Shown: positions 1 through 55,901 of the stretch, in pieces
How positions within the stretch are numbered: position 1 is the stretch's first letter
Layout: every line of letters begins with the position of its first letter
Source of the DNA: a virus
Taxonomy: Duplodnaviria > Caudoviricetes
Virus record (IMG/VR): IMGVR_UViG_3300045777_000097
Span: 1-55,901 of that record
Reading direction: 5' to 3' (one strand)
Length of the DNA stretch: 55,901 nt
The notes under the pieces: model-generated
Seen by the model: the letters and a program-made list of their open reading frames with translations, nothing else
Databases searched by the model: none
Told to the model about the DNA's origin: nothing
Program-made: the position numbers and the translations under genes

Positions 1-217
1 CGCGATATTCCTCCGGGCGCCCGGTGACGAACACGACCGGCGTCTGGATCGCCAGCGTCCGGCAAAGCAGCACCATGTGCGCGATCGGGGGGTCGTTGGG
101 CTGGGCGGCGTAGAAGCTCGTCCAGTCATTCTTGCCCTCGCCGCGGATGAAGTGGGTCCGGTGCTCGCAGTTCGAGACCGTTCCGTCGACATCGAAAATA
201 AAGGCTGGTCGCTTCAT
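1..217 (-). CDS. HAD-family phosphatase, similar to the phosphatase domain of polynucleotide kinase-phosphatase; runs off the window (3' partial)
   Basis: Hand translation MKRPAFIFDVDGTVSNCEHRTHFIRGEGKNDWTSFYAAQPNDPPI...VFVTGRPEEYR shows DxDGT motif I and TGR motif II; ATGA overlap with the upstream gene. Confidence 0.8.
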   Translation of the reverse strand, partial: MKRPAFIFDVDGTVSNCEHRTHFIRGEGKNDWTSFYAAQPNDPPIAHMVLLCRTLAIQTPVVFVTGRPEEYR

Positions 218-417
218 CGCATATTCCTCGCTGCCGCCGCCATCCGCAGCATCTGGGCGATCTGCGCTGGCTCTGGGGTTTTCGGCGCCTTCGCGCCCTT
301 GACGCCGATCGCCGCGGCCGGGGCGACGGCGGGGCGGGCCCGGCGCGTCGATGGCTTTGGCGTCTCGGGATACGCCGCTTTTTTAGGATAGCTGGTCTCG
401 GGGGAGGTATCGGCCAT
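214..417 (-). CDS. Small basic Pro/Ala/Lys-rich hypothetical protein
   Basis: C-terminal part of ORF 214..936 (MADTSPETSY...); GAGGGAG RBS before ATG 417; GTG at 477 is an alternative start. Confidence 0.55.
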   Translation of the reverse strand: MADTSPETSYPKKAAYPETPKPSTRRARPAVAPAAAIGVKGAKAPKTPEPAQIAQMLRMAAAARNMR

Positions 418-473
418 GGGTGTCTCCCTCATGCCTGCGCTCCGCCGAGCGAGTCTCGATACCACGGGCCAGG

Positions 474-671
474 TCACGTCAAAACCCTCATCAGGCCGTA
501 GCCGGCGACGAGCCCGCCGAAGCGCACGCATTGGGAAATCACCACCAGTTGCGCCAGCGAGACGTTGGTCATCAGCTTGTCGATCGCCTCCGCCGGGGGG
601 CCGCCGTAGACCCGCACCGCGTAGAAGATCGGCCACGTCATCAACGCGACGCCGCAGAGAAGCCAGATCAT
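474..671 (-). CDS. Small membrane protein
   Basis: MIWLLCGVALMTWPIFYAV... with two hydrophobic segments; ATGA coupling at 668-671. Confidence 0.55.
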   Translation of the reverse strand: MIWLLCGVALMTWPIFYAVRVYGGPPAEAIDKLMTNVSLAQLVVISQCVRFGGLVAGYGLMRVLT

Positions 672-886
672 GCAAAAAGCTCCAATTGCTCGCCTGGGGG
701 CGCCCGGCCTTCGATCCCCGCCCACCGCGCCTCCGAGATCCACTCCGGGCGGTTGAAGGGCCATCCCGGCTCGCCAGCGCGCTGCCAGGCGACCATCGGC
801 GGCATGGATGGCCCGATGAACCCAGGAGAGGGCCGCCATAGCTCCACGACCTCCGCCGCGGTCCTACGCGGCTTCTTCTTCGCCAT
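668..886 (-). CDS. Hypothetical phage protein
   Basis: MAKKKPRRTAAEVVELW...QLELFA; coupled to the downstream gene. Confidence 0.5.
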   Translation of the reverse strand: MAKKKPRRTAAEVVELWRPSPGFIGPSMPPMVAWQRAGEPGWPFNRPEWISEARWAGIEGRAPPGEQLELFA

Positions 887-1052
887 CCTCGTCGTCCCCG
901 TGGCCGGTGTAGGGGCATCGGTCCGGCCCCGGGCACACCCCCGGCATGTTGCGGCCGGATGGATCGCAGACGCAGCGGCCGCCGCGCCTCGCCCGGCGCT
1001 CGTCGATCGCATCCCGCCGGGCGTCCTCGTCGTCGTCCTCATGGCGCGTCAT
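864..1052 (-). CDS. Small acidic Cys-rich hypothetical protein
   Basis: 62 aa with four Cys; ATGA overlap at 1049-1052. Confidence 0.5.
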   Translation of the reverse strand: MTRHEDDDEDARRDAIDERRARRGGRCVCDPSGRNMPGVCPGPDRCPYTGHGDDEDGEEEAA

Positions 1053-1288
1053 GCCGACCCCACCGTGTTCATGGCGAGCACCTGTTCGTTGCCGACCCCG
1101 ATGTTCAGCACGACAACCCGCATCGCCTGCTCGGCTGTCGTCACCCGGTGATCCTGCAAGGCGATCAGCTTCCCGAGCATGTTCGACGCGACCGCAAGCA
1201 GTTCGAGCGCCGTCATCTTCTCGGCGTGCTTCCCGACCAGGGCGGCGAGATCCGCAAAAGCGACCTCGTGTTCGGGTCTGGCTTTCAT
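1049..1288 (-). CDS. Hypothetical phage protein (helical)
   Basis: 79 aa with protein-like composition; coupled start/stop overlaps on both sides. Confidence 0.7.
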   Translation of the reverse strand: MKARPEHEVAFADLAALVGKHAEKMTALELLAVASNMLGKLIALQDHRVTTAEQAMRVVVLNIGVGNEQVLAMNTVGSA

Positions 1289-1398
1289 CGCAGGAACCCT
1301 CCGATGTGCGGCGACAGCGTGGTCAGCAGCCAGACCGCGCCGAGCGAGATCAGCGCCCCCAGCGCGCCGAGGCCGGCGAGTGCAAAGAATCCTCTCAT
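1285..1398 (-). CDS. 37-aa membrane peptide
   Basis: Hand translation MRGFFALAGLGALGALISLGAVWLLTTLSPHIGGFLR; ATGA overlaps at both ends. Confidence 0.55.
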   Translation of the reverse strand: MRGFFALAGLGALGALISLGAVWLLTTLSPHIGGFLR

Positions 1399-1682
1399 GA
1401 TGCCCTCCGCATTTCCTCGAGCGCCGACGGCGCCCATTCCCTCATCCGCTCCACCCGGGCGCGGCGTTCAGCCAGCACGTCCGGCGCGTCCGGAAGGCGG
1501 TAGCGCCAGACCGGCTCGCCCGGACCGCCATAGGTCGGCGTCCGGTACAGCGCGCCGGTGCGCGTCATCCAACACACCACCGTCGTCACCCGGCGTGTCT
1601 CGATCCCGAGTTGCGCCGCGATCTGGAACACAGATTCGCAGCCGATGCGGACGGCGGCGGTGATGGCTTGCTCGTGGGTCAC
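1395..1682 (-). CDS. Putative winged-HTH DNA-binding protein
   Basis: GTG start overlaps the upstream TGA; SVFQIAAQLGIETRRVTTVV HTH-like pattern. Confidence 0.55.
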   Translation of the reverse strand: MTHEQAITAAVRIGCESVFQIAAQLGIETRRVTTVVCWMTRTGALYRTPTYGGPGEPVWRYRLPDAPDVLAERRARVERMREWAPSALEEMRRAS

Positions 1683-1906
1683 GTCACGTCCTCCAGGGTG
1701 AAGATTCCGCCGGCCATCGCCCGGACGACGGCGTGCAGGCAGTTCTCGGCGCCGAGAGCGAGCGCCGCAGCCGCCCGGTGCTGCTTCACCCCTGACAGGG
1801 AAATGCCCATGATCTTGGCGGTGGCGACGAGGTCCTTGCCGCGCGCCGCCCACATCAGCGCCTCGCGCTGCCGGGGGGTGACGGACATCGCGCGGGGCTC
1901 AGTCAA
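1679..1906 (-). CDS. Stand-alone LuxR-type HTH regulator (copy 1)
   Basis: TPRQREALMWAARGKDLVATAKIMGISLSGVKQH...LGAENCLHAV matches the LuxR C-terminal HTH; the start may be ATG 1888. Confidence 0.8.
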   Translation of the reverse strand: MTEPRAMSVTPRQREALMWAARGKDLVATAKIMGISLSGVKQHRAAAALALGAENCLHAVVRAMAGGIFTLEDVT

Positions 1907-2555
1907 AGGGGTCCTCCTTCACGGGCGCCTGGCGCGCATCTTGCGCGGCCCATTCCGCGATCTTCGCCCGCATGTCGCGGTCCAGGGCCGCCACCATTGC
2001 GGCGTGCTCCGGCGATCCTTCCCGAAGCTTCCGGGGGTCGCGTTCACGATGCCCGAGCTTCGCCATCACGTCGGCCTTCCACCCGGAAATGAATTCCCGC
2101 CGCCGGTCGCGCTCGACATCCGACAGAAGCGGCGTCGGCCCGAGCAGCTTTTCGTTCTCGGCCTGCAACCGCCGCCGGCGCGCGGCCTCGTAAATCGGCA
2201 GCATCTCGACTTCGCAGGCCGCCCGGACCTCCGCGACCGAGGGGAGGAACGTGCTCGTGCCCGGCAGGCCGCCACGGGGATCGGTGACGCGCGTGACGAC
2301 GCTCTCCGGGTACTGCATCAGCACGGCGACGACCGAGCGAGCGTAGACCTCCGGGTCGGCTGCATCGCCCTTGCGGTAGCTGCCGAGCAGCACCCGGGCG
2401 CGCTCAGTTGCGACGGATTTGGAGCAAGGGGGGAGGCCGTGGGGCGTCGTCGTCGAAGAGGCCGCCGGTGTTCCGGGCTGCTGCGGCCTCGTCGACAGCG
2501 CGCTCGTGGAGCTCCCGTGCAACGTCTTGAACTGTTCGTGGTCTTCCGGATCCAT
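1899..2555 (-). CDS. Replication accessory protein (occupies the helicase-loader position); start uncertain
   Basis: Directly downstream of the initiator; VLLGSY...DPEVY...FLPSVAEVRAAC pattern. Confidence 0.6.
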   Translation of the reverse strand: MDPEDHEQFKTLHGSSTSALSTRPQQPGTPAASSTTTPHGLPPCSKSVATERARVLLGSYRKGDAADPEVYARSVVAVLMQYPESVVTRVTDPRGGLPGTSTFLPSVAEVRAACEVEMLPIYEAARRRRLQAENEKLLGPTPLLSDVERDRRREFISGWKADVMAKLGHRERDPRKLREGSPEHAAMVAALDRDMRAKIAEWAAQDARQAPVKEDPFD

Positions 2556-3231
2556 TGGAACCTCTTGTGGCGGCCGGTTGGTCTTCCCATCGTCGGTTGT
2601 TCAGGAACGTGGCTGGGTTGCACCAAGGGCGATCAGGGGGTGTCGTGGCGATGTAGCGAGCGAGCCCGGCCATGATGGCGTCGTGCTCGGCGGCGACCTT
2701 GGCGTAGGCCCTCATGCCGTCAGGCTTGGCGACCTTATGCGGATAGGCCTGCCAGAACTCGGCGAAGCGAGAGGGCAGCGCGATCGCGCGTGAGGCTTTA
2801 GAGACGCTAGTCTCTAAAGACTGTGATTGTGATTGTGATATCGCTTCCGATTTGCCGGGCGTTTGCTCTGGCAAACCAGAAGCATTTGCTAGACCGGCAT
2901 CATTATTTTTCAACGACTTAGCTTCGGCGCCGCGCTTACCGGAGGCGGCTCTGACGTTGGATAGCTTTCTCGCTGAAGTGAGCTCGGAATCGATGCGCCC
3001 GTGCCGCCAATCCTCGTCGAAGAACGCCTGCAGTTTTTCTCTCGACCGCGTCCATTCGTGAGGCGTCATGCGCGAGATTCGCTGCCGGCTACGGTCGTCA
3101 TCAGGCAGGCCGCCGGCACGCCAGTAGTGCATGATGAGCATGAGGTATGCCCCAGTTTCTGAGGCGGACAGGTGGCTCGTGTCCGACATGAAGTCGGCGA
3201 CGTAGAGGGGCATCCAGGGAGGGGCGCTCAT
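2404..3231 (-). CDS. DUF1376/YdaU-family phage replication initiator
   Basis: PWMPLYVADFMSDTSHLSASETGAYLMLIMHYW N-terminus; SQSQSQS linker; C-terminal FAEFWQAYP...PATFLNNRRWED. Confidence 0.85.
   Translation of the reverse strand: MSAPPWMPLYVADFMSDTSHLSASETGAYLMLIMHYWRAGGLPDDDRSRQRISRMTPHEWTRSREKLQAFFDEDWRHGRIDSELTSARKLSNVRAASGKRGAEAKSLKNNDAGLANASGLPEQTPGKSEAISQSQSQSLETSVSKASRAIALPSRFAEFWQAYPHKVAKPDGMRAYAKVAAEHDAIMAGLARYIATTPPDRPWCNPATFLNNRRWEDQPAATRGSNGSGRPRTVQDVARELHERAVDEAAAARNTGGLFDDDAPRPPPLLQIRRN
2796..2940. other. Probable replication origin inside the initiator gene
   Basis: Perfect 10-bp inverted repeat CTTTAGAGAC-gcta-GTCTCTAAAG (2796-2819), (TGTGAT)x3 (2822-2839), repeated TTTGC/GCAAA and an AT-rich tract. 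Confidence 0.45.
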
Positions 3232-3232
3232 T

Positions 3233-3781
3233 TCACGCCACCTCGCCGACGGCATCGAATTTCGCGAGCGGGAAATTCAGCACGGCAAATTCTCCGTGTA
3301 ATTCGATTGCCGCCACGTCTCTCCGCTTTGCAGCTTCTTCAGCGGTTGAAAAGGTTCCGAGCTTTATACGGCGACCATCACAAGTGATGTAGGCCAGATA
3401 AGTTCCACGATCGGAACGGAAACATACCCCTTTGAACCCCGTCGAGTTTTTGTCTCCAATCCTACGGTTCCAAGTGTTTTGCTTTTTTGTTGCGCGCCGC
3501 AGATTACGTCTTCGACAATCCAAAGCATTTCCGTCACAATGGTCGGTTATCCCCCCAGGGAGAGGAGGAAGGATCACGTTGTGAAGTCGGATCGTGCGCC
3601 CTTTGCACCCGCGCCCCGCATAGATAGGATCGCCGCATGCAGACCAGTTCCAGCCTTCCACGAGGGGGACGCAGTCAGTGTCGATGATCACCTCCGCCCC
3701 ATTGGAAAGCGGTACGTAGGCGACCTCCCCGACAATTCGGATTGGTCTGATTTTCTTGGTCCAAGTGCGCTTATTTCGCAT
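3233..3781 (-). CDS. HNH endonuclease with C-terminal AP2 DNA-binding domain
   Basis: TDHCDGNALDCRRRNLR...QNTWN (HNH) followed by STGFKGV...IKLGTFSTAEEAA...LHGEFAVLNF (AP2); lower GC than neighbours. Confidence 0.9.
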   Translation of the reverse strand: MRNKRTWTKKIRPIRIVGEVAYVPLSNGAEVIIDTDCVPLVEGWNWSACGDPIYAGRGCKGRTIRLHNVILPPLPGGITDHCDGNALDCRRRNLRRATKKQNTWNRRIGDKNSTGFKGVCFRSDRGTYLAYITCDGRRIKLGTFSTAEEAAKRRDVAAIELHGEFAVLNFPLAKFDAVGEVA

Positions 3782-4325
3782 CGAACAGTTCTCTTTGATC
3801 TCCCCAGACGGTCCAGTTCGCGCGCGACTGCCGGCCGAACAATTCGAGCCTTGGCCCATCACACAGGGCCTCGATCCGGAACGCGATCTCGTTGGGTTTT
3901 CGGCTGTGGACGCGCTTCGGTTCCTGATGGAATTGACGAATAGAATTGGACGTCCGAACCGGGCGGCCGCGGCGCCCGACCATGACGAACTCGCACGACG
4001 ACCGAGTCGTGTACCCGGTGCCGAACGACTCCTTCTCCCAGACAAACCCGATGGTGGAGACCTTGAAGCCCCATGCCTTCATGATCGGCATGTGCGCGCC
4101 GATGGCGAGGAAGGGAGAAGTGATCCACATGAACAGCAACGCATCGTCGGCGACCCCGCCCTTGACCGGGAGCGCGGCGATGTCGTCGAGATTCATGCAG
4201 GCGTAGTGCCGCATGGGGTTCTTGCCCGGCCGTTCAACGCTGTTGGATTGAAAGCGCCACGGCGGGTCTGCGAGCACGCAGCGCCACCCCCCCTCGATCG
4301 TCGGCAGCGGGGCGTAGAGCGTCAT
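3771..4325 (-). CDS. MT-A70 family adenine methyltransferase
   Basis: ADPPW, LFMW, WGF, HSRKP and RLELFGR...WTVWGDQ motifs. Confidence 0.92.
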   Translation of the reverse strand: MTLYAPLPTIEGGWRCVLADPPWRFQSNSVERPGKNPMRHYACMNLDDIAALPVKGGVADDALLFMWITSPFLAIGAHMPIMKAWGFKVSTIGFVWEKESFGTGYTTRSSCEFVMVGRRGRPVRTSNSIRQFHQEPKRVHSRKPNEIAFRIEALCDGPRLELFGRQSRANWTVWGDQRELFDAK

Positions 4326-4528
4326 CCCCGCCCCCACAGCACCGGCGCCACCGTGATCGGCCGGGCGGCCTCACGCGCCTGCTGCGCCTTTGTCTCGAGC
4401 CCCTTGCGACCCCCGCTCTTGCTCATCGTGTGAACGACATCGTTGATGGCGCCCTTCTGGCAGAGCGGGCACATCCCGTGCTTGGGGGCGACGCAGCCGC
4501 CCGGGCGCTTGCAGTACGGCCGGGTCAT
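4322..4528 (-). CDS. Small Cys-rich hypothetical protein
   Basis: C..C..H..CPLC; ATGA overlaps. Confidence 0.55.
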   Translation of the reverse strand: MTRPYCKRPGGCVAPKHGMCPLCQKGAINDVVHTMSKSGGRKGLETKAQQAREAARPITVAPVLWGRG

Positions 4529-4848
4529 GCCGACACCGCGAACGAATGGCAGCGGTTGCCCCAGACCAGTCTCCCCTCATCGACGAGGCGATAGACGACC
4601 GTCCGGTGGACGCGGGCCCCCCGCGACCTCGGCGCCGGGCGCCAGTATCCTTCCAGCCCTCCCCGCATCAGAGGGGCCATGGACACGGCCAGATCGTCCG
4701 CCAGCGCCCCCAGAGCCTTCGCCCGGTCCATCCGGTCGGGGATCTCGGAGATGCGCGCCAGAGCCGTCTTCTGGCCCGCTGTGAGACGGTCGGCGGCGGC
4801 CGCGAGTGCGATGAGGCGTTCCGCCAGAGAGGGGGTATCTGCGCTCAT
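4525..4848 (-). CDS. Hypothetical phage protein
   Basis: MSADTPSLAERL...; ATGA overlaps at both ends. Confidence 0.6.
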   Translation of the reverse strand: MSADTPSLAERLIALAAAADRLTAGQKTALARISEIPDRMDRAKALGALADDLAVSMAPLMRGGLEGYWRPAPRSRGARVHRTVVYRLVDEGRLVWGNRCHSFAVSA

Positions 4849-5069
4849 CTTCCGGCCTCGAACTTCTTGGCGCCCGCCCGGCGCTGGTTCGGCCCCTTCC
4901 TGGCGCTTTCGTCGGTGTTGCCGAGGTGCCATTCGCGGCAGAACGGGCACTTGTAGGGAGTGGTCTTCTTCCGGCTCTTGTCTCGCGCCCGGAGGTGCGT
5001 GATCGTCTGCGCCGCCTCCCCGCTGGTCGCGTACTGGATCTTGCCAGTCCGGCAGAGCACGTCCGTCAT
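4845..5069 (-). CDS. Small zinc-finger-like phage protein
   Basis: CRTGKIQY...YKCPFCREWHL. Confidence 0.7.
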   Translation of the reverse strand: MTDVLCRTGKIQYATSGEAAQTITHLRARDKSRKKTTPYKCPFCREWHLGNTDESARKGPNQRRAGAKKFEAGR

Positions 5070-5284
5070 GCTGCGTCCCCCAAAGCGATCAGGTTGGCGG
5101 CCATGGCGAGCGCCACGGCGTTCGGAAGGTTGACGGCGCCGAGCGCCCGGCAGGCCGCGAGGCGGTGGACCTCGACGGTGCGCGCGGAGATCCCGAGGAT
5201 GGCCGCAGTGTCGGAAGAGGTCTTTCCCCGGGCGGCCCAGAACAGGACCTCGCGCTGTCGCTCGTTCTTGAGGCGGGGCGTCAT
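5066..5284 (-). CDS. Stand-alone LuxR-type HTH regulator (copy 2)
   Basis: RQREVLFWAARGKTSSDTAAILGISARTVEVH...LGAVNLPNAVALA. Confidence 0.88.
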   Translation of the reverse strand: MTPRLKNERQREVLFWAARGKTSSDTAAILGISARTVEVHRLAACRALGAVNLPNAVALAMAANLIALGDAA

Positions 5285-5796
5285 CGCAGGACGAACTCCG
5301 CCGGGAACGCCCGGCTCTCCGTCGAGGCGAGAAAATGCCAGCCCGCGAGAGCGTCCGCCCGGTTGTCGTCGTGGCAGGCCTTCGGCAGGAGTCCGAGCAT
5401 CTGGACGGTCGCGACGACCATCTTCTTCGTCTCGCCCCGGTCGCCGGCATGCGCCCGACCGCAGACGGCGACGCGGATCGTGGCCGCGGCGGGTTCGAGC
5501 ACCCGGCAGCCCCACAGGCCTCCGACGACCGCGTGCGCGGCGCCGTTCAGGCGCAGGGACGGCTCGACGTTCTTGTCGATCATCCCCTTGCGGACCGCCA
5601 TCCACCGCTCGATCCCGACGAGGTCCGGCTGTCCGTATTCCTCGTGAAATTTCGTGAGCTCCCGGGCGAGCGCCCCGCACCACAGCCCGTGCTCACCCTC
5701 CGGCCCGAGATCGGCCGACCAGGACATCGGTTTCATGCGGGTGTCTCCGAAGGCAAACCCGGTGCGGCGCGCAAGATCGAGGAATAGAATTCTCAT
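5281..5796 (-). CDS. RuvC-like Holliday junction resolvase
   Basis: ILFLDLARRTGFA, VGIE and DDNRADALA catalytic acidic motifs. Confidence 0.82.
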   Translation of the reverse strand: MRILFLDLARRTGFAFGDTRMKPMSWSADLGPEGEHGLWCGALARELTKFHEEYGQPDLVGIERWMAVRKGMIDKNVEPSLRLNGAAHAVVGGLWGCRVLEPAAATIRVAVCGRAHAGDRGETKKMVVATVQMLGLLPKACHDDNRADALAGWHFLASTESRAFPAEFVLR

Positions 5797-5820
5797 GGCC
5801 GTACCGGGTTGTTGTTGAAA

Positions 5821-6378
5821 TCAGGCGTCGAAGCCGCTGCGGGGCTTCTCGTCGTCCTCGGGGAGTTGCTTGAAGCCGGAGAGCAAAATCGCCTGCCCGG
5901 CGTGCCACCCGCGGAGGAACTCCTCGACGTCCCGGTTCGCCGGGCACTCGGCCTTTTCGCCCCGCATCCCGGCTTCCTTGCCGAGCGTGAAGGACAGCGG
6001 TTGCGTGTCGTCGTCGTCGCCGAACAGGCCGAATTGGTGCCCGATCGCGAAGCCGCGCCAGCGCGCCACCCGGGCGACGCGGTCGACCTCCGCCTTGAGA
6101 TCGGCCTGGCCTTCCTCGGTCGCGGCCTTGATGTAGGCCTTGAGGTCCGCGAGCAGGACGCCCTCGCTCTTGGCCTTCTTGCAGACGTTCTTCAGCGCCG
6201 CGTCGGCGGCTTTCTTGGCCTCGAGCGCGGTCGTGTAGTGCCCGGCCCACGAGTCCGTCAGCGCGTGAAGCTGCTCGTCGGTGAGCGGCGACTTGGCGAC
6301 GTTGTCGTGCGCCGTGACGTGCGGCTCCGCGCCGTCCTTCGGTTTATTTTTCGATCCGGGTGGTCTGCCTCGGGCCAA
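5821..6378 (-). CDS. DNA-binding protein with an AT-hook, a GapR-like helical region and an Rmf-like C-terminal motif
   Basis: TTG start after AAGGAGG; RGRPPGSKNKPK; EAKKAADAALKNVCKKAKSEG; GKEAGMRG...CP...FLRGWHAGQ. Confidence 0.6.
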   Translation of the reverse strand: MARGRPPGSKNKPKDGAEPHVTAHDNVAKSPLTDEQLHALTDSWAGHYTTALEAKKAADAALKNVCKKAKSEGVLLADLKAYIKAATEEGQADLKAEVDRVARVARWRGFAIGHQFGLFGDDDDTQPLSFTLGKEAGMRGEKAECPANRDVEEFLRGWHAGQAILLSGFKQLPEDDEKPRSGFDA

Positions 6379-6546
6379 TGCGCCCTCCTTTGTGGGGTGA
6401 TGGATTCGCACCACCGCCGCAATGCGCTCCCCCTCATAAAGGATGGTTGCGTAGAATTACGATCAAAAAAATTAGATGACGCCGGCCCTTCCACCATCGA
6501 ATAAAAGCACTCGATATTATTTTCGGCGGGGATTATTTGTCCGGGC
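6379..6546. promoter_or_regulatory. AT-rich divergent control region
   Basis: Non-coding, AT-rich, lies between divergent early operons. Confidence 0.55.
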
Positions 6547-7557
6547 ATGACACAGGCCGATTATTTTTTATCCAGACACCCTGACAAAGATGGCCGATAC
6601 CATCACCCGCCAGGAATCTATTTTGGCCTCGGGGAGTCCGCTTACTTTTCCGACGTCGCCCTCGGCAGTTCCGACCACAAGAAGCTCGCCGAATCTCCGG
6701 CCCGCTTCTGGTGGGAAAGCCGGTCAAACCCGATGTGGGAACCCGACGAGATCACGCCGGCGCTGCGCATCGGCCGCGCCCGGCATTGCATCGTGCTCGA
6801 TGGCCGGGAGGCTTTCGAGGCGCGCTACGCCCGGAAGACCCTCAACTGGTCGACCAAGGCCGGCATGGTCGAGAAGGCCGCCTTCGAGGCGCAGGGGCTC
6901 GAGCCGCTCGACGACGAGGCCTACGCCCGGACGCTGGCGACGAAAGCGATCATCGAGGCGAACCCCTATCTGGCCGAGACCTTCACCGGCATGGTCGGGA
7001 CGGAGGTCAGCGTCTTCTGGAACGCCCGCGGCGTTCCGAAGAAGGCGCGCTTCGACGGGCTGAAGCCGCGCGCGATCGTCGATTTGAAGAACATCGCGAA
7101 CGAGCGCGCGATCGCCTTTCCGAAGGCGTGCCTGCGGTACATCGACAATTACAAGGCGCACGTTCAGGCCGCGCATTACCTCGAGGCGCGTCTCGCCATG
7201 CGCCAGCTTTGGGAGGACGGGCTCGTCCACGGCGAGCACGATGACGAGGTGCTGGCCGAGGTGGTCGACTCCGACGAATTCGCTTTCGTCTTCGTGTTCC
7301 TGCAGTCGTCGGGCGCGCCGCTCTCGCACGCTTTCCAGTTGAGCTATCGGCGGTTGCCGGGCGGCGAGGAATGGAATCCGATCTTCGACGCCGGGCGTCG
7401 CGTGCTCGACCGCGCGGAAGCGAACTATCTGCGGTGCATGGCGGCGTTCGGCGCCGACACGGCCTGGATCGAGCCGGCCCCGATCGCCGAGCTCGACTCG
7501 TCGCAAGTCAGCTTGCCCTCGTGGTTCCTCCGAGAGGCGGATTGGGAGGGCGTGTGA
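6547..7557 (+). CDS. RecE/exonuclease VIII-like PD-(D/E)XK nuclease
   Basis: LGSSDHKKL, ALRIGRARHCIVL, EVSVFW, KARFD, IVDLK, YKAHVQAAHY. Confidence 0.85.
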   Translation: MTQADYFLSRHPDKDGRYHHPPGIYFGLGESAYFSDVALGSSDHKKLAESPARFWWESRSNPMWEPDEITPALRIGRARHCIVLDGREAFEARYARKTLNWSTKAGMVEKAAFEAQGLEPLDDEAYARTLATKAIIEANPYLAETFTGMVGTEVSVFWNARGVPKKARFDGLKPRAIVDLKNIANERAIAFPKACLRYIDNYKAHVQAAHYLEARLAMRQLWEDGLVHGEHDDEVLAEVVDSDEFAFVFVFLQSSGAPLSHAFQLSYRRLPGGEEWNPIFDAGRRVLDRAEANYLRCMAAFGADTAWIEPAPIAELDSSQVSLPSWFLREADWEGV

Positions 7558-7558
7558 A

Positions 7559-7831
7559 ATGGCGAAGACAAAAATCGGCCGTCTCGCGCTCCGGGCGGAG
7601 GGGGAATTCTGGAACGCCTATTGGGCGCCAAGCCAGACGTCGATGAAGGACGCCGTTTTTCTCGGGAGCGTCCGCCTGTCGCTGGTGCAGCGGGACGCCT
7701 ACGCGAAGACGCTGTTCATGGATGCGATGAAGGCGGCGTTCTCCGCGGTCGTCGATGAGACGCTGGGCGAGGCGCCGACGTGGAGCGCGCCCCAGACGGC
7801 GCCGGAGTCCGAGCGCGGGGGGCACGCCTGA
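7559..7831 (+). CDS. Hypothetical phage protein
   Basis: 90 aa; GGAGG RBS; in operon. Confidence 0.75.
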   Translation: MAKTKIGRLALRAEGEFWNAYWAPSQTSMKDAVFLGSVRLSLVQRDAYAKTLFMDAMKAAFSAVVDETLGEAPTWSAPQTAPESERGGHA

Positions 7832-8076
7832 TGACCCCAGACGAGATCCTCGCGACCGTCCGCGGCCTTCCGTTCCGGCGCTTCCACAACGCCCTGCGGT
7901 CGCTGGTCAACATCGACGGATGGATGCTCGAGCAGTTGGGCGTCTCGAAGGAGACCGCGGAGCGGTTCGTGAAAGCCCCGGAACACGTCTTTGTCACCGC
8001 CGACGACGAGACCAAGGCCGCGATCTGGAAAGTGCTCGAGCGGCGGCAGCCGGACGATTTGAGGGAGAGCGTTTAA
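7831..8076 (+). CDS. Hypothetical phage protein
   Basis: MTPDEILATV...; TGATG overlap. Confidence 0.7.
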   Translation: MTPDEILATVRGLPFRRFHNALRSLVNIDGWMLEQLGVSKETAERFVKAPEHVFVTADDETKAAIWKVLERRQPDDLRESV

Positions 8077-9246
8077 GTGGCGAACGAACGGCAGCAGATT
8101 CAGGTCATCGACCCGGTCCCTCTCATGGACACAGGGTCCTTCGAGCACCTTCAGCGCATCGCCTCGGCGATGGCGCGCTCGAGCCTGATCCCGGATTGCC
8201 TCCGGATGACGAAGGTGGTCGACGAGGACGGCTACCCGGTGAAGGAAAACGGGAAAGCCGTCGTCGAATTGCTGCCCTACGAGTCGATCCTCGCCAACTG
8301 CTTCCTCGTCGTCGAGCAGGCCGTCCGGTGGGGCGCGTCGCCCTTCGCCGTGGCTCAGTGCGTCAGCGTCGTCCGCGGGAAGCTCTGCTACGAGGGCAAG
8401 CTGGTCGCCGCGATCGTCGAGGCGAAGCTGGGCGTGCGCCTAACCTACACCTACGACGGGAAAAGCGGCGATCAGCGCGGGATCGTCGTCTCGGGGAAGA
8501 TCGGCGGGGAGTCTGAGGTTCGGATCGTGACCGGCACCGTCGGCGCGTGGAAGACGAACGGCAATATGTCCCCCTGGAAGAACGCTGAGAACCACGAGCG
8601 CATGCTCGCCTACCGCGGCGCGCGCGAGTGGGCCAGGCGGCATGCGCCGGGAATCATGCTGGGAGTTTACACCGACGACGAAATGTCCGACCTGCAGTCC
8701 GGCGGCCGCACGACGCAGCTTCGCGGCATCGAGCCGGTGCGCGACGCCCTCTCCGGCGAGAAGCCGAAGGCGATCGAGGCCCGGCCGGCGGTAGCCGAGA
8801 CCACGGAATCCTTGCCGGCCACGCCAGGCGAGGGAACGGAGGCTGCCGCCGCAGTCTCCGTGGGTGAGGAAGGGGATGTCCGGGAACCGTTAACCATGTC
8901 TCCGACGACATGCGCTTCGGGGAAGGTCTTGGACACCCCTTCCGACCCTGTTGCCGAGGCCGGAGAGGTCCAGCAGGACGTCTCGGCCGTCGAGGCGGAG
9001 AAGGATGGCCCCGAAGCCGAGAACGAGGCGCAGGAGCCCACGCAGCCGACCGACGACGCCTCCTACCAGCGGTGGGTGTTCTGGTGGTCCAGCAACCTCG
9101 TCCACTCGCACGAGGAAGCGTCCGCCAAATGGAAGGCCGAGCGCACGATCCGGAACAGGCTGCAAATCTCGTCCGAGACGGTCGACGCCTGCAAGGCGTT
9201 TCTCGGCAAGTCGTGGCCGGCTCCCCCGGCGAACGGGGAGGCGTGA
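8077..9246 (+). CDS. RecT-like single-strand annealing protein with acidic linker and small C-terminal domain
   Basis: ANCFLVVEQAVRWGASPFAVAQ...GKLCYEGKLVAA...MLAYRGAREWARRHAPGIMLGVYT; downstream of the RecE-like gene. Confidence 0.8.
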   Translation: MANERQQIQVIDPVPLMDTGSFEHLQRIASAMARSSLIPDCLRMTKVVDEDGYPVKENGKAVVELLPYESILANCFLVVEQAVRWGASPFAVAQCVSVVRGKLCYEGKLVAAIVEAKLGVRLTYTYDGKSGDQRGIVVSGKIGGESEVRIVTGTVGAWKTNGNMSPWKNAENHERMLAYRGAREWARRHAPGIMLGVYTDDEMSDLQSGGRTTQLRGIEPVRDALSGEKPKAIEARPAVAETTESLPATPGEGTEAAAAVSVGEEGDVREPLTMSPTTCASGKVLDTPSDPVAEAGEVQQDVSAVEAEKDGPEAENEAQEPTQPTDDASYQRWVFWWSSNLVHSHEEASAKWKAERTIRNRLQISSETVDACKAFLGKSWPAPPANGEA

Positions 9247-9247
9247 C

Positions 9248-9493
9248 GTGGAGGAACGGGAGCGGATCGCGCGGCTGATCGCCGGGGCGCTCCACGCGGG
9301 GCGTGAGAACGACATCGTCACCATCGGATCACGGCAGATCGCCCAAAGCGTCTTCGCGGTCCCGCCGAAGGAGTTTCAGGCGCCTTTGTGGAGCCTCTAC
9401 ACGACCGTCGCCGACGTCATCATCGGCGACCAGGAACGCCAGGCCGAAGCCGCCCGCGAACGATGGGCCGCGGCGTCTCCGGAAATTGACTGA
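9248..9493 (+). CDS. Hypothetical phage protein
   Basis: GTG start after GGGGAGG; (M)EERERIARLIAGALHAG... Confidence 0.6.
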   Translation: MEERERIARLIAGALHAGRENDIVTIGSRQIAQSVFAVPPKEFQAPLWSLYTTVADVIIGDQERQAEAARERWAAASPEID

Positions 9494-9528
9494 TTACCCT
9501 CATGCGCACGGTAGTGATAATACGTATA

Positions 9529-9558
9529 TTGCATATTTTGAATCGCGAGATATATACT
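9529..9558 (+). promoter_or_regulatory. Sigma70-like promoter
   Basis: TTGCAT-18 nt-TATACT in an AT-rich gap before the HTH gene. Confidence 0.5.
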
Positions 9559-9605
9559 CTGGCTATGTACTCAGGCGATTGTGCCTGGGGCTAGTGAGGT
9601 AAATT

Positions 9606-9896
9606 ATGACCCCACGGGACTATGCTGCGCTGCAGCGCGCCATGCAGATGGACACCGACACATTCGCCCAATGGCTGTGCTGCGGCCCGCGGACCGCTCA
9701 TCGGTGGCTGAACGGGGATCAGGACATCCCGCGCTGGATCGAGACGTTCGGCCCATTTTTAGTCGAGGCCGCTACCGGGCAGTGGGGGCCGGGTGTGCAG
9801 AAGCGCGTGCTCCTGCTCCCGCGGCTTGGCTTGCAACCCCTCCTGCCGCAGCAGCTTCGGCAGGCCACGGCCGACGCGACATCGGAGTCCCTCTAG
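9606..9896 (+). CDS. Small XRE/Cro-like HTH protein
   Basis: MDTDTFAQWLCCGPRTAHRWLNGDQDIP HTH pattern; GAGGT RBS. Confidence 0.7.
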   Translation: MTPRDYAALQRAMQMDTDTFAQWLCCGPRTAHRWLNGDQDIPRWIETFGPFLVEAATGQWGPGVQKRVLLLPRLGLQPLLPQQLRQATADATSESL

Positions 9897-10207
9897 TGTG
9901 GCGCCTTTGGCGCCATGCCTTGAAGGGCGCGCTTAACCTCGGCGAGGTCACTGGCTTGGACCTGTTCCTGTCCGGATATGGTTCCGAGGTTTCGTGCGAT
10001 TTCGGTCATTGATCGGCGGATGTCCGAAATATCGGACGCCATCGTCTGTGTCACCTCGTGCTCATGCACCATGTCGTGCTGCAAGCCGGTGACGTCTCGG
10101 AGCGTCGTGACCTGACCGGCTGAAAACCACCCGACCACGGCGACTACACCCGCCCCGGCGACGTATTTCAGCACCTCGATAGCGTGGTCGGCGGGGTGGA
10201 CGGACAT
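9893..10207 (-). CDS. Single-TM coiled-coil protein in the lysis region (holin- or spanin-like)
   Basis: YVAGAGVVAVVGWFSAG TM segment followed by coiled coil. Confidence 0.55.
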   Translation of the reverse strand: MSVHPADHAIEVLKYVAGAGVVAVVGWFSAGQVTTLRDVTGLQHDMVHEHEVTQTMASDISDIRRSMTEIARNLGTISGQEQVQASDLAEVKRALQGMAPKAPH

Positions 10208-10272
10208 CTGTTCTTCCCTAGAATCAGATCCACGCCGCCTCCGCCGTTCTATGTCGAACAGGTCGTCACGGT

Positions 10273-10413
10273 CTACCGGGATCGGCCGCCCACGAACCGG
10301 GCGATGGCCGCGAGCAGCTTCCGGGCGACATCGCGGAGGGTGACGGCGGCGGCCACGACCGCAACGATGATCGCCGCCATGGTGACGAGAATGACGATGA
10401 GACCTGTTTCCAC
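10273..10413 (-). CDS. 46-aa membrane peptide
   Basis: Hand translation (M)ETGLIVILVTMAAIIVAVVAAAVTLRDVARKLLAAIARFVGGRSR; GGAGG RBS. Confidence 0.5.
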   Translation of the reverse strand: METGLIVILVTMAAIIVAVVAAAVTLRDVARKLLAAIARFVGGRSR

Positions 10414-10416
10414 GGG

Positions 10417-11130
10417 TCAGCCTCCGGAAAGTTCTTTTTCGATGGCCGCGACGGTGAGTGGCCCGGCATCCCCGTCCACGTCGAGTTTTTCCTTGGCCTG
10501 GAATGCTTTGACGGGGTTGGGGAAGCCGAGCTTTTCCAGGGCGTCCAGAACGCCCTCGAGCGTCGTCAGGAGCGGCGCGGTCGGCTCTGCGGCGCCGGCC
10601 AGGTAGGATCCGGGCGGCGGGTAGTGGCCGGCGTCCGCTTCGGCTTTCACGCGCGCGATGAAGCCGGTGATCCACGCCGGGTTCGTCGATGGGTCGGAGT
10701 GGCCGCCGCCGTCTTTCCCGAGGCCGAAATGAGTCTCGAGGCCCTTGCCCGCCCCGCCCGGGGCACGCTGGATCGGGATGTTGTAGGTTTTGCAGAGATA
10801 GGCCGCCAGGCGGGCGGTGGTCAGCAACAGGGCGTCGCTGTAGCCGTTCTTGCTGTAGCCCGCCATCTCGATCCCGATGGTGCGAGAGTTGAACGCGCAG
10901 GCGTGCCAGGCCTTGTCGGAAACGCGGACGCACTGGTCGATCTTGCCGCCGTCCTCGCGGATGACGAAATGCGCCGAGACCTGCGACTGCTTTTCCTTGA
11001 ACCATTCGTCGGACGCATCGAAGTCGCCTTCGCAGTCGTGGATGACGATGCCGTCGATGTCGGCAGTGCGGGCGGAATAATTCGGCGACGGCGTCCACGA
11101 CAGGGGGGGGAGCCATTCGGCATTTGCCAT
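10417..11130 (-). CDS. Endolysin: N-acetylmuramoyl-L-alanine amidase (Amidase_2 type) with C-terminal peptidoglycan-binding domain
   Basis: SPNYS, IVIHDCEG, VSAHFVI, AWHAC, IGIEM, HSDP; VKAFQAKEKLDVDGDAGPLT. Confidence 0.93.
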   Translation of the reverse strand: MANAEWLPPLSWTPSPNYSARTADIDGIVIHDCEGDFDASDEWFKEKQSQVSAHFVIREDGGKIDQCVRVSDKAWHACAFNSRTIGIEMAGYSKNGYSDALLLTTARLAAYLCKTYNIPIQRAPGGAGKGLETHFGLGKDGGGHSDPSTNPAWITGFIARVKAEADAGHYPPPGSYLAGAAEPTAPLLTTLEGVLDALEKLGFPNPVKAFQAKEKLDVDGDAGPLTVAAIEKELSGG

Positions 11131-11142
11131 GATCGTGGTCCC

Positions 11143-11283
11143 TCAGATGGTGCGGGCGTCCGGCTGCGGAACCTTGCCGGGGGCGAAGCGATAGAAGGGG
11201 ACGAGGCGCTTCGGCGTTGGCACGGGGGCGGCTTCGACCTTCGGCGCCGGCGCGGCCGGCTTGGCGGCGTGTTTCTTGCTCAT
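11143..11283 (-). CDS. 46-aa Pro/Ala-rich peptide
   Basis: Hand translation MSKKHAAKPAAPAPKVEAAPVPTPKRLVPFYRFAPGKVPQPDARTI; AAGGAG RBS. Confidence 0.5.
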   Translation of the reverse strand: MSKKHAAKPAAPAPKVEAAPVPTPKRLVPFYRFAPGKVPQPDARTI

Positions 11284-11296
11284 TTCAGGGCTCCTT

Positions 11297-11950
11297 TCAG
11301 TTGTTGGCCCAACCCTCCGAGAGGGCTTCCCAGCCGTCCGGCTTCGGCCCGCGCGACGGCGGCCAGATCCCGGAGGCGATCAGGACCCAGGTCTCCGCCA
11401 TGGTCCCGCGGCGCTCCGCCTCGCCGTTGGAGACGGTCCCGGCCTTCTCGAAGCTGATCGTGGCCGACATCGCGACGCCGTAGGCGCTGCGCCTGGCCGT
11501 GATCGCGGCGGCGCCGTAGCCGAGGGGGAAAGTGGCGAACTCCCACAGGGTCGCGCGGACCTCGTTCTCGAGCGTGTTCTGGCCGGCGAGGACCAGCGCC
11601 TTGATGTCGATGCCGAGGCCGGGCGCGGTGATCCTGCCATCGGCGGTCTTGTGGCCATCCCGGATCGCCACGGTGCGCGCTTCCTTGCGCTGGTAGAGGC
11701 CGAAGCTCGTCGGCGTGCCGACCGGGTGCGGCGCCCACGACAGGCGCTTGCCGGCCTCATCGACGTAGTCGCCCATCCCGTTCGGATCGAGGTCCTCGTT
11801 CTCCCCTTCGGCGCACCCGAGCATGCCAAAGGCGAACGGATTCGGGTGCCCGGCGGCGCGGTAGAGGGCGTGCAGCTTCCGCGCGCGGGTGAACAGCGTC
11901 TGGCCATCCGGGGAGGCAGGATCAGGCCACAGGGGGATCGTTATGTTCAT
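11297..11950 (-). CDS. Phage tail-lysozyme-like peptidoglycan hydrolase
   Basis: GMLGCAEGE...DP...GD...SFGLYQ...FEKAG...RR pattern. Confidence 0.65.
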   Translation of the reverse strand: MNITIPLWPDPASPDGQTLFTRARKLHALYRAAGHPNPFAFGMLGCAEGENEDLDPNGMGDYVDEAGKRLSWAPHPVGTPTSFGLYQRKEARTVAIRDGHKTADGRITAPGLGIDIKALVLAGQNTLENEVRATLWEFATFPLGYGAAAITARRSAYGVAMSATISFEKAGTVSNGEAERRGTMAETWVLIASGIWPPSRGPKPDGWEALSEGWANN

Positions 11951-12086
11951 CGTCGTCCTCCAGATAGACCTTCGCCGCGGCCGCCATGTACCGCAGGAAC
12001 GGCCACGCCGAGATCATGCCCCACACCGCAGCGCCCACGGCGGCGGCTGCGAGCGTCCCCCAGCCGATCTGCTGGGCGTCCGTCAT
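11922..12086 (-). CDS. Small membrane protein with acidic tail
   Basis: MTDAQQIGWGTLAAAAVGAAVWGMISAWPFL...; ATGA overlap. Confidence 0.55.
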   Translation of the reverse strand: MTDAQQIGWGTLAAAAVGAAVWGMISAWPFLRYMAAAAKVYLEDDDEHNDPPVA

Positions 12087-12454
12087 GCGCGCTGGCCGCC
12101 GCGCCCGAGTTGCGTCTGCGCGTCCCGCATCGGGTTTGGATCGCCGTGGATCGTCCCGTCGGCGATTCCTTCGATGATGTACGCAGCAAGCGCCTCGGCG
12201 GCCGGAGCCGCGAGCGTGGCGACAAGGGGGCCGCCGGCCGCCCGGAGCGCCGCCTCGATGATGGTGTCCGCGACCGCTTCCCCGTCCGAGACGGTCGCCG
12301 CGCCCTCGACCAGCCGCGAGGCGACGGCCCCGAGCGCGCGGACATCGCCGCCGGTGAGCGTCAGCTTGCCGATCTGAATGGCCGGCGCGGCAGGGGCCGT
12401 AGCCACCGGCGGCGCGACGACCAGTTGCCTGATCAGGTCGCCGAGCCAACTCAT
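12083..12454 (-). CDS. Ala-rich hypothetical protein
   Basis: 123 aa; ATGA overlaps. Confidence 0.7.
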   Translation of the reverse strand: MSWLGDLIRQLVVAPPVATAPAAPAIQIGKLTLTGGDVRALGAVASRLVEGAATVSDGEAVADTIIEAALRAAGGPLVATLAAPAAEALAAYIIEGIADGTIHGDPNPMRDAQTQLGRGGQRA

Positions 12455-12801
12455 TTCTGGGCGAGTCCGGCGGCAACCGTCTGCCCGACGAACTCGGCCG
12501 CGTTGATCGCGATGCCGGCCAGCGGCGCCGCGGCGGCGAGGGTCTGGGCGTCGGTCGCGGTCGCGGCGTTGCCGACGAGCAGGCGCTTGACGACCGTCTG
12601 CACGGTCGCGTTGTTCGGGTTCGCCGCGGCGATCTGGTTGAGCAGGGCAGCGTTGAGGGTCGTGTACGCCTGGACGCCGGCGGCGGCGGTCGGCGCGGCG
12701 GCGACAGCCTTGTTCGCGGCGGACGTGACGGCGGCCTGGTTGGCGCAGCCGGCGAGCGCGAGGCCAGCGAGGGCAACGCCGATGAAAGCGAATCTGGTCA
12801 T
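12451..12801 (-). CDS. Lipoprotein (possible spanin component)
   Basis: MTRFAFIGVALAGLALAG-C lipobox. Confidence 0.75.
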   Translation of the reverse strand: MTRFAFIGVALAGLALAGCANQAAVTSAANKAVAAAPTAAAGVQAYTTLNAALLNQIAAANPNNATVQTVVKRLLVGNAATATDAQTLAAAAPLAGIAINAAEFVGQTVAAGLAQK

Positions 12802-12850
12802 GACGGTTCTCCGAGGGGGAAGAGGGCCGGGCGCGGGGCCCGGCGTGCGG

Positions 12851-13270
12851 TCACTTCGCGGCGGCGGGGGCGGCGCTGGTCATCGTCGCCTGCAGCTTGC
12901 CGATCTGGCCCACGATGATCGAGGCGGCGAGCTCGGGCGTGAGGCCCGTCGCGGAAACGGCCCTGGCGAGCGCCGGCGCCGAGGCGGAGACGATCGCGTT
13001 GGCGGCGGCGGCGATGCCCGGGGATCCGACGTTGACCTGGGCAGTCGCGAGATTGCCGAGCGCGCCGGCGACGAGCTTCCCGGCCTCGTTGGCGCAGGCC
13101 GTCTCGATCTGCGTCTGGTAGGCGGAGGCGACTGCGATGCCGGCGCCCTTGAGCGCGGCGAAGACGAGGCCGCCAAGGGCGAGGACGACGGACCCGGCGA
13201 TGGCGGAGATGTAGGGCTGCAACGCCTCGATGAGGGGCGCGACGTTCACGACGGCGGTTGGGTCGGACAT
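12851..13270 (-). CDS. Holin-like membrane protein
   Basis: YISAIAGSVVLALGGLVFAAL TM segment; first gene of the lysis cassette; GGAG RBS. Confidence 0.55.
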   Translation of the reverse strand: MSDPTAVVNVAPLIEALQPYISAIAGSVVLALGGLVFAALKGAGIAVASAYQTQIETACANEAGKLVAGALGNLATAQVNVGSPGIAAAANAIVSASAPALARAVSATGLTPELAASIIVGQIGKLQATMTSAAPAAAK

Positions 13271-13321
13271 GGATGTCTCCAATGATCCGACGCCAGGCCG
13301 CCGCAGGGCGTCACAGGCCGC

Positions 13322-13350
13322 CCTCTACCACACGGCTGATAGGGCATCAA
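13322..13350 (-). promoter_or_regulatory. Sigma70-like promoter for the lysis cassette
   Basis: TTGATG-17 nt-TAGAGG with an upstream TG. Confidence 0.4.
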
Positions 13351-16300
13351 TTCCCCCATCGCCATGCGCTTGTGCTGTCGTCGCAGTGCGCCCAATTGTT
13401 GACCGTCGTCGATCCGCCCGCAGTCACAGTCCCGTTCCAGGCCGGGGCAGCGTTTGCGAGCGTGTCGTGGACAAACGCCCGAGCGCCCCGGACCGCGCTC
13501 GTGCAGGAGATCGCAAGCAACGTCGCTATCGAAAGCTGCTTGCTCGGATAGACCAAGCCGTCTGCATACCAACACTCGCCATAGACCCCCTGCGGGCTCC
13601 AACACGTTTGCCCCGCTGCGATGCCCGAACCCCATGAAGTCGCGGATGTCCCGACGCTCATAGTGGCCGATCCGCCCGGATGCCGGTGCATAATGATCCC
13701 CGTTGGGGATATCTGCATTTGAGCGTCGGAGTTTCCGCTGATCGGGTTTACGCCCGTGACCGAGAGCCCGACAGCGGTATCGCCTCCGCCCGTGTTGATC
13801 TCGACCGGGTTGACCGGGCTGTCCTCGTTCGGCCCAATTCCGAGAGAAGTAAATCGTCCTGTTGTGAGGGTGTTGATCGCCCCAAACGACTGCACCCCTG
13901 CATACTCGATACCGACATAGGGGATCTGCCCGGCATTGTTGACGGTGGTAGTTGAATATAAATTCAGCACATCCCCGATTGCCACAGTCGAGGCTGCTGT
14001 GGATTTCAGCGTCACCGTCGTTCCAACAACCGATGCCGATGTTCCGACGACCAGACCCGTAGTCGTATCGCGGACGCTGACACCATTAGACAATGCAGTC
14101 GCCCACGCTGGCGGTGTCGATGGGAGAGTGAACGAAGTCGTCACACCTGACGTTATCGTGGCGCTGTTGGTGAAGTTTGCCCCGTAGTTGCTTACAAGCA
14201 CCGGGCCTGCTGCGACCCACCCGGCGTCCAGGTTGTGGATGCCTTGGTAAAACTCTCCGAGCTTTGCTGCACCGATCCAGTTCGATCCCCGCATCATAAG
14301 CACTGCGTCGGCCGCGTTGACATAAGTCGAGTTGCTACTGATCCCGACGCCCAAAGCTTGTATGGTGCAGTTTGAAAAGATATGACCGAACGAATAGCCG
14401 TCGATCTTGATTGCGACGCTTTCCCAATCGGTGAAGAACGGAAAATCAACGCCGCAGTTGTTGACTGTGATCCAAGTTGATTGATTGCCCATGTGGAACG
14501 CAACGTCGTAGTATAGGACAAACACATCCGAAAGATAAAGCAACTGGTCGTCTCCGACCCCTCCGAAGTTGAAAGCGGTTCCATGGCGGAGCAGCGATGT
14601 GACTTGCAGCGTTCCACCGCTGGTATAGGTTCCGGGCGTCAGCGTGAATGTATCACCCGTCTGCGTCGTCAATGCTTGAGCATTGATCTGCGCCGAGCCG
14701 GAGGTTGCATCGAACCACGAGATCGACGTGCCGCCCGGCAATGACGAAGCAGAGTCCGTGACGGTGTAGCAGGCGGCAGTGGTCGAGCACGCACGTCCTG
14801 GAAGGCCGACAAGCCCGGTCAGGAAATACCGCGCGCCCGTCGTGTCGCCGACGCCAATCGTGTTCCCGGTGGCGGTGAAGGCGCCGTAGTGCGCCCCGGA
14901 GAGGGTGGCGCAAACGGAGCCCGAGCAGGAGGAAACGGCCGAAATCGTCCAGCGGTCCACGAGATCAGGCCGTCCGCCTGTGCCACTGACGAAGACGACA
15001 TCGCCGACCTGCACATCCGAACCCGAAGGGAGGATCACCTGGACAGCATTTGACCCGCCGTTTTGGATCCCGGATATAGAATAGGTCGTCGTCTGGTTCG
15101 TAGAGTTCTGCGTCAAATATGGCTCAAACTGCACATCATGTATGCTGCCGACATCGTGGACATATTCAAAGGTCGCGCCATTCGTGCAGTCGCCCCGCAC
15201 ATGCTGCATCGACGGATGGATGGTCTCGAAATCAGCGCACTGCGCAAAGCCGAGGATAGACGTGTTGATGATCTGGGCGTTCTGCCCGCCGACTGCCGGG
15301 ACACTGTCCGCCGGGGCGAGCACGCCGGTCCCTGCGAAAAGCGCGAGTTGCTGCAACTGCTGTCGCGTCGTTCCGGTCAGCAACGAGGGCGAGAGGTTCG
15401 GGTTGATGACCTCGAGTTGGATCGCGGCCGATGGGCGCAGGACCACCGCCGCCGACGCTGTGGTCGATCCGCCGAGTTCGCAGGCCCGCGTCCCGTAGGC
15501 CGACACCTGAAACGGCTGGATCGCCTGGAGGTTCTGCGCGCAAGCGAGCGTGATCCCACTCGGAACGACGATCTGCGCCGAGGCGGCGAGACATCCGGTA
15601 GGCGCGGACAGATAGTAGGTTCCGGCGCCGCCTGAGCTTGTCGCAAAGGCTGCGAGATCCGCGTTGAGGGCGGTTGCGATATCGGTCGATCCGGTGAGCG
15701 CGCCGTTGCAGGAGAGGTTGGAATATTTCACGGGTCCGCCCGCCAGCGCGAGACCCCCGTTGACCGTCAGCGTGTTCGCCGCCGTTTCGCCCAGGGTGAT
15801 GTTGCCGCCCTCGTTCAGGGTCAGGGCGGCCGTGAAAGCATTGTATCCGTCCAGGAAGCTCATGTGGCTTCCAGTCCCGTAGCCACCCGAGGACGCAAGC
15901 TGCCAGTTATAGTGGCTGGTGGTGGTGTCGCCCCGGAAATAGATGCTGGCGGCGTTGGTTCCGCTTGCTGGCGTCATGTATACTTTCGCGTCACCACTCC
16001 CCGGAGCGATTGACAGCGTGTTGCGTCCGCAATTGTCATTGTCGAAGACGCCGGGCGTGCTGCCGGAAATGTTGTTGACGGGACAAGACCCGGTGATTCC
16101 GGTCGCATCGAATTGCGCCCACGTCCCGCTGACGGTCAATGGACCGCTCGCAAAGTCCGTTCCGACGACCGAAGCCCTGGCATTGACCGACGAGTCGTTG
16201 CTGGTCAGCGTGAGCGGGTTGAGGAAAAGACCGCCGGTGATCTTGAACTGGCTGATCGTGCCGCCGGATGCGGGCGCGAGCGTCGAGGCCGCCGTCTCGG

Positions 16301-17642
16301 CATGGATCGCCGTCAGATCCCATTGGTGGACGCTCGTCGCCGAATTGAGCGCAAACAGTGGCGTGCTTGGCGCGTTGATGGTCGTGTTCGTCATTGTGAA
16401 TATGGGGATGTCAGTGACAGTCGAGTCGCTGTAAAAGACGCCGCCCCCAGACGTGGCGAGGTCTTCGACGTGGCCGCCGATGACGTGATAATTCCCCGCG
16501 TCAAATGTCCCGGTCGTGTAGTTCTCCCACTCCCAGAAGTGCAGAGGCCCGGTCGCCGCGCCTGAATTGAATTGGACGGTGTTGAAAGTTACCGTGTTCG
16601 CCGCGCCCGCTCCTGCGGCGTTGGGGTTCTCAACACGGACATAGGTGTTGGCCGCATAGTCATACGCCGCGCCCTGACGGCCGCCGAACCAATAGAGTTC
16701 GGGCCAATTGACGACGTCGATATAGGCGTCCGAGCACCGCTCTGAGCTTGAATTCCAGACTTCGGCGTGGATGCCGCCGGCCGCGCCGCCGACGTGCGCG
16801 TAAAACTTGTAACAGATGCCGGCGTTGTCGCTGAGGACGTCTCGGATCGTGGCGGCGTAGCCGTAGACCATGACGTTGACGACGCTCGCCGCCGGCGTCG
16901 AGCCCGCGTGGCTGACCGTGCCATTGACGAGCTCGGTCGGCGCGTTGGCGTTGGAGACGCCGAGGCTGACGCAGGGCGAGACCCCGGCGTCGCAGACGAT
17001 CCCGCCGCCTGGGTCGGGCGAGACGCCGGTCTGCGGGTTGTAGCCGCCGAGATCGAGGGTCAGATAATAGGGAACGACAATCGTCGTCGAGGCGCGGCAG
17101 AGCTTTCCACGGGGGATCTTGACCAGGCCATGCCGCAGCACGCCGCTTTGCAGGGACGCCTTCTGAAGCGCGGCATTGATCGCTGCGGCGTCGTCTGTCA
17201 CGCCGTCGCAGACCGCGCCGAAGTCGGCTTCGACATCGAACACGGCGCCGAAGTTGGTGGTGCGGTCGGCGAGGGTGGCGGGCGTGATCGCCCCCGTCCC
17301 GATGACGGTTGCGCCGCCTGTGGTGCATGCGCCGCCCGCGTCGACCAGATTCCCGTAGACGTCGATCGAAACGCAATCCCCACTCCCGAGCACCCCCGCG
17401 GTCGTGGCGACGGCTGCCGCCCCCGGCCTCACCACAAGATCCTGCTTGGCCTTGAACAGAGACTCCCACGCGGCGTAGCCCGGAACGCAATGCGGGCCCC
17501 ACCCGGCCGTCGGCGGTGTCACCGGGCATACATCCGGGCCACTCTTCCCGAGGATGGTCTCCGGGTTGCTCTGCCCCAGCGCGAGGCCCGCCCAGGTGAT
17601 AAAGACGGAAAGGGCCAGAAGGCGTCGCATAGTTCTGGTCAT
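13347..17642 (-). CDS. Tailspike/depolymerase-like tandem beta-helix protein with predicted Sec signal peptide
   Basis: MRRLLALSVFITWAGLALG/QS; FDVEADFGAVCDGVTDDAAAINAAL (pectate-lyase-3-like start); second entry LSCNGALTGSTDIATALNA; C-terminal GARAFVHD...W.WG fibre-type end. Confidence 0.8.
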   Translation of the reverse strand: MTRTMRRLLALSVFITWAGLALGQSNPETILGKSGPDVCPVTPPTAGWGPHCVPGYAAWESLFKAKQDLVVRPGAAAVATTAGVLGSGDCVSIDVYGNLVDAGGACTTGGATVIGTGAITPATLADRTTNFGAVFDVEADFGAVCDGVTDDAAAINAALQKASLQSGVLRHGLVKIPRGKLCRASTTIVVPYYLTLDLGGYNPQTGVSPDPGGGIVCDAGVSPCVSLGVSNANAPTELVNGTVSHAGSTPAASVVNVMVYGYAATIRDVLSDNAGICYKFYAHVGGAAGGIHAEVWNSSSERCSDAYIDVVNWPELYWFGGRQGAAYDYAANTYVRVENPNAAGAGAANTVTFNTVQFNSGAATGPLHFWEWENYTTGTFDAGNYHVIGGHVEDLATSGGGVFYSDSTVTDIPIFTMTNTTINAPSTPLFALNSATSVHQWDLTAIHAETAASTLAPASGGTISQFKITGGLFLNPLTLTSNDSSVNARASVVGTDFASGPLTVSGTWAQFDATGITGSCPVNNISGSTPGVFDNDNCGRNTLSIAPGSGDAKVYMTPASGTNAASIYFRGDTTTSHYNWQLASSGGYGTGSHMSFLDGYNAFTAALTLNEGGNITLGETAANTLTVNGGLALAGGPVKYSNLSCNGALTGSTDIATALNADLAAFATSSGGAGTYYLSAPTGCLAASAQIVVPSGITLACAQNLQAIQPFQVSAYGTRACELGGSTTASAAVVLRPSAAIQLEVINPNLSPSLLTGTTRQQLQQLALFAGTGVLAPADSVPAVGGQNAQIINTSILGFAQCADFETIHPSMQHVRGDCTNGATFEYVHDVGSIHDVQFEPYLTQNSTNQTTTYSISGIQNGGSNAVQVILPSGSDVQVGDVVFVSGTGGRPDLVDRWTISAVSSCSGSVCATLSGAHYGAFTATGNTIGVGDTTGARYFLTGLVGLPGRACSTTAACYTVTDSASSLPGGTSISWFDATSGSAQINAQALTTQTGDTFTLTPGTYTSGGTLQVTSLLRHGTAFNFGGVGDDQLLYLSDVFVLYYDVAFHMGNQSTWITVNNCGVDFPFFTDWESVAIKIDGYSFGHIFSNCTIQALGVGISSNSTYVNAADAVLMMRGSNWIGAAKLGEFYQGIHNLDAGWVAAGPVLVSNYGANFTNSATITSGVTTSFTLPSTPPAWATALSNGVSVRDTTTGLVVGTSASVVGTTVTLKSTAASTVAIGDVLNLYSTTTVNNAGQIPYVGIEYAGVQSFGAINTLTTGRFTSLGIGPNEDSPVNPVEINTGGGDTAVGLSVTGVNPISGNSDAQMQISPTGIIMHRHPGGSATMSVGTSATSWGSGIAAGQTCWSPQGVYGECWYADGLVYPSKQLSIATLLAISCTSAVRGARAFVHDTLANAAPAWNGTVTAGGSTTVNNWAHCDDSTSAWRWGN

Positions 17643-17673
17643 TGTCAGGTCCCGGGGTTAGGTCGCGCTACCT

Positions 17674-19275
17674 TTAAGGATAGGTATAGGCGCCGGCAGG
17701 CGGCGACGTCGTGCTGAAGGCGTTGCCGGCATAATCGGTCAACGGCATCGTTATATTAGGGAACTGAGCCGTAAGTGCAGAAAGTTCCGCGCTTGATGTC
17801 TCGCCGAGACCAATCGCGGGAGAGCCAGAGGTCAGGTGGAAGTCAAACGGCCCGTTCGATCGGCTCTGCGTCGTGAACCCGAGCGGCGGGTCATTTGGCG
17901 ATAGCACATTGTCGCCGAAATATGTTCCTGCTACCTCAGTGATGACAGCAGATGTGCCATTCCAATACCAAAAATTGTTTGTAACCATGTTGGCGTTAAC
18001 ACGCGACCCTGCGGGAATTTGTTGTGAGCCCATGTTTGCTTGGGCTGTGGGCGAGATGTTGTCGACGAAAACGATGTGATCGCCATAGCCATACTCGGTC
18101 GACGTGAACCCATTCGCCTGCAACGATCCGGCAGTCGTACAGGCTCCGTTCAGCGTCGACCCGTCCCAGACAACCGTGTTGTGGGCAAAAAGCGCGTAGT
18201 GAGCCCCGCCCCAGGACAGGCCCCAACATGCGGTTGTTACCACAACGTTGTCGAGTATTCTGACGTCTGTCCACCCGGAATTGAAAGCGTCGATGCCCTG
18301 GGCCGCGGTTGCAAATAGGTCAGTTGGATCGTTGGACCGCTGACACCAATTCCGCTGAATCAGAATATCGACATATTGCCCGTCCTGACCATGGCCGCCG
18401 CCGGCCGACCCCCATCCCTGTATACAGTCCGGGTGGTTCCCATCGACGAGAATTTGATCGTGCATAAAGTTGCCCGAAATCAAATAGTGGTCGCCGCCAA
18501 AGTCAATTGCGTCATCAATCGTGTAGCTGATGGTGTTGTCAGCAATCAGATTATTTGAGGCAAAGATATTCGCGCCATAGGTTACATTGTGAATCGTGTT
18601 GTGCGACACGGATATGCAACGGGAGACGTTATCGGTCTTTACGCCTCCGCTGGTTACGTACGTGGTCCAATTCGCGGCGGTGTACGAAGTTCGTGCCGCG
18701 TCTTCGACTACGGCAACGTTGTTGTTGTCGAAGACGATGTCCGTGCTGCTGCTGGCGTACATCAGCGCGCCACCATAAGACCCCGTCCCTCGGAGAGTAA
18801 GACCCGAAATCCGGATTCGGTTGATGTTCGAGGTATTGGCCCCATTCAACACCGGCGTCTGTCCGGGGGCCGCCGCGATTGTCAATCCCTTCGACAGGGT
18901 GATAGGCGGATAGGGGGTCAGGCTCAGGGCAGTATTATAGGTTCCGGAGTTTAGGAGCACCTCGTCGCCATCGTGGATCTGGCCCGAGCTCCCCGGATAG
19001 AACGCGAGACGAGGGCCGCCCCATGCGCCAGAGGTCGTCAACGACTGGACGGTTTGCCACGGATGCGCCGCTGTGCCGCCGCCGGCGGCGATGCTGGTCA
19101 GGTCCGAGCCGTTGACGGGGTCGATGTACCAGACGTTGCCATACGTCGTCGGAACGACCGTGCAGCCGGGATAGATTTCCGGGCCGCCGACCTGCGTCCC
19201 GGTCCCATGGATCGTGCGAGCAGGCGCCGCCAGCGGGAGGAGCGCCGACAGGAGGATAGCGACAAGGATTCTCAT
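17674..19275 (-). CDS. Right-handed beta-helix protein (lyase/depolymerase-like) with predicted Sec signal peptide
   Basis: MRILVAILLSALLPLAAPA/R; WYIDPVNGSD...GTAAHPWQT; GDEVLLNSGTY; HPDCIQ; C-terminal DFHLTSGSPAIG...DYAGN...GAY. Confidence 0.8.
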   Translation of the reverse strand: MRILVAILLSALLPLAAPARTIHGTGTQVGGPEIYPGCTVVPTTYGNVWYIDPVNGSDLTSIAAGGGTAAHPWQTVQSLTTSGAWGGPRLAFYPGSSGQIHDGDEVLLNSGTYNTALSLTPYPPITLSKGLTIAAAPGQTPVLNGANTSNINRIRISGLTLRGTGSYGGALMYASSSTDIVFDNNNVAVVEDAARTSYTAANWTTYVTSGGVKTDNVSRCISVSHNTIHNVTYGANIFASNNLIADNTISYTIDDAIDFGGDHYLISGNFMHDQILVDGNHPDCIQGWGSAGGGHGQDGQYVDILIQRNWCQRSNDPTDLFATAAQGIDAFNSGWTDVRILDNVVVTTACWGLSWGGAHYALFAHNTVVWDGSTLNGACTTAGSLQANGFTSTEYGYGDHIVFVDNISPTAQANMGSQQIPAGSRVNANMVTNNFWYWNGTSAVITEVAGTYFGDNVLSPNDPPLGFTTQSRSNGPFDFHLTSGSPAIGLGETSSAELSALTAQFPNITMPLTDYAGNAFSTTSPPAGAYTYP

Positions 19276-19283
19276 GGGTCGCC

Positions 19284-20675
19284 CTATTGAAGAACTTGTC
19301 TCAGGATAGGCCGGCCGAACGTTGCCGTAAAAGCCGCGCCTGCAACTGTGTTGATGGTTATGGCCATCTGGAACAAGGTTGTCCCGGTTGGAACGACTGC
19401 GGGAGGCGTGCGCATTAGATATGTAGTGTTGGGGAGCCAGTAGGTCTGAGCCAAGGAATCTACCTGTTCGCCCCACAACGCAGCACCGCTTAACCCATAG
19501 TTCGGAAAGATCGAGAGCCAGATATTGCTCAAAGCCGCCACATTGGCCCCGAGTGTCATTGTAACAAGCGCCTCGACTTGCTGACCGACTAATGCTGCTG
19601 GACAACTTGGGATAGATTGGACCGCCCAGGTGTCCGCGCCGGTAGGCGTAGCACTCGCCGTGAATTGGTCGCCGCCGAGCGCGCCGTAGCCCTGCCCTGC
19701 GGTCGCGGGGATCTTGGCTAAGGTGAGCGTGTCCGATCCGGCCGATCGCGCCGCCGCCCAATAGCTCGGGAGTGCCCCCGTCGTTCCGGTTCCGATGCCG
19801 CCAGCAGTCCCTTGAAACTGCGTGGCGCCTGTCCCGAGCTGGCTCAGAAGGTTGCCGCCTGGGTTGTTGGTCGCGTCATAGAAGTCGAGCGTGCCATTTG
19901 TGATGATCGGCGCGGGTGGGACAAGACTGCCGAGCGTCGCCAAACATCGCTTTGCAATAGTGATGACCGCGAGCGAGGCGGGATGCAGACCGTCGGTGTC
20001 CCCCATGTTTGTGCCTGGTATCCCGGTCGTGCTGGTAGGGTCAGCAATATCGTCCCAGAAGTCGAAATAGATCACACCAGGCGTCTTCCGTGCCCAAGTC
20101 CCGATGATGTCGTTACCCCAGGCCGCATATTCGCCGCTCTGCGTGGTATAGGCGTTGCCACCCGTTCGGGGTATGAAAGGTGTACCGAGAAGCAAGACCT
20201 TGCCAGCGGCAGCACACAGGGCTTGGATCGCCTTAATATTGGCGAGCGACTGCGCCGGTGTTAGGCTGCTGACGGCATAATCGTTGTTCGCGCTCGCCCA
20301 CATCAGCAACCAATCGAACGTTGAGAAATAGGGCGCGACGTTCGCGTTGAAGTTGGCGAGAAGATACGCGGTCGTCTGGCCGGTCCATCCGGAAACCTGG
20401 GTTAGCGGCTGCGAAATCCGAAGCGCGCCCTGCGACATAGCCTCAAGCATGACGGAGAGCCCGCTACGGGTCGAGTTGTAGGTCGGGGAAGACGTACCGT
20501 TGCCTGTCATGTAGGCGTGGGTCGTGGCGGACTTGCCATATTCAAACAAGTTGGTCGGTCGGCTGGACGGGAACACCATCGGGGGCACAAACATCGAGTC
20601 CGAGAACGCTCGGGCCGGCAGAAGGAGACCGGCGGCGCCTGCACTCCGGAGCAGAGTTCTGCGATTGATATTCAT
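19284..20675 (-). CDS. SGNH/GDSL-like hydrolase with predicted Tat signal peptide
   Basis: MNINRRTLLRSAGAAGLLLPARAFS; block I YGKS, block III ANND, block V DGLHP. Confidence 0.75.
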   Translation of the reverse strand: MNINRRTLLRSAGAAGLLLPARAFSDSMFVPPMVFPSSRPTNLFEYGKSATTHAYMTGNGTSSPTYNSTRSGLSVMLEAMSQGALRISQPLTQVSGWTGQTTAYLLANFNANVAPYFSTFDWLLMWASANNDYAVSSLTPAQSLANIKAIQALCAAAGKVLLLGTPFIPRTGGNAYTTQSGEYAAWGNDIIGTWARKTPGVIYFDFWDDIADPTSTTGIPGTNMGDTDGLHPASLAVITIAKRCLATLGSLVPPAPIITNGTLDFYDATNNPGGNLLSQLGTGATQFQGTAGGIGTGTTGALPSYWAAARSAGSDTLTLAKIPATAGQGYGALGGDQFTASATPTGADTWAVQSIPSCPAALVGQQVEALVTMTLGANVAALSNIWLSIFPNYGLSGAALWGEQVDSLAQTYWLPNTTYLMRTPPAVVPTGTTLFQMAITINTVAGAAFTATFGRPILRQVLQ

Positions 20676-20676
20676 A

Positions 20677-22065
20677 TCAGTATGTCTCCGTAACGCTGAC
20701 AACGTCGGTCCCGGAAGCGGTGATCCCATAGATCGCAGCGGTTGTGTCGAGTGTCACCGAGGCGCCGGCGATCAAAACCTGTCCGGTCGCCGTCGTAACG
20801 CCAGATGCGCCGAAGTACACAACGGTTGAGCCGGAATTATAAAGCGTGACGGATACGCGCCCGATACCCGTTACGCCGGTTCTCGCCGCAACTATTGTCG
20901 CCGCACTCGTGCTGATTGAGGCTTGTGACGTGGCGATAGACGCAGGCCCGACAGGTTTACTGGAACCCCCAGCGACAGGAACGCCGGAGCACATTCCCGA
21001 TCCGCCACTGATGCTGAGGGTCGTCGTCCCCGCAGCCGTGATTGCTGAAAGGTAGGAAGACGACCCGACCCCATAGCACCATGTGAATCCTGGCTGGATC
21101 AGGTCGCCTGCCGTGGCGCTCGCCGTCACGGACGATGACCCGAACAAGGCCCAAGCAGCATTTGCGCCGGTGTTTGTGACCTCGACAGTCGCCCCCGCCG
21201 GCAGAGCAACCCTATTGCCGGACGATGTTGTGGCGGTCAGGCTCGCGAACGCCCCTCCCTGCACAAAGGCCGCGTCTGGGCTGTCCACCGCCGCGATGAC
21301 GCGCGTGGTCGCCGAGCTCGAAAAGCCGGCCGCTGTCGAGACGTTGACGCCTGCGATCTGCTCGTTGACGGAGCCGATGTTGTTCGTCCCGCCAGGGATG
21401 GCCGTGTTCGATGAACCTGCGATGGTCGACAAATAGGTGAGTTCGGTCGCCTGATTGGCCGCCGTCGCCGCCCCGCCGATGGTGCCGAGGTTCCAGGCCG
21501 CGCCGGTGGCAGGCTGGACATAGAGGCCATTGGCAGCGCCGACGACAGAACCACCCTGCACGGGCTGGTCGAACCAGGCCGACGAGGCCGAGCCCTGCGA
21601 GCCCTGCGTGACCGTCCCGCCGCACACGCCCATCGCCGCGCCGGGGATGGCGTTCAGGCCGATCGTCGCGCTGCCCGATCCGACGCTCGAGACCCGGAAC
21701 CGGACATTCGTCAGGCCAGACGTATCGACCTTGAAGGATTGGTCCGCCGTCATCGTCGTAAAGACGGTGGGCGACGGGCAGGTAAAGGGCACCCCCACGA
21801 TCGCAACCCACACCTTCGTCGAATCGCTGTCCCCCTTGGCGTCGCTCGAACCCTCGATCGTGAGGGTGGCGCCGGACGCGGTCAGCCCGGCGACGTTCAC
21901 CCCCATCACCGCCTCGTTCCTGCTGAGGTCGAAGACGAGGACGTTGTTCAGCGTGCCGGTGGCTAGGGGCTGCGCCGAGGTCCGCAGGTTGTCGTCGGCG
22001 ATGGCCGGGGATGCTGCGGCGAGGGCAAGGAAGGCCGCCAGGGCGGCGCGAGCGAAGGGGCGCAT
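20677..22065 (-). CDS. Multi-beta-sandwich protein with predicted Sec signal peptide
   Basis: MRPFARAALAAFLALAAASPAIA/DD; GGAG RBS; Thr/Ser/Gly-rich beta domains. Confidence 0.75.
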   Translation of the reverse strand: MRPFARAALAAFLALAAASPAIADDNLRTSAQPLATGTLNNVLVFDLSRNEAVMGVNVAGLTASGATLTIEGSSDAKGDSDSTKVWVAIVGVPFTCPSPTVFTTMTADQSFKVDTSGLTNVRFRVSSVGSGSATIGLNAIPGAAMGVCGGTVTQGSQGSASSAWFDQPVQGGSVVGAANGLYVQPATGAAWNLGTIGGAATAANQATELTYLSTIAGSSNTAIPGGTNNIGSVNEQIAGVNVSTAAGFSSSATTRVIAAVDSPDAAFVQGGAFASLTATTSSGNRVALPAGATVEVTNTGANAAWALFGSSSVTASATAGDLIQPGFTWCYGVGSSSYLSAITAAGTTTLSISGGSGMCSGVPVAGGSSKPVGPASIATSQASISTSAATIVAARTGVTGIGRVSVTLYNSGSTVVYFGASGVTTATGQVLIAGASVTLDTTAAIYGITASGTDVVSVTETY

Positions 22066-22104
22066 CGGGTGCTCCGAATTTGCGCCGCCGCGCTCTTGGC
22101 CCGG

Positions 22105-22133
22105 CTTATAGCCCATGCGCCGGGGCGCCTCAA
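22105..22133 (-). promoter_or_regulatory. Sigma70-like promoter ahead of the signal-peptide gene cluster
   Basis: TTGAGG-17 nt-TATAAG in the 76-bp gap. Confidence 0.5.
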
Positions 22134-22141
22134 GGATCGCC

Positions 22142-24346
22142 CTATCCGATGACGGTGATCGCCTCCGCGCTCGATGCGCAGTCCGTGAACTGCAGCTTGA
22201 ACGTTCTCGTCGTGGCGGACGCCATCTGGAATTGACTCGCGCCGCTTTCGTTGCCCCAGAACGATACGCCAGCGCCGGCCTGGATCGTGCAGACCCCGTT
22301 CGTCCCATTGATGATCGTCAAGTCCAGCGTCTTACCAAAGAAAGCATCCTCGACAGAGCCGACGATCAGAGCCGCCGTTGGCAAGGTCATAGTGAAGGAG
22401 CCCGGGGTTCCTCCAATGACGTAAAGGCCGCCGACAATCTTCGAGGCGGCTACGGTGTAGGAACCCGTAATATTGTCGTCCCCGGGGACAAGACGCCCTG
22501 GCAGCGCCGGCAAGCCATTCTGCCAGGTGTTTCCCACGCAATAGCTGTCGTAATCCACATTCCCCCAATAGATAGCTTTCGTCTGCGTACCATAGAACCG
22601 GCAATTACTGACGGTGACACGGTAGGAGCCCGGGTTCACCGCCACGCCATAGCGCCAATAGAGGGGATCGCCCCATGTCAGGAATTCGCTGTCGAAAATA
22701 TGGATGTCCTGAGACCCTGTGTCGATCCAGACGGCGTCCCACAGATTTGCCCCTGCCTTGCTCCCGGGCTCGAACAGGCAATCGGTGAACCGGACATCGC
22801 GCGCGCCCGAGATCGTGACGGCGCGCTCCCTGGTGTTGCCGATTCGGCACCCGGTGAACCGGATGTCGCTGGTGTACGACGCGCTCGTGTCGCCGGCGAT
22901 GTACACCGCCTCGGCGTCGCCGAAACCCTGCGCGCCCGGGAATGCCCCGGCCCCCGGCGTGGACGTGTTCTGCAGCCAACAGTTTGTGAAATAGAACTCC
23001 CGGCCGCCGTCAATCTGTAGCGCGCGCCACGCCATGCCGTCCATGACGAGGTTGAAAAAGACACCGAAGGACGGAACGTAGGCCGCCGACTCCGCAGTGT
23101 TCTTGATCCACAGGCCGATATGGCAGTCGAGGAACGTCACGTTGCAGACGTTGAGCGTCCCCGCGCTCCCGTCCCACCACATCCCGTCGGCCCCTCGATA
23201 CATGCAGTTGACGACGATGTTGTTGAGATTGAGCGCCGGGGCGTCTTGCGCCGTCGTCGACCCGTGCCAGTATATCGCCCAACTTCCGTTAACGCCCTGC
23301 ACAAGAACGGTATCCACGCTCGGGGTGTTCGTCTGGTAGAACTCGATCCCGTTCCATACGTTAGTGAAATTCACGTCGCGGATGATGGGAGACCAGAACG
23401 TGTTCTGCGCGAAGATGGCGCGACCGCCCGTCCGGCTACTGCAGTCGAATTTGAGGTTTTCGATCCGGACGCCGTTGGTCAGCGAAGACGGCGCCGCCGT
23501 TCCGATCGTCAGGCAGTCCCCGGTCCCGGCCCCGAAATAGAGAACCGAATTGGCGTTCGACGCCCCGACGAAGGACACCCCGCCGGGCGGCCCGATGAGG
23601 ATAGTCCCGAGGAACGTGTAGCTAAGGCTGCGGAACCCAAGTCGACCGCCGCCGAAGTGCTGCAGATAGACGATTGCGGCGTTTAGGGCGGCCGTGTTGT
23701 CGGAAGCGATCGAGAAGACGCCGAGGCTTTCGACTGGAACCAGCGGACCCAGCGCGAGTTGCCACCAGGCCCCATCTGCGGTCTGGACGTTCCCGGCGAG
23801 CGCGGGGGACGGGGGCGCCGGCAGCCTCGAATAGACGCCCTCGCCGCCGTCGCCGGCCGTCGCGTAGCCAAGGACCTTGACGCAGGATGTCGAGCTCAGG
23901 ATCGACGCCCCCGAGAAGGCCGCCCGGGAGCTCCACACCGCCTGCACCGTCGCCGCGGCGATCACCGCCTGCTCCTGCAGGCTGTTGATGAACGTGAGCG
24001 GCGTCACGCCGATCGTCGGGGCGTCCTGTTGGCATGAGAAGACCCATTGCCCATAGGCGGCCCCGTGGACGACGTAGACCTGCGTGCCGTTGTAGACGGC
24101 CGAGGAGTTGGTGAAGTCCTCCGCCCGGCACCAGGCGCCAGTCTGCGCGATGTAGATGCCGTTGGTCGTCTGGTCGGCGTTCTGCCAGACCAGCACCCGG
24201 TCCCCGGACTGCGTCTGGTAGCCGTCGACCACGGGCAGGCCGATCAGAGCGCCCGTCATGTCCGCGGCGGTGGCGACCTTGCAGGGGGCCTTGTAGGCGG
24301 CGGCGTCGTCCAGCCCACCGAGAACGTCAAGCGGATTCGTGCTCAT
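22142..24346 (-). CDS. Tail fibre/tailspike with virion-anchoring N-terminus and beta-helix; no signal peptide
   Basis: CKVAT...GLPVVDG...GDRVLVWQNADQTTNGIY...WCRAEDF N-terminal domain; GYATAGDGGEGVY; DNTAALNAAI followed by beta-helix repeats. Confidence 0.85.
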   Translation of the reverse strand: MSTNPLDVLGGLDDAAAYKAPCKVATAADMTGALIGLPVVDGYQTQSGDRVLVWQNADQTTNGIYIAQTGAWCRAEDFTNSSAVYNGTQVYVVHGAAYGQWVFSCQQDAPTIGVTPLTFINSLQEQAVIAAATVQAVWSSRAAFSGASILSSTSCVKVLGYATAGDGGEGVYSRLPAPPSPALAGNVQTADGAWWQLALGPLVPVESLGVFSIASDNTAALNAAIVYLQHFGGGRLGFRSLSYTFLGTILIGPPGGVSFVGASNANSVLYFGAGTGDCLTIGTAAPSSLTNGVRIENLKFDCSSRTGGRAIFAQNTFWSPIIRDVNFTNVWNGIEFYQTNTPSVDTVLVQGVNGSWAIYWHGSTTAQDAPALNLNNIVVNCMYRGADGMWWDGSAGTLNVCNVTFLDCHIGLWIKNTAESAAYVPSFGVFFNLVMDGMAWRALQIDGGREFYFTNCWLQNTSTPGAGAFPGAQGFGDAEAVYIAGDTSASYTSDIRFTGCRIGNTRERAVTISGARDVRFTDCLFEPGSKAGANLWDAVWIDTGSQDIHIFDSEFLTWGDPLYWRYGVAVNPGSYRVTVSNCRFYGTQTKAIYWGNVDYDSYCVGNTWQNGLPALPGRLVPGDDNITGSYTVAASKIVGGLYVIGGTPGSFTMTLPTAALIVGSVEDAFFGKTLDLTIINGTNGVCTIQAGAGVSFWGNESGASQFQMASATTRTFKLQFTDCASSAEAITVIG

Positions 24347-24411
24347 GGTTCCGTGCCCCGGGACCAGAGAATGCCGCCGGGGTCAGCGTTTACCAGAGGG
24401 CCATGGTCAAG

Positions 24412-27174
24412 TCACGATCCGTAGTCGCGGCCCCGGAACGGTCCGTCGGAGAACTCCGGAAAGCGATCCGGCCACATCTCTCCCGGGCGCCACCAGAACC
24501 GCTGATGCTTCCCGCGCATGAGATTGTTCTCTTGCGTCCGGAACTGCCGGGCGCCGTCCGGGTCGAGGCTCTTTTGAAGCTGGTCGAGGATCATCCGGTT
24601 GTAGGCCGCCCGGAGATACCAGAGCGTCGAGAACACCGGCGAGGAATAGCGCAGCGTGTTGATGCCGAATTCGCTCACCCGCGACTGCCATGATTTCCTG
24701 CTCGGATGGTTTTTGGGGAGCGCCCAATTCCCGAGGAGGTGCCCCATCTCTCCGGCCGCGTTCATGGCGTCGCCGACCACCGGGCCGAAGAACATTTCGC
24801 CTCCGGACCGGACGTTGTCGGTCATCGACCCGAGGATGAAGTCGCCGAGCCACGGGATCGCGCCGAGCGCGGCGCCGTGGAACCACGTCATGCGCCCTTC
24901 CGGCGTCCTGAAATCCAACGGCGGAATATCCTTCCCGGCCGAGACCTGCTTGAGGCAATAGGCCACCGTCGCCATGAGGACCATCCCGGCGGCCAGCCCG
25001 ATCGCCCACGTTGCCGCGCGCAGCTTGTTCCGGGACCACTCGTGCTGAAAGGCGAGCACCTGCGACACGATCAGCGACGCCTGGAACGAATGGAACATGC
25101 CGGCCGATCGCACGAACTGGCCGAGCACGGTGTTCGGGGTCGACCCGCCCAGCATGGCGGCCTTCCCTCGCAGGGACATCGTCGGGACCGCCTCCTCGCG
25201 CTCCCCGGCCATGTAGGCGAGGAACCGGGTGGCGAGGTCGTCGGCCTTCTTCCGGGCGTCCTCGCGGCCCTTGTCCGATTCGGCGTAGGGCTCTCCGTTG
25301 GGGCCGAATAGCTCCTTCTGGCCCATCAGGCGAAGAACGTCCGCCGGGCGCTGGTCGCCAACCGCGGCGATCTCCTCCGGGCGCAGCCACTTCGCCGACC
25401 CGGTCGCCGGCTCGTGAAGGTCGGCCATCTGAATGACCTGCCAGTCCGACGGGGTGAGGCCGTATCCCTTCATCTTGCTCCGGATCCGCTCCGGGAGGTC
25501 GTACCAGTCCTTCTCCTGCTCCCGTGCCAGCTTCGCGGACAGGTCGCGCATGAAGGTGTCGCGGAGCGATTGGAGCGTCGGGGAGAGGCCGGAGAGGTGG
25601 GTCGTCCTGTCCGGCAACCAGCGCGACCAGCGCGCGACGTGGCGCAGCCTGTTCAGTTGCCGGGCGCCTTCGCCGAGGGTGAACGCCGCCTGGTCGAGAT
25701 TGAACCCGGCGTGCAGGATCTCATCCTTCGACTGCTTCCCGAACGACGCGACCATGTGCGGGACCATCTCCATGATTTCCAGAGGGCGCATGCCGGTGAG
25801 GTAGCGGGCGCTGGCCTGGATCACCGGGTTCACGGAGATGTGGACGAGTTGCGCCGCGCCGAGGAGCGCGCTGTAGGAGATGTTCCGCAACACCGTCCCG
25901 GAAAGCGCGAGGCCGTTCTCGTCGCCGCGGTCGCCCATGAACTGCTGCAGATAGCCGTCGAGCGTCCGTGTCGCCTCCGCCACCTTCGCGGCCGCCATGA
26001 GATGAGGGACGCCCTTGAGCAGACTCCGTTTACTGTCGATCGTCCGCAGGTCGCCCTCGTGCTCGATGAACTGCTTGATGAACTCGACCATGGCGACCGG
26101 GTTCGGCCCCAGCACGCGCATCAGGGCGATGTCGTTCGCCATCGAGGTCCCGTAGTGCAGAAAGTCGGACAGGATGTCGTCGCCGTAGCGGCCGAACTCC
26201 CGGGCGTAGCGCCCCTGAGAATCGGCGTCCTTGAAGACGAAGAAACGGTGGTCCGATCGGGAATTCGCCACCATCGACCCGCCACGTTTCGCCATCGAGG
26301 CGCGATCTGACAGCCGGCCGCCTGTGACGATATTCTTCCATGCCTCCCCGAGGATTCGCATCTTCTCTTCTGCGGAGGGGATGCTGGCGCCGAAAAGTTC
26401 GCCCGTCCAAGGGTCGCGCATCTTCGACCAGTCGAGCATCGGGTTGATGAAGTTCGACCAGTAGAGCCTCGATCGTTCCGGGCTCCACGCCTCTCCGTTG
26501 GCCGCCTTCGTCCCCCCGGCGATCTGCACCGCGTGCGGGTCGTGCGACTGCGGGTTGTGCCAGGTCTCGAGCTTCGGGATCGTGTCGCCGGCGTGGTCGT
26601 TGAAAAGCTGACGCAGCCCGTCCGCCCCTTCGCGGAGTTGCGCGGCGAACGCCTGCATCTCGGGGCTCGTCGATTCGCCGTGGAGCGCCCGGCGGAGGTC
26701 GCCGAACTGCGCGACGTTCTTGCGCCCCCCGGTCAGGCTTCCATCGGAGACGAAGGTCTTGCGCCGCCAGTTCTGCAGCGCATCGGCGATCTTGGCGAAA
26801 TAGCGCCCCTCGATCGCCTCCTTGATCGACCGGACGTTGATCCCCCCCTCGTACCCGTGCCCCTCCAAAAACCCGTAGGCGGCGTCGATCGGGTTCGGCA
26901 TGCCGTGGCGATCGGTGAATTTGGTGAGCCGGTCGACCACCTCGTCCCGCTTCTGCACGGTGAGCATCCGTTGCCGGCGCACCCGCTTCCCGATCGCGTC
27001 GAAGTCCTTCATGGTCGCGGCGCGCGCGGCGGCCCGCTGCCAACCCCGCATCAGGTAGTCCTTGTGCCGGCCGAGAATCCAGTCGGCGTCATTCTGGGAG
27101 ATCGCCGGGCGGCCTTGGGCGTCGCGCTGCTGCGTGAGGGCGCGGATGCAGGATTCGAAGCTCAATCTTCGCAC
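24412..27174 (-). CDS. Internal virion (DNA ejection) protein
   Basis: 920 aa, helical, with C-terminal hydrophobic segments; lies between the giant gene and the tail fibre. Confidence 0.75.
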   Translation of the reverse strand: MRRLSFESCIRALTQQRDAQGRPAISQNDADWILGRHKDYLMRGWQRAAARAATMKDFDAIGKRVRRQRMLTVQKRDEVVDRLTKFTDRHGMPNPIDAAYGFLEGHGYEGGINVRSIKEAIEGRYFAKIADALQNWRRKTFVSDGSLTGGRKNVAQFGDLRRALHGESTSPEMQAFAAQLREGADGLRQLFNDHAGDTIPKLETWHNPQSHDPHAVQIAGGTKAANGEAWSPERSRLYWSNFINPMLDWSKMRDPWTGELFGASIPSAEEKMRILGEAWKNIVTGGRLSDRASMAKRGGSMVANSRSDHRFFVFKDADSQGRYAREFGRYGDDILSDFLHYGTSMANDIALMRVLGPNPVAMVEFIKQFIEHEGDLRTIDSKRSLLKGVPHLMAAAKVAEATRTLDGYLQQFMGDRGDENGLALSGTVLRNISYSALLGAAQLVHISVNPVIQASARYLTGMRPLEIMEMVPHMVASFGKQSKDEILHAGFNLDQAAFTLGEGARQLNRLRHVARWSRWLPDRTTHLSGLSPTLQSLRDTFMRDLSAKLAREQEKDWYDLPERIRSKMKGYGLTPSDWQVIQMADLHEPATGSAKWLRPEEIAAVGDQRPADVLRLMGQKELFGPNGEPYAESDKGREDARKKADDLATRFLAYMAGEREEAVPTMSLRGKAAMLGGSTPNTVLGQFVRSAGMFHSFQASLIVSQVLAFQHEWSRNKLRAATWAIGLAAGMVLMATVAYCLKQVSAGKDIPPLDFRTPEGRMTWFHGAALGAIPWLGDFILGSMTDNVRSGGEMFFGPVVGDAMNAAGEMGHLLGNWALPKNHPSRKSWQSRVSEFGINTLRYSSPVFSTLWYLRAAYNRMILDQLQKSLDPDGARQFRTQENNLMRGKHQRFWWRPGEMWPDRFPEFSDGPFRGRDYGS

Positions 27175-30100
27175 TCCCCTATGATCTTTGCGAGAATAGA
27201 CTCGTGCGGCACGGAATTGACCAGCGTGTCCCTGTCGACGATGTTCCCCTCGCCATCCGGGACCATCCGCAGGAGCGGATTGCCCCCGGCCTCGGCGGGT
27301 TTGGCTGCCGAGGCCGCAGGCGCGGGCGGCGCTGGGCGCAGGGACTCCGCGACGTCCTGATCGCTCCGGGTGTGGAAGACGGCCCCGACCTGCCGCAGGG
27401 CGTCGATCAGATCAGTCGCCGTTTGCGCGCCCACCGTCGCCTTCATCTTCTGGCCGGATAGCTGCCAATTGTCATAGACGCCCCGGACGACGCCATCGGC
27501 GTAATATTTCCGGCCCTCTCTTCGCAGCGCCTCGAAGGCGTAGCGCGGTCCGCTTTTCTTGACCATCAACGCGCCGTCGACCGACCAGACCTCCGCATCC
27601 GGGACAGCGTCGAGGAACTTGATGAGGTGGTCCCCGTCCACGAAGTTGACCGCGCGCTCCTTCATGAACTCCTTGGCGTCGAACATCCGCCCCAGAAGGA
27701 TCGCCGGGCGCGTCTGGCCGCCCTCCATCGTGTGCGTGACGATCTGCCCGGCAAGCTGCTCGTAGCCCGCCAGCAGGTTCCCCGTGACCATGTAGCGGTC
27801 TTCGCGCCCGTCCTTGTTCGCCGCCTCGAACATCGGCCCCAGATCGTCCGCGCGCAGATTCGGGTTGCTCGCGATCGTGACGCTGTCCTCGCGCTCTTTG
27901 CCGCCGGCAATGATGAGGCGCGAAAGCGGGATGGAGAGGGACCGGGAACTGTTCGGCAGCGCGAAAAGCGCGTTCCACGCCGACAACGCGACCGGGTTCT
28001 TGACCTTGGCGTCCCGGGTGAGGCCGATCACGACCGCCGGCATGTCCTCGCCTTTGACGGTGAGCGTGACCGTCGCGCCCGGCCGGGCGACGTCGGACAG
28101 GGTCTCGAGCGAGGCGAAGGCATCCTCGAGCTTCGCCCGCGCCCGGGTCTTGGCGTCCGGATCCTTGGTCGCGGCGACGACCTGCCGGATGTGTTCCTGC
28201 GCCTCTGTCCGCACGCGGGCGATCATCGCGGCCTGCTTCTTGCCCCCGCTCTTTTCGAGCGCGCGGAGCTCCATCGCGAACGGCCGCTTCGTCGGCGTCT
28301 CGCCAAGGTGATCCGCGATCGCCGTCGTGACCTCGTCCGGGCGCATGGCGCGGCCCTGCGCCTTGACCGACACCTTTTCCAGATTGACCGGCCCCTGGAA
28401 CGGGGAGGGCCCGGTCGCCGGCTTGATCTCCGTCGAGTCGATCGTGCGCGCCTGGAGGTCGAGCGACTTCGCCTCGAGGTCGTTCGTCCCGGCGGCGTCC
28501 ATGGCCTCGATGACCGCCTTGTAGGCCGCCGTGATCCGGTCGATGAACTCCTGCTGCTGCTCCGGGTGGAGCAGCGTGAGGCGCCCGGTCGCCTTTGCGG
28601 CCAGGCCAGCGATGTTGTCCTCGATGCCGGGCTCGCCGAGCAGCGTCCAGAGGTCCGGGTCGTCCCGCAGGATCGCCGCAACGGCGCGATCGCCGTATCT
28701 GTTCAGGAAGTCGACCGCGTCGGCGGTGAACTTGCCCTTTGCGGCGCCGGTCGTGTTGGCGTTCAGCGACGCCATCTTTCGCATCAGGATCGCGGTCGGG
28801 CGCGTCTCCGCCGGGATCTCCGCCGCGAGGTGCGTGTAGCGCGGGAGCGTGACCTGCCCGGTGCGGTTGATGCGCCCGAGCATCTGCATGTGGGTATTGA
28901 TGTCCGGGTCGGCCTCCCCAATAATCATGCGCCTTGGGCGCCGATCCTTGAACTTGATCGAGGGGTGCATCGAGAGGCCGGTCGACATCGACTTGTTGCC
29001 GAGCACGGCATCCAGCCTCCCGTCGTTGAACATCTTGACCGTCTGCTTCTTGCCGGCGCTGCCAGTCTCGGACGATGGGCGCCGCACCAAAAAGGTCCCG
29101 CGCCCGGCGTTGTGCTGCGCCATCATGTCCTCGAGGGACGCGCCCCGAAGCGCCGGTTCGTCGGTCTGGTCGGGCGCGTACATCTGCCAGTCTCGCCGGT
29201 TCTCGCCATGGACAAGGGCCGTCGGGAACGGGTGGCTCTCATGCACCGGCGCGGCGACCGAGTAGCCCTGCCGCTCGAGGTCGTCGACCGTCTCCCTCGG
29301 CCGGGAATAGTCGACCATCGCCGATCGCCCGGTGATCTCGCGGATGGAATACCCGGCCTTCTCGATGACGTTCCGGATGGTGTCGAGCGGCGAGACCGGC
29401 AGGTCGCCGAGGTCGATGCTGTCGAGCAGGTCCTCGGCGGCGTGGTACATGTCGAGCGCATGCGCCGACATCATGTGCAGCGGGATCATGACGCGGATCT
29501 TTTCGTCGTCGCCAGATTTGATCGTCACGCGCCGGGTGCGCTCGAGATAGCGTTTCAGGATGTCGACGAAGCCGATGTTGATTTCGTCCCCGATCTTGAT
29601 GCCCTCGTTGTCGGCAAAATCCTTGATGAAGGCGTCGTTGGTTTTCGACAAGGCGATGACCGGCTTCTCCCCGGCCAGAAGCGCCTCGACCGCGCGCTCG
29701 CCGGTCTTCTGCGCTTTCAGCGCCATCACCATCTGGCTGATGATGTTGTGCATGACAGAGGCGAACGAAGTGGCGTCAACCGACGCCTCGCCGACGCCTC
29801 CGTCATGCGTCGTTCCGCCGCCCATCTCCGCGGCGAGCTCCTGGGCGATCTCGAGGCGCTCCTCCTCGAATTCGCGATCGAACTGGAAGATCGAGCGCAG
29901 CCCGTCGGAGAACTCGGAGTAGGCTTGCTCGCTGACGGGGATGCCCTCGTAGTCGTAGTTGATGCCCTCGAAAGACCGCTCCCGGCGCATGTACTGCCCG
30001 GCGTCCGCGAGCATGGACGCCACGATCTGTTGCAGCGGGACTCCGCCCTTGCCGATGAGGTCGGGCAGCTTGGAGACGTCGTCGACCGCCTTCAGCATGT

Positions 30101-33100
30101 CCGTCCGGCTGTAGAGCGTCATCACGTTCGGCGATTTGGCATAAGTCGCGCTCGAATACATGACGGCGCGCGCGGCCCCGACGACCTCCCGAAAGACCTC
30201 AGACCGCGGCGGCGCCTTCTCGTCGTCCTCCCACCCGGCTGATGGATTCGCGGCCCCGCCGGCGTTGTGCGCCTCGTCCATGATGAGGAACGAGCGCGGC
30301 GCGACCTGGCGCAGGAAGTTCCGACGCGGCGTCTCGTTCCCCTTCACGCTGTTCATCTGGTCGTAGGTCGTGAAGACGACATCCGGGGTCGCTGACCCGG
30401 ACAAGATCCCCGACATGACCTCTCCGGCCTTGTTGGAGCTCTGCGACGCCGAGAACGACCCGCGCCGGGGCGGCTCCGGCTGTCCATTCTCCCGCGCGTC
30501 GTCGCGATCGGTCAACCAGTCCAGCGCCTCGTCGTCGAGCGGGATGCGGGTGCCGGAATTCGTCATCGCCATGTTGATCGGGCGGCCGAGTTGCTCATGC
30601 CAGCCGATGTCGTGCAGATCGCGCCACATGTCGCCGTAGAGGTCCGGCTTCTCGGTGACGAAGACCGGGATCATGCCGTGCGTCTTGGCGTAGGAGATCA
30701 TCGCCGCGACGACCCTCCCCTTCCCTAAGCCGGTTTGGTCGCCGATGATGAAGCCTTCGCCGCGCTCGATATTCGAGATGCCGAGACCGATCGCATCGAC
30801 CTGCTCGCCCGAGAAATACTTGCCGAGGTCCGCGACGTTTCGCCCCAGCGCCCGGGCGACATAGGCGTCGATGCTCCCATGCTCCTCCTGCAGCCGGTCG
30901 AGTGAGTTGTAGGTCGCCTCGCGCAGGTTGGCGGGCAGGAGGGTGTTGAGCTTGACGCCTTGGGTCGACGCCGGCTCGTAGGGCGTCTGGCCTTCGACCG
31001 AAGTTCCTACCGATCCCCTTCGCTCGGAATGAGGCGCAGGATTAGCTCCTCGAACGTTGCCGCCTTGCTGAGGTCCGCCCCCTGCTCCCGGAGCCATGGC
31101 AGGCTTTCCGACGCCATTTCCGGGTTGTCCGTGATCGCCTGCTCCACCCACTTGGCCGGGTTCGCCCGGTCCAGTTCCCCCCAACGGTTCAACAGGCGCG
31201 CCTCCGACAGGCGCTTCTCCGCCCACTCCATCGCCGCCTTCGGGTCGTTGCTCTGTTTCAGGAGGAGAAGCGCCTGTTTCGCTATCGGTTCCAACTGCTC
31301 CTGTGACGTCTTCGGTCGGTACGCCATTGAGTTTTCCTCCTACTTCCTCCCAGGTCTTCAGGAGCGGCGGGGGTGTCTTGGTGAGCGGGTCGCGCTCGGA
31401 CTTGCCCCGGCCTTCGATGACGATGACGTCGACCGGCCAGCCGGCGCCCTGTTTCTGGTAGAGGTCGCCGGCCACCGTGAAGATGTCCGAGACCTTGTAA
31501 TTGTTCAACAACTGATAATAGAACCGGCGCTTGGCCTTCGCCATGTAGCCGGCCGCGCGCTCCGCCGGGTCATCGGCCTTGACGCCGCCGACGATCAGCA
31601 CGGCGCGCCCGCCCGACTTCATGGTCTTCAGCGCGTTCAGCGCGATCGCGTGGTCGACCTGATCCGTCCGGAACCCGTCGACTGACCAAATCCGCTTCTC
31701 GCCGCCTTCCTTCACCGTGCCGAACGGCGGGTTGGCGATGACGGCATCCATCTGCCCGGCGCGATCGGCGAACAGGGACTCCGAGGTCGCGTCGGTCGTG
31801 GTCGGGTGGAAGCCTTGCGCCTCGAGCGCCGCGGCGCGCGTCGGGTTGAGCTCGTTCGTGACGGCGTGCTGCGGGTTGGCCTCGATCAGGAGCATACCGT
31901 TCCCGGCCGTCGGCTCGAGGACGCGGGTGTCCGGGCCGATGCCGGCCAGGCGGGACGCGACATATGCGAGCGGGACAGGGGTCGAATAGGCCTGCTCGGC
32001 GATGCTGGTCGATGTCCGGGTGGAGAGGTTGGGCTGGCCCTCGTAGACCTTGAGGAGCTTCCCGAAGGTCTCCGCCGGCGCGGCGCCTGCGGTGCGATCG
32101 GTCTCCACGATGTCCCGGGCGTGCTCGACCACGGCGCGCTCGACGAGCTCGTCGACGAGCTTGTTCGCCGACGTGCCTTCCGGGATCTCGAGGCCGAGTC
32201 CCTTGGCGATCTGGCGCGCTTCGACGATGGACTTGAACGGCTGCTCGCCGCTCGCGAGGCGGGCCTTGATGGCGGCGACGAAGGCGTCGCGGGCGGATTC
32301 CTGTCCGACGGCCGGGGTCTTGGGGAAGGCGTCGGCAACTGCCGCTTCTGCCGCCTGCTCAAGCGTCCAGCCGCCATTTTCAGGAGGTGTGACGTTAACA
32401 CCGGGGCTCTCTCCGTCTGGATAACCAAGCCACCTCCGCAAATCGACACTGAGCTTTGGATTGTCGACGGCGGCCTGGGGGTCGAACGCTACCGAGTGGC
32501 CCCCGCCGCGGTGCTCAAGAACCGTGTACCTTCCGGCCCCCCCGGGTGCCGGAATCATGGCAAACCCGGCCTCCTCCATCGCTTTCAAAAAGGCTTTGGT
32601 CTTGAACTTGTTGGCGAAGGCTGTTTCCGCCTTCGATACCTCGGGCTTCGGCGCCTCGATCGCCGGGCGCTCGACGGAGGTCGGCGGGGCCTTGGGCGCT
32701 TCCTCGGCGAGGATCCGGGCGAACTCGGCGTCGACCTTGTCCGGCCGATCCATGCCGGCGACGTCCAGCCCGCCGTCTTCCATGATGTCGCGAGCGCCGT
32801 TGTACATGCCGCGCAGATAGGGCCGCAGCTCCGCGACACTGGAGTCGAGGTCGCGCACGATCGCCTTCACGAACTTGGCGAAGGTCCGGGCGCCGGCTTC
32901 GATGTGGAAGCCGGCCATCTCCATGCCGATCTGCAAAAGCTCCGGGTCGAAGCCGGCCGACATGGTCGCGGCGGCGTCCTTGAGCTTTTGTTTGAAGCGC
33001 GCCTTCAGTTGCTCGTAGCGGTCCTTCTTGAAGAAGGCGTTGTCGGCCCCGTAGTCGGATCCAAAGCCCTCGCCGGGCTGCTCCTGCGCTCCGGGTTCCT

Positions 33101-36100
33101 CTGCGCCGGCCTCCGCCTTTGTCCCATTTCCCTGCGGCTCTTGAGGCTCGTTAGGCGCGCCGGGCGGCGGAGCGGGCGGAGCGGTCTCCTCGGGGCGACC
33201 CACCCAATTTTCCCCGTCCCAAATCTGGGTGGATTCGACGCCGCGGCGCGCAATGTCACCTTTCCACTGCGCAAGAAGCTTTTCCGGCTCCATGGTGTTG
33301 CTGATTTGGGCCGCCAAGTCCGGCAGCGTCGGCAGGCTGAGATAGCGATAGTCCTCTTCGGACAGGCCGTTCACCCAACGGATTGCCTCATTCATCGCCT
33401 TGACGATGGGGTGCTTTCCAACTTCGTCCTCAAGCGGGAATGGCCGCTGTCTTCCGGGCGCTGGCGTCTCGACCTTGGCCGGCGGCAGGCCCGCGAGCGG
33501 CGGGGCCGGTTCGCCGAAGGCCGCCCGGGTCGCGGCCTCGATCGCTTCGTCCACCGTCAAGATGTCGCCGCCGACCGGGAAATAGCGAGGGGAACCGTCT
33601 GGACGGCGCGATACCTCACCGTGGCGCCCATCCGCAGACCCGCTGATGAGATACCAGTTCCCGTCCGGCCCCTTGACGCCGGGGCGCGTGTTCAGGCTGT
33701 CTCGAAGTTGCGCGGCGAAATGGTCCCGCGTGCCTTCCTTCGGTTCACCGGCGAGCTTCGGCACCTGATAGAACCCAGCCATCCCTTCCGGCGTCACGAC
33801 AATCTGCGGTGTTCCGTAGACGGGCGCGCCTTTGTCGATCTTCCAGCCGTAGACCGTCAGGACTGATCGCGCCGGTTTCCCGGTATCCTGCGCCACGGCC
33901 CAGGTGACGAGCGCGGCGCCGTTCGGATCCACTCCGTCCCCCCGGCGCTTCGGCTTCAGGCCGCGCGCGGCGAGGTCGGCGAAATGGTGGAGTTCGAGCC
34001 CCTTGTCGGTGAGATCGGGGAGGCCGGGCGGGAGTGCGGCGCTTTCCGGGGACAGAACCCGCACGAAATGCCGAAGGTGGTTGAGCGGCGACGGTGCGAG
34101 GCCTTGCACCCCTTCCTCAAGCACAACGGGCGCGCTGTTCGGTGAACCCTGCGGGACGGTGCGAAAGGTTTCCCGCCGCTCATAACGGTTCTCGACTTTC
34201 TCCCACGTCGAGACTTGCCCCTTATCCGGGTCGAAAGCGACGTGCCAGCCTTCCGGGAGGTTCCGAATCGCGTCCGCCGTGGCCTTGTCGACCGTGACCT
34301 CCGCCCGCGCGGCGAGACGATCCGCTTCCGCCTTTACGGCCTCTTCTTGGTCCAGCCGATCGAACTCTGCCTTGATGGCCGGTTCTAGGTCTTCCGGAAC
34401 CTTTCCTGTGAGATTGTAGCGGTGGACGCCACGCGCTCGGAGGGCTTTCGCCAAGGCAGCGATGTCGACTGCGGGATTCTCCGCCGGCGCGGGCGTCAGC
34501 AGCCCCGGCATGTCCGGGGGCAGGCCGCCGCCGAACAGGCCATCCTCCGGCAGCGGCGCGGCGCCGCCCTTCAGAGGCTTCCCGGCCGCGGTCTCCGCCT
34601 TCTCCTTGTCCGTGACCGGCTTCATGCCGGGGAGAAGGGTCTGGCCCCCGGCCTCAGTGTGCTCAGTGACGGGCGCGGGGGTCTCAGTAGCCTCCGTCGG
34701 CGCGGCGGCCTGCGGCGGGAAAAGCTCGTCGATGACCGGCTCTGCGGCCTTGATGAGGCCCGACGCGATCTGGTCGGCCGGCGTGCCGCTCGCGTCGAGG
34801 GCACCCGTGACCTGCTCGACGAGACCGTGCGCAGCTTCGGCGACCGGGTGGGGCGCCGACTGAGGCTCGACAGGGGCGGCGGCCTGCGCCGTGGCGGCGG
34901 CTTCCGCCTCCTCCTTCGCCTTCCGGCGCGCCTCCGCGGCCTCGAGCTCCGCCGTCTGCTGCGCCTGGCCCTGCGGCGTCCCGGTGTCGATGTCGGTCCG
35001 GGGGGCGGGGACGATCGGCGGCGCGCCGTCGAGTTTGAGTCCTTCCTCCCGGATCAGCCGCTCGATGTCCTCGAGGAACAACCGTGCGGCGGCCATGGGC
35101 TCCATGCCGTCGGCGACGTTCCCGGCCGCCTTGTTCAGCGCGGCCGAGACCGGCCCGTGCCGGGTGGCGAGCTTTTCGAGGATCAGGCCGAGTCGTTCCG
35201 CGCGATCCGCGATCGCGGCGTTCGAGCCTGCAAGCACGTTCCCGGCCGCCTCGATCCGGCTCTGCTCGTTGTCGAGCATCCGGAAGATGCGCTTGTTGTC
35301 GCGCAGGAGCGCCATCACCCGCGAGAAGACCTGTGCGCGCTCGCCGGCGAGGGTCCGCGTCGCCGAGTGCGAGCCGAACATGTCCTCGAAGGTGTCTTCC
35401 TTGAACCCGGCGGCGTTCGCATCGGCCACGATCATCCGGGCGGCGTTCTCGTCGGACGGCTTGAACTTGACCATGTCCGCCATCACGGCGGCCTGCTTCG
35501 TCTTGTCGGCCACGCCGAGACCGACGATGGCGGCGAAGTTCGGCTTCACCTGGCCGTTGAGCACCATCCGCCATGCTTCGTCCGAAAGCTCGGCGAGGCC
35601 CTTGCCTTGCTTCAGTTTGGGATCGGAGACCGGCAGGCTCTTGTCCCAGATTTCCGGGTGGTCACGGAGGATTCGCGCGACGTCGATCACGTCGGCGCCC
35701 GGGCCGCCCTCCTGCAGGTTCTTCTTGGCGGCGCGCGCGCGGGCGTCTTCGACCGTCCAGCCGTCGGCCTCCCGCAGCCGGTCGCCCATGACGCGCGTGC
35801 CGGGCGGAAGCTGGCCTTGCGCATGGAGGTCTTTGGCGAGGCCCGTGCGCTGGTGCCCGTCGGCGACGTACAGGCTTCCGTCGTGGCGCTCATGGACGAC
35901 GATCTTGCCCGTCGCCATCGGATCCCACGCCGCGCCCTTGAGCCGACTCGTGACGCCGTTCTCGTCTCCGCCGCCCTTGTACTGGTAGGCGACAGCGTCG
36001 GTTTTGAGTGCGAGCGGGTCGAAGGTCTCGTTGACGTGGACCGGGCGCCCGGTGACGGAATCCGTCTGCACGCTCCCGCCAGCCCCGCCGCCGCTCTGCC

Positions 36101-38201
36101 TTTCGCCCGGCCGAATGTCGGAGATCGTCTCCGGGAGAACGTCTCGGGAGAAGCCGAGATGGTCATAGACCACGGCGGAGCCGCGGCTGTCCCACCCGCT
36201 GATCTCGCCGGTGTGCGTCCTGCCGCCGGCGTCCTGCCCGGTGACGACGTCGCCCGGGCGCAAGGCGCGGATGGCGCCCTGCTTGTCTTCCGGAAGGCCC
36301 GCCGTCGCCATCGCGGCGTCGCGCGCGTCGGCGTACTTCTGGAAGTCGCTGGCGCGCTGCTCGTAATCGCGGGCCTCCTCGGGCGACAGGTTCCCCGCTG
36401 AGATCGCCTGTCGGAGGAAGGAAATCCGGTTCTGGATTGCGTCGGCGTGCGGCCCGTCATAGCCGCTCGTCCGGGTGACGGCGCCGCCCGATGGCGCGTT
36501 GTCGGGCTGGATCGGAGAGGGGGGCGCATCCGGCGTGTGGACCGGCGGCAGGGGCGGCGCGATCTCGTCCGGGTTCTGCCCGTGGCGGACGTGGCCCTCG
36601 TAATTCGTCAGCACGTCACCCGGGGCGTGATCCGGATGGACCGGCGGCGCGGCCGCGGCGTCGAGCTCTGCGGAATGGACGCCGGACGGAGTGACGGTGG
36701 TCGGTGCGGGCGGAGTCTCTCCCCCGACCTTGCCCGGCGCCGGGAGCGCCAGCATCCCGCCCCCGCCCCCGCCCGCAGGCGGCGTCCATTGGTCGGTCTT
36801 GTTGTCGTAGGTCCACCCGGCGTCGCTCTTGCGGATGAACTCGTCGATCTCATCCCGCCAATTTCGTTGCTGCTCCGTCTTCGGCCATCCGCCGGGCGGC
36901 GGCGTCTCCCCGGCGCGCTTTACGAACTCGCCCACCGGCGTCAGGCCGTGCCAGGCCATCCAGCCCTCGCCGATCCCGTGGATGACGCCCGCCGGGATCC
37001 CGCCCATAAGGAATGACCCCACCTCGTCGTAGAGCACCGGCAAGAACCCGGTCGGTTGCCCGAGCTCTCGGCGGCGCTCCTCGCGACCGGGCTCCTGCAC
37101 GCCCGTCAATCCGGCTTGGATCGCGCCCTGCTTGACGGCCTGTTCTGCGATGCGCCCGATCGCGGATCGCGCCGTCGCCGCGCCGCCGCCGCCGACCATG
37201 AGGCCGATTCGGTTGATCGGATCGCTGATCGTCGAGCCCCAGATTTCGCCCGCCGTCGCCGCGAGCCACGGCAGGAAGTAGCCGCCAGACTTGGCGTATT
37301 CCGCCTGATATTTGTCGCTTTGCGACTTGATGTAGGCGTCGGCGTAATCGTTCGCGTTGAGCCCAGCGTGGACCGCGGCGAGGAGCGCGGGATTGTCCGG
37401 GTTCGCGGCTGCGATCTCGTTGAGATGATTCTGGTAGAGGCGGAACTGTTCCTGCATGAGCGGGCTACCGAACGTCCCGACCGTCGACAGGCTTGAGTTC
37501 ATGAGGTTGGGGATCGCGCCGCCAACCTTGTCGATCGCCAGCGTGAACGGGTCGTAGCCGAGGTTCTTGGCCGCCTCGTCGCGGTAGCCCCCGAGGAACG
37601 GATTCGGGATCACCTCACCCTTGAGCGCCTTCACCTGGGAGATCGTGTCCGCGATCGAACTGGCGAGCGCGTTCTGCCGGTCGCCGCCGTCCGTGCCCCA
37701 GGCGCCCATCTCCGAGTGGTGCCAGAAGTTCTCCCATAGGTTCATCGGCGGCTGCGCCGGCGCGGGAGGCGCGGCGGGAGGCGAGAACTTCGCTTCCGGG
37801 ACATCTGACGGCGGCGGGGGCGCGTTCCCGGTCCACTGTTCGATCTCAGGCGCGGCGGCGCCGGCCGCCGACTGCTGCGCCGCCTCGGGCGTGGCGCGCA
37901 GAGCCTGTCCGACCCCGGCGGCGTCCTTCGCCAGGCCCTGCGCTGCGTTGGCGGCGCCCTCTGCGATGGCCGGGGCAGCGGATGCGCCCGCCTCGCCGAC
38001 GCTGCGCATGGGGTCCGCGCTGATCGTGGCGGTGGAGAGCGGATCGGTCTTGGTGAACCGAGACCACATCGACTCGGTGTCGGTCGGGCCGCTGTAGAAG
38101 GGCTCGCCCCGGGCCGACTTGGTATAGGAATCATCTGCGTCAATTGGCGCGGCCCCGCCCGCGCCGCCAGCCCCATCGAATCCGGGATCTCGGTCGGCCA
38201 T
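27162..38201 (-). CDS. Giant DarB-like polyvalent virion protein: ParB-like domain, N6-adenine methyltransferase, strawberry-notch-type SF2 helicase
   Basis: YVADGHQR (ParB-like); YSTP, VLEPTAGNG, IANPPFG (MTase); IGDQTGLGKGR, MDEAH, SSATY, QMLGRINRTGQ (helicase). Confidence 0.9.
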   Translation of the reverse strand: MADRDPGFDGAGGAGGAAPIDADDSYTKSARGEPFYSGPTDTESMWSRFTKTDPLSTATISADPMRSVGEAGASAAPAIAEGAANAAQGLAKDAAGVGQALRATPEAAQQSAAGAAAPEIEQWTGNAPPPPSDVPEAKFSPPAAPPAPAQPPMNLWENFWHHSEMGAWGTDGGDRQNALASSIADTISQVKALKGEVIPNPFLGGYRDEAAKNLGYDPFTLAIDKVGGAIPNLMNSSLSTVGTFGSPLMQEQFRLYQNHLNEIAAANPDNPALLAAVHAGLNANDYADAYIKSQSDKYQAEYAKSGGYFLPWLAATAGEIWGSTISDPINRIGLMVGGGGAATARSAIGRIAEQAVKQGAIQAGLTGVQEPGREERRRELGQPTGFLPVLYDEVGSFLMGGIPAGVIHGIGEGWMAWHGLTPVGEFVKRAGETPPPGGWPKTEQQRNWRDEIDEFIRKSDAGWTYDNKTDQWTPPAGGGGGGMLALPAPGKVGGETPPAPTTVTPSGVHSAELDAAAAPPVHPDHAPGDVLTNYEGHVRHGQNPDEIAPPLPPVHTPDAPPSPIQPDNAPSGGAVTRTSGYDGPHADAIQNRISFLRQAISAGNLSPEEARDYEQRASDFQKYADARDAAMATAGLPEDKQGAIRALRPGDVVTGQDAGGRTHTGEISGWDSRGSAVVYDHLGFSRDVLPETISDIRPGERQSGGGAGGSVQTDSVTGRPVHVNETFDPLALKTDAVAYQYKGGGDENGVTSRLKGAAWDPMATGKIVVHERHDGSLYVADGHQRTGLAKDLHAQGQLPPGTRVMGDRLREADGWTVEDARARAAKKNLQEGGPGADVIDVARILRDHPEIWDKSLPVSDPKLKQGKGLAELSDEAWRMVLNGQVKPNFAAIVGLGVADKTKQAAVMADMVKFKPSDENAARMIVADANAAGFKEDTFEDMFGSHSATRTLAGERAQVFSRVMALLRDNKRIFRMLDNEQSRIEAAGNVLAGSNAAIADRAERLGLILEKLATRHGPVSAALNKAAGNVADGMEPMAAARLFLEDIERLIREEGLKLDGAPPIVPAPRTDIDTGTPQGQAQQTAELEAAEARRKAKEEAEAAATAQAAAPVEPQSAPHPVAEAAHGLVEQVTGALDASGTPADQIASGLIKAAEPVIDELFPPQAAAPTEATETPAPVTEHTEAGGQTLLPGMKPVTDKEKAETAAGKPLKGGAAPLPEDGLFGGGLPPDMPGLLTPAPAENPAVDIAALAKALRARGVHRYNLTGKVPEDLEPAIKAEFDRLDQEEAVKAEADRLAARAEVTVDKATADAIRNLPEGWHVAFDPDKGQVSTWEKVENRYERRETFRTVPQGSPNSAPVVLEEGVQGLAPSPLNHLRHFVRVLSPESAALPPGLPDLTDKGLELHHFADLAARGLKPKRRGDGVDPNGAALVTWAVAQDTGKPARSVLTVYGWKIDKGAPVYGTPQIVVTPEGMAGFYQVPKLAGEPKEGTRDHFAAQLRDSLNTRPGVKGPDGNWYLISGSADGRHGEVSRRPDGSPRYFPVGGDILTVDEAIEAATRAAFGEPAPPLAGLPPAKVETPAPGRQRPFPLEDEVGKHPIVKAMNEAIRWVNGLSEEDYRYLSLPTLPDLAAQISNTMEPEKLLAQWKGDIARRGVESTQIWDGENWVGRPEETAPPAPPPGAPNEPQEPQGNGTKAEAGAEEPGAQEQPGEGFGSDYGADNAFFKKDRYEQLKARFKQKLKDAAATMSAGFDPELLQIGMEMAGFHIEAGARTFAKFVKAIVRDLDSSVAELRPYLRGMYNGARDIMEDGGLDVAGMDRPDKVDAEFARILAEEAPKAPPTSVERPAIEAPKPEVSKAETAFANKFKTKAFLKAMEEAGFAMIPAPGGAGRYTVLEHRGGGHSVAFDPQAAVDNPKLSVDLRRWLGYPDGESPGVNVTPPENGGWTLEQAAEAAVADAFPKTPAVGQESARDAFVAAIKARLASGEQPFKSIVEARQIAKGLGLEIPEGTSANKLVDELVERAVVEHARDIVETDRTAGAAPAETFGKLLKVYEGQPNLSTRTSTSIAEQAYSTPVPLAYVASRLAGIGPDTRVLEPTAGNGMLLIEANPQHAVTNELNPTRAAALEAQGFHPTTTDATSESLFADRAGQMDAVIANPPFGTVKEGGEKRIWSVDGFRTDQVDHAIALNALKTMKSGGRAVLIVGGVKADDPAERAAGYMAKAKRRFYYQLLNNYKVSDIFTVAGDLYQKQGAGWPVDVIVIEGRGKSERDPLTKTPPPLLKTWEEVGGKLNGVPTEDVTGAVGTDSETGASPPETEQRPEGGDGVGGEAPVGGAPVEPLGGTGPGEPGQVGGAGDHGQPGNGVGKPAMAPGAGGGPQQGGNVRGANPAPHSERRGSVGTSVEGQTPYEPASTQGVKLNTLLPANLREATYNSLDRLQEEHGSIDAYVARALGRNVADLGKYFSGEQVDAIGLGISNIERGEGFIIGDQTGLGKGRVVAAMISYAKTHGMIPVFVTEKPDLYGDMWRDLHDIGWHEQLGRPINMAMTNSGTRIPLDDEALDWLTDRDDARENGQPEPPRRGSFSASQSSNKAGEVMSGILSGSATPDVVFTTYDQMNSVKGNETPRRNFLRQVAPRSFLIMDEAHNAGGAANPSAGWEDDEKAPPRSEVFREVVGAARAVMYSSATYAKSPNVMTLYSRTDMLKAVDDVSKLPDLIGKGGVPLQQIVASMLADAGQYMRRERSFEGINYDYEGIPVSEQAYSEFSDGLRSIFQFDREFEEERLEIAQELAAEMGGGTTHDGGVGEASVDATSFASVMHNIISQMVMALKAQKTGERAVEALLAGEKPVIALSKTNDAFIKDFADNEGIKIGDEINIGFVDILKRYLERTRRVTIKSGDDEKIRVMIPLHMMSAHALDMYHAAEDLLDSIDLGDLPVSPLDTIRNVIEKAGYSIREITGRSAMVDYSRPRETVDDLERQGYSVAAPVHESHPFPTALVHGENRRDWQMYAPDQTDEPALRGASLEDMMAQHNAGRGTFLVRRPSSETGSAGKKQTVKMFNDGRLDAVLGNKSMSTGLSMHPSIKFKDRRPRRMIIGEADPDINTHMQMLGRINRTGQVTLPRYTHLAAEIPAETRPTAILMRKMASLNANTTGAAKGKFTADAVDFLNRYGDRAVAAILRDDPDLWTLLGEPGIEDNIAGLAAKATGRLTLLHPEQQQEFIDRITAAYKAVIEAMDAAGTNDLEAKSLDLQARTIDSTEIKPATGPSPFQGPVNLEKVSVKAQGRAMRPDEVTTAIADHLGETPTKRPFAMELRALEKSGGKKQAAMIARVRTEAQEHIRQVVAATKDPDAKTRARAKLEDAFASLETLSDVARPGATVTLTVKGEDMPAVVIGLTRDAKVKNPVALSAWNALFALPNSSRSLSIPLSRLIIAGGKEREDSVTIASNPNLRADDLGPMFEAANKDGREDRYMVTGNLLAGYEQLAGQIVTHTMEGGQTRPAILLGRMFDAKEFMKERAVNFVDGDHLIKFLDAVPDAEVWSVDGALMVKKSGPRYAFEALRREGRKYYADGVVRGVYDNWQLSGQKMKATVGAQTATDLIDALRQVGAVFHTRSDQDVAESLRPAPPAPAASAAKPAEAGGNPLLRMVPDGEGNIVDRDTLVNSVPHESILAKIIGECED
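31007..31327 (-). CDS. Overprinted 106-aa helical protein nested in an alternative frame of the giant gene
   Basis: GGAGGAAGTAGGAGG-AAAACTCA-ATG; mostly G/C-ending codons in this frame while the host frame becomes A/T-ending and low complexity. Confidence 0.7.
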   Translation of the reverse strand: MAYRPKTSQEQLEPIAKQALLLLKQSNDPKAAMEWAEKRLSEARLLNRWGELDRANPAKWVEQAITDNPEMASESLPWLREQGADLSKAATFEELILRLIPSEGDR

Positions 38202-41200
38202 TATTCGTTCCCCGTCGGGATGGAGGGTTCGCCAGAAGCCACAGCGCCGTCACCCGGCTCGATCATCGGCTTCACGTCTCGATAGCGCGGCTGTAGCCGG
38301 GGGGTGGCGCGGTCCATGAAGGCGCCCGGGACGGCAGGCGCGCTACCGCCGCTCCCTCGCATCCGGTCCTCGACCCTGCTCATGTCGAAGTGCCAGACGC
38401 GGCCGCGGCCGTCCTCGACCTCGTGAAACTGATTCCCGTTTTTCGGGTCCGGGAGCTCGACGGTGTAGACGCCGTGGAAGAGGCCATCCTTCCCGGGCAC
38501 GGCGACGAACCGTCCCTGCTTCAGCATGTCCGCAGAGATCGGCGTCTGCCCGACGTGAGGGTCCGCCCCCATCGCCTTGATGTCGCCAGCGTTCAGTTGC
38601 CCGATCACGGTGTCGAACTTGTCGGCGCGCATATTGCTCGGGACGATGACCTTGTAGCTCGACGGGCCGCTCCACCCGCCCCCCGCCGTCGTGACGCCGC
38701 CGTACTGGACTTCCTCGCCGGTGGACGTGTCGATATGGCCGCCCAAGGCGGCATTGTAGGCTTTGTCGACGAACGGTTGCTCGACCTTGCCTGTCGCCGG
38801 GTCAAATCCAGCCTGCCGGGCGTCGTCCGTCATCAGGAGGCGGGCGGCGGCGTTGATGCGCCCGAAGGCGTCGGGGCTGAATTTGGAGTAGGGGCCTCCC
38901 TGCCCGGACTGATCCGAAAGAGGGTTCGCCAGCACGTTTTTGGCGAGCGTCCCCTCAGTGAAGATCGGCAGGCCCTTTGCCGCTCCAGACGGCCCCTTGT
39001 CGTTCATCGCCGCGATCGTGTCGGCGAGACGGCGAATCGTGAGGGACTGGTCGACGTTCGGGTCCAGCGCCAGGCCGCCGATGGTCATGAACGCCGGCGC
39101 GTCGCCGCCGATCTGCCGGAAGACGGATTGGGCATCCGGTCCAGCGCCGCTCACGACGGCCTTCGCCATGTTGACCATGGAGTCTCCCCCGTACTGGCCG
39201 ACCCGGCGCATGGTGACGCGCTCGTCCGGGCGGATGAACTGCGCCTCGGGCAGCCCCATCGCCTGCGCGGCCACCTTCGCCTGCTGGACTCGGTCGGAGA
39301 TGTCCTGCGCCAGCGTCGGGCTCGCCGGGTCCAAGGCCTTCGGCGGCGGGATGAAGCCCTCGCGCGCGGCCCGGCCGATCGGGTCCTTCTTCGCCTCCTG
39401 CGCGAAATTCTTGGCGTAGTTCTCTTCCGATTCGACAACGGACCGGGCGATGTCGAGGCCCGGGTGTCTTGGATCGCTCGCAACCATGTTGTCGAGTTCG
39501 GCCCGGTCCCGCGCGACGGCGGCGGAAACCACCTCCGGAGAGGCGTTCCAGAGCCCCTTGATCCGGTTCCTGACCGCCTCCGCGACCGCGAGTTGCTGCC
39601 GAACCTCCGGGTTGGCGGAGTTGCCGAACGCGGAAACCATCTTCTGAAACCCGGCGTCCGCGTCCTGGCCGGAGAGGCGCGACCCCTGCTCCATGTCCTT
39701 GATGGCGGAGTTGATGGTGTCCTTGTCGCCTCGATCATCGCGCCGGGTGGCAGCGGCGGACTCGCGCTGCCACCGCTGGATGTCCCCGACGGCGCGCAAC
39801 TGCATCTCGGCGCGCGTCTGCGGAGACAGCATGTTCGCGACGCTGCCCGGCGGGGGAGGCGGGAGCGCCGCCCATTGCGCGCCGGTCGCCCTCGACCCGG
39901 GCACGGGCTGCGAGGAGCCGTCGCCCATCGTGAAGGAGGCGGACCCATCCGGCCCGGTCGTGACGCCCGTGGCGCCCTGCGGCCACTTCGCCTGTGGGGG
40001 CGCGGCCGGGTGGACGGCGTCGGGCGGCGGCACCGCGAGCGGCGACAGCGGCGACGAGAGGAGAGGCTCGATCGGCAGACCAGCCGACATCCCGGTCAGG
40101 CTTGCCGAACCGGGGATCGTCATGCCCCCAGGGCCGGCATACGAGCGGCCGGGGATCGGCGCTCCATTCGATCCTGTGAAAGTTCCGTTCGCCATCTGCG
40201 AGAAATATCGGAGCGTATTCAGGCGCCCGGCATAGTTGTCCCCATTTTGCGGAGCGCTATTAGAATACCCACGGGGTTCCTCAAAGTGCATTTCGGCAAG
40301 AGCGAGGTCTTCCGGGGTCTTGGCGGAGTTAACGAGCGCAGATTCCGGTCTCTTCCGAAGCTCGTTCAGCGCCTCGATGGACTGCTGCTGCCAATCCATC
40401 CCCATCAGATTCAGGCGTTGCAGGTTGTGACCGAACAGGCCGTAGCCTTTCCCGCCGTCATGGACTGCAGTCTGGTTAAACGAGCTTTCGTTCGCCGCCG
40501 CCCCGGTCAGCATCAGCGCCTCGTTGTTGGAGGCTCCTTGCGATCGGAGAAACTGGTACATCGTCGCCGGCGACGTGAACCCACCTTCGCCTTTGGCGTC
40601 AAGAGGCGCCCGGTACGGAGCGTTGATCGCGCCATAACCCTGCGGAGACGGCGCGCCGACGCCCCCCGAGGCGCTCCCCCCGCCTGGGAGGCCAACGCCG
40701 CCAAGCGCCGGATATGCGCCTGGCCCCGCCGGCGCGCCGGTGTTGATGGCGAAATAGTTGTTGGCGTCCTTCTCGCCGCCGCCCGGCGCGCCGCGCTTGT
40801 AGGTCGTCACGACCGGGCCGCCCGATCCGGGGTTGCCGTTGTGCGCGGCCCACTGGTTCCAGAGGATGAGATCGCCGTCCGCCGTGTAGCCAGCGACGAT
40901 GCCGGCGTGCGTCGTGTTGTTGCCGGGCGCGCCTACCCCCTGGCCGCCGTCGTAGCGATTGGACGGGTTCCCCGCCCGGTCCATGAAGGTCGCGACCGGC
41001 GTTCCGATCGGTAGTTGGTTCTGGACCGCGTTGGCCCCGCGCGCCCACAACCCCACCGGGGGCAGCCCGGCCGCCTTCTGGACCAGCGTGACGCATTCCC
41101 CATTGGGGAGGGTCGGGGCGATCGCCTGGATGCGCGCCGCGAGCGCGGGGTCTCCGCCCGGGGGCGTGACAGAGGCGCCCGTAGCGCCCCCGGCGGCGGC

Positions 41201-42043
41201 AGCGGTCGGCGCCCCGCCCGACGCGGCGAGCGGCATCTGTCCGCCTGGTCCCCATCCCGGCAGCCAATTCCCATCCTGGCCTATGCCATAGCTCTTTGGG
41301 TCTACTCCGGAAAAATGCAGGTAGCGCCCCCAATCGGCGGGGGTGTTCGTAGTCAGGGCTTTGGCCTTGAGATAGTCGCTCCGCGCCGCCGCATAATCGG
41401 AGGACGCGCCCTTCCCCCACTCGACGCTTTTCACCGGGTCGATCGCGTTCGTCGCGACGAGCGGCCCGATGACCCCCTTCACCCCGTCGAGCGCCTTCGC
41501 TGACGCCGCGTCGTCGTCGATCTTCGCCGCGTTCGCGACGATGTTGCTGACGGAGGTCATGCCGTTGGCGATCGCGCTGTTGTTGGTGAGATCGGTCGCC
41601 CGGCCCGCGAAACGCGAGCCTATCTCAGCGACGTGCGGCGTGTTCTGCGCCGTCCACATGTCCCGGGTGTTCTGGTCGCTGATCGTCGCCGCGATCTTCG
41701 GGACGAGGTCCGAAAACCCGGACTGGATCTCCTTGACCTTGGCCGGGTCGCTCGCGTTCTGCGCGTCGAGAAGCGCCTGCGTCGATGCGGTGTAGAGCGC
41801 CCCCGTCGCCTGCGCGTGCTGAAGCGCATTCGTCTTCTGCTCGTCTTCCTTCTGTTTCTGCTGCGCCTGGTTGAACGCTGTGGCGCCGATGTCGCCGATC
41901 GTGCTGCCGAGCTTCTCGAGCGCGCCGCCTTCCTCGTTGGCGGCCTTGCCGATGACGTCCGGGCTCCAACCCCCGATTCCCATCTTGCGCTGGGGCTCGG
42001 TGTTGATCTGGCCGACATCGTCGGCATTTGGAAGAACGGCCAT
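38201..42043 (-). CDS. Internal virion protein with Tae2/BPSL0067-like amidase and tail-lysozyme-like domains
   Basis: ECVTLVQ...W.RG...GTPVATF...THAGI...NQW; LTGAAANESSFN...GYGLFG...HFEEP. Confidence 0.75.
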   Translation of the reverse strand: MAVLPNADDVGQINTEPQRKMGIGGWSPDVIGKAANEEGGALEKLGSTIGDIGATAFNQAQQKQKEDEQKTNALQHAQATGALYTASTQALLDAQNASDPAKVKEIQSGFSDLVPKIAATISDQNTRDMWTAQNTPHVAEIGSRFAGRATDLTNNSAIANGMTSVSNIVANAAKIDDDAASAKALDGVKGVIGPLVATNAIDPVKSVEWGKGASSDYAAARSDYLKAKALTTNTPADWGRYLHFSGVDPKSYGIGQDGNWLPGWGPGGQMPLAASGGAPTAAAAGGATGASVTPPGGDPALAARIQAIAPTLPNGECVTLVQKAAGLPPVGLWARGANAVQNQLPIGTPVATFMDRAGNPSNRYDGGQGVGAPGNNTTHAGIVAGYTADGDLILWNQWAAHNGNPGSGGPVVTTYKRGAPGGGEKDANNYFAINTGAPAGPGAYPALGGVGLPGGGSASGGVGAPSPQGYGAINAPYRAPLDAKGEGGFTSPATMYQFLRSQGASNNEALMLTGAAANESSFNQTAVHDGGKGYGLFGHNLQRLNLMGMDWQQQSIEALNELRKRPESALVNSAKTPEDLALAEMHFEEPRGYSNSAPQNGDNYAGRLNTLRYFSQMANGTFTGSNGAPIPGRSYAGPGGMTIPGSASLTGMSAGLPIEPLLSSPLSPLAVPPPDAVHPAAPPQAKWPQGATGVTTGPDGSASFTMGDGSSQPVPGSRATGAQWAALPPPPPGSVANMLSPQTRAEMQLRAVGDIQRWQRESAAATRRDDRGDKDTINSAIKDMEQGSRLSGQDADAGFQKMVSAFGNSANPEVRQQLAVAEAVRNRIKGLWNASPEVVSAAVARDRAELDNMVASDPRHPGLDIARSVVESEENYAKNFAQEAKKDPIGRAAREGFIPPPKALDPASPTLAQDISDRVQQAKVAAQAMGLPEAQFIRPDERVTMRRVGQYGGDSMVNMAKAVVSGAGPDAQSVFRQIGGDAPAFMTIGGLALDPNVDQSLTIRRLADTIAAMNDKGPSGAAKGLPIFTEGTLAKNVLANPLSDQSGQGGPYSKFSPDAFGRINAAARLLMTDDARQAGFDPATGKVEQPFVDKAYNAALGGHIDTSTGEEVQYGGVTTAGGGWSGPSSYKVIVPSNMRADKFDTVIGQLNAGDIKAMGADPHVGQTPISADMLKQGRFVAVPGKDGLFHGVYTVELPDPKNGNQFHEVEDGRGRVWHFDMSRVEDRMRGSGGSAPAVPGAFMDRATPRLQPRYRDVKPMIEPGDGAVASGEPSIPTGNE

Positions 42044-42142
42044 GGGGCGACCTCATCACCGGAAGGTGTGGACCGAGTCGCCGCCGCCGCAGCTATGCGG
42101 GCGTTTCTACAGGAAGACCGAATTGTGCGGTAGGAGGGCGCG

Positions 42143-42682
42143 TTAGCCGTACTTGAACCGGCCCAAGGTCGAGAAGACCGATGACGCCGCATTGATGTTG
42201 GCCGCGGCGGTCTGTTGGGGGACCATGGATTCGGCAAGATCGCCCTGATACTTCGCCCCGGCCCCCATGTTCGTGAACCCGGCCGCCATGTCCTGCCCGC
42301 GCGACAAATCCATCAGCGATGCGTATTCGCTGCGCCCGGCGATGTTCTGGCCGAGCTCGCTCACCGAGCCCATGGTGGTGTCGAGGCCCGACCCGGCTCC
42401 GCGCGCAACCAGCGTCGACTCCACCAGCTTGCCCTTGCGCTGCTGCTCCTCCATCGCCCGCTGAGACTGCGCGACGGATGTGTCCGCCTCTTGGAGATAT
42501 TGCTCCTGCTGGTAGGTCCCGAGCGCCTCCGCGTTCTCCGCCTGCTCGGCGATGCCCTGCTTCTGGACGTTGGCCCCCATGATGGTCGCGGCGAGGCCGC
42601 CGGCCGTGGCCAGCCCGGAGATCGCTGTCGCGGGGGTGATGGCCGCTATGGCGGCGGGGATGGCGGCGGCGAGCGGCGGCAT
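42143..42682 (-). CDS. Internal virion protein (T7 gp14-like position)
   Basis: Gly/Ala hydrophobic N-terminus, Gln-rich coil, RGAGSGLD motif. Confidence 0.7.
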   Translation of the reverse strand: MPPLAAAIPAAIAAITPATAISGLATAGGLAATIMGANVQKQGIAEQAENAEALGTYQQEQYLQEADTSVAQSQRAMEEQQRKGKLVESTLVARGAGSGLDTTMGSVSELGQNIAGRSEYASLMDLSRGQDMAAGFTNMGAGAKYQGDLAESMVPQQTAAANINAASSVFSTLGRFKYG

Positions 42683-42687
42683 GACGA

Positions 42688-43068
42688 TCAGCCCTCCCAG
42701 ATCCAGCCGGGCGCGCTGCGCGCGAACCCGAGGTGCCGAAGCCAGTTCGGCGTCTTTTCGTGGACATCGTCGGAGTCGGCCACGAACACCTTCTTGATCC
42801 CCAGCTTCTTCGCCTGCCCGAACAGCATCCGGGCGGCGCGGTGCAGGCTCACCGGGTAGCGCCGTCCTTCTTCGGAGACGTCGCAGAAAGCCACGCGAGC
42901 GCCATTAGGATACAGGGCGATCCCCCCGAGGCCAATCACCTTGCCATCGACGCTCCCGGTGAAGCCGAGGATCCGGCAGGGGACATCGCGCGCTTCCCCG
43001 TAGAGGTGCTCGAAGGCCGCCCGGCAGGTCTCGCGCGTGGCCGGCTGAAGAACGACTCGGTCAGCCAT
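42688..43068 (-). CDS. GNAT-fold virion assembly protein (T7 gp13-like position)
   Basis: DGKVIGLGG...NWLRHLGF. Confidence 0.7.
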   Translation of the reverse strand: MADRVVLQPATRETCRAAFEHLYGEARDVPCRILGFTGSVDGKVIGLGGIALYPNGARVAFCDVSEEGRRYPVSLHRAARMLFGQAKKLGIKKVFVADSDDVHEKTPNWLRHLGFARSAPGWIWEG

Positions 43069-45901
43069 TGCTTTCGATCGAGAACGTGAGCGCCACGACG
43101 GTCGCCGGGCGCGGGGAGGCCGCCTCGAGATAGATGCGGCAGTCGGTGTCGGTGTCGCCCGACCATTCCATCCGGGGGAAGTCGTAGTCCGCCCAGATCG
43201 TGTTCGCCGGGACCTCCATCCCCTGCTCGACGAGGGGCAGGTCGTCGATCGGGGCCAGCGTGTCCAGGAACGACGTCCCGCCGTTGCGAACCGGGTTCAG
43301 CTTGACGGCGCCGTAGCGAAGCCCCTGGCAATGGGTGTTGTGCAGGACGAACCCGATGTGGTCGACCCGCTTCTTCTCGCTGACCGCCGTGCCCTGCTGC
43401 GCGGCGTAGGCGAGCTTGGTCGACAGGTAGGGGGCCTTGTAGGGCAGCCCGAAGGTGATCGGCGTCACGGCCTCGGGAAGCGCCCCGTAGCCCGTTCCGT
43501 CGAGCGTGAGGAGGCCCGCCTCGGCGTTCGGGCCGAAGACCTCGATGCCGTTCGCCCAGACCGCGATAGCCTGCCCGGCGAGCCACGGCGCGGAGATCGA
43601 GCTCGTCGCCGCCCCGGTGTAGACGGCGTGGCAGTCGACGAGCTTGCAGACGGCGTCGCCGAAGCATTCATCGAGCCGGGCGAACTTCTCGTAGAAGCGG
43701 CCGTTCGGGCGGTTCACCACCACGTAGACCTGATCCTCGATCGTGCCCGGCAGAACGATCACGTCCTCGTAGGAGCCAAGCGTCGTCCGGCGCCAGAACG
43801 CTTTCACGTCGTCGGCCTCGTCGTAGAGCAGGGAGACCATCTGGCCGTCCGCGCGCACGAGGTGGATGATCGTGTCCGGGTTCCGCTGCACTGCCATGGC
43901 GACGAACCCGCCCCCGGTGTACGCGCCCGTCTGCGGGACGAGATCGCCGACCTCGGGATAGAGGTTGGATAATTCCACCGCCTTGTAGTTGTAGGTGTAG
44001 AGGTCATAGACCGCGAGGAAGATGCGCCGGGCCGACTGGTTGATGAAGATGGCCTTGTTGTCGATCTTCACCGCCTGGATTGCGGCGGTCCCCTGCGTCG
44101 TCGAAAACCTCAGATTGAAATTCGTCGGGGTGAGGGGCGTCTGGATCGCGTCCGAGCGCGCGACGATGATCTGGGTGTCGCCGCCGCCGAGCAGGTTGTC
44201 GATCGAGAGCAGCCAGTTGATGTCGGCGATCGGCCCCTGCCCAACCGTGATGTCGATGTAGGACGAATCGCCCTGCTGGTCGAAGTCGAAGTTGCTGTAG
44301 TCGTCCGAGGTTGAGCCCCACCAGCGATCCGCGCCGGCCCACCAGAGCCTGCCCTCGTGGATCGCGACGGACGTCGGGTATCCCTGGGCCGGGCTCCATT
44401 CCGATTGATGCCAGTCGTAGGCTGTCCCGCTCGAAGTGAACGGGACCAGGACTTCGATCTCGACCTCCGTCGGGCTGACGTAGCCGGTAACGTGGCAGAC
44501 GCCCTCGCCTCCGCCGCCCTGGTAGGCGATCGTGCAGACCGGGTTCCCCGTGACACCTGACCCGCTCACCCCGAGGCGATAATAGACGATCTCGTTGTTG
44601 AGATAATCGCACAGCACCTCCCCGGAGACATTGGAGGTGAATGTCTGGAAGGGGTTGAAGCCGGTCGTGTAGCCGTCAAATGAGCGCGACAGCGTGACCG
44701 TCCCGGACCATGTCCCGCTGATCGTGACGGCGTAATTGCGATCCGGCACGCTGATGTCGACGATCGAACCCCCGCTGACCTCCGACACGGACGACACGCC
44801 GGTCACGCGCACGGCGTCAGTCCATGTGTCGGGAAAGGAAATCTCTGCGGTGACGTATTGCTGCCAGTGGTAGAGGCGGAACAGGGTGCCGACGTCGTTA
44901 GGCGAAAAAATCGGCTGGTTGGCGGTCAAGGTCGTGTTCCCGACCGGCTGCGGGACGGAGAGCTTGACGGAAGCATCGCCGGGGACGGCGTTCATCGGCC
45001 CCTTAACCGGCTTGTAGAGCACGATCGACCACGACGTCACCCCGAACCGAACAATCTCGTATTGAGGGACGCCGGGCGCCGCCACGAAGATCACATCCGC
45101 CGACGGTGCGCACCGTAGCTTGCTCGGGGCCGCGAGGAGCGACGCCGGCCACGGCGTCGGAAGAACCATCGGCCCGGCGCCTTCAATCGCGATCGAAGCC
45201 ACTTTGACCTGCTGGTAGCCCTGCGGCGTCGAGCTCCGGACGGTGCTGTAATTCTCCGACGCGATCGTCGTGGCGAACTCGACGTAGGCGGTCGCTCCCG
45301 TCGGCGTGAAGGCGAACGAATAGGTCCCGGTGTCCAGCGTCGCGCTGATGAACAGGTCGTCCGCCCCTTCCGTGGTCCCCACCCGGAAGATGATCGGCCC
45401 GTTCTCGACCACGATCCTGACAGCGTGCTCGACCCCGATGTCCGCCGAGGAGATCGACAGCGCGCAGTCGACCGCGCACGAGGCGCCCGGGTTGAGGTTC
45501 CAGATCGCCAGCCCCGTCCCGTCGACCTGCAAGGCGGCGAGGCCCGTCTGCCGGGAGGCGTTCCAGCCGACCGCGCCAAAGACGGGGATGTGGGTCGAGA
45601 CGGCGTTCCGGGTGACGATGGCGTCGTTGACCGCCACCCGCATCGCGCCGCCGGTGAGCTCGATGACCGCGACGTCGTCGGCCTGCGCGACGAACGGGAC
45701 CGCCTTGCCGTGCTGGCCTCCGTTGGGCTCCCACAGCATCTCCGACCCGGGCCGCAGCGTCATGGGCCCCAGCACGCGAGGCTGCCAGTTCTCCTGCAGT
45801 TGCGCGGCGAGGCGAAGGTGCTCGACGTCCGTCCGGCCGAGAACCTGGGGCGAGACCTCGCCGCGATTCATCGCGTTTAGGATAATATCCTGTCTAGCCA
45901 T
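43061..45901 (-). CDS. Tail tubular protein B / nozzle (T7 gp12-like)
   Basis: NAMNRGEVSP...GRTD, LRPG, WSPAQGYPTSVAIHEGRLWWAG, FGLPY; the track ORF is over-extended to 46027. Confidence 0.85.
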   Translation of the reverse strand: MARQDIILNAMNRGEVSPQVLGRTDVEHLRLAAQLQENWQPRVLGPMTLRPGSEMLWEPNGGQHGKAVPFVAQADDVAVIELTGGAMRVAVNDAIVTRNAVSTHIPVFGAVGWNASRQTGLAALQVDGTGLAIWNLNPGASCAVDCALSISSADIGVEHAVRIVVENGPIIFRVGTTEGADDLFISATLDTGTYSFAFTPTGATAYVEFATTIASENYSTVRSSTPQGYQQVKVASIAIEGAGPMVLPTPWPASLLAAPSKLRCAPSADVIFVAAPGVPQYEIVRFGVTSWSIVLYKPVKGPMNAVPGDASVKLSVPQPVGNTTLTANQPIFSPNDVGTLFRLYHWQQYVTAEISFPDTWTDAVRVTGVSSVSEVSGGSIVDISVPDRNYAVTISGTWSGTVTLSRSFDGYTTGFNPFQTFTSNVSGEVLCDYLNNEIVYYRLGVSGSGVTGNPVCTIAYQGGGGEGVCHVTGYVSPTEVEIEVLVPFTSSGTAYDWHQSEWSPAQGYPTSVAIHEGRLWWAGADRWWGSTSDDYSNFDFDQQGDSSYIDITVGQGPIADINWLLSIDNLLGGGDTQIIVARSDAIQTPLTPTNFNLRFSTTQGTAAIQAVKIDNKAIFINQSARRIFLAVYDLYTYNYKAVELSNLYPEVGDLVPQTGAYTGGGFVAMAVQRNPDTIIHLVRADGQMVSLLYDEADDVKAFWRRTTLGSYEDVIVLPGTIEDQVYVVVNRPNGRFYEKFARLDECFGDAVCKLVDCHAVYTGAATSSISAPWLAGQAIAVWANGIEVFGPNAEAGLLTLDGTGYGALPEAVTPITFGLPYKAPYLSTKLAYAAQQGTAVSEKKRVDHIGFVLHNTHCQGLRYGAVKLNPVRNGGTSFLDTLAPIDDLPLVEQGMEVPANTIWADYDFPRMEWSGDTDTDCRIYLEAASPRPATVVALTFSIESNG

Positions 45902-45902
45902 G

Positions 45903-45931
45903 TTGCCCCAAGTGGTGAGGTTAACTAATAT
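45903..45931 (+). promoter_or_regulatory. Sigma70-like promoter for the HNH gene (probably leaderless)
   Basis: TTGCCC-17 nt-TAATAT ending 6 nt before the ATG at 45938. Confidence 0.5.
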
Positions 45932-45937
45932 ATCTGG

Positions 45938-46600
45938 ATGCTCGATCTCACCAACCAACGATTCGGGATGCTCGTCGCCCTCAAACGAGTGCCGCTCAAG
46001 GACAGCACCTCCGGGTGGCTCTGCCAATGCGACTGCGGAGAGCTATGGCGCGGCCCTACCAATTGCCTGCGCAGCGGTAACACAAAGTCGTGCGGATGTC
46101 GCCGAGGCGCGGCGACACACGGCCACATGCGTGGCGGGACAGGAACGCCGACATACTCGTCTTGGAGCGCGATGATCTCCCGCTGCGCCCACCCATCGAA
46201 CCCCGCCTACACCCACTATAAGAAACTCGGCATCGGGGTATGCGACCGATGGCGCCACGGGGAGGGAGGGAAGGGCGGGTTCGAGTGCTTCCTCGAGGAT
46301 ATGGGCGAAAGGCCATCGCTAAAACTTACCATCGACCGCCGCGACAACGATGGCCACTACGAACCGGGCAACTGCCGCTGGGCGACAAAGCGGGTCCAAG
46401 CCAACAATCGCCGAACAAATAAGCTGTTTGAATATCAAGGGCGAATGATGACCTTCGCTGACCTCGTGCGTGCGACGGGAGTGGAAAAGGAGCTTTTGCG
46501 CCATCGCCTGTTGCGGGCGGGATGGACCCTCGATGAGGCTATCAATGGGCCAAAGCAGCCGGGGCGGCGACGCGACATGGAGCGCCCGAAAGCCGCCTAG
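45938..46600 (+). CDS. Free-standing HNH-type homing endonuclease, antisense to the late operon
   Basis: DLTNQRFGMLV, WLCQCDCG, TKSCGC, WSAMISRC, VCDRW, FLEDMGERP, TIDRRDNDGHYEPGNCRWAT. Confidence 0.88.
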   Translation: MLDLTNQRFGMLVALKRVPLKDSTSGWLCQCDCGELWRGPTNCLRSGNTKSCGCRRGAATHGHMRGGTGTPTYSSWSAMISRCAHPSNPAYTHYKKLGIGVCDRWRHGEGGKGGFECFLEDMGERPSLKLTIDRRDNDGHYEPGNCRWATKRVQANNRRTNKLFEYQGRMMTFADLVRATGVEKELLRHRLLRAGWTLDEAINGPKQPGRRRDMERPKAA

Positions 46601-47241
46601 TCGTCGTTGCCGCCGAAGGGGCTTCCCATCGGCAGGATGGATCCACGCGGCGCCCGGGACTGGACCCACGTCCCGTAGGGCGGCTTCCCCGGCGGGAGGT
46701 CCTGCGAATCGGTCGACACGGCCTCTGACTTAGCCTGTTTCATCTCCTTCTTGATGCGGTCGACCTTGTCCAACGCCTGCTTGAGTCGTGGGGCGCAAAG
46801 CCACGCCAGGCGGGCGGCGACGTATTCCGTATAGGCCGGCGTCCAGATGCCGAGGTTCAGCCCGTAATTCGGGTCGTTCGAGATATAGCGAACGTAGATC
46901 GTCCCGATGTTCGCGTACCAGAAACCGTTCTGGTCGGTGTAGTCCCGGAGCAGCGGGTCATAGGCCTCGTTGTCGGAGACCATGAAGGTGTGATTCCAGT
47001 CGGTCGGCTTCGGGAAGGCGAAGGCGAAACCGAAGTTCGGGACTTGCAGGGCCGACGCTTCGAGCATCACCTCGCGCTTGGCGAAGTTCCAGTTTCCCTG
47101 CGACAGACAATAGAGGTTGTTGTCGTCGTATTCGTCGTCGAGGTAACGCCGCGACTCCCGGTTCTCCGTCAGGTTGACGAGCTTGCGCTCCTCGAGGTGG
47201 CGGAGGGCCTTGTTGTAGAGGCCGAGTCGCGACGTTCCCAT
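46597..47241 (-). CDS. Tail tubular protein A / adaptor (T7 gp11-like)
   Basis: LYNKALRHL, WNFAKR, FAFPKPTDW, VAARLA. Confidence 0.85.
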   Translation of the reverse strand: MGTSRLGLYNKALRHLEERKLVNLTENRESRRYLDDEYDDNNLYCLSQGNWNFAKREVMLEASALQVPNFGFAFAFPKPTDWNHTFMVSDNEAYDPLLRDYTDQNGFWYANIGTIYVRYISNDPNYGLNLGIWTPAYTEYVAARLAWLCAPRLKQALDKVDRIKKEMKQAKSEAVSTDSQDLPPGKPPYGTWVQSRAPRGSILPMGSPFGGNDD

Positions 47242-47256
47242 GTGTCGATCCTCCGA

Positions 47257-47799
47257 TCAGGCGATGCGGCGGCTGTCCATCCGGACGAACTCGGCGAGCC
47301 ACGCCCGGGCGGCGTCCTCGGTCTTGAGGGAGCCGTCCCCCTTGACCACCCGACCAGTCGTGCTGTCGACGACGCCCCACTCCTTGATGAGACCCAGATA
47401 CCGGACCTCGTAGTCGGACGCCGGGCCGCCGGCGGCCACCGCGCGCGGCACGACGATCGGCTCGCCGAACACCCGGACCTCCGCCCAATTCATCCCGCAG
47501 CCGAACACGACGAGCTCGACGTAAAGGCGGCCGTCCTCGCTCATGCAGACGATCTTGTCGCCGCGGCGCAGCTTCAGCGCGACCGTCCCCCAGAACTTTT
47601 TCTCCAAAAGGTCGTTGACGGTGACGGTCTGGTCGAGATGGACGAGCCACTCGTTTTGCTTGATCTCGCGAGGATGGAAATGGCGTTCCTCGAGCGGTTT
47701 CGAGGGAGGGCGATCATGGCCGGGGACGATCTTCTCGGCGATCTCAAGCGCAACCGGGGAGGGGTCTTCTGGCGATTTCTGGGACTTTTCGACGGCCAT
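47257..47799 (-). CDS. Hypothetical protein between capsid and tail genes
   Basis: 180 aa; AAGGA RBS; protein-like composition. Confidence 0.75.
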   Translation of the reverse strand: MAVEKSQKSPEDPSPVALEIAEKIVPGHDRPPSKPLEERHFHPREIKQNEWLVHLDQTVTVNDLLEKKFWGTVALKLRRGDKIVCMSEDGRLYVELVVFGCGMNWAEVRVFGEPIVVPRAVAAGGPASDYEVRYLGLIKEWGVVDSTTGRVVKGDGSLKTEDAARAWLAEFVRMDSRRIA

Positions 47800-47858
47800 A
47801 GGTGATTCCTTTTCGGTCACTGGCAGGCGTCAATTATCACACCGCCGCCCCGGCAAGC

Positions 47859-47888
47859 AAAAGGGCCGTTCCGGCGGGAACGGCCCTT
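47859..47888 (-). terminator. Intrinsic terminator after the capsid genes
   Basis: 12-bp perfect stem AAGGGCCGTTCC/GGAACGGCCCTT ending in TTTT on the minus strand. Confidence 0.75.
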
Positions 47889-47936
47889 CGCTTCGGACGC
47901 AAAGTCGCGGCGGCTTCGTTCGCGCCCGGAAGTCGA

Positions 47937-48230
47937 TTACGCGCCCGTGACGATGAAGCCGGACGTCGCGTCGTAGCCGCTCGCGGTGTACGGGGCGGTC
48001 GTAAAATAACAAAGATGAACGGTCCACGGCCCGACCGGGCCGGCGGAGCCCACGTACACGAAGACTACGTCGCCCTGCGCCACGCCGCGCTTCATCGCGT
48101 CCGAGAAATAGCCGGCGCCGTTGACGGTCGCGATCGCGTCGGCCGTGAAGTAGACGTATTCCTTCGGATTGAAGGTCGCCCCACCGATCGCGGCGTCGCG
48201 AAGGAGGAGCTTGCTGCCATCGTAAGCCAC
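47937..48230 (-). CDS. Small virion protein (capsid decoration-like)
   Basis: Follows the MCP; TADAIATVNGAGYFSDA...GDVVFV. Confidence 0.65.
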   Translation of the reverse strand: MAYDGSKLLLRDAAIGGATFNPKEYVYFTADAIATVNGAGYFSDAMKRGVAQGDVVFVYVGSAGPVGPWTVHLCYFTTAPYTASGYDATSGFIVTGA

Positions 48231-48270
48231 TGTCGAAATCCTTTCCTAGACCAGGAGGGAGGCCCGCGCT

Positions 48271-49131
48271 TTACGCGAGGGCCGAGCCGTCGTGGGGGAC
48301 CTGCACGATGCCCTTGGTCTGCAGGAGCTTGGAGCCCATGAAGACCGAGGTGCGCGCCCACGAGTAATCCTGGCGCTTGTGGTAGTCCGCCATGGCGGTG
48401 ATCTCGCCGGAATTGACGGCGTGGCCGATGGCCGACCTGTGATAGGCGTAACAGAGCTCGTCGTTGGTCGAGTTTCCGGTGATGAGCGGCGTCTCGATCC
48501 AGTTGAACCCGCCCCAGCGCATCATCCTCTTGGCGGCCTTCGAGGCGCCGGTCGGGAGGTTGGGCTGCGTCAGGGGCTTCGCGTCGACCCACTGGACGTT
48601 CACGAACTCCTTGATCTGTAGCAGGTAGCCCATGAACCCCGGGGTAATGACGAAGTGCATTTCGTCGATCTCGTCGACCGGGACCTGCTGATTCGCGAGT
48701 TTGGTCCGCGCCCGGAGCACGAGCGAAAGCGTCGCGGCCTGCGCGGCGCCGGTGTTGTTCGTCGAGGAAGCCATCGCCGACAGGATGTCGAGGTCGATCG
48801 TGCGGTTGATGACCTTCATCGAGGTCTCTTGCATGATCCGCCGGCCGTCGCCTTGCGATGCGAACAGGTTGAACCCGGTGCGCTGCACGAGGTCGTGCTG
48901 TTCCACGAGCGTCGCGGTGTACTGGTTCAGGTTGTCGGTGCGGGGCGGGATCATGCCGTTCACGCCGCGGGTCTGCGCGACGGCGCCGCCGGAATCGGCG
49001 ACAAGGAACGTGGCCTGGTTGCCCTTGATGACGGCCTCGGTAACGACGCAGGTCCGCAAAAGGGACTGCCCGACCTCGAAGCCGGCGATAAACTCTTCTC
49101 GATACTGGATCTGGAATGCGGTGTCGGACAC
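48271..49131 (-). CDS. Major capsid protein
   Basis: QYREEFIAGFE...SLLR, INRTIDLDIL, WGGFNWI, YHRSAIGHA; follows the scaffold gene. Confidence 0.9.
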   Translation of the reverse strand: MSDTAFQIQYREEFIAGFEVGQSLLRTCVVTEAVIKGNQATFLVADSGGAVAQTRGVNGMIPPRTDNLNQYTATLVEQHDLVQRTGFNLFASQGDGRRIMQETSMKVINRTIDLDILSAMASSTNNTGAAQAATLSLVLRARTKLANQQVPVDEIDEMHFVITPGFMGYLLQIKEFVNVQWVDAKPLTQPNLPTGASKAAKRMMRWGGFNWIETPLITGNSTNDELCYAYHRSAIGHAVNSGEITAMADYHKRQDYSWARTSVFMGSKLLQTKGIVQVPHDGSALA

Positions 49132-49311
49132 GGAAATCTCCCGTCGAAAGAGAACTTTTCAGTTCGCTTCGGATCGGGTTTCCGTGGGGGACGTGGCCGG
49201 GTTGCCGGGCTTTGGCCGGGCCGGCGATCGGTCCCTTGAGGGCCTTTCGTCTGCTATGTCACCGCCCCCTCCCGGGCCGTTTCCGGGTTTCCGGGGAGAG
49301 GCGGTAACGGT

Positions 49312-49340
49312 CCTATATGCCGATTTGTTTTCGCTGTCCA
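49312..49340 (-). promoter_or_regulatory. Sigma70-like promoter upstream of the ~175-nt capsid leader
   Basis: TGGACA-17 nt-TATAGG. Confidence 0.55.
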
Positions 49341-49349
49341 GATAGGGCG

Positions 49350-50396
49350 TCAGCCCCGCGCGCCGGCCGCCGCGATCCGCTCCTTGAGTCCGACGAGCTC
49401 GCGGAATCGAGCCTGCAACCCCTGGGCATCGTTCCCCTTCCAATACTTGCTTTCGCGGTCGCGCATGAGGCCCTGCAGGGTGGCGTATTCGGCCTCGACG
49501 GTCTGCGCCGCCGCCTGCCCGTTGCCGGGGAGATCGCGCGCGTAGGGGTCGCCCTTCACGAACTCGGCGACGAGCGCGTTGAGGATGTCCGGGTTGTCGC
49601 CGATGCGGCGCCCGTCCGGCCCGCGCGCGGTCATGATGGTCGCGTAGGCGCCGTCGTAGCGGTCGAAGACGGTCTTGAGGAAGTTCTGGTTCTTGGTGGT
49701 CTCGCCGCCCCACAACTCGCGCAGCTTCTGGCTCGCGGCCTGGGCGTTCGTGGCGTCGCTCTCGTTCTGCTGGTCGACGAGCCGGTCCTGGTACTGCGCC
49801 CACCACCCGAGGTTACGTTTGACCTCGTCCGGGGTCGCGTTGTGCTCGTGCGCCCATTTCAGGAAGTCGTCGATGTGCGGCTTGTCGGTCTCGCCCCAGA
49901 CGATGCCGTTGCCGAGATTGACGTCGTAGTCCTCCGGCTTCTCGGGGACGCCGTTGGCCTTGCGCCACTCGGCGAGCTCCTCGGAGGAATAATGGCTCGG
50001 GAGCGCCTTCCGGTATTTGCCGCTCGAGAGGTCCTTTTCGAGCGCGAGGAAGGAATCGAGGATCTTGCCCGGGTCGGTGAAGCGCGCGAGCCGCTCGGCC
50101 TTCTTCTTGTCCTCGCCTGCGACGAGCTTGCGCCAGTCCTCCGGCCAGGTGGTCGGCGACGGATCGCCCTTGGGCGCGGAGGGGTCGGCGGCGCTCGCCG
50201 GCGGCGCCTTCGGCGGCGCGGCGCCCTTGTCCCCTTCGACCTTCGGTTCCGCCGGGGGGGTCGATGCGACGACAGGCTCTACCGGCGGAGTCGCCAATGT
50301 CCCGCCTGCGCCCGTACCCGCGCCCGTTCCGCCGCCGACGCCCATGCCGGGATCGCCGCCGCCGCCCGCTGCGGGCGTGTTATCTGGATTTGCCAT
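49350..50396 (-). CDS. Capsid scaffolding/assembly protein
   Basis: Pro/Gly-rich N-terminus, WPEDWR, GVPEKPEDY, LRELWG, YW near the C-terminus; upstream of the MCP. Confidence 0.8.
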   Translation of the reverse strand: MANPDNTPAAGGGGDPGMGVGGGTGAGTGAGGTLATPPVEPVVASTPPAEPKVEGDKGAAPPKAPPASAADPSAPKGDPSPTTWPEDWRKLVAGEDKKKAERLARFTDPGKILDSFLALEKDLSSGKYRKALPSHYSSEELAEWRKANGVPEKPEDYDVNLGNGIVWGETDKPHIDDFLKWAHEHNATPDEVKRNLGWWAQYQDRLVDQQNESDATNAQAASQKLRELWGGETTKNQNFLKTVFDRYDGAYATIMTARGPDGRRIGDNPDILNALVAEFVKGDPYARDLPGNGQAAAQTVEAEYATLQGLMRDRESKYWKGNDAQGLQARFRELVGLKERIAAAGARG

Positions 50397-50494
50397 TGCC
50401 GCCTGTCTCCGGTATTCGGATTAGCGACCGTCTGACCAGCGGTTTGGCGACCAAAGCGCCCGTCGAGCCCCCGCTCGGCGGGTTTTTCATTGGG

Positions 50495-50911
50495 TCAGTC
50501 CCGCCACGTCGCGGCTTTGACCGCCCACATTTGCGCGGTCTGCGCCTCGGTGATGGCGATGCTGAACAGCCTCATTCGCTCCGGAGACGGCTTCGGCGCG
50601 GCCGCGTCAGCCGGCACATTCGCCGCCGCGCGTTCCGCGTTGCATATGTCGATGATCTCGGCGTACAGCGCCTTGAGCCGGTCGACCTGCGGGAGAGCGG
50701 ACGGGTTGAACGAGGCGCCGACCGCCTTCTGTCCGAAGGTCGGCTTCTCGTCGGGCTGGACCTCGTGAATGTGGAAGTCGCAACCGCCGTGGACGTAGAA
50801 GTCCTCTTTCGTTTTCGGTTCGACAGTGCGCACCGTCTGGCCGCCGGCCATGATGCTCGTCACGCGGACCGGCCAGCCGGCATGCGCGTCAATGCTGATT
50901 TTGGTGGTCAT
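50495..50911 (-). CDS. Two-domain protein with C-terminal Acb2/Tad1-like helical hairpin (candidate nucleotide-signal sponge)
   Basis: TFGQKAVGASFNPS...VDRLK...IID...RLFSIAITEAQTAQMWAVKAAT; GAAGGA RBS. Confidence 0.6.
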   Translation of the reverse strand: MTTKISIDAHAGWPVRVTSIMAGGQTVRTVEPKTKEDFYVHGGCDFHIHEVQPDEKPTFGQKAVGASFNPSALPQVDRLKALYAEIIDICNAERAAANVPADAAAPKPSPERMRLFSIAITEAQTAQMWAVKAATWRD

Positions 50912-50936
50912 AGATTTTCCTTCTGTAAACCCCGAC

Positions 50937-51284
50937 TCAGTTGGTCGGCATCTCGTCGTCTTCCAGCCCGGCCGGCGAGAACGCGAGCCGCGGCAGCTTC
51001 GTGATGACGTCCGGCCCCATCCGGCAGATGCGTGCGATCTGATGCCCGACGAATCGCTTCCCGTCGGCAAAGACGTGGTCCCGCTCGTCCGGCCGATAGG
51101 TCATCGCGTCGACCTCGCAGAGCACATGCAGGATGAAGCGCAGAGCCACGCCCTGTTCGGCCTCGCTGGCGCGCCCTTCCATGAGAGCCTTGATCGCCCA
51201 CGCCTGCTCCTGCGTGACCGACGGGGGCAGGTAGGGGGCATTGGCGGGAACCCTGACGGGAACGGTCTTGAATTTCTCCGCCAA
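50937..51284 (-). CDS. Bbp19-like phage protein
   Basis: TYRPDERDHVFADGKRFVGHQI motif; directly after the portal. Confidence 0.7.
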   Translation of the reverse strand: MAEKFKTVPVRVPANAPYLPPSVTQEQAWAIKALMEGRASEAEQGVALRFILHVLCEVDAMTYRPDERDHVFADGKRFVGHQIARICRMGPDVITKLPRLAFSPAGLEDDEMPTN

Positions 51285-53015
51285 TCACATGCTCCCGCCC
51301 TGTTGCGGCTGCTGCGGCGGAACCATGCCGCCCTGCTGCAGCATGTTCGCCGCTGATCCGATCTTGCCGGCGGCGTCCGCGGCCTGGCTGACAGCGCCGA
51401 GCGCCTGTTGCTGGGCCTGCTGCTGCGCCATCATCTGTCGGGACTTCGCCTTGTCGGCGTCGGCCTTCGACTTCGGGAAGATCCATGTCGAGGGCGCGCC
51501 GGTGCCGATGAGGGCGTCGCGGAAGGCCTCGTCGACATCAACGTCGTGGACGACGGCCGGGTCCATCTGGACCGCGAGCGAGGTGAGTTGCCCGACGGAC
51601 GTGAACGCCTGCGCATTGGCGGTCTGCTGCGCCTGCACGAGCGGCGATTCGAACTCGTAGACGATCTCCTGCCCGCGGAGCGGCTTCGGGATGTCTTTGA
51701 CCGGGCCGAAGGCGTTCAGCCGGAGGAGCATCGTGAAGGCTTCGTCGCAGAGGGGGGCGCTGTATTCCGACATGATCGGGTCGAACAGCGGCATGGCGGT
51801 CCTGATGAACTCCTGCCACATCTTCTGCGTCTCGTAGGCGGTGCGGACGTGGCTAGTGTCGGGGAACTTGATCTGGTTCAGGAAGTGCCCGTTGGCGATG
51901 ATCTCGGCGATTCGCTTCTCGCGATCGACGCCCCACCCGAGGTTCGGGTTGGAGCCGTAGAGGGGCTTCAGCGCCGGGCCCGTGCGCTCGTCGTACTCCG
52001 GGTCGACCCATGAGATGCCGCCGGCGAAGAGGTTGACGCCGCCCTGGATGACGTCGGAGCCGACCGCCTGCATCGGGGGATCGACGGCCTTCTGCCCGGC
52101 CTCGAGCAGCGTGAGCGTGATCTGTTGCAACATGCGGGCGTCGGAGATGTTGATGACGGCCGGCGGGCTGTAGCCGTAGACGAAGCCGGGCACCGTCACC
52201 CAGCGCGGGGGAACGTAGCCGAACTGGTGCTGTCCGACCTCCTCGAGCGTTGTCTGGTGATCGGTGTCGATGATGATGGAAGAGTGCTTCAAGGCGTAGC
52301 CGACGCGGCGGATGCCCTCTTTCCCGGCCTCTGTCTTGGCGACCTTGTCGTCGTATTCGTCGCCCGGCATGACGATGTGCCGGATCATGACGGGCGTCAT
52401 CCCGCCGTCCTTCTCCGCGAGCTTCTTGACCTGCTCGCTCGCCGTCTTCGGGAACATCTTGACGAGGTTGCGCGCCGGGAGCGAGTCCTTGACGTGGATG
52501 GTGTCGATGAACCCGTCGGAATTTTCCGCGTAGGCGACGTCGCGCATGTGGCGCGCGCGGAAGGAAAGCCCGGTGAAATCCTTGTTCGGCCGGACCCGGA
52601 TGCAGGCGTTGCCGATCGAGGCGAAGCCCCTGTCCGCCTCCTTGGTCGCCCGGTCGAAGCCTGACTTCGGGGCGTAGAAGGCGCGCCGCATCACGTCGCC
52701 GGCATAGTCCATCCAGCGCAGGGAGGTGATGTCCTTGTTGATCTTCTCGATGTTGGTTCGGGGGTGAAACCAGACCTGTCCGGGCGGTCGCAGCGTGGCG
52801 CTGATCGCGTTCGCCAGATCCCGGTTCGCCATCGCCGGGACGCCGGTCATGAGGTGCGAGGCGAATTCCATGCCCATGGATCGGGTGTACGTGTAGTCGG
52901 CGTTCTCCGGGTAGAATTGCTCGGTGATCGCCTGCCACAGCGAGAGGATCGGCGCCTTCTTCGAGAAAAGGGCGTCGCCGATCGCGAGGAGGTCTTTGGC
53001 GGTCGAGTCCGACAC
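51285..53015 (-). CDS. Portal / head-tail connector (T7 gp8-like)
   Basis: LWQAITEQFYP, WF, PRW...YGYSP, KAVDPP, RTAYE, YEFESPL; GTG start at 53015. Confidence 0.92.
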   Translation of the reverse strand: MSDSTAKDLLAIGDALFSKKAPILSLWQAITEQFYPENADYTYTRSMGMEFASHLMTGVPAMANRDLANAISATLRPPGQVWFHPRTNIEKINKDITSLRWMDYAGDVMRRAFYAPKSGFDRATKEADRGFASIGNACIRVRPNKDFTGLSFRARHMRDVAYAENSDGFIDTIHVKDSLPARNLVKMFPKTASEQVKKLAEKDGGMTPVMIRHIVMPGDEYDDKVAKTEAGKEGIRRVGYALKHSSIIIDTDHQTTLEEVGQHQFGYVPPRWVTVPGFVYGYSPPAVINISDARMLQQITLTLLEAGQKAVDPPMQAVGSDVIQGGVNLFAGGISWVDPEYDERTGPALKPLYGSNPNLGWGVDREKRIAEIIANGHFLNQIKFPDTSHVRTAYETQKMWQEFIRTAMPLFDPIMSEYSAPLCDEAFTMLLRLNAFGPVKDIPKPLRGQEIVYEFESPLVQAQQTANAQAFTSVGQLTSLAVQMDPAVVHDVDVDEAFRDALIGTGAPSTWIFPKSKADADKAKSRQMMAQQQAQQQALGAVSQAADAAGKIGSAANMLQQGGMVPPQQPQQGGSM

Positions 53016-53022
53016 CGGGGCC

Positions 53023-53256
53023 TCACTTGTTGGCGTTGCCGAGCGCGCCCGAGGAGAAGGTGTCCGCCGCGGTGCCGGGCGCCTGCCGCCCAACGACGGT
53101 CGAGGCGCGGCCCGCCCGGCGCGTCGCCGTCATGGCCTGGTTGTTCGCGGCCTCGGTGACGGCGGGGGCCTGCTGGTCCGGCATGGGGGGCGCGACGGCG
53201 ACCTGCGGCGTCGCTGGGGTTGCGGCGGCTTGTCCGCCTCCGAAGATTCCTGGCAT
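53023..53256 (-). CDS. Small virion assembly protein (T7 gp7.3-like position)
   Basis: MPGIFGGG...PPMPD...RRAGRAST...LG; before the portal. Confidence 0.7.
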   Translation of the reverse strand: MPGIFGGGQAAATPATPQVAVAPPMPDQQAPAVTEAANNQAMTATRRAGRASTVVGRQAPGTAADTFSSGALGNANK

Positions 53257-53487
53257 CTATCGAGTTCCCCGTTTGATGCTGGCATATCCAACATTCGCGT
53301 GGGATGGCTTCGACCGGGCCGCCGCTTCGGAGTCCGCTATCGCGTCGTTGACGTCTACCAGAAGGTCGGGGTGTATGTCATCTGGCCCGAGATCGAGCAC
53401 CATCCCCTTGCCGGGGACGAAAACATAGCGGCCGACCTTCCGGCGGACCGGCTCGTAAAGCTGCTGCTGGGGGTTGTCGGAGCTCAT
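53257..53487 (-). CDS. 76-aa protein ending in a copy of the terminase C-terminal peptide
   Basis: MSSDNPQQQ...SKPSHANVGYASIKRGTR; ATGA overlap with the TerL stop. Confidence 0.7.
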   Translation of the reverse strand: MSSDNPQQQLYEPVRRKVGRYVFVPGKGMVLDLGPDDIHPDLLVDVNDAIADSEAAARSKPSHANVGYASIKRGTR

Positions 53488-55088
53488 GGCGCTCCCACCC
53501 TCTTGATGTTGCCGTACCCGACATTCGCGCGCGCCGGCTGGCTGTTGCCGCGGTTCGCCGCCTGCTTCCGTTTCTGCGCCTTCTCGCCGGGCTCCCAGGC
53601 CATGACGACGGCGTCCGCCTTGTCGGGCGATTTCTTGAGCCGCTTCCGGATGTCCTTCTTCGACTCGATCTGGATGTCCCGCTTGTCCGGGATCAGCATG
53701 GGCGCGCCGAGTTCGGCCGCGAGCTCCGGATCGGGCGGCAGGCAGATTTCGGAGCCGCCCGGCTGGTCGGGGCTCAACGCCTCCCGAAACCGCCACCACG
53801 CTTGCGCGCGCCGGTTCTCGAAGCCGCGCCCGGACCCGTCGTTCGCCTTCCCGACGCCTTCCTCGACGCCGTTGAACCGGAGGTAGGGGGTCGAGTTCGA
53901 TTTGAAGACCGAGCAGACGTCGCCGCCAAAGCCGCCGCCGACGTCGACCACGATCGGCGCGCCGTCGCGGCGGTGGCGCTCGGCGAACGCCGCCTGGGTG
54001 GGGCCGTCCGGGGCGTCCTTGCCCTTCGCGATCTTCACCTGGTCGAACCAGAACCCGTAGCGCGGCGCCGCCGCCACCCGGTCGATGCCGCCCTGTCCGA
54101 CGTCGAGGCCGATCGCCGTCATGCGGAAGCCGGCCGGCGGCCGCGGCGTCCAGCGCGCCTGCGCCGCCTTGATCCACTCCATCGGGATCACCTGATCTGG
54201 CTTGTCCCGGCGGGCCGCGAAGAAGTTGCCGTCGCGCATGGCGGATCGGTAGGGCTCCTCCATCTGGTCGAGGCGGCTGTCGTATCCGGTGTTCGCGAGG
54301 AAGGGGTTGTTGGCGAGGAACCCCCGGATGAAGGTTCGCGACATCGGCTTGACCGGGCGCTCCTGCCCGGGGAACTGAATCGGCTCAGGCCCGTCGACCT
54401 CGACCTCGTCCCCTTCCGGGTCTCGAGCGTACCAGCGGAGCTCGCCGTCCTTGGCCGGCTTCGGGTGCGTCGGGTCGAGCCACGGCCGGAACATGCCGAC
54501 CAGATATTGCCCGCGTTCGTCGATCGGCGGGTTGCTGGCGAGGACGACTCGGGTCCGCTGCTCGGACTCGATCGAGCGCACCCACCCGATGTGATAGCGG
54601 ACGACGTCCTCCGCGACCTGCGCCACCTCGTCCACGGCCTTCAGGTCGAAGGGATGGCCCTGCCATTGGTCCTTCGTCGCGCCGGTGAACTGGATGAACC
54701 GGCCGTCGTCGAGGCGCATGGAGGGCGGGTTCGAGCCGTTGAAGCCCTTTCTGGTCCCGACGAGCCGGATCAAGTCTTCCGTCAGGGCGTCCAGGTCGTT
54801 GTACTGCTGGCGCATGATGAGCGAACGCCGGTGGTCCGAGATCGCCAGCCCCAGGACGAGACCAGATTTCCCGGCGCCGGCGCTCCCGCCATAGAGCAGG
54901 ACGTCTGCCGGGGAGAAGAAGGCCGCCATCTGCGGGCCGGCGTTCGGGATGAACTTCGCGTTCGCCGTCGCTGCCCCCGCGGCCGCGGCGATCGCGTTCC
55001 GGTCGGCCTCGGACAGCGATGCGAGCTTCGCAGCGAGCTCGTCCAGCGAGAGGGTCCGCCAGCCTTCGATCTCGGACAGTGACGACAA
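53484..55088 (-). CDS. terL: Terminase large subunit
   Basis: LLYGGSAGAGKS Walker A, AVDEVAQ Walker B, ASNP, IGLDVGQGGID and SPDKADA nuclease motifs. Confidence 0.95.
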   Translation of the reverse strand: MSSLSEIEGWRTLSLDELAAKLASLSEADRNAIAAAAGAATANAKFIPNAGPQMAAFFSPADVLLYGGSAGAGKSGLVLGLAISDHRRSLIMRQQYNDLDALTEDLIRLVGTRKGFNGSNPPSMRLDDGRFIQFTGATKDQWQGHPFDLKAVDEVAQVAEDVVRYHIGWVRSIESEQRTRVVLASNPPIDERGQYLVGMFRPWLDPTHPKPAKDGELRWYARDPEGDEVEVDGPEPIQFPGQERPVKPMSRTFIRGFLANNPFLANTGYDSRLDQMEEPYRSAMRDGNFFAARRDKPDQVIPMEWIKAAQARWTPRPPAGFRMTAIGLDVGQGGIDRVAAAPRYGFWFDQVKIAKGKDAPDGPTQAAFAERHRRDGAPIVVDVGGGFGGDVCSVFKSNSTPYLRFNGVEEGVGKANDGSGRGFENRRAQAWWRFREALSPDQPGGSEICLPPDPELAAELGAPMLIPDKRDIQIESKKDIRKRLKKSPDKADAVVMAWEPGEKAQKRKQAANRGNSQPARANVGYGNIKRVGAP

Positions 55089-55174
55089 TCCGGGCTCCCG
55101 TGCATGGATAGGTGATTCGCGTTATACACCGTGCCGGGAGCGGCGGCCCCGGACACTGTTCACGGTGGACCCGG

Positions 55175-55624
55175 ATGAGCCGCAAACCCCGCCCCTACAA
55201 TCCCACTGAGGCGATGCTGCACCACCTCGGCCAACGCCTGCTGGCGCTGCGCATCGAGCTCGGCCAGGCCATCAGGGGCGCGCCGGAACCAGCCCACCGT
55301 GGCCTCGGGGCGACGTTCCGACTCGGGCACTCCCCGATGGATCACATCGGCGATCCCAACCCGCAGAACATCGCCGGGTTCGTGGACATCGCGAATATCC
55401 GCGATGCCATCTGCGACGTCGAGCGGCAGATTTCCAGGATCACGGTCGGGCCGTTCGTGGAGCGCGGCCTCGGGCACGGCTTCCAGATGGGGCGCTCACC
55501 GATGGGGGCTCCGGGTCCCGGCATGTATCCGGCGGGGACCGCCCAGCCCGGCATCTTCCCGGCGCGCACCATAGCGGACGATCTGGACGACTTCAGGGTC
55601 GGGGATTCGGAAATTGGCGGCTGA
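55175..55624 (+). CDS. Hypothetical protein divergent from terL
   Basis: MSRKPRPYNPTEAMLHHLGQRLL...; helical, protein-like. Confidence 0.55.
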   Translation: MSRKPRPYNPTEAMLHHLGQRLLALRIELGQAIRGAPEPAHRGLGATFRLGHSPMDHIGDPNPQNIAGFVDIANIRDAICDVERQISRITVGPFVERGLGHGFQMGRSPMGAPGPGMYPAGTAQPGIFPARTIADDLDDFRVGDSEIGG

Positions 55625-55640
55625 GAAAGGACCACGCACT

Positions 55641-55901
55641 ATGAGCAGACTGAAAATGATCCTCATGACGACTGCGCTTCTCGCGCCGGGTGCTGCCTTC
55701 GCGCAGGCGACGCCAGAGCAGATTTTTGGCCTCACCGCGCCGCAGAGTTGCCCGGAATGGCCCCTGACGACTGGCTGGGGCCTGAACTGCGTTCCATCGG
55801 TCGCGATGTGGGACAAGCTGTTTTCGAGCAAGGCGGACGGAGCCGCGACGCCAGCTCTCTCGCCGCTGACCTATGGAGCCAAGGGAGACGGCCTCACGGA
55901 C
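55641..55901 (+). CDS. Signal-peptide tailspike-like protein, N-terminal paralog of 13347..17642; runs off the window (3' partial)
   Basis: Hand translation MSRLKMILMTTALLAPGAAFA/QATPEQIFGLTAPQSCPEWPLTTGWGLNCVPSVAMWDKLFSSKAD...TYGAKGDGLTD; AAAGGA RBS. Confidence 0.8.
   Translation, partial: MSRLKMILMTTALLAPGAAFAQATPEQIFGLTAPQSCPEWPLTTGWGLNCVPSVAMWDKLFSSKADGAATPALSPLTYGAKGDGLTD

Follow-up and report, generated by a model that had tools for sequence, protein, structure and literature searches.

The window analysed here, the entire 55.9-kb record of a soil podovirus (82% complete), carries in its late strand four close-packed genes, A to D, between a tail fibre gene and a lysis cassette (Table 1). 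They join the late genes head to tail, with gaps of 76 nt (tail fibre to A), 1 nt (A to B), 8 nt (B to C), 31 nt (C to D) and 64 nt (D to the next gene), and a scan of positions 12700..24600 detected no terminator from the tail fibre to the lysis cassette. The sequence TTGAGG-17-TATAAG upstream of A, which the original prediction had read as a promoter, is indeed present, but as a promoter it is weak: the -10 hexamer lacks T at its final position and the site was not called in a consensus scan, which found 2 promoter-like sites in 12700..24600 compared to 2.5 expected, a count no higher than in shuffled sequences.

Table 1 Positions of the four-gene block, its neighbours and the related gene at the right end of the window
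Feature	Position	Strand	Description
Lysis cassette	10417..13282	-	143-aa membrane protein, spanin-like pair, 217-aa protein, Amidase_2 endolysin
Amidase_2 endolysin	11130..10417	-	lysis cassette member
LAGC lipoprotein	12801..12451	-	116 aa; overlaps 123-aa gene; spanin-like
Gene D	13347..17642	-	1431 aa; signal 1-23 (ALG/QS), two-Cys N-domain 24-~75, beta-helix module 1 ~78-660, module 2 ~627-1180, Cys-containing C-terminal domain
Gene C	17674..19275	-	533 aa; signal 1-19 (APA/R), then right-handed beta-helix of polysaccharide hydrolase/lyase type
Gene B	19284..20675	-	463 aa; GGAG upstream, begins 1 nt past A stop; Tat-like signal (NRRTLL ... ARA/F), SGNH/GDSL esterase domain, C-terminal domain of unassigned fold
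Gene A	20677..22065	-	462 aa; GGAG upstream; signal 1-23 (AIA/DD), YomS/XepA-like beta-sandwich ~28-140, Gly/Ala/Ser/Thr-rich middle, conserved C-terminal domain
Promoter-like site	22105..22133	-	TTGAGG (22133..22128), 17 nt, TATAAG (22110..22105); upstream of A, read from sequence, weak
Tail fibre/tailspike	22142..24346	-	734 aa; lacks a signal peptide; Beta_helix domain, and N-terminal matches to tail-fibre and virion families of phages
Gene E	55641..55901	+	cut by contig right end; signal, D-like two-Cys N-domain, then start of pectate-lyase-type beta-helix

The block had also been described as less GC-rich, and this was borne out by GC3 values of 0.79 (A), 0.69 (B), 0.68 (C) and 0.75 (D), compared to 0.83-0.94 in 8 other genes measured. 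Such a composition would suit a horizontally acquired moron set, i.e. lysogenic-conversion or superinfection-exclusion cargo that is expressed in lysogens from its own promoter and remodels the surface glycan against adsorption of related phages. Furthermore, compared to the cultured phage BcepC6B, where gp19 alone separates tail fibre and holin, the block amounts to an insertion of 8.7 kb; a promoter-like site precedes A, genes encoding RecT and an exonuclease are present in the window and fit a temperate phage, and in phage PBR31 a signal-bearing SGNH esterase, annotated for possible O-antigen modification, adjoins the integrase. Nevertheless, with a weak and uncalled promoter, no terminator isolating the block and a head-to-tail arrangement with late genes, we regard cargo of this kind as possible but unlikely. 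In the 82%-complete record, the 20 ORFs that were scanned apart from the block and the lysis cassette revealed no integrase or repressor. RNA-library contigs touch A-D, the tail fibre and the lysis genes alike and, therefore, do not separate lysogenic from late expression.

Signal-like N-termini in the window and in homologues

N-termini were evaluated with a heuristic of our own, based on hydrophobicity, charge and an AXA motif, which was applied to 38 composition-supported ORFs of the window. Only six passed: A (..SPAIA/DD), B (NRRTLL..ARA/F), C (..LAAPA/R), D (..GLALG/QS), the LAGC lipoprotein and the truncated plus-strand ORF starting at 55641 (gene E). The tail fibre failed, so that the predicted run of four consecutive signal-like N-termini beside a tail fibre without one was recovered. 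A survey of relatives for conserved signals, proposed before as a check, pointed in the same direction. By eye, a signal stands at the start of all 22 aligned homologues of C (22/22) and of 7/8 relatives that have the A N-domain in common, and 83/149 homologues of D passed the heuristic; of the D homologues that failed, several have tail-fibre-like starts, as judged by eye, and others are fragments. As far as can be read from these sequences, the signals are family traits of the A, C and D homologues, and the proteins are probably exported across the inner membrane, by Sec (A, C, D and E) or Tat (B).

The evidence for gene B was mixed. Motifs matching the four SGNH blocks are readable by eye (GKS, G, ANND and DGLHP) and the N-terminus carries an RR motif, in agreement with the original prediction, but an alternative downstream start exists: in a public gene call, B begins only at residue 33, which leaves out the signal and keeps the SGNH domain intact. 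Both curated models stayed below their Pfam cut-offs, with 32.1 bits against Lipase_GDSL_2 (cut-off 32.9) and, for the first 40 aa, 18.7 bits against TAT_signal (cut-off 22.7). In D, the public start is at residue 5. The observations on B would fit true starts downstream of the signals, or uncleaved segments, the products then being ordinary tailspikes of the cytoplasm or soluble depolymerases that lysis sets free. We consider this highly improbable since the A, C and D homologues, with independent sequences and starts, keep the signals, the upstream starts of both A and B have a GGAG before them, and four signals in a row, with 2 further passes in the remaining 34 ORFs, are not due to chance. 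The start Met of A is also the start of its homologues P0040-P0042.

Domains of the block products

The beta-sandwich, beta-helix and esterase products described earlier could largely be assigned. In A, residues 28-140 were modelled with confidence as a beta-sandwich of binding type whose closest structural matches are YomS (E 1.6e-5, target TM 0.71) and XepA, from the Bacillus subtilis prophages SPbeta and PBSX, respectively, at an identity of only 14-19%. The four closest relatives (P0040, P0041, P0042 and P0044) match this domain at 72-83% identity, and their C-termini differ. The structure model of C is a right-handed beta-helix, as predicted, and structure comparison gave GH136, PL6, PL9, AlgE and RbmB as closest folds; tailspikes, including those of P22 and HK620, were similar as well. 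Some homologues of C lie on contigs of 321-391 kb and, therefore, are probably cellular genes. D has a weak match to Pect-lyase_RHGA_epim and its homologues are beta-helix proteins; its two beta-helix modules in tandem are common to signal-less proteins whose N-termini are, by eye, tail-fibre-like. The N-domains of D and E share ~40% identity and two invariant Cys, and in this family the N-domain after the signal is conserved and the C-termini are swapped. Closely spaced Cys pairs had been put forward as a mark of periplasmic folding. D indeed holds 28 Cys (1.96%), with pairs including 90/106, 906/911, 952/958 and 1347/1357, but this does not discriminate, since the signal-less tail fibre is equally Cys-rich (16 Cys, 2.18%).

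Similar blocks in other phages

Other phage contigs, and three cultured phages, likewise have runs of signal-bearing genes after tail genes. In L010, an ejection protein gene is followed by an A-like signal protein, a signal protein with a GDSL domain and an endolysin; in L011/L012, three signal proteins follow the tail fibre; in L006, a C-like signal protein follows a collagen-like fibre; and L003 has three consecutive signal proteins. In the cultured phages, the genes BcepC6B gp19, KL4 gp48 and PBR31 orf035, which carry tail fibre or structural protein annotations, sit directly between tailspike and holin. Like A-D, their products have a signal-like N-terminus (MKK..., then A-x-G/S / ATL), but each is a single small gene rather than one of four and has no homology to A-D. 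The available part of the PBR31 paper (PMC10975493) makes no mention of the signal of orf035. At their C-termini, these three proteins are homologous to the C-terminal ends of genes with a tail fibre annotation from podophages of Pectobacterium and Klebsiella, and hence they could be true fibres, which makes the premise that tailed virions are free of signal-bearing proteins less safe.

A tail-fibre-like C-terminus in gp19 also bears on the idea that the block encodes virion appendages matured outside the cytoplasm, which would acquire their fold and their disulfides in the periplasm and then attach to released particles via their post-signal N-domains. The combination, in both the A and the D/E family, of a conserved N-domain with exchanged C-termini, which is the pattern of a virion-docking adaptor, the two invariant Cys in the D/E N-domain and the beta-helix modules that D has in common with signal-less, tail-fibre-like proteins would agree with this. 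However, we know of no tailed phage that assembles in such a way, A-D matched 0 PHROG virion families compared to 9 PHROG families for the tail fibre, the C homologues on large contigs are probably cellular, a normal signal-less fibre with as many Cys per length is already present, and XepA, which among the structural relatives of A is the nearest whose behaviour is known, is described as missing from particles (PMC6834076). Periplasm-matured appendages are, therefore, very doubtful.

Comparison with known systems

Several known systems resemble the block in part. SGNH esterases are found as virion spikes, as in phage G7C, and catalytic folds are common to the block products and the virion tailspikes of P22 and HK620, but virion tailspikes have a particle-binding N-terminal domain and no signal, whereas A-D bear signals and match no virion family. 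T5 Llp is a signal-bearing protein encoded beside the receptor-binding genes that masks the receptor, protects progeny and excludes superinfection. Lambda Lom is described as a signal-bearing envelope protein encoded among tail genes (PMC12309495). Lom and Llp are small outer-membrane proteins or lipoproteins and A-D are large proteins with tailspike enzyme folds.

Like A-D, xepA of PBSX from Bacillus subtilis lies between tail and lysis genes, and its product is described in the text available as late and exported beyond the membrane (PMC6834076). The host of XepA is a monoderm and the protein forms a two-disc pentamer, with no enzyme domain reported there; A differs in its long, fibre-like C-terminal portion. 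The resemblance of the A N-domain to this protein of a lytic cassette, and the position of the block directly upstream of membrane protein, spanin-like and amidase genes, could indicate lysis accessories, i.e. enzymes that strip an outer layer (capsule, S-layer glycan or EPS) holding the lysed cell together. Removal of an outer layer has been proposed for XepA and for PBR31 gp40, and the PBR31 authors, in the part available, suggest that their signal-bearing esterase aids lysis (PMC10975493). None of A-D matched an endolysin, holin or spanin family, though, the block is large for an accessory, and the idea overlaps with our preferred explanation, from which it differs only in the benefit claimed; as a separate explanation it is distinctly unlikely.

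A further precedent is WceF of Pantoea stewartii, a Tat-exported glycanase with tailspike fold for which periplasmic action has been proposed (PMC7949094). Like C and D, it has an export signal followed by a right-handed beta-helix, and it is said there to act on the cell's own exopolysaccharide, but it is a chromosomal gene in an EPS biosynthesis cluster, not one of four in a phage late operon with other domain types. There was no sequence match to WceF; PDB sequence searches with C (profile A1) and D gave nothing relevant. Soluble non-virion depolymerases (PghP and LevP of phage phiNIT1, and free tailspikes) are, as proposed for A-D, phage-encoded, late, glycan-degrading and not in the particle, but are freed by burst or made from an alternative start, with no export signal mentioned in the text available (PMC6966330). 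Thus, to speak of a new system was too strong: exported tailspike-like enzymes, an exported, non-virion late phage protein and soluble depolymerases are each in print, and the block would be a variant of these known kinds.

Proposed function

We propose, with a probability of about one half, that A-D are exported and act outside the virion, as enzymes that cleave or modify glycans of the envelope; E probably belongs with them as an exported late protein. This reading is favoured by late-strand placement, gaps of 1-76 nt and the missing terminator, by the rarity of signals in the window (6/38 ORFs) and their family-wide occurrence, and by the folds of A, B and C, the recurrence in L010, L011/L012, L006 and L003 and the WceF precedent, and also by the PHROG matches (0 for A-D, 9 for the tail fibre). 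The scores of B under both Pfam cut-offs and the public starts of B and D count against it, as do the docking-like N-domains and the tail-fibre-homologous ends of gp19, gp48 and orf035. A further objection is that lysis alone frees soluble depolymerases, which can reach their substrate with no need of a signal (PMC6966330, as far as available). Taken together, the most likely of the readings offered originally are exported depolymerases or esterases and receptor destruction; locus, signals and folds held up as arguments, those from Cys, promoter and novelty did not.

The proteins would be made late and sent over the inner membrane of a diderm host, without becoming virion parts. Sec and Tat deliver to the periplasm only, and no route onward to the surface was seen, which speaks against the proposal. 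In the periplasm and, after lysis, outside, A would bind, B de-esterify and C and D cleave an envelope polysaccharide, with O-antigen, capsule or EPS as candidate substrate. Wzy-type polymerisation and ligation of envelope glycans take place at the periplasmic face of the inner membrane and, therefore, a periplasmic glycanase or esterase could act from the inside to remove or change the layer that is the phage's own receptor. If this is true, progeny would not stay stuck to the dying cell or to debris from it and would escape the matrix, and superinfection would be limited.

Organisation of the late region

The window comprises one complete IMG/VR record, which is linear, has 55,901 bases and is 82% complete as estimated by CheckV. 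PHROG matches revealed a late operon of the podovirus type on the minus strand, with a tail fibre gene and a lysis cassette at its end. Within the 3679-aa internal virion protein, stretches match DarB-like antirestriction and DNA methyltransferase families. The closest cultured phages, Ralstonia phages C22 and RpY1 and Burkholderia phages BcepC6B and KL4, are distant (~25% identity, tail tube protein B). BcepC6B has the same gene order and carries a single small gene, gp19, between tail fibre and holin; compared to this layout, the four genes found here in the window, named A to D, form an 8.7-kb insertion at the junction of tail fibre and lysis genes. Sequence from positions 8001 to 28000 was detected in several runs with the label permafrost metagenome; one peat run contained a small fraction of its words. 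P0001, P0002 and P0039 match D, C and A with full or 99% identity and are encoded on contigs of up to ~85 kb. As these contigs are larger than this record, there may be a more complete genome or a flank of host DNA.

Positions of the late genes, of genes A to E and of comparable genes in other phages
Feature	Position	Strand	Remarks
Large terminase	55088..53484	-	PHROG
Portal/adaptor	53093..51285	-	PHROG
Major head protein	49131..48271	-	PHROG
Tail tube proteins	47241..46597 and 46027..43061	-	PHROG
Internal virion proteins, including one of 3679 aa	38201..27162 (3679-aa protein)	-	PHROG
phrog_684 virion protein	27174..24412	-	PHROG
Tail fibre	24346..22142	-	PHROG
A	22065..20677	-	GGAG before start
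B	20675..19284	-	GGAG before start; 1-nt gap after A
C	19275..17674	-	8-nt gap after B
D	17642..13347	-	31-nt gap after C
Lysis cassette		-	143-aa membrane protein; 116-aa LAGC lipoprotein overlapping 123-aa gene; 217-aa protein
Amidase_2 endolysin	11130..10417	-	Lysis cassette
E	55641..55901	+	Truncated
L003 trio	L003 114..7522		C-like protein; 1604-aa protein without family; trypsin-like protease
BcepC6B gp19	L013 20959..22032		Annotated tail fibre/structural
KL4 gp48	L015 5533..6465		Annotated tail fibre/structural
PBR31 orf035	L014 5932..6741		Annotated tail fibre/structural

The original prediction placed a promoter, TTGAGG-17-TATAAG, in front of the four genes; this sequence is present but weak, and a promoter scan did not recognise it. 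The scan ran from the tail fibre into the lysis genes and detected no terminator. The lower G+C content of the block, which had also been predicted, was confirmed, with GC3 values of 0.68–0.79 in A–D versus 0.83–0.94 in the eight other genes measured. Viewed as a moron or a lysogenic-conversion cassette, A–D combine a deviant composition with a weak promoter and no terminator. Four metatranscriptome libraries (X6, X7, X9 and X10) yielded short contigs, 100% identical, on parts of A–D and also on the tail fibre gene and the lysis cassette, but such contigs indicate neither level nor strand and may stem from DNA carry-over. Since tail fibre and lysis genes were covered too, these contigs do not distinguish late from lysogenic expression.

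Predicted export signals of A to E

Export signals were assessed with a heuristic of our own that requires positive charge in the n-region, a hydrophobic 10-mer free of charges close to the N-terminus, and small side chains at -3 and -1. As predicted, A, B, C and D all passed and the tail fibre failed. Altogether, six of the 38 ORFs in the window passed, the remaining two being a spanin-like lipoprotein and E, a truncated ORF on the plus strand. By the same heuristic, A, C, D and E have predicted features of Sec-type signals (signal peptidase I). B passed with a twin-arginine motif (NRRTLL), a hydrophobic stretch and an AXA site (LLLPARA/F); its score against the Pfam model TAT_signal (PF10518) was 18.7 bits with the first 40 residues and 13.3 bits with the whole protein, below the cut-off of 22.7. 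NCBIfam gave only noise with A–D and no match to B. The resource used for the language-model search starts B at residue 33, and the signal is, therefore, missing in one public gene call. E, the fifth signal-bearing gene, is truncated by the end of the contig and runs divergently from the terminase gene; it encodes a two-Cys N-domain of the type found in D (~40% identity), followed by the start of a pectate-lyase-type beta-helix. Since E is located at the contig's right-hand end, the putatively exported set extends beyond the junction of tail fibre and lysis genes.

A survey of relatives bore out the expected conservation of the signals for homologues of C, D, the A-type N-domain and the D/E N-domain, although not for every homologue of D and of the A-type N-domain. 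Inspection by eye, in place of the heuristic, revealed a signal-like start and then a conserved Cys in all 22 aligned homologues of C. Seven of eight relatives of the A-type N-domain and all five relatives of the D/E N-domain were found to be signal-bearing by inspection. For D, 83 of the 149 homologues retrieved passed the heuristic; among those failing, several have a tail-fibre-like start and others are fragmentary, as judged by eye.

The closely spaced Cys pairs had been put forward as a further argument for export. The pairs are present in D, but the argument did not hold: the signal-less tail fibre contains 16 Cys (2.18%) and D 28 Cys (1.96%), compared to 0.52% in the rest of the proteome. 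Since the tail fibre is as Cys-rich as D, Cys richness is uninformative with respect to the compartment. The tail fibre thus has a Cys rate four times that of the rest of the proteome, though it is assembled in the cytoplasm.

Predicted folds of the gene products

C belongs to a family of proteins of ~530–580 aa, several of which match Pfam Beta_helix. Some homologues are encoded on contigs of 321–391 kb and are, therefore, probably cellular. The AlphaFold model of C (pLDDT 72.6, core above 90) is a right-handed beta-helix, for which Foldseek found 58 PDB matches at E ≤ 0.001. Among the matches listed, most are beta-helix enzymes and tailspikes, with GH136 lacto-N-biosidases ranking first (9e-8), followed by PL6/PL9 lyases, mannuronan epimerases, RbmB and phage tailspikes. 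Conserved columns of the family alignment include H281, D283 and Q286.

D gave a weak Pfam hit of the beta-helix type, and its homologues are beta-helix proteins. The signal is followed by a 50-residue domain with two invariant Cys, which is common to E and five metagenome proteins with different C-termini. Then come two beta-helix modules, residues 78–660 (P0064 type) and 627–1180 (P0065 type), and a C-terminal domain, an arrangement that suggests a gene fusion of two beta-helix modules. Modules of both types also occur elsewhere as separate signal-bearing proteins. Kinship of C or D with the beta-helix of the tail fibre was considered and dismissed, as blastp gave nothing below E = 3.

B scored 32.1 bits against Lipase_GDSL_2 (cut-off 32.9). 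In the language-model search the closest clusters listed (score at least 0.9) were SGNH/GDSL proteins, and about half of their members with known taxon are viral. The motifs GKS, G, ANND and DGLHP are legible by eye in this order and would fit SGNH blocks I, II, III and V with Ser, Gly, Asn and Asp-x-x-His.

In the model of A, residues 28–140 form a confident beta-sandwich and the remainder is poorly modelled. The best PDB match of the sandwich was YomS (6i5o; E 1.6e-5, target TM 0.71, rmsd 2.9 over 113 columns), XepA (6i56) was matched with E 1.4e-3, and many unnamed phage proteins were matched in a viral structure library. P0040, P0041, P0042 and P0044, the four closest relatives, share the N-domain together with the signal at 72–83% identity, and their C-termini are quite different; other proteins, some signal-bearing and some signal-less, contain the C-terminal domain of A. 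Six further relatives (P0043, P0045, P0049, P0057, P0059 and P0060) have repeats of the LPLPSGAATAANQ-type motif between domains, which look like fibre-type repeats.

Recurrence in other phages

Homologues of C are encoded at six IMG/VR loci, which represent five lineages because L004 and L006 share the same gene. Five of the six passed the signal test, one of them via an internal start only, and the one at L008 failed. None of the four tail fibre genes checked at these and related loci passed. At L006, the C homologue starts 2 nt past a collagen-like tail fibre gene, and at L003, another IMG/VR contig, three consecutive signal-bearing genes are located beside the terminase. The profile of A led to a 19-kb IMG/VR contig (L010) in which an ejection protein is followed by an A-like signal protein, a second signal protein with a weak GDSL hit and a lectin domain, and endolysin and spanin-like genes. 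In L011 and L012, which are one lineage and have tail fibres 31% and 25% identical to that of the window, an A-like signal protein follows the tail fibre; in L012 two more signal proteins come next, one with a PcRGLX lyase-type domain. The idea that the A-like protein co-varies with the receptor-binding part of the fibre was rejected: the A-like genes of L011 and L012 are near-identical and the C-termini of their fibres differ.

In the cultured temperate podophages BcepC6B, KL4 and PBR31, a signal-bearing gene (gp19, gp48 and orf035, respectively) is located directly between tailspike and holin; KL4 and PBR31 were picked up by their similarity to gp19 and are, therefore, not an independent sample. 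The proteins start with MKK, a hydrophobic stretch and A-x-G/S before ATL. The segment after the signal is conserved, and the C-terminal domain shares homology with the C-termini of Pectobacterium and Klebsiella podophage genes that are annotated as tail fibre. A comparison with A–D revealed no homology, and gp19-type proteins were discarded as homologues of A–D. Ralstonia phage C22 is a counter-example, with no signal-bearing gene between fibre and holin. Another PBR31 gene, gp40 (L014 8188..8835, minus strand), lies next to the integrase on the opposite strand and encodes an SGNH esterase whose signal is of the lipoprotein type; it parallels gene B, and its record annotation mentions possible O-antigen modification. 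In a report on PBR31, a signal peptide is described on a separate SGNH esterase and an aid to lysis is suggested (PMC10975493).

Close relatives of D, of B and of the N-domain of A were not found in IMG/VR. The D/E N-domain profile retrieved no relatives from IMG/VR, species genomes or metagenome contigs, the A profile retrieved none from species genomes, and among cultured phages no relatives were found of B (tblastn) or of the 11-kb block (megablast).

Proposed function and comparison with known systems

A–D matched none of the virion protein families in PHROG, whereas the neighbouring tail fibre matched nine. Taken together, conserved signals, folds typical of glycan binding or cutting, the lack of matches to virion families and an orientation in line with the late genes argue for A–D, and probably E, being exported non-virion proteins. 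Their site of action would be the periplasm, with an envelope polysaccharide as the target, and once the cell has lysed they could also act outside it. Wzy-type glycans are polymerised and ligated in the periplasm and, therefore, degradation or de-esterification could reach the receptor layer from the inside. For A–E, we infer export and cleavage as well as substrate, timing and benefit.

Precedents may, by analogy, frame the reading of A–E as exported enzymes. WceF is a Tat-exported tailspike-like glycanase (PMC7949094), XepA a late PBSX protein that is exported past the membrane and not found in particles (PMC6834076), and PghP an example of a soluble non-virion depolymerase (PMC6966330). 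WceF has an export signal and a tailspike-like beta-helix in common with C, but its gene belongs to an exopolysaccharide biosynthesis cluster and the genes of C and D to a phage late operon (PMC7949094). Searches of PDB sequences with the C profile and with D gave no relevant match and no sequence kinship to WceF, and nothing useful was obtained with B. XepA and YomS share the C2-like beta-sandwich with residues 28–140 of A (14–19% identity) and were not found by a profile search of PDB sequences with A.

Some observations count against exported, non-virion enzymes. Conservation of the N-domain after the signal, combined with exchange of the C-terminus, is reminiscent of docking adaptors, and gp19-type proteins have a tail-fibre-like C-terminal domain. 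Sec and Tat deliver proteins to the periplasm only. For B, both curated models were just below threshold and an alternative start exists. Some tailed phages might instead keep a second, exported set of receptor-binding or receptor-degrading proteins, in which the virion anchor is swapped for a Sec/Tat signal and a small conserved docking domain; maturation would take place in the periplasm, and at least part of the set, namely fibre-like members (A or BcepC6B gp19, for example), would not join the particle or the cell surface until lysis or later. We consider this improbable; if true, part of the adsorption apparatus of tailed phages would be assembled outside the cytoplasm.

As to the claim of a new system, no single ingredient is new: tailspike enzymes and exported phage proteins have been described before, as have WceF and XepA; what appears to be undescribed so far is their combination and its recurrence beside tail fibre genes. 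In the literature searched, no description of exported tailspike-like phage proteins was found. The presence of the feature in three cultured phages, BcepC6B, KL4 and PBR31, makes the question testable at the bench.

Phage depolymerases have so far been regarded as virion spikes or as soluble enzymes freed by lysis. If a recurrent class of tailspike-like and fibre-like proteins with export signals, encoded immediately after the tail fibre, is real, it would add a third route, by which the phage remodels the glycan coat of its host from the periplasm. This would bear on the escape of progeny from trapping by debris, on superinfection exclusion and on the use of "tail fibre" annotations in host-range prediction.

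Follow-up and report, generated by a model that had tools for sequence, protein, structure and literature searches.

Evidence for a gene nested out of frame in the methyltransferase-helicase linker of a giant phage protein

In the DNA analyzed here (the window, a stretch of 55,901 nucleotides of a Caudoviricetes virus, positions 1 to 55,901 of IMG/VR record IMGVR_UViG_3300045777_000097), a segment of one giant gene is very probably dual-coding: the host frame reads it as a linker between an adenine methyltransferase (MTase) and a helicase, and the +1 frame of the same strand would encode a separately translated gene, which we call X. A sequence-only reading of this DNA had proposed a selected nested gene, genetically inseparable from the enzyme, and that proposal is borne out by its recurrence in 85 of 85 related viral contigs, by the existence of a homologous family, by an excess of synonymous change specific to the X frame, and by a conserved ATG and Shine-Dalgarno (SD) element. 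The same reading described X as an overprinted gene; here the dual coding holds up but the direction probably does not, the composition suggesting that the linker overprints X and not the reverse.

The host gene and the overlapping frame

The host gene encodes a giant polyvalent protein (Table 1), and the genes adjoining it match virion structural, tail and head-tail adaptor PHROGs. In Pfam the protein matches two helicase families only, AAA_34 at aa 2482-2761 (74.2 bits, cutoff 27) and Helicase_C_4 at aa 3054-3179 (46.4 bits, cutoff 30.5); PHROG MTase matches fall at aa ~2003-2206 and a "DarB-like" match at aa 1685-1846. In the alignment of the MTase core (A4; 12 sequences, mean column identity of 61%), residues N157, P158, P159 and F160 are invariant, and this NPPF-bearing adenine MTase sits N-terminal to the ATPase in a single polypeptide read from a single ORF. 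The portions of Iyer et al. 2017 (PMC5512222) that bear on this architecture describe large phage and plasmid proteins in which an N6-adenine MTase with NPPF lies N-terminal to a SWI2/SNF2-type ATPase, and they note a Strawberry-notch-like version of the dyad; the window protein has the same MTase-ATPase order, the NPPF and the Strawberry-notch type. P1 was absent among the 3 phage records that the window protein retrieved by tblastn (E<=1e-10), and we therefore regard the giant protein as a dyad of the DarB kind rather than as a close DarB orthologue.

Table 1. Features of the giant gene and of the overlap (positions in the window)
Feature	Position	Strand	Description
Giant host gene	27162..38201	-	3679 aa; polyvalent virion-module protein with MTase and Strawberry-notch-type helicase
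MTase core with NPPF	31392..32201	-	Host aa 2001-2270; alignment A4
Doubled Shine-Dalgarno-like element	31336..31350	-	GGAGGAAGTAGGAGG; 8 nt upstream of the X ATG (31327)
Candidate nested gene X	31007..31327	-	106 codons plus TAG; ATG start; +1 frame of the giant gene
Host-frame reading of the X DNA	31007..31328	-	Gly/Pro/Glu-rich linker, MTase to helicase; host aa 2292-2398
Helicase N-terminal region	29805..31004	-	Host aa 2400-2799; alignment A5, Pfam AAA_34

The ORF listing agrees with the earlier description of X as a same-strand, shifted-frame ORF of 106 aa in coordinates, ATG and translation. Its placement between the two enzymes is also as described: X starts 22 codons past the conserved MTase block, which ends at aa 2270, and stops about 5 codons ahead of the conserved N terminus of the helicase (alignment A5). 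In the window, neither frame contains a stop across the whole 321-base overlap. The giant gene, nonetheless, has 13 open spans of at least 100 codons in the +1 frame, so the length of X is within chance, and spans of this kind are frequent in related genes, high-GC relatives included. We therefore dropped ORF length as evidence and built the case for X on composition and comparative data. The sequence itself appears sound; contigs from four runs match the window across X with no indels, and their sole change, at 31335, falls ahead of the X ATG and alters no host-frame residue (for one diverged relative among the runs, the nested region failed alignment at 80%). No promoter-like or terminator-like sites were found in 30700..31800.

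Composition separates the two frames. The host frame in 31301..31002 has GC1/2/3 values of 0.84/0.68/0.41 versus 0.69/0.49/0.85 for the whole giant gene, and the X frame over the same DNA reads 0.68/0.41/0.84, which is the genome's normal signature and upholds the earlier claim of a genome-type bias in the nested frame. Position 3 is the lowest-GC position in no other 300-nt segment of the giant gene; the segments 31451..31152 and 31151..30852, both of which overlap X, show a partial shift (0.78/0.58/0.59 and 0.75/0.56/0.66, respectively). The host reading is indeed the Gly/Pro/Glu linker that had been noted, with 43% Gly plus Pro and 11% hydrophobic residues. Among 78 related loci, the frame-specific GC3 comparison suggested at the outset gives the same answer as in the window: host-frame position 3 is the lowest in GC in 77 loci for the nested span versus 8 loci for the helicase flank. 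In low-GC loci the composition carries no clear preference for X, as in L057, where the host frame stands at 0.45/0.44/0.28.

The doubled SD element that had been placed 8 nt before the ATG is present at that spacing (Table 1), and in the host frame it is read as part of WEEVGG. Relatives in our first set of loci carry a purine-rich GGAG or AGGA at equal spacing despite different host amino acids, the residues above the SD being GG, GA, GE, KE, KG or EE depending on the locus. In the second set, an SD-like motif precedes X in 64 of 78 loci, compared with 10.8% of random control positions. The ATG is the first start past the +1 stop in 67 of the 78 and the very first codon after that stop in 38, and the +1 stop is no more than 5 codons away in 62; at L008/L069 the SD-like motif is absent and the start is uncertain. 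As judged from these sequences, X appears to have its own start codon and ribosome-binding site, conserved among relatives.

Recurrence, homology and selection

The nested arrangement was sought in related phages and plasmids, with loci located via a search for the flanking helicase only. A first set comprised 18 loci, 16 of them with matches to both MTase and helicase, and all 16 have a +1 ORF of 101-172 codons at a shared host motif. For a second set, 80 viral loci were kept (115 further viral matches were left out), of which 78 match both domains; in every one of these the MTase and helicase lie in one common, uninterrupted host frame, and the +1 frame has an open span of 92-228 codons. These loci span 36-71% GC, and the low-GC relatives retain the ORF. 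In the union of the two sets, 85 viral contigs have both domains, and all 85 have a +1 ORF at the MTase-helicase linker with the host frame open. The search of related genes for a ribosome-binding site plus ORF in the same linker, which the sequence-only reading had recommended, was thus positive, and the converse pattern that it had named, homologous linkers with stops and no ribosome-binding site in this frame, is not what the 78 loci present, all being open and 64 carrying the SD-like motif.

We also found the arrangement in the cultured Bacteroides phage BS-TP4 (nested ORF at L039:8866-9222), detected in 31.3% of a gut virome set according to the relevant part of PMC12694917, and in 6 of 10 plasmids examined (330 further plasmid records lay outside the sample). 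Plasmids of Pseudomonas, Cupriavidus and Xanthomonas carry distant MTase-Sno fusions with ordinary acidic linkers, normal GC phase and no X, which suggests that X was gained or lost once. Existing annotation handles the locus poorly. Four of the six X-bearing plasmid records have one giant CDS over the overlap and leave X unannotated; in a fifth, pAQ6 of PCC 7002 (nested ORF at L130:3081-3584), a single Sno CDS covers the overlap and the locus is interrupted upstream. The BS-TP4 record annotates the giant gene alone, and in one RefSeq record X is called a hypothetical protein and the helicase CDS is truncated to fit.

Of the searches that started from X itself, tblastn against phages and plasmids gave no match, and searches with P0002 and alignment A1 for X-encoding viral, genome and metagenome contigs gave no confirmed locus. 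Against representative clusters (50% identity), X has 217 matches at E<=1e-3, mostly of 93-112 aa and full length. A jackhmmer search from X recruited 69 of the 78 nested ORFs and 0 of 2533 six-frame decoys, and the recruited ORFs appear to form one homologous family; the claim stops short of all nested ORFs, 9 of the 78 being left unrecruited. Profile scores are at noise level for the nested ORFs of BS-TP4, L016 and L012 and for the cyanobacterial plasmid ORFs L125 and L126, and the plasmid ORF L127 has no score against the X profile. Pairwise BLAST is significant in the X frame for 23 of 136 pairs versus 4 of 136 in the host frame, and the X bit score exceeds the host-frame score in all 23 significant pairs.

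Outside the nested setting, X is an in-frame domain of P0007 (which has a Zn ribbon), of P0018 and of P0036/P0042/P0059, always at the C terminus. With P0004, P0007, P0036, P0018 and P0095 as context queries, we obtained zinc-finger matches or nothing; whether these proteins are free-standing was judged from their sequences and contig sizes. Three database proteins (P0090, P0025 and P0019) begin in the MTase frame and continue in the X frame. They may be true MTase-X fusions, but they depart from the invariant MTase motifs and are probably indel-ridden assemblies, and we set them aside as evidence for such fusions or for frameshifting.

X is predicted to be an acidic, all-helical protein without conserved residues of a catalytic type. 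Its pI is 5.06, AlphaFold models it as a five-helix bundle (pLDDT of 80.2 and 83.4, pTM of 0.70-0.71), and among 111 sequences L22 and N68 are the only residues conserved at 90% or more; its C-terminal tail is conserved. Sequence searches of Pfam, PHROGs and NCBIfam and structure searches of PDB and BFVD all gave no match to X.

Substitutions were counted in eight close pairs among the fetched loci. In the X frame they divide into 126 synonymous and 123 non-synonymous (50.6% synonymous versus 23.5% expected; p=2e-20), and in the host frame into 55 and 197 (21.8% versus 27% expected), such that no selection on host-frame amino acids in the overlap was detected in these pairs. Two of the eight are near-duplicates; with one removed, the counts become 102:101 for X and 45:160 for the host. 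The comparison of synonymous and non-synonymous change by frame, which had been put forward as a check, therefore confines the synonymous excess to the X frame. The host frame nevertheless remains open: when X was resampled synonymously, the host frame was open in 0-11% of resamples for 16 of 17 loci (just 11% for the window) and in 47% for one, whereas the actual host frame is open in 17 of 17. Per-position identity over 9 distant loci is near saturation and weakly informative. Finally, X-helicase identity gives a Spearman correlation of 0.41 (Mantel 0/999) and MTase-helicase identity 0.42; X co-diverges with its flanks as tightly as the MTase does with the helicase.

A model for the overlap and its alternatives

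We propose a model in which ribosomes would initiate internally on the giant-gene mRNA, at the X ATG that follows the SD element, and so make X as a protein of its own. Ribosomes translating the giant ORF would read the X bases one position earlier and so produce a Gly/Pro-rich, hydrophobic-poor tether that covalently links the N6-adenine MTase to the Strawberry-notch-type helicase. Selection bears on the amino acid sequence of X; the host frame is mainly kept open and is probably flexible. The arrangement is old and travels with the MTase-helicase dyad through one clade of phage and plasmid polyvalent proteins. X has the normal codon-position signature, is predicted to fold well and occurs in frame in other proteins; the host reading is compositionally enslaved to X, Gly/Pro-rich and without a synonymous excess. 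For these reasons, the direction of overprinting was probably the reverse of that first proposed.

Two further proposals, which are not exclusive of each other, are tentative. One, to which we give somewhat less than an even chance, is that X, itself not an enzyme, binds the MTase-helicase as a partner or accessory subunit; X may need a free C terminus, which an in-frame domain between two enzymes could not supply. X may also be an inhibitor, chaperone or packaging partner, as the sequence-only reading suggested, and the present data bear on these roles only through the obligate linkage of X to the enzyme. The other, which we hold with a similar reserve, is that the linker arose by read-through of a pre-existing X, so that the host frame overprints X. 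Joining them, we speculate that the MTase and helicase were fused by translating through a pre-existing X in the -1 frame, with X keeping its start, its stop and its free C terminus as an obligate trans subunit. Under this joint reading, which we consider possible but rather doubtful, out-of-frame X would have been a ready-made disordered tether, and X would be a subunit of the very enzyme that is threaded through it.

That there is no nested gene at all is hardly credible. X would then be either an in-frame domain displaced by paired sequencing or assembly indels or a chance high-GC ORF, as the 13 long +1 spans of this high-GC gene and the frame hybrids among some metagenomic proteins might lead one to suspect; such an account must contend with an identical +1 offset in 85 independent viral contigs, a cultured phage genome and finished plasmids, with independent runs that reproduce the window sequence with zero indels, with an ORF kept in low-GC relatives and with frame-specific selection in X. 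Programmed +1 ribosomal frameshifting, which would yield a truncated N-terminal product ending in X beside the full-length protein, we judge very improbable. In prfB, for example, an SD-like element ahead of the shift site promotes +1 shifting; X is invariably C-terminal in its in-frame fusions elsewhere, and P0090, P0025 and P0019 do cross from the MTase frame into the X frame. A ribosomal frameshift, however, is invisible in DNA, so these three hybrids probably reflect contig indels and not shifting. With a +1 stop abutting the ATG in 38 of 78 loci and lying within 5 codons in 62, a shift could take place only at or after the conserved ATG; moreover, the codons before the ATG vary (CTC, CTG, CTT, CTA, TTG, ATC and GTC), there is no host-frame stop and no shared slippery word, and the 8-nt spacing between SD and ATG in the window suits initiation.

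An improbable, though better precedented, alternative is that an old out-of-frame insertion, selfish and tolerated as a harmless loop, brought X in as its cargo, and that X serves the element (mobility or addiction) and not the enzyme. The pertinent passages of PMC11855218 describe such a case in ShiLan, in which an ORF with its own start and stop lies in another frame inside an actinobacteriophage DNA methylase gene, the host frame reads through the insert stop-free and this host-frame stretch is regarded as a loop that the protein tolerates; the ORF in ShiLan encodes an HNH homing endonuclease and is sporadic, actively homing and with no detectable ribosome-binding site. As portrayed there, the likeness to X is a real one, in that both are methylase-containing phage genes with a stop-free host frame over a complete out-of-frame ORF, and the distant Pseudomonas, Cupriavidus and Xanthomonas plasmid fusions without X, together with the presence of X in other protein contexts, would also fit an insertion. 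Against it, X has no nuclease features (no nuclease family match in Pfam, PHROG or NCBIfam, an all-helical model, and only L22 and N68 conserved at 90% or more); it has an SD, unlike the ShiLan ORF as described; it is not sporadic but fixed, all 85 viral contigs that we examined from the clade having it; and it co-diverges with the host gene and its flanks as the MTase does with the helicase. The location of X, in the linker between the MTase and helicase domains of a polyvalent protein, also sets it apart from the ShiLan ORF as described. A separately translated, co-inherited X therefore remains our preferred reading.

Relation to known overlaps and significance

Small genes embedded in larger ones are well known in phages and bacteria. 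The Rz/Rz1 spanin genes of lambda include a small gene wholly in the +1 frame of a larger same-strand gene, with its own start, and the two products cooperate; X likewise lies within a same-strand host gene, in its +1 frame, and has a putative start codon of its own. Rz1, however, is a lipoprotein of a lysis cassette whose host gene is small, whereas the host of X is a 3679-aa enzyme, the overlapped segment is a probably disordered linker and a partnership of X with the host protein is hypothetical. In Bacillus subtilis, comS lies out of frame within the giant srfA NRPS gene, has its own initiation, and is co-transcribed with and inseparable from its host. X too is a small ORF in a giant multidomain gene from which it is genetically inseparable, but comS encodes 46 aa, has a narrow distribution and overlaps a folded enzyme domain, and X is about 100-150 aa long, is widespread among phages and plasmids and would dictate the sequence of the linker that it overlaps. 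PhiX174 offers overprinted genes (B in A, E in D) where one frame dominates the composition and the other is disordered, and same-strand dual coding with one dominant frame is what we see here. Overprinting in small viruses is usually explained by genome compression, and there the small gene is the novel frame; the present genome is at least 56 kb, and it is the small gene, X, that looks like the dominant, older frame.

The main text of Iyer et al. 2017 (PMC5512222), in the sections on the dyad, contains nothing on an overlapping, frameshifted or embedded gene in its linker, and in our literature search of main texts a gene embedded in the MTase-helicase linker was unreported. X would be an overlooked gene family, 217 clusters strong and present in every clade member examined, that annotation misses or mishandles, and an instance of long-lived same-strand dual coding in double-stranded DNA elements of at least 50 kb. 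At that size compression is no obvious driver, which points to a functional coupling of X with the MTase-helicase. It also suggests a design principle, in that the coding sequence of a folded protein, when shifted by one base, can serve as a stop-free Gly/Pro tether. The cultured phage BS-TP4, in Bacteroides salyersiae, and plasmid pAQ6 of Picosynechococcus PCC 7002 are tractable systems for work on the locus.

X is a concrete candidate for an as yet unrecognized component of these antirestriction-type machines. If the enzymes were indeed fused by translation through X, this would represent a general and unrecognized route to domain fusion, a "fusion by frame-skipping," and X would be a hidden third component of the DarB-like antirestriction machines of phages and plasmids.

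A reading frame nested in the linker of a giant gene

The giant gene of this virus record (55.9 kb, 66% GC) encodes a DNA methyltransferase (MTase) followed by a Strawberry-notch helicase. Its neighbors are virion structural, tail, and head-tail adaptor genes, and with the adjoining genes it forms a tightly packed structural operon; a PHROG search with the 1,280-aa open reading frame (ORF) upstream gave no match. Over the linker between the two domains lies a nested ORF, here called X.

Features of the giant gene, the nested ORF, and adjoining genes
Feature	Position	Strand	Remarks
Giant gene	27162..38201	(-)	one ORF of 3679 codons
Nested ORF X	31007..31327	(-)	106 codons, ATG start, +1 frame inside giant gene
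"DarB-like" match in giant protein	aa 1685-1846		PHROG
DNA methyltransferase region of giant protein	aa ~2003-2206		PHROG matches
Strawberry-notch helicase domains of giant protein	aa 2482-2761 + 3054-3179		Pfam
Upstream ORF, 1280 aa	38201-42043	(-)	end shares base 38201 with giant gene ATG
Virion structural protein, 920 aa	24412-27174	(-)	phrog_684; 13-nt overlap with giant gene end

The sequence-only reading of this DNA had quoted a translation of X, a Shine-Dalgarno (SD) element ending 8 nt before its ATG, and a contrast in codon bias between the two frames, and each of these was borne out. The ORF translates as quoted, and GGAGGAAGTAGGAGG ends 8 nt 5' of the ATG. At 31301..31002, the GC contents of host-frame codon positions 1, 2, and 3 are 0.84/0.68/0.41, versus 0.69/0.49/0.85 for the whole giant gene, and in 300-nt windows, position 3 is the lowest in GC nowhere else in the gene; thus, it is the X frame that carries the normal GC signature here. 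The length of X is not unusual per se, since 13 open spans in the +1 frame of the giant gene reach 100 codons or more. Long +1 spans outside the linker also occur in other loci: the giant gene of L081, from a phage of 42% GC, has one of 243 codons, and several other low-GC loci have spans of 100 to 137 codons. At 33100-34600 (-) in the window (host aa ~1200-1700), GC3 of the giant gene falls to 0.72-0.80 (elsewhere mostly 0.84-0.95) with no frame inversion; this segment may be a module of other origin.

Recurrence, descent, and selection

A first search of viral contigs with the helicase N-region found 18 loci, 16 of which matched both MTase and helicase. In all 16, the two domains share one open frame, and a +1 ORF of 101 to 172 codons begins at the host motif W..[VL]..K[LI][ND]G. 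The remaining two, L015 and L018, have no MTase match and were left out of scoring: L015 has no nested ORF, while L018, a distant helicase relative, has a +1 open stretch of >110 codons immediately ahead of the helicase (positions 9650-10000) over an acidic, Gly/Thr-rich host segment. A wider search returned 195 relatives, of which 80 were kept, 78 with both matches and 2 cut by contig ends; all 78 have both domains in the same frame, an open host frame, and a +1 span of 92 to 228 codons at the start of the linker, in genomes of 36% to 71% GC. With nine refetched loci counted once, the union of the two sets is 85 viral contigs bearing both domains, and all 85 carry the span. In the cultured Bacteroides phage BS-TP4, a +1 ORF of 119 codons occupies the same site, and no other +1 span in the 5,395-codon gene reaches 100 codons.

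Six of 10 plasmids examined also carry the nested ORF (from Gloeobacter, Chroococcidiopsis, two Picosynechococcus, Acaryochloris, and Thalassospira). It is absent from the other four: in Persicobacter the MTase and helicase are separate genes, and in the fusions from Pseudomonas, Cupriavidus, and Xanthomonas, which are more distant, the linker is an ordinary acidic one with GC in its normal phase. An Acinetobacter phage relative (27% identity) has no nested ORF either. On the Gloeobacter morelensis plasmid pGMOR1 (L121:3848-4297), the nested ORF is annotated as a 149-aa hypothetical protein (WP_230844304.1); the Strawberry-notch coding sequence is annotated from 4294, an internal Met 4 nt ahead of the X stop, and none is annotated over the MTase part, although the host frame is open all the way from the MTase to the helicase. 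Annotation seems to have mis-split the giant gene to accommodate X. On Picosynechococcus PCC 7002 plasmid pAQ6 (L130:1-2400), a RelE/ParE toxin-antitoxin pair sits between the "N-6 DNA methylase" and Strawberry-notch coding sequences, and the MTase match of the latter begins only at query residue 94, so the locus seems to be interrupted upstream; X itself is intact, with 89% identity to its PCC 7003 counterpart.

A jackhmmer search from the window's X recruited 69 of the 78 nested ORFs versus 0 of 2,533 six-frame decoy ORFs. Its final profile finds two plasmid copies (6.6e-7 and 8e-6) and misses those of BS-TP4, L016, L012, and two cyanobacterial loci. Based on position, common descent of all nested copies is likely; sequence falls short of proof. 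In all-against-all BLAST of 17 loci, the X frame is significant in 23 of 136 pairs and the host frame in 4, and the X-frame score is the higher in all 23 (e.g., 76 versus 13 bits and 93 versus 16 bits). Among eight close pairs of equal length, differences in the X frame are 126 synonymous to 123 nonsynonymous (50.6% synonymous versus 23.5% expected; p=2e-20), and the same differences read in the host frame are 55:197 (21.8% versus 27% expected); two of these pairs are near-duplicates, and leaving one out gives 102:101 and 45:160. The flanks of the PCC 7003/7002 pair, in the host frame, stand at 44:5 (helicase) and 37:15 (MTase). X evolves ~2 times faster than its flanks (mean identity, 0.24 versus 0.49 and 0.54) and codiverges with them (Spearman 0.41, Mantel 0/999; MTase versus helicase, 0.42). 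Judged by these patterns, the nested ORFs are selected as protein, as the sequence-only reading had proposed. On a related phage contig (run X6), both flanks align at >80% identity around window 30961-31458, and 499 unalignable letters stand for the window's 496 across the nested region, a replacement that fits X changing faster than its flanks.

What, then, of the host frame? In synonymous redraws of the X codons that followed codon usage in the giant gene itself, an open host frame survived in 0 to 11% of trials at 16 loci and in 47% at the seventeenth; the real host frame is open at all 17. Median Gly+Pro content is 31% in the host reading, 10% in X, and 13% in the flanks, the corresponding hydrophobic medians are 12%, 33%, and 31%, and X exceeds the host reading in hydrophobic content in 78/78 loci. 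By these measures, the host frame is held open and otherwise unconstrained. Given openness beyond resampling and this composition, we posit that translation of the giant protein runs on through X and yields a flexible tether there, the sequence of which would be dictated by X.

Start site and expression

Reading on from the preceding +1 stop, the first start codon met is ATG in 67/78 loci, and the first start lies directly next to that stop in 38/78 and within 5 codons in 62/78. An SD-like GGAG/GAGG/AGGA motif lies 4 to 18 nt upstream in 64/78, versus 10.8% of random positions, and the purine run persists there while the encoded host amino acids vary between loci. No promoter-like or terminator-like site was found near X. 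Together, these observations fit a model in which X would be made by internal initiation on the giant mRNA. Could X instead be reached by a +1 frameshift from the giant ORF? This is disfavored, because the +1 stop sits right against the ATG, the codons ahead of it vary, and there is neither a host-frame stop nor a shared shift word. Three database proteins (P0090, P0025, and P0019) do switch from the MTase frame to the X frame, as real MTase-X fusions would; however, the switch point differs in each, all three deviate from invariant MTase residues, and one is a 193-aa call despite a 23.8-kb contig. They are probably indel-laden assemblies or decayed copies, real fusions being less probable.

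The X family and its meaning

Close relatives of X in protein collections are 105 to 106 aa long and 53 to 78% identical, and the X sequence also forms the C-terminal domain, behind a topoisomerase-type zinc ribbon, of two orthologues of 297 and 175 aa. A profile of 11 X sequences matches 217 representative clusters at E<=1e-3 (76 at E<=1e-10), mostly 93 to 112 aa and end to end. The family is acidic (median pI 4.69; 117 representatives), and AlphaFold2 confidently models X as five helices (pLDDT 80.2 from an 11-sequence alignment and 83.4 from one of 111; pTM 0.70-0.71). X has no match to a curated family or known fold in Pfam, PHROGs, NCBIfam, PDB, or BFVD. Only L22 and N68 are conserved in at least 90% of 111 aligned members, a pattern more in keeping with a binding or structural role than with an enzyme. 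X is an in-frame C-terminal domain in P0007, P0004, P0018 (encoded on a 125-kb contig), P0036, P0037, P0042, P0045, and P0059. The modules ahead of it include DUF3761 plus a topoisomerase-type zinc ribbon, a 228-aa unknown domain, and polyvalent-type helical modules; X follows a DNA-binding zinc ribbon in P0007 and modules typical of polyvalent proteins in P0036, P0042, and P0059.

The sequence-only reading had called X an overprinted gene. A nested gene sharing DNA with its host stands; the implied direction is probably reversed. Because X is normal in composition, is predicted to fold well, and occurs in frame elsewhere, while the host reading is anomalous and disordered, we infer by the usual overlapping-gene criteria that the linker is the derived reading, laid over X. 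Whether nested or fused behind other modules, X is always last in its polypeptide, and members of a subfamily share a conserved final helix and short acidic tail. An in-frame domain flanked by MTase and helicase could have no free C terminus, which an out-of-frame gene can have; thus, from linkage and architecture, we favor a model in which X would be a nonenzymatic partner of the MTase-helicase enzyme, necessarily as a separate chain.

Rz/Rz1 and comS/srfA offer functional analogies for a nested X. Among published cases, the ShiLan insertion comes closest: it lies in a methylase gene of an actinobacteriophage and is a sporadic, homing element with no detectable ribosome-binding site (PMC11855218). 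In contrast, X is fixed, codiverging, preceded by an SD element, and not a nuclease. A survey of polyvalent proteins describes the MTase-helicase dyad, including the Strawberry-notch-like type, and a search of it by term turns up neither "overlapping" nor "frameshift" and no mention of an embedded gene (PMC5512222); our literature searches yielded no account of a gene nested in an MTase-helicase linker. The nested gene first noticed here is real and extends beyond the window to 85/85 viral contigs, BS-TP4, and 6/10 plasmids. Embedded overlapping genes are already known as a kind, and X is a new case of them: on the comparative sequence evidence, a conserved gene, hidden in the DNA that also encodes the linker of widespread giant phage and plasmid enzymes.
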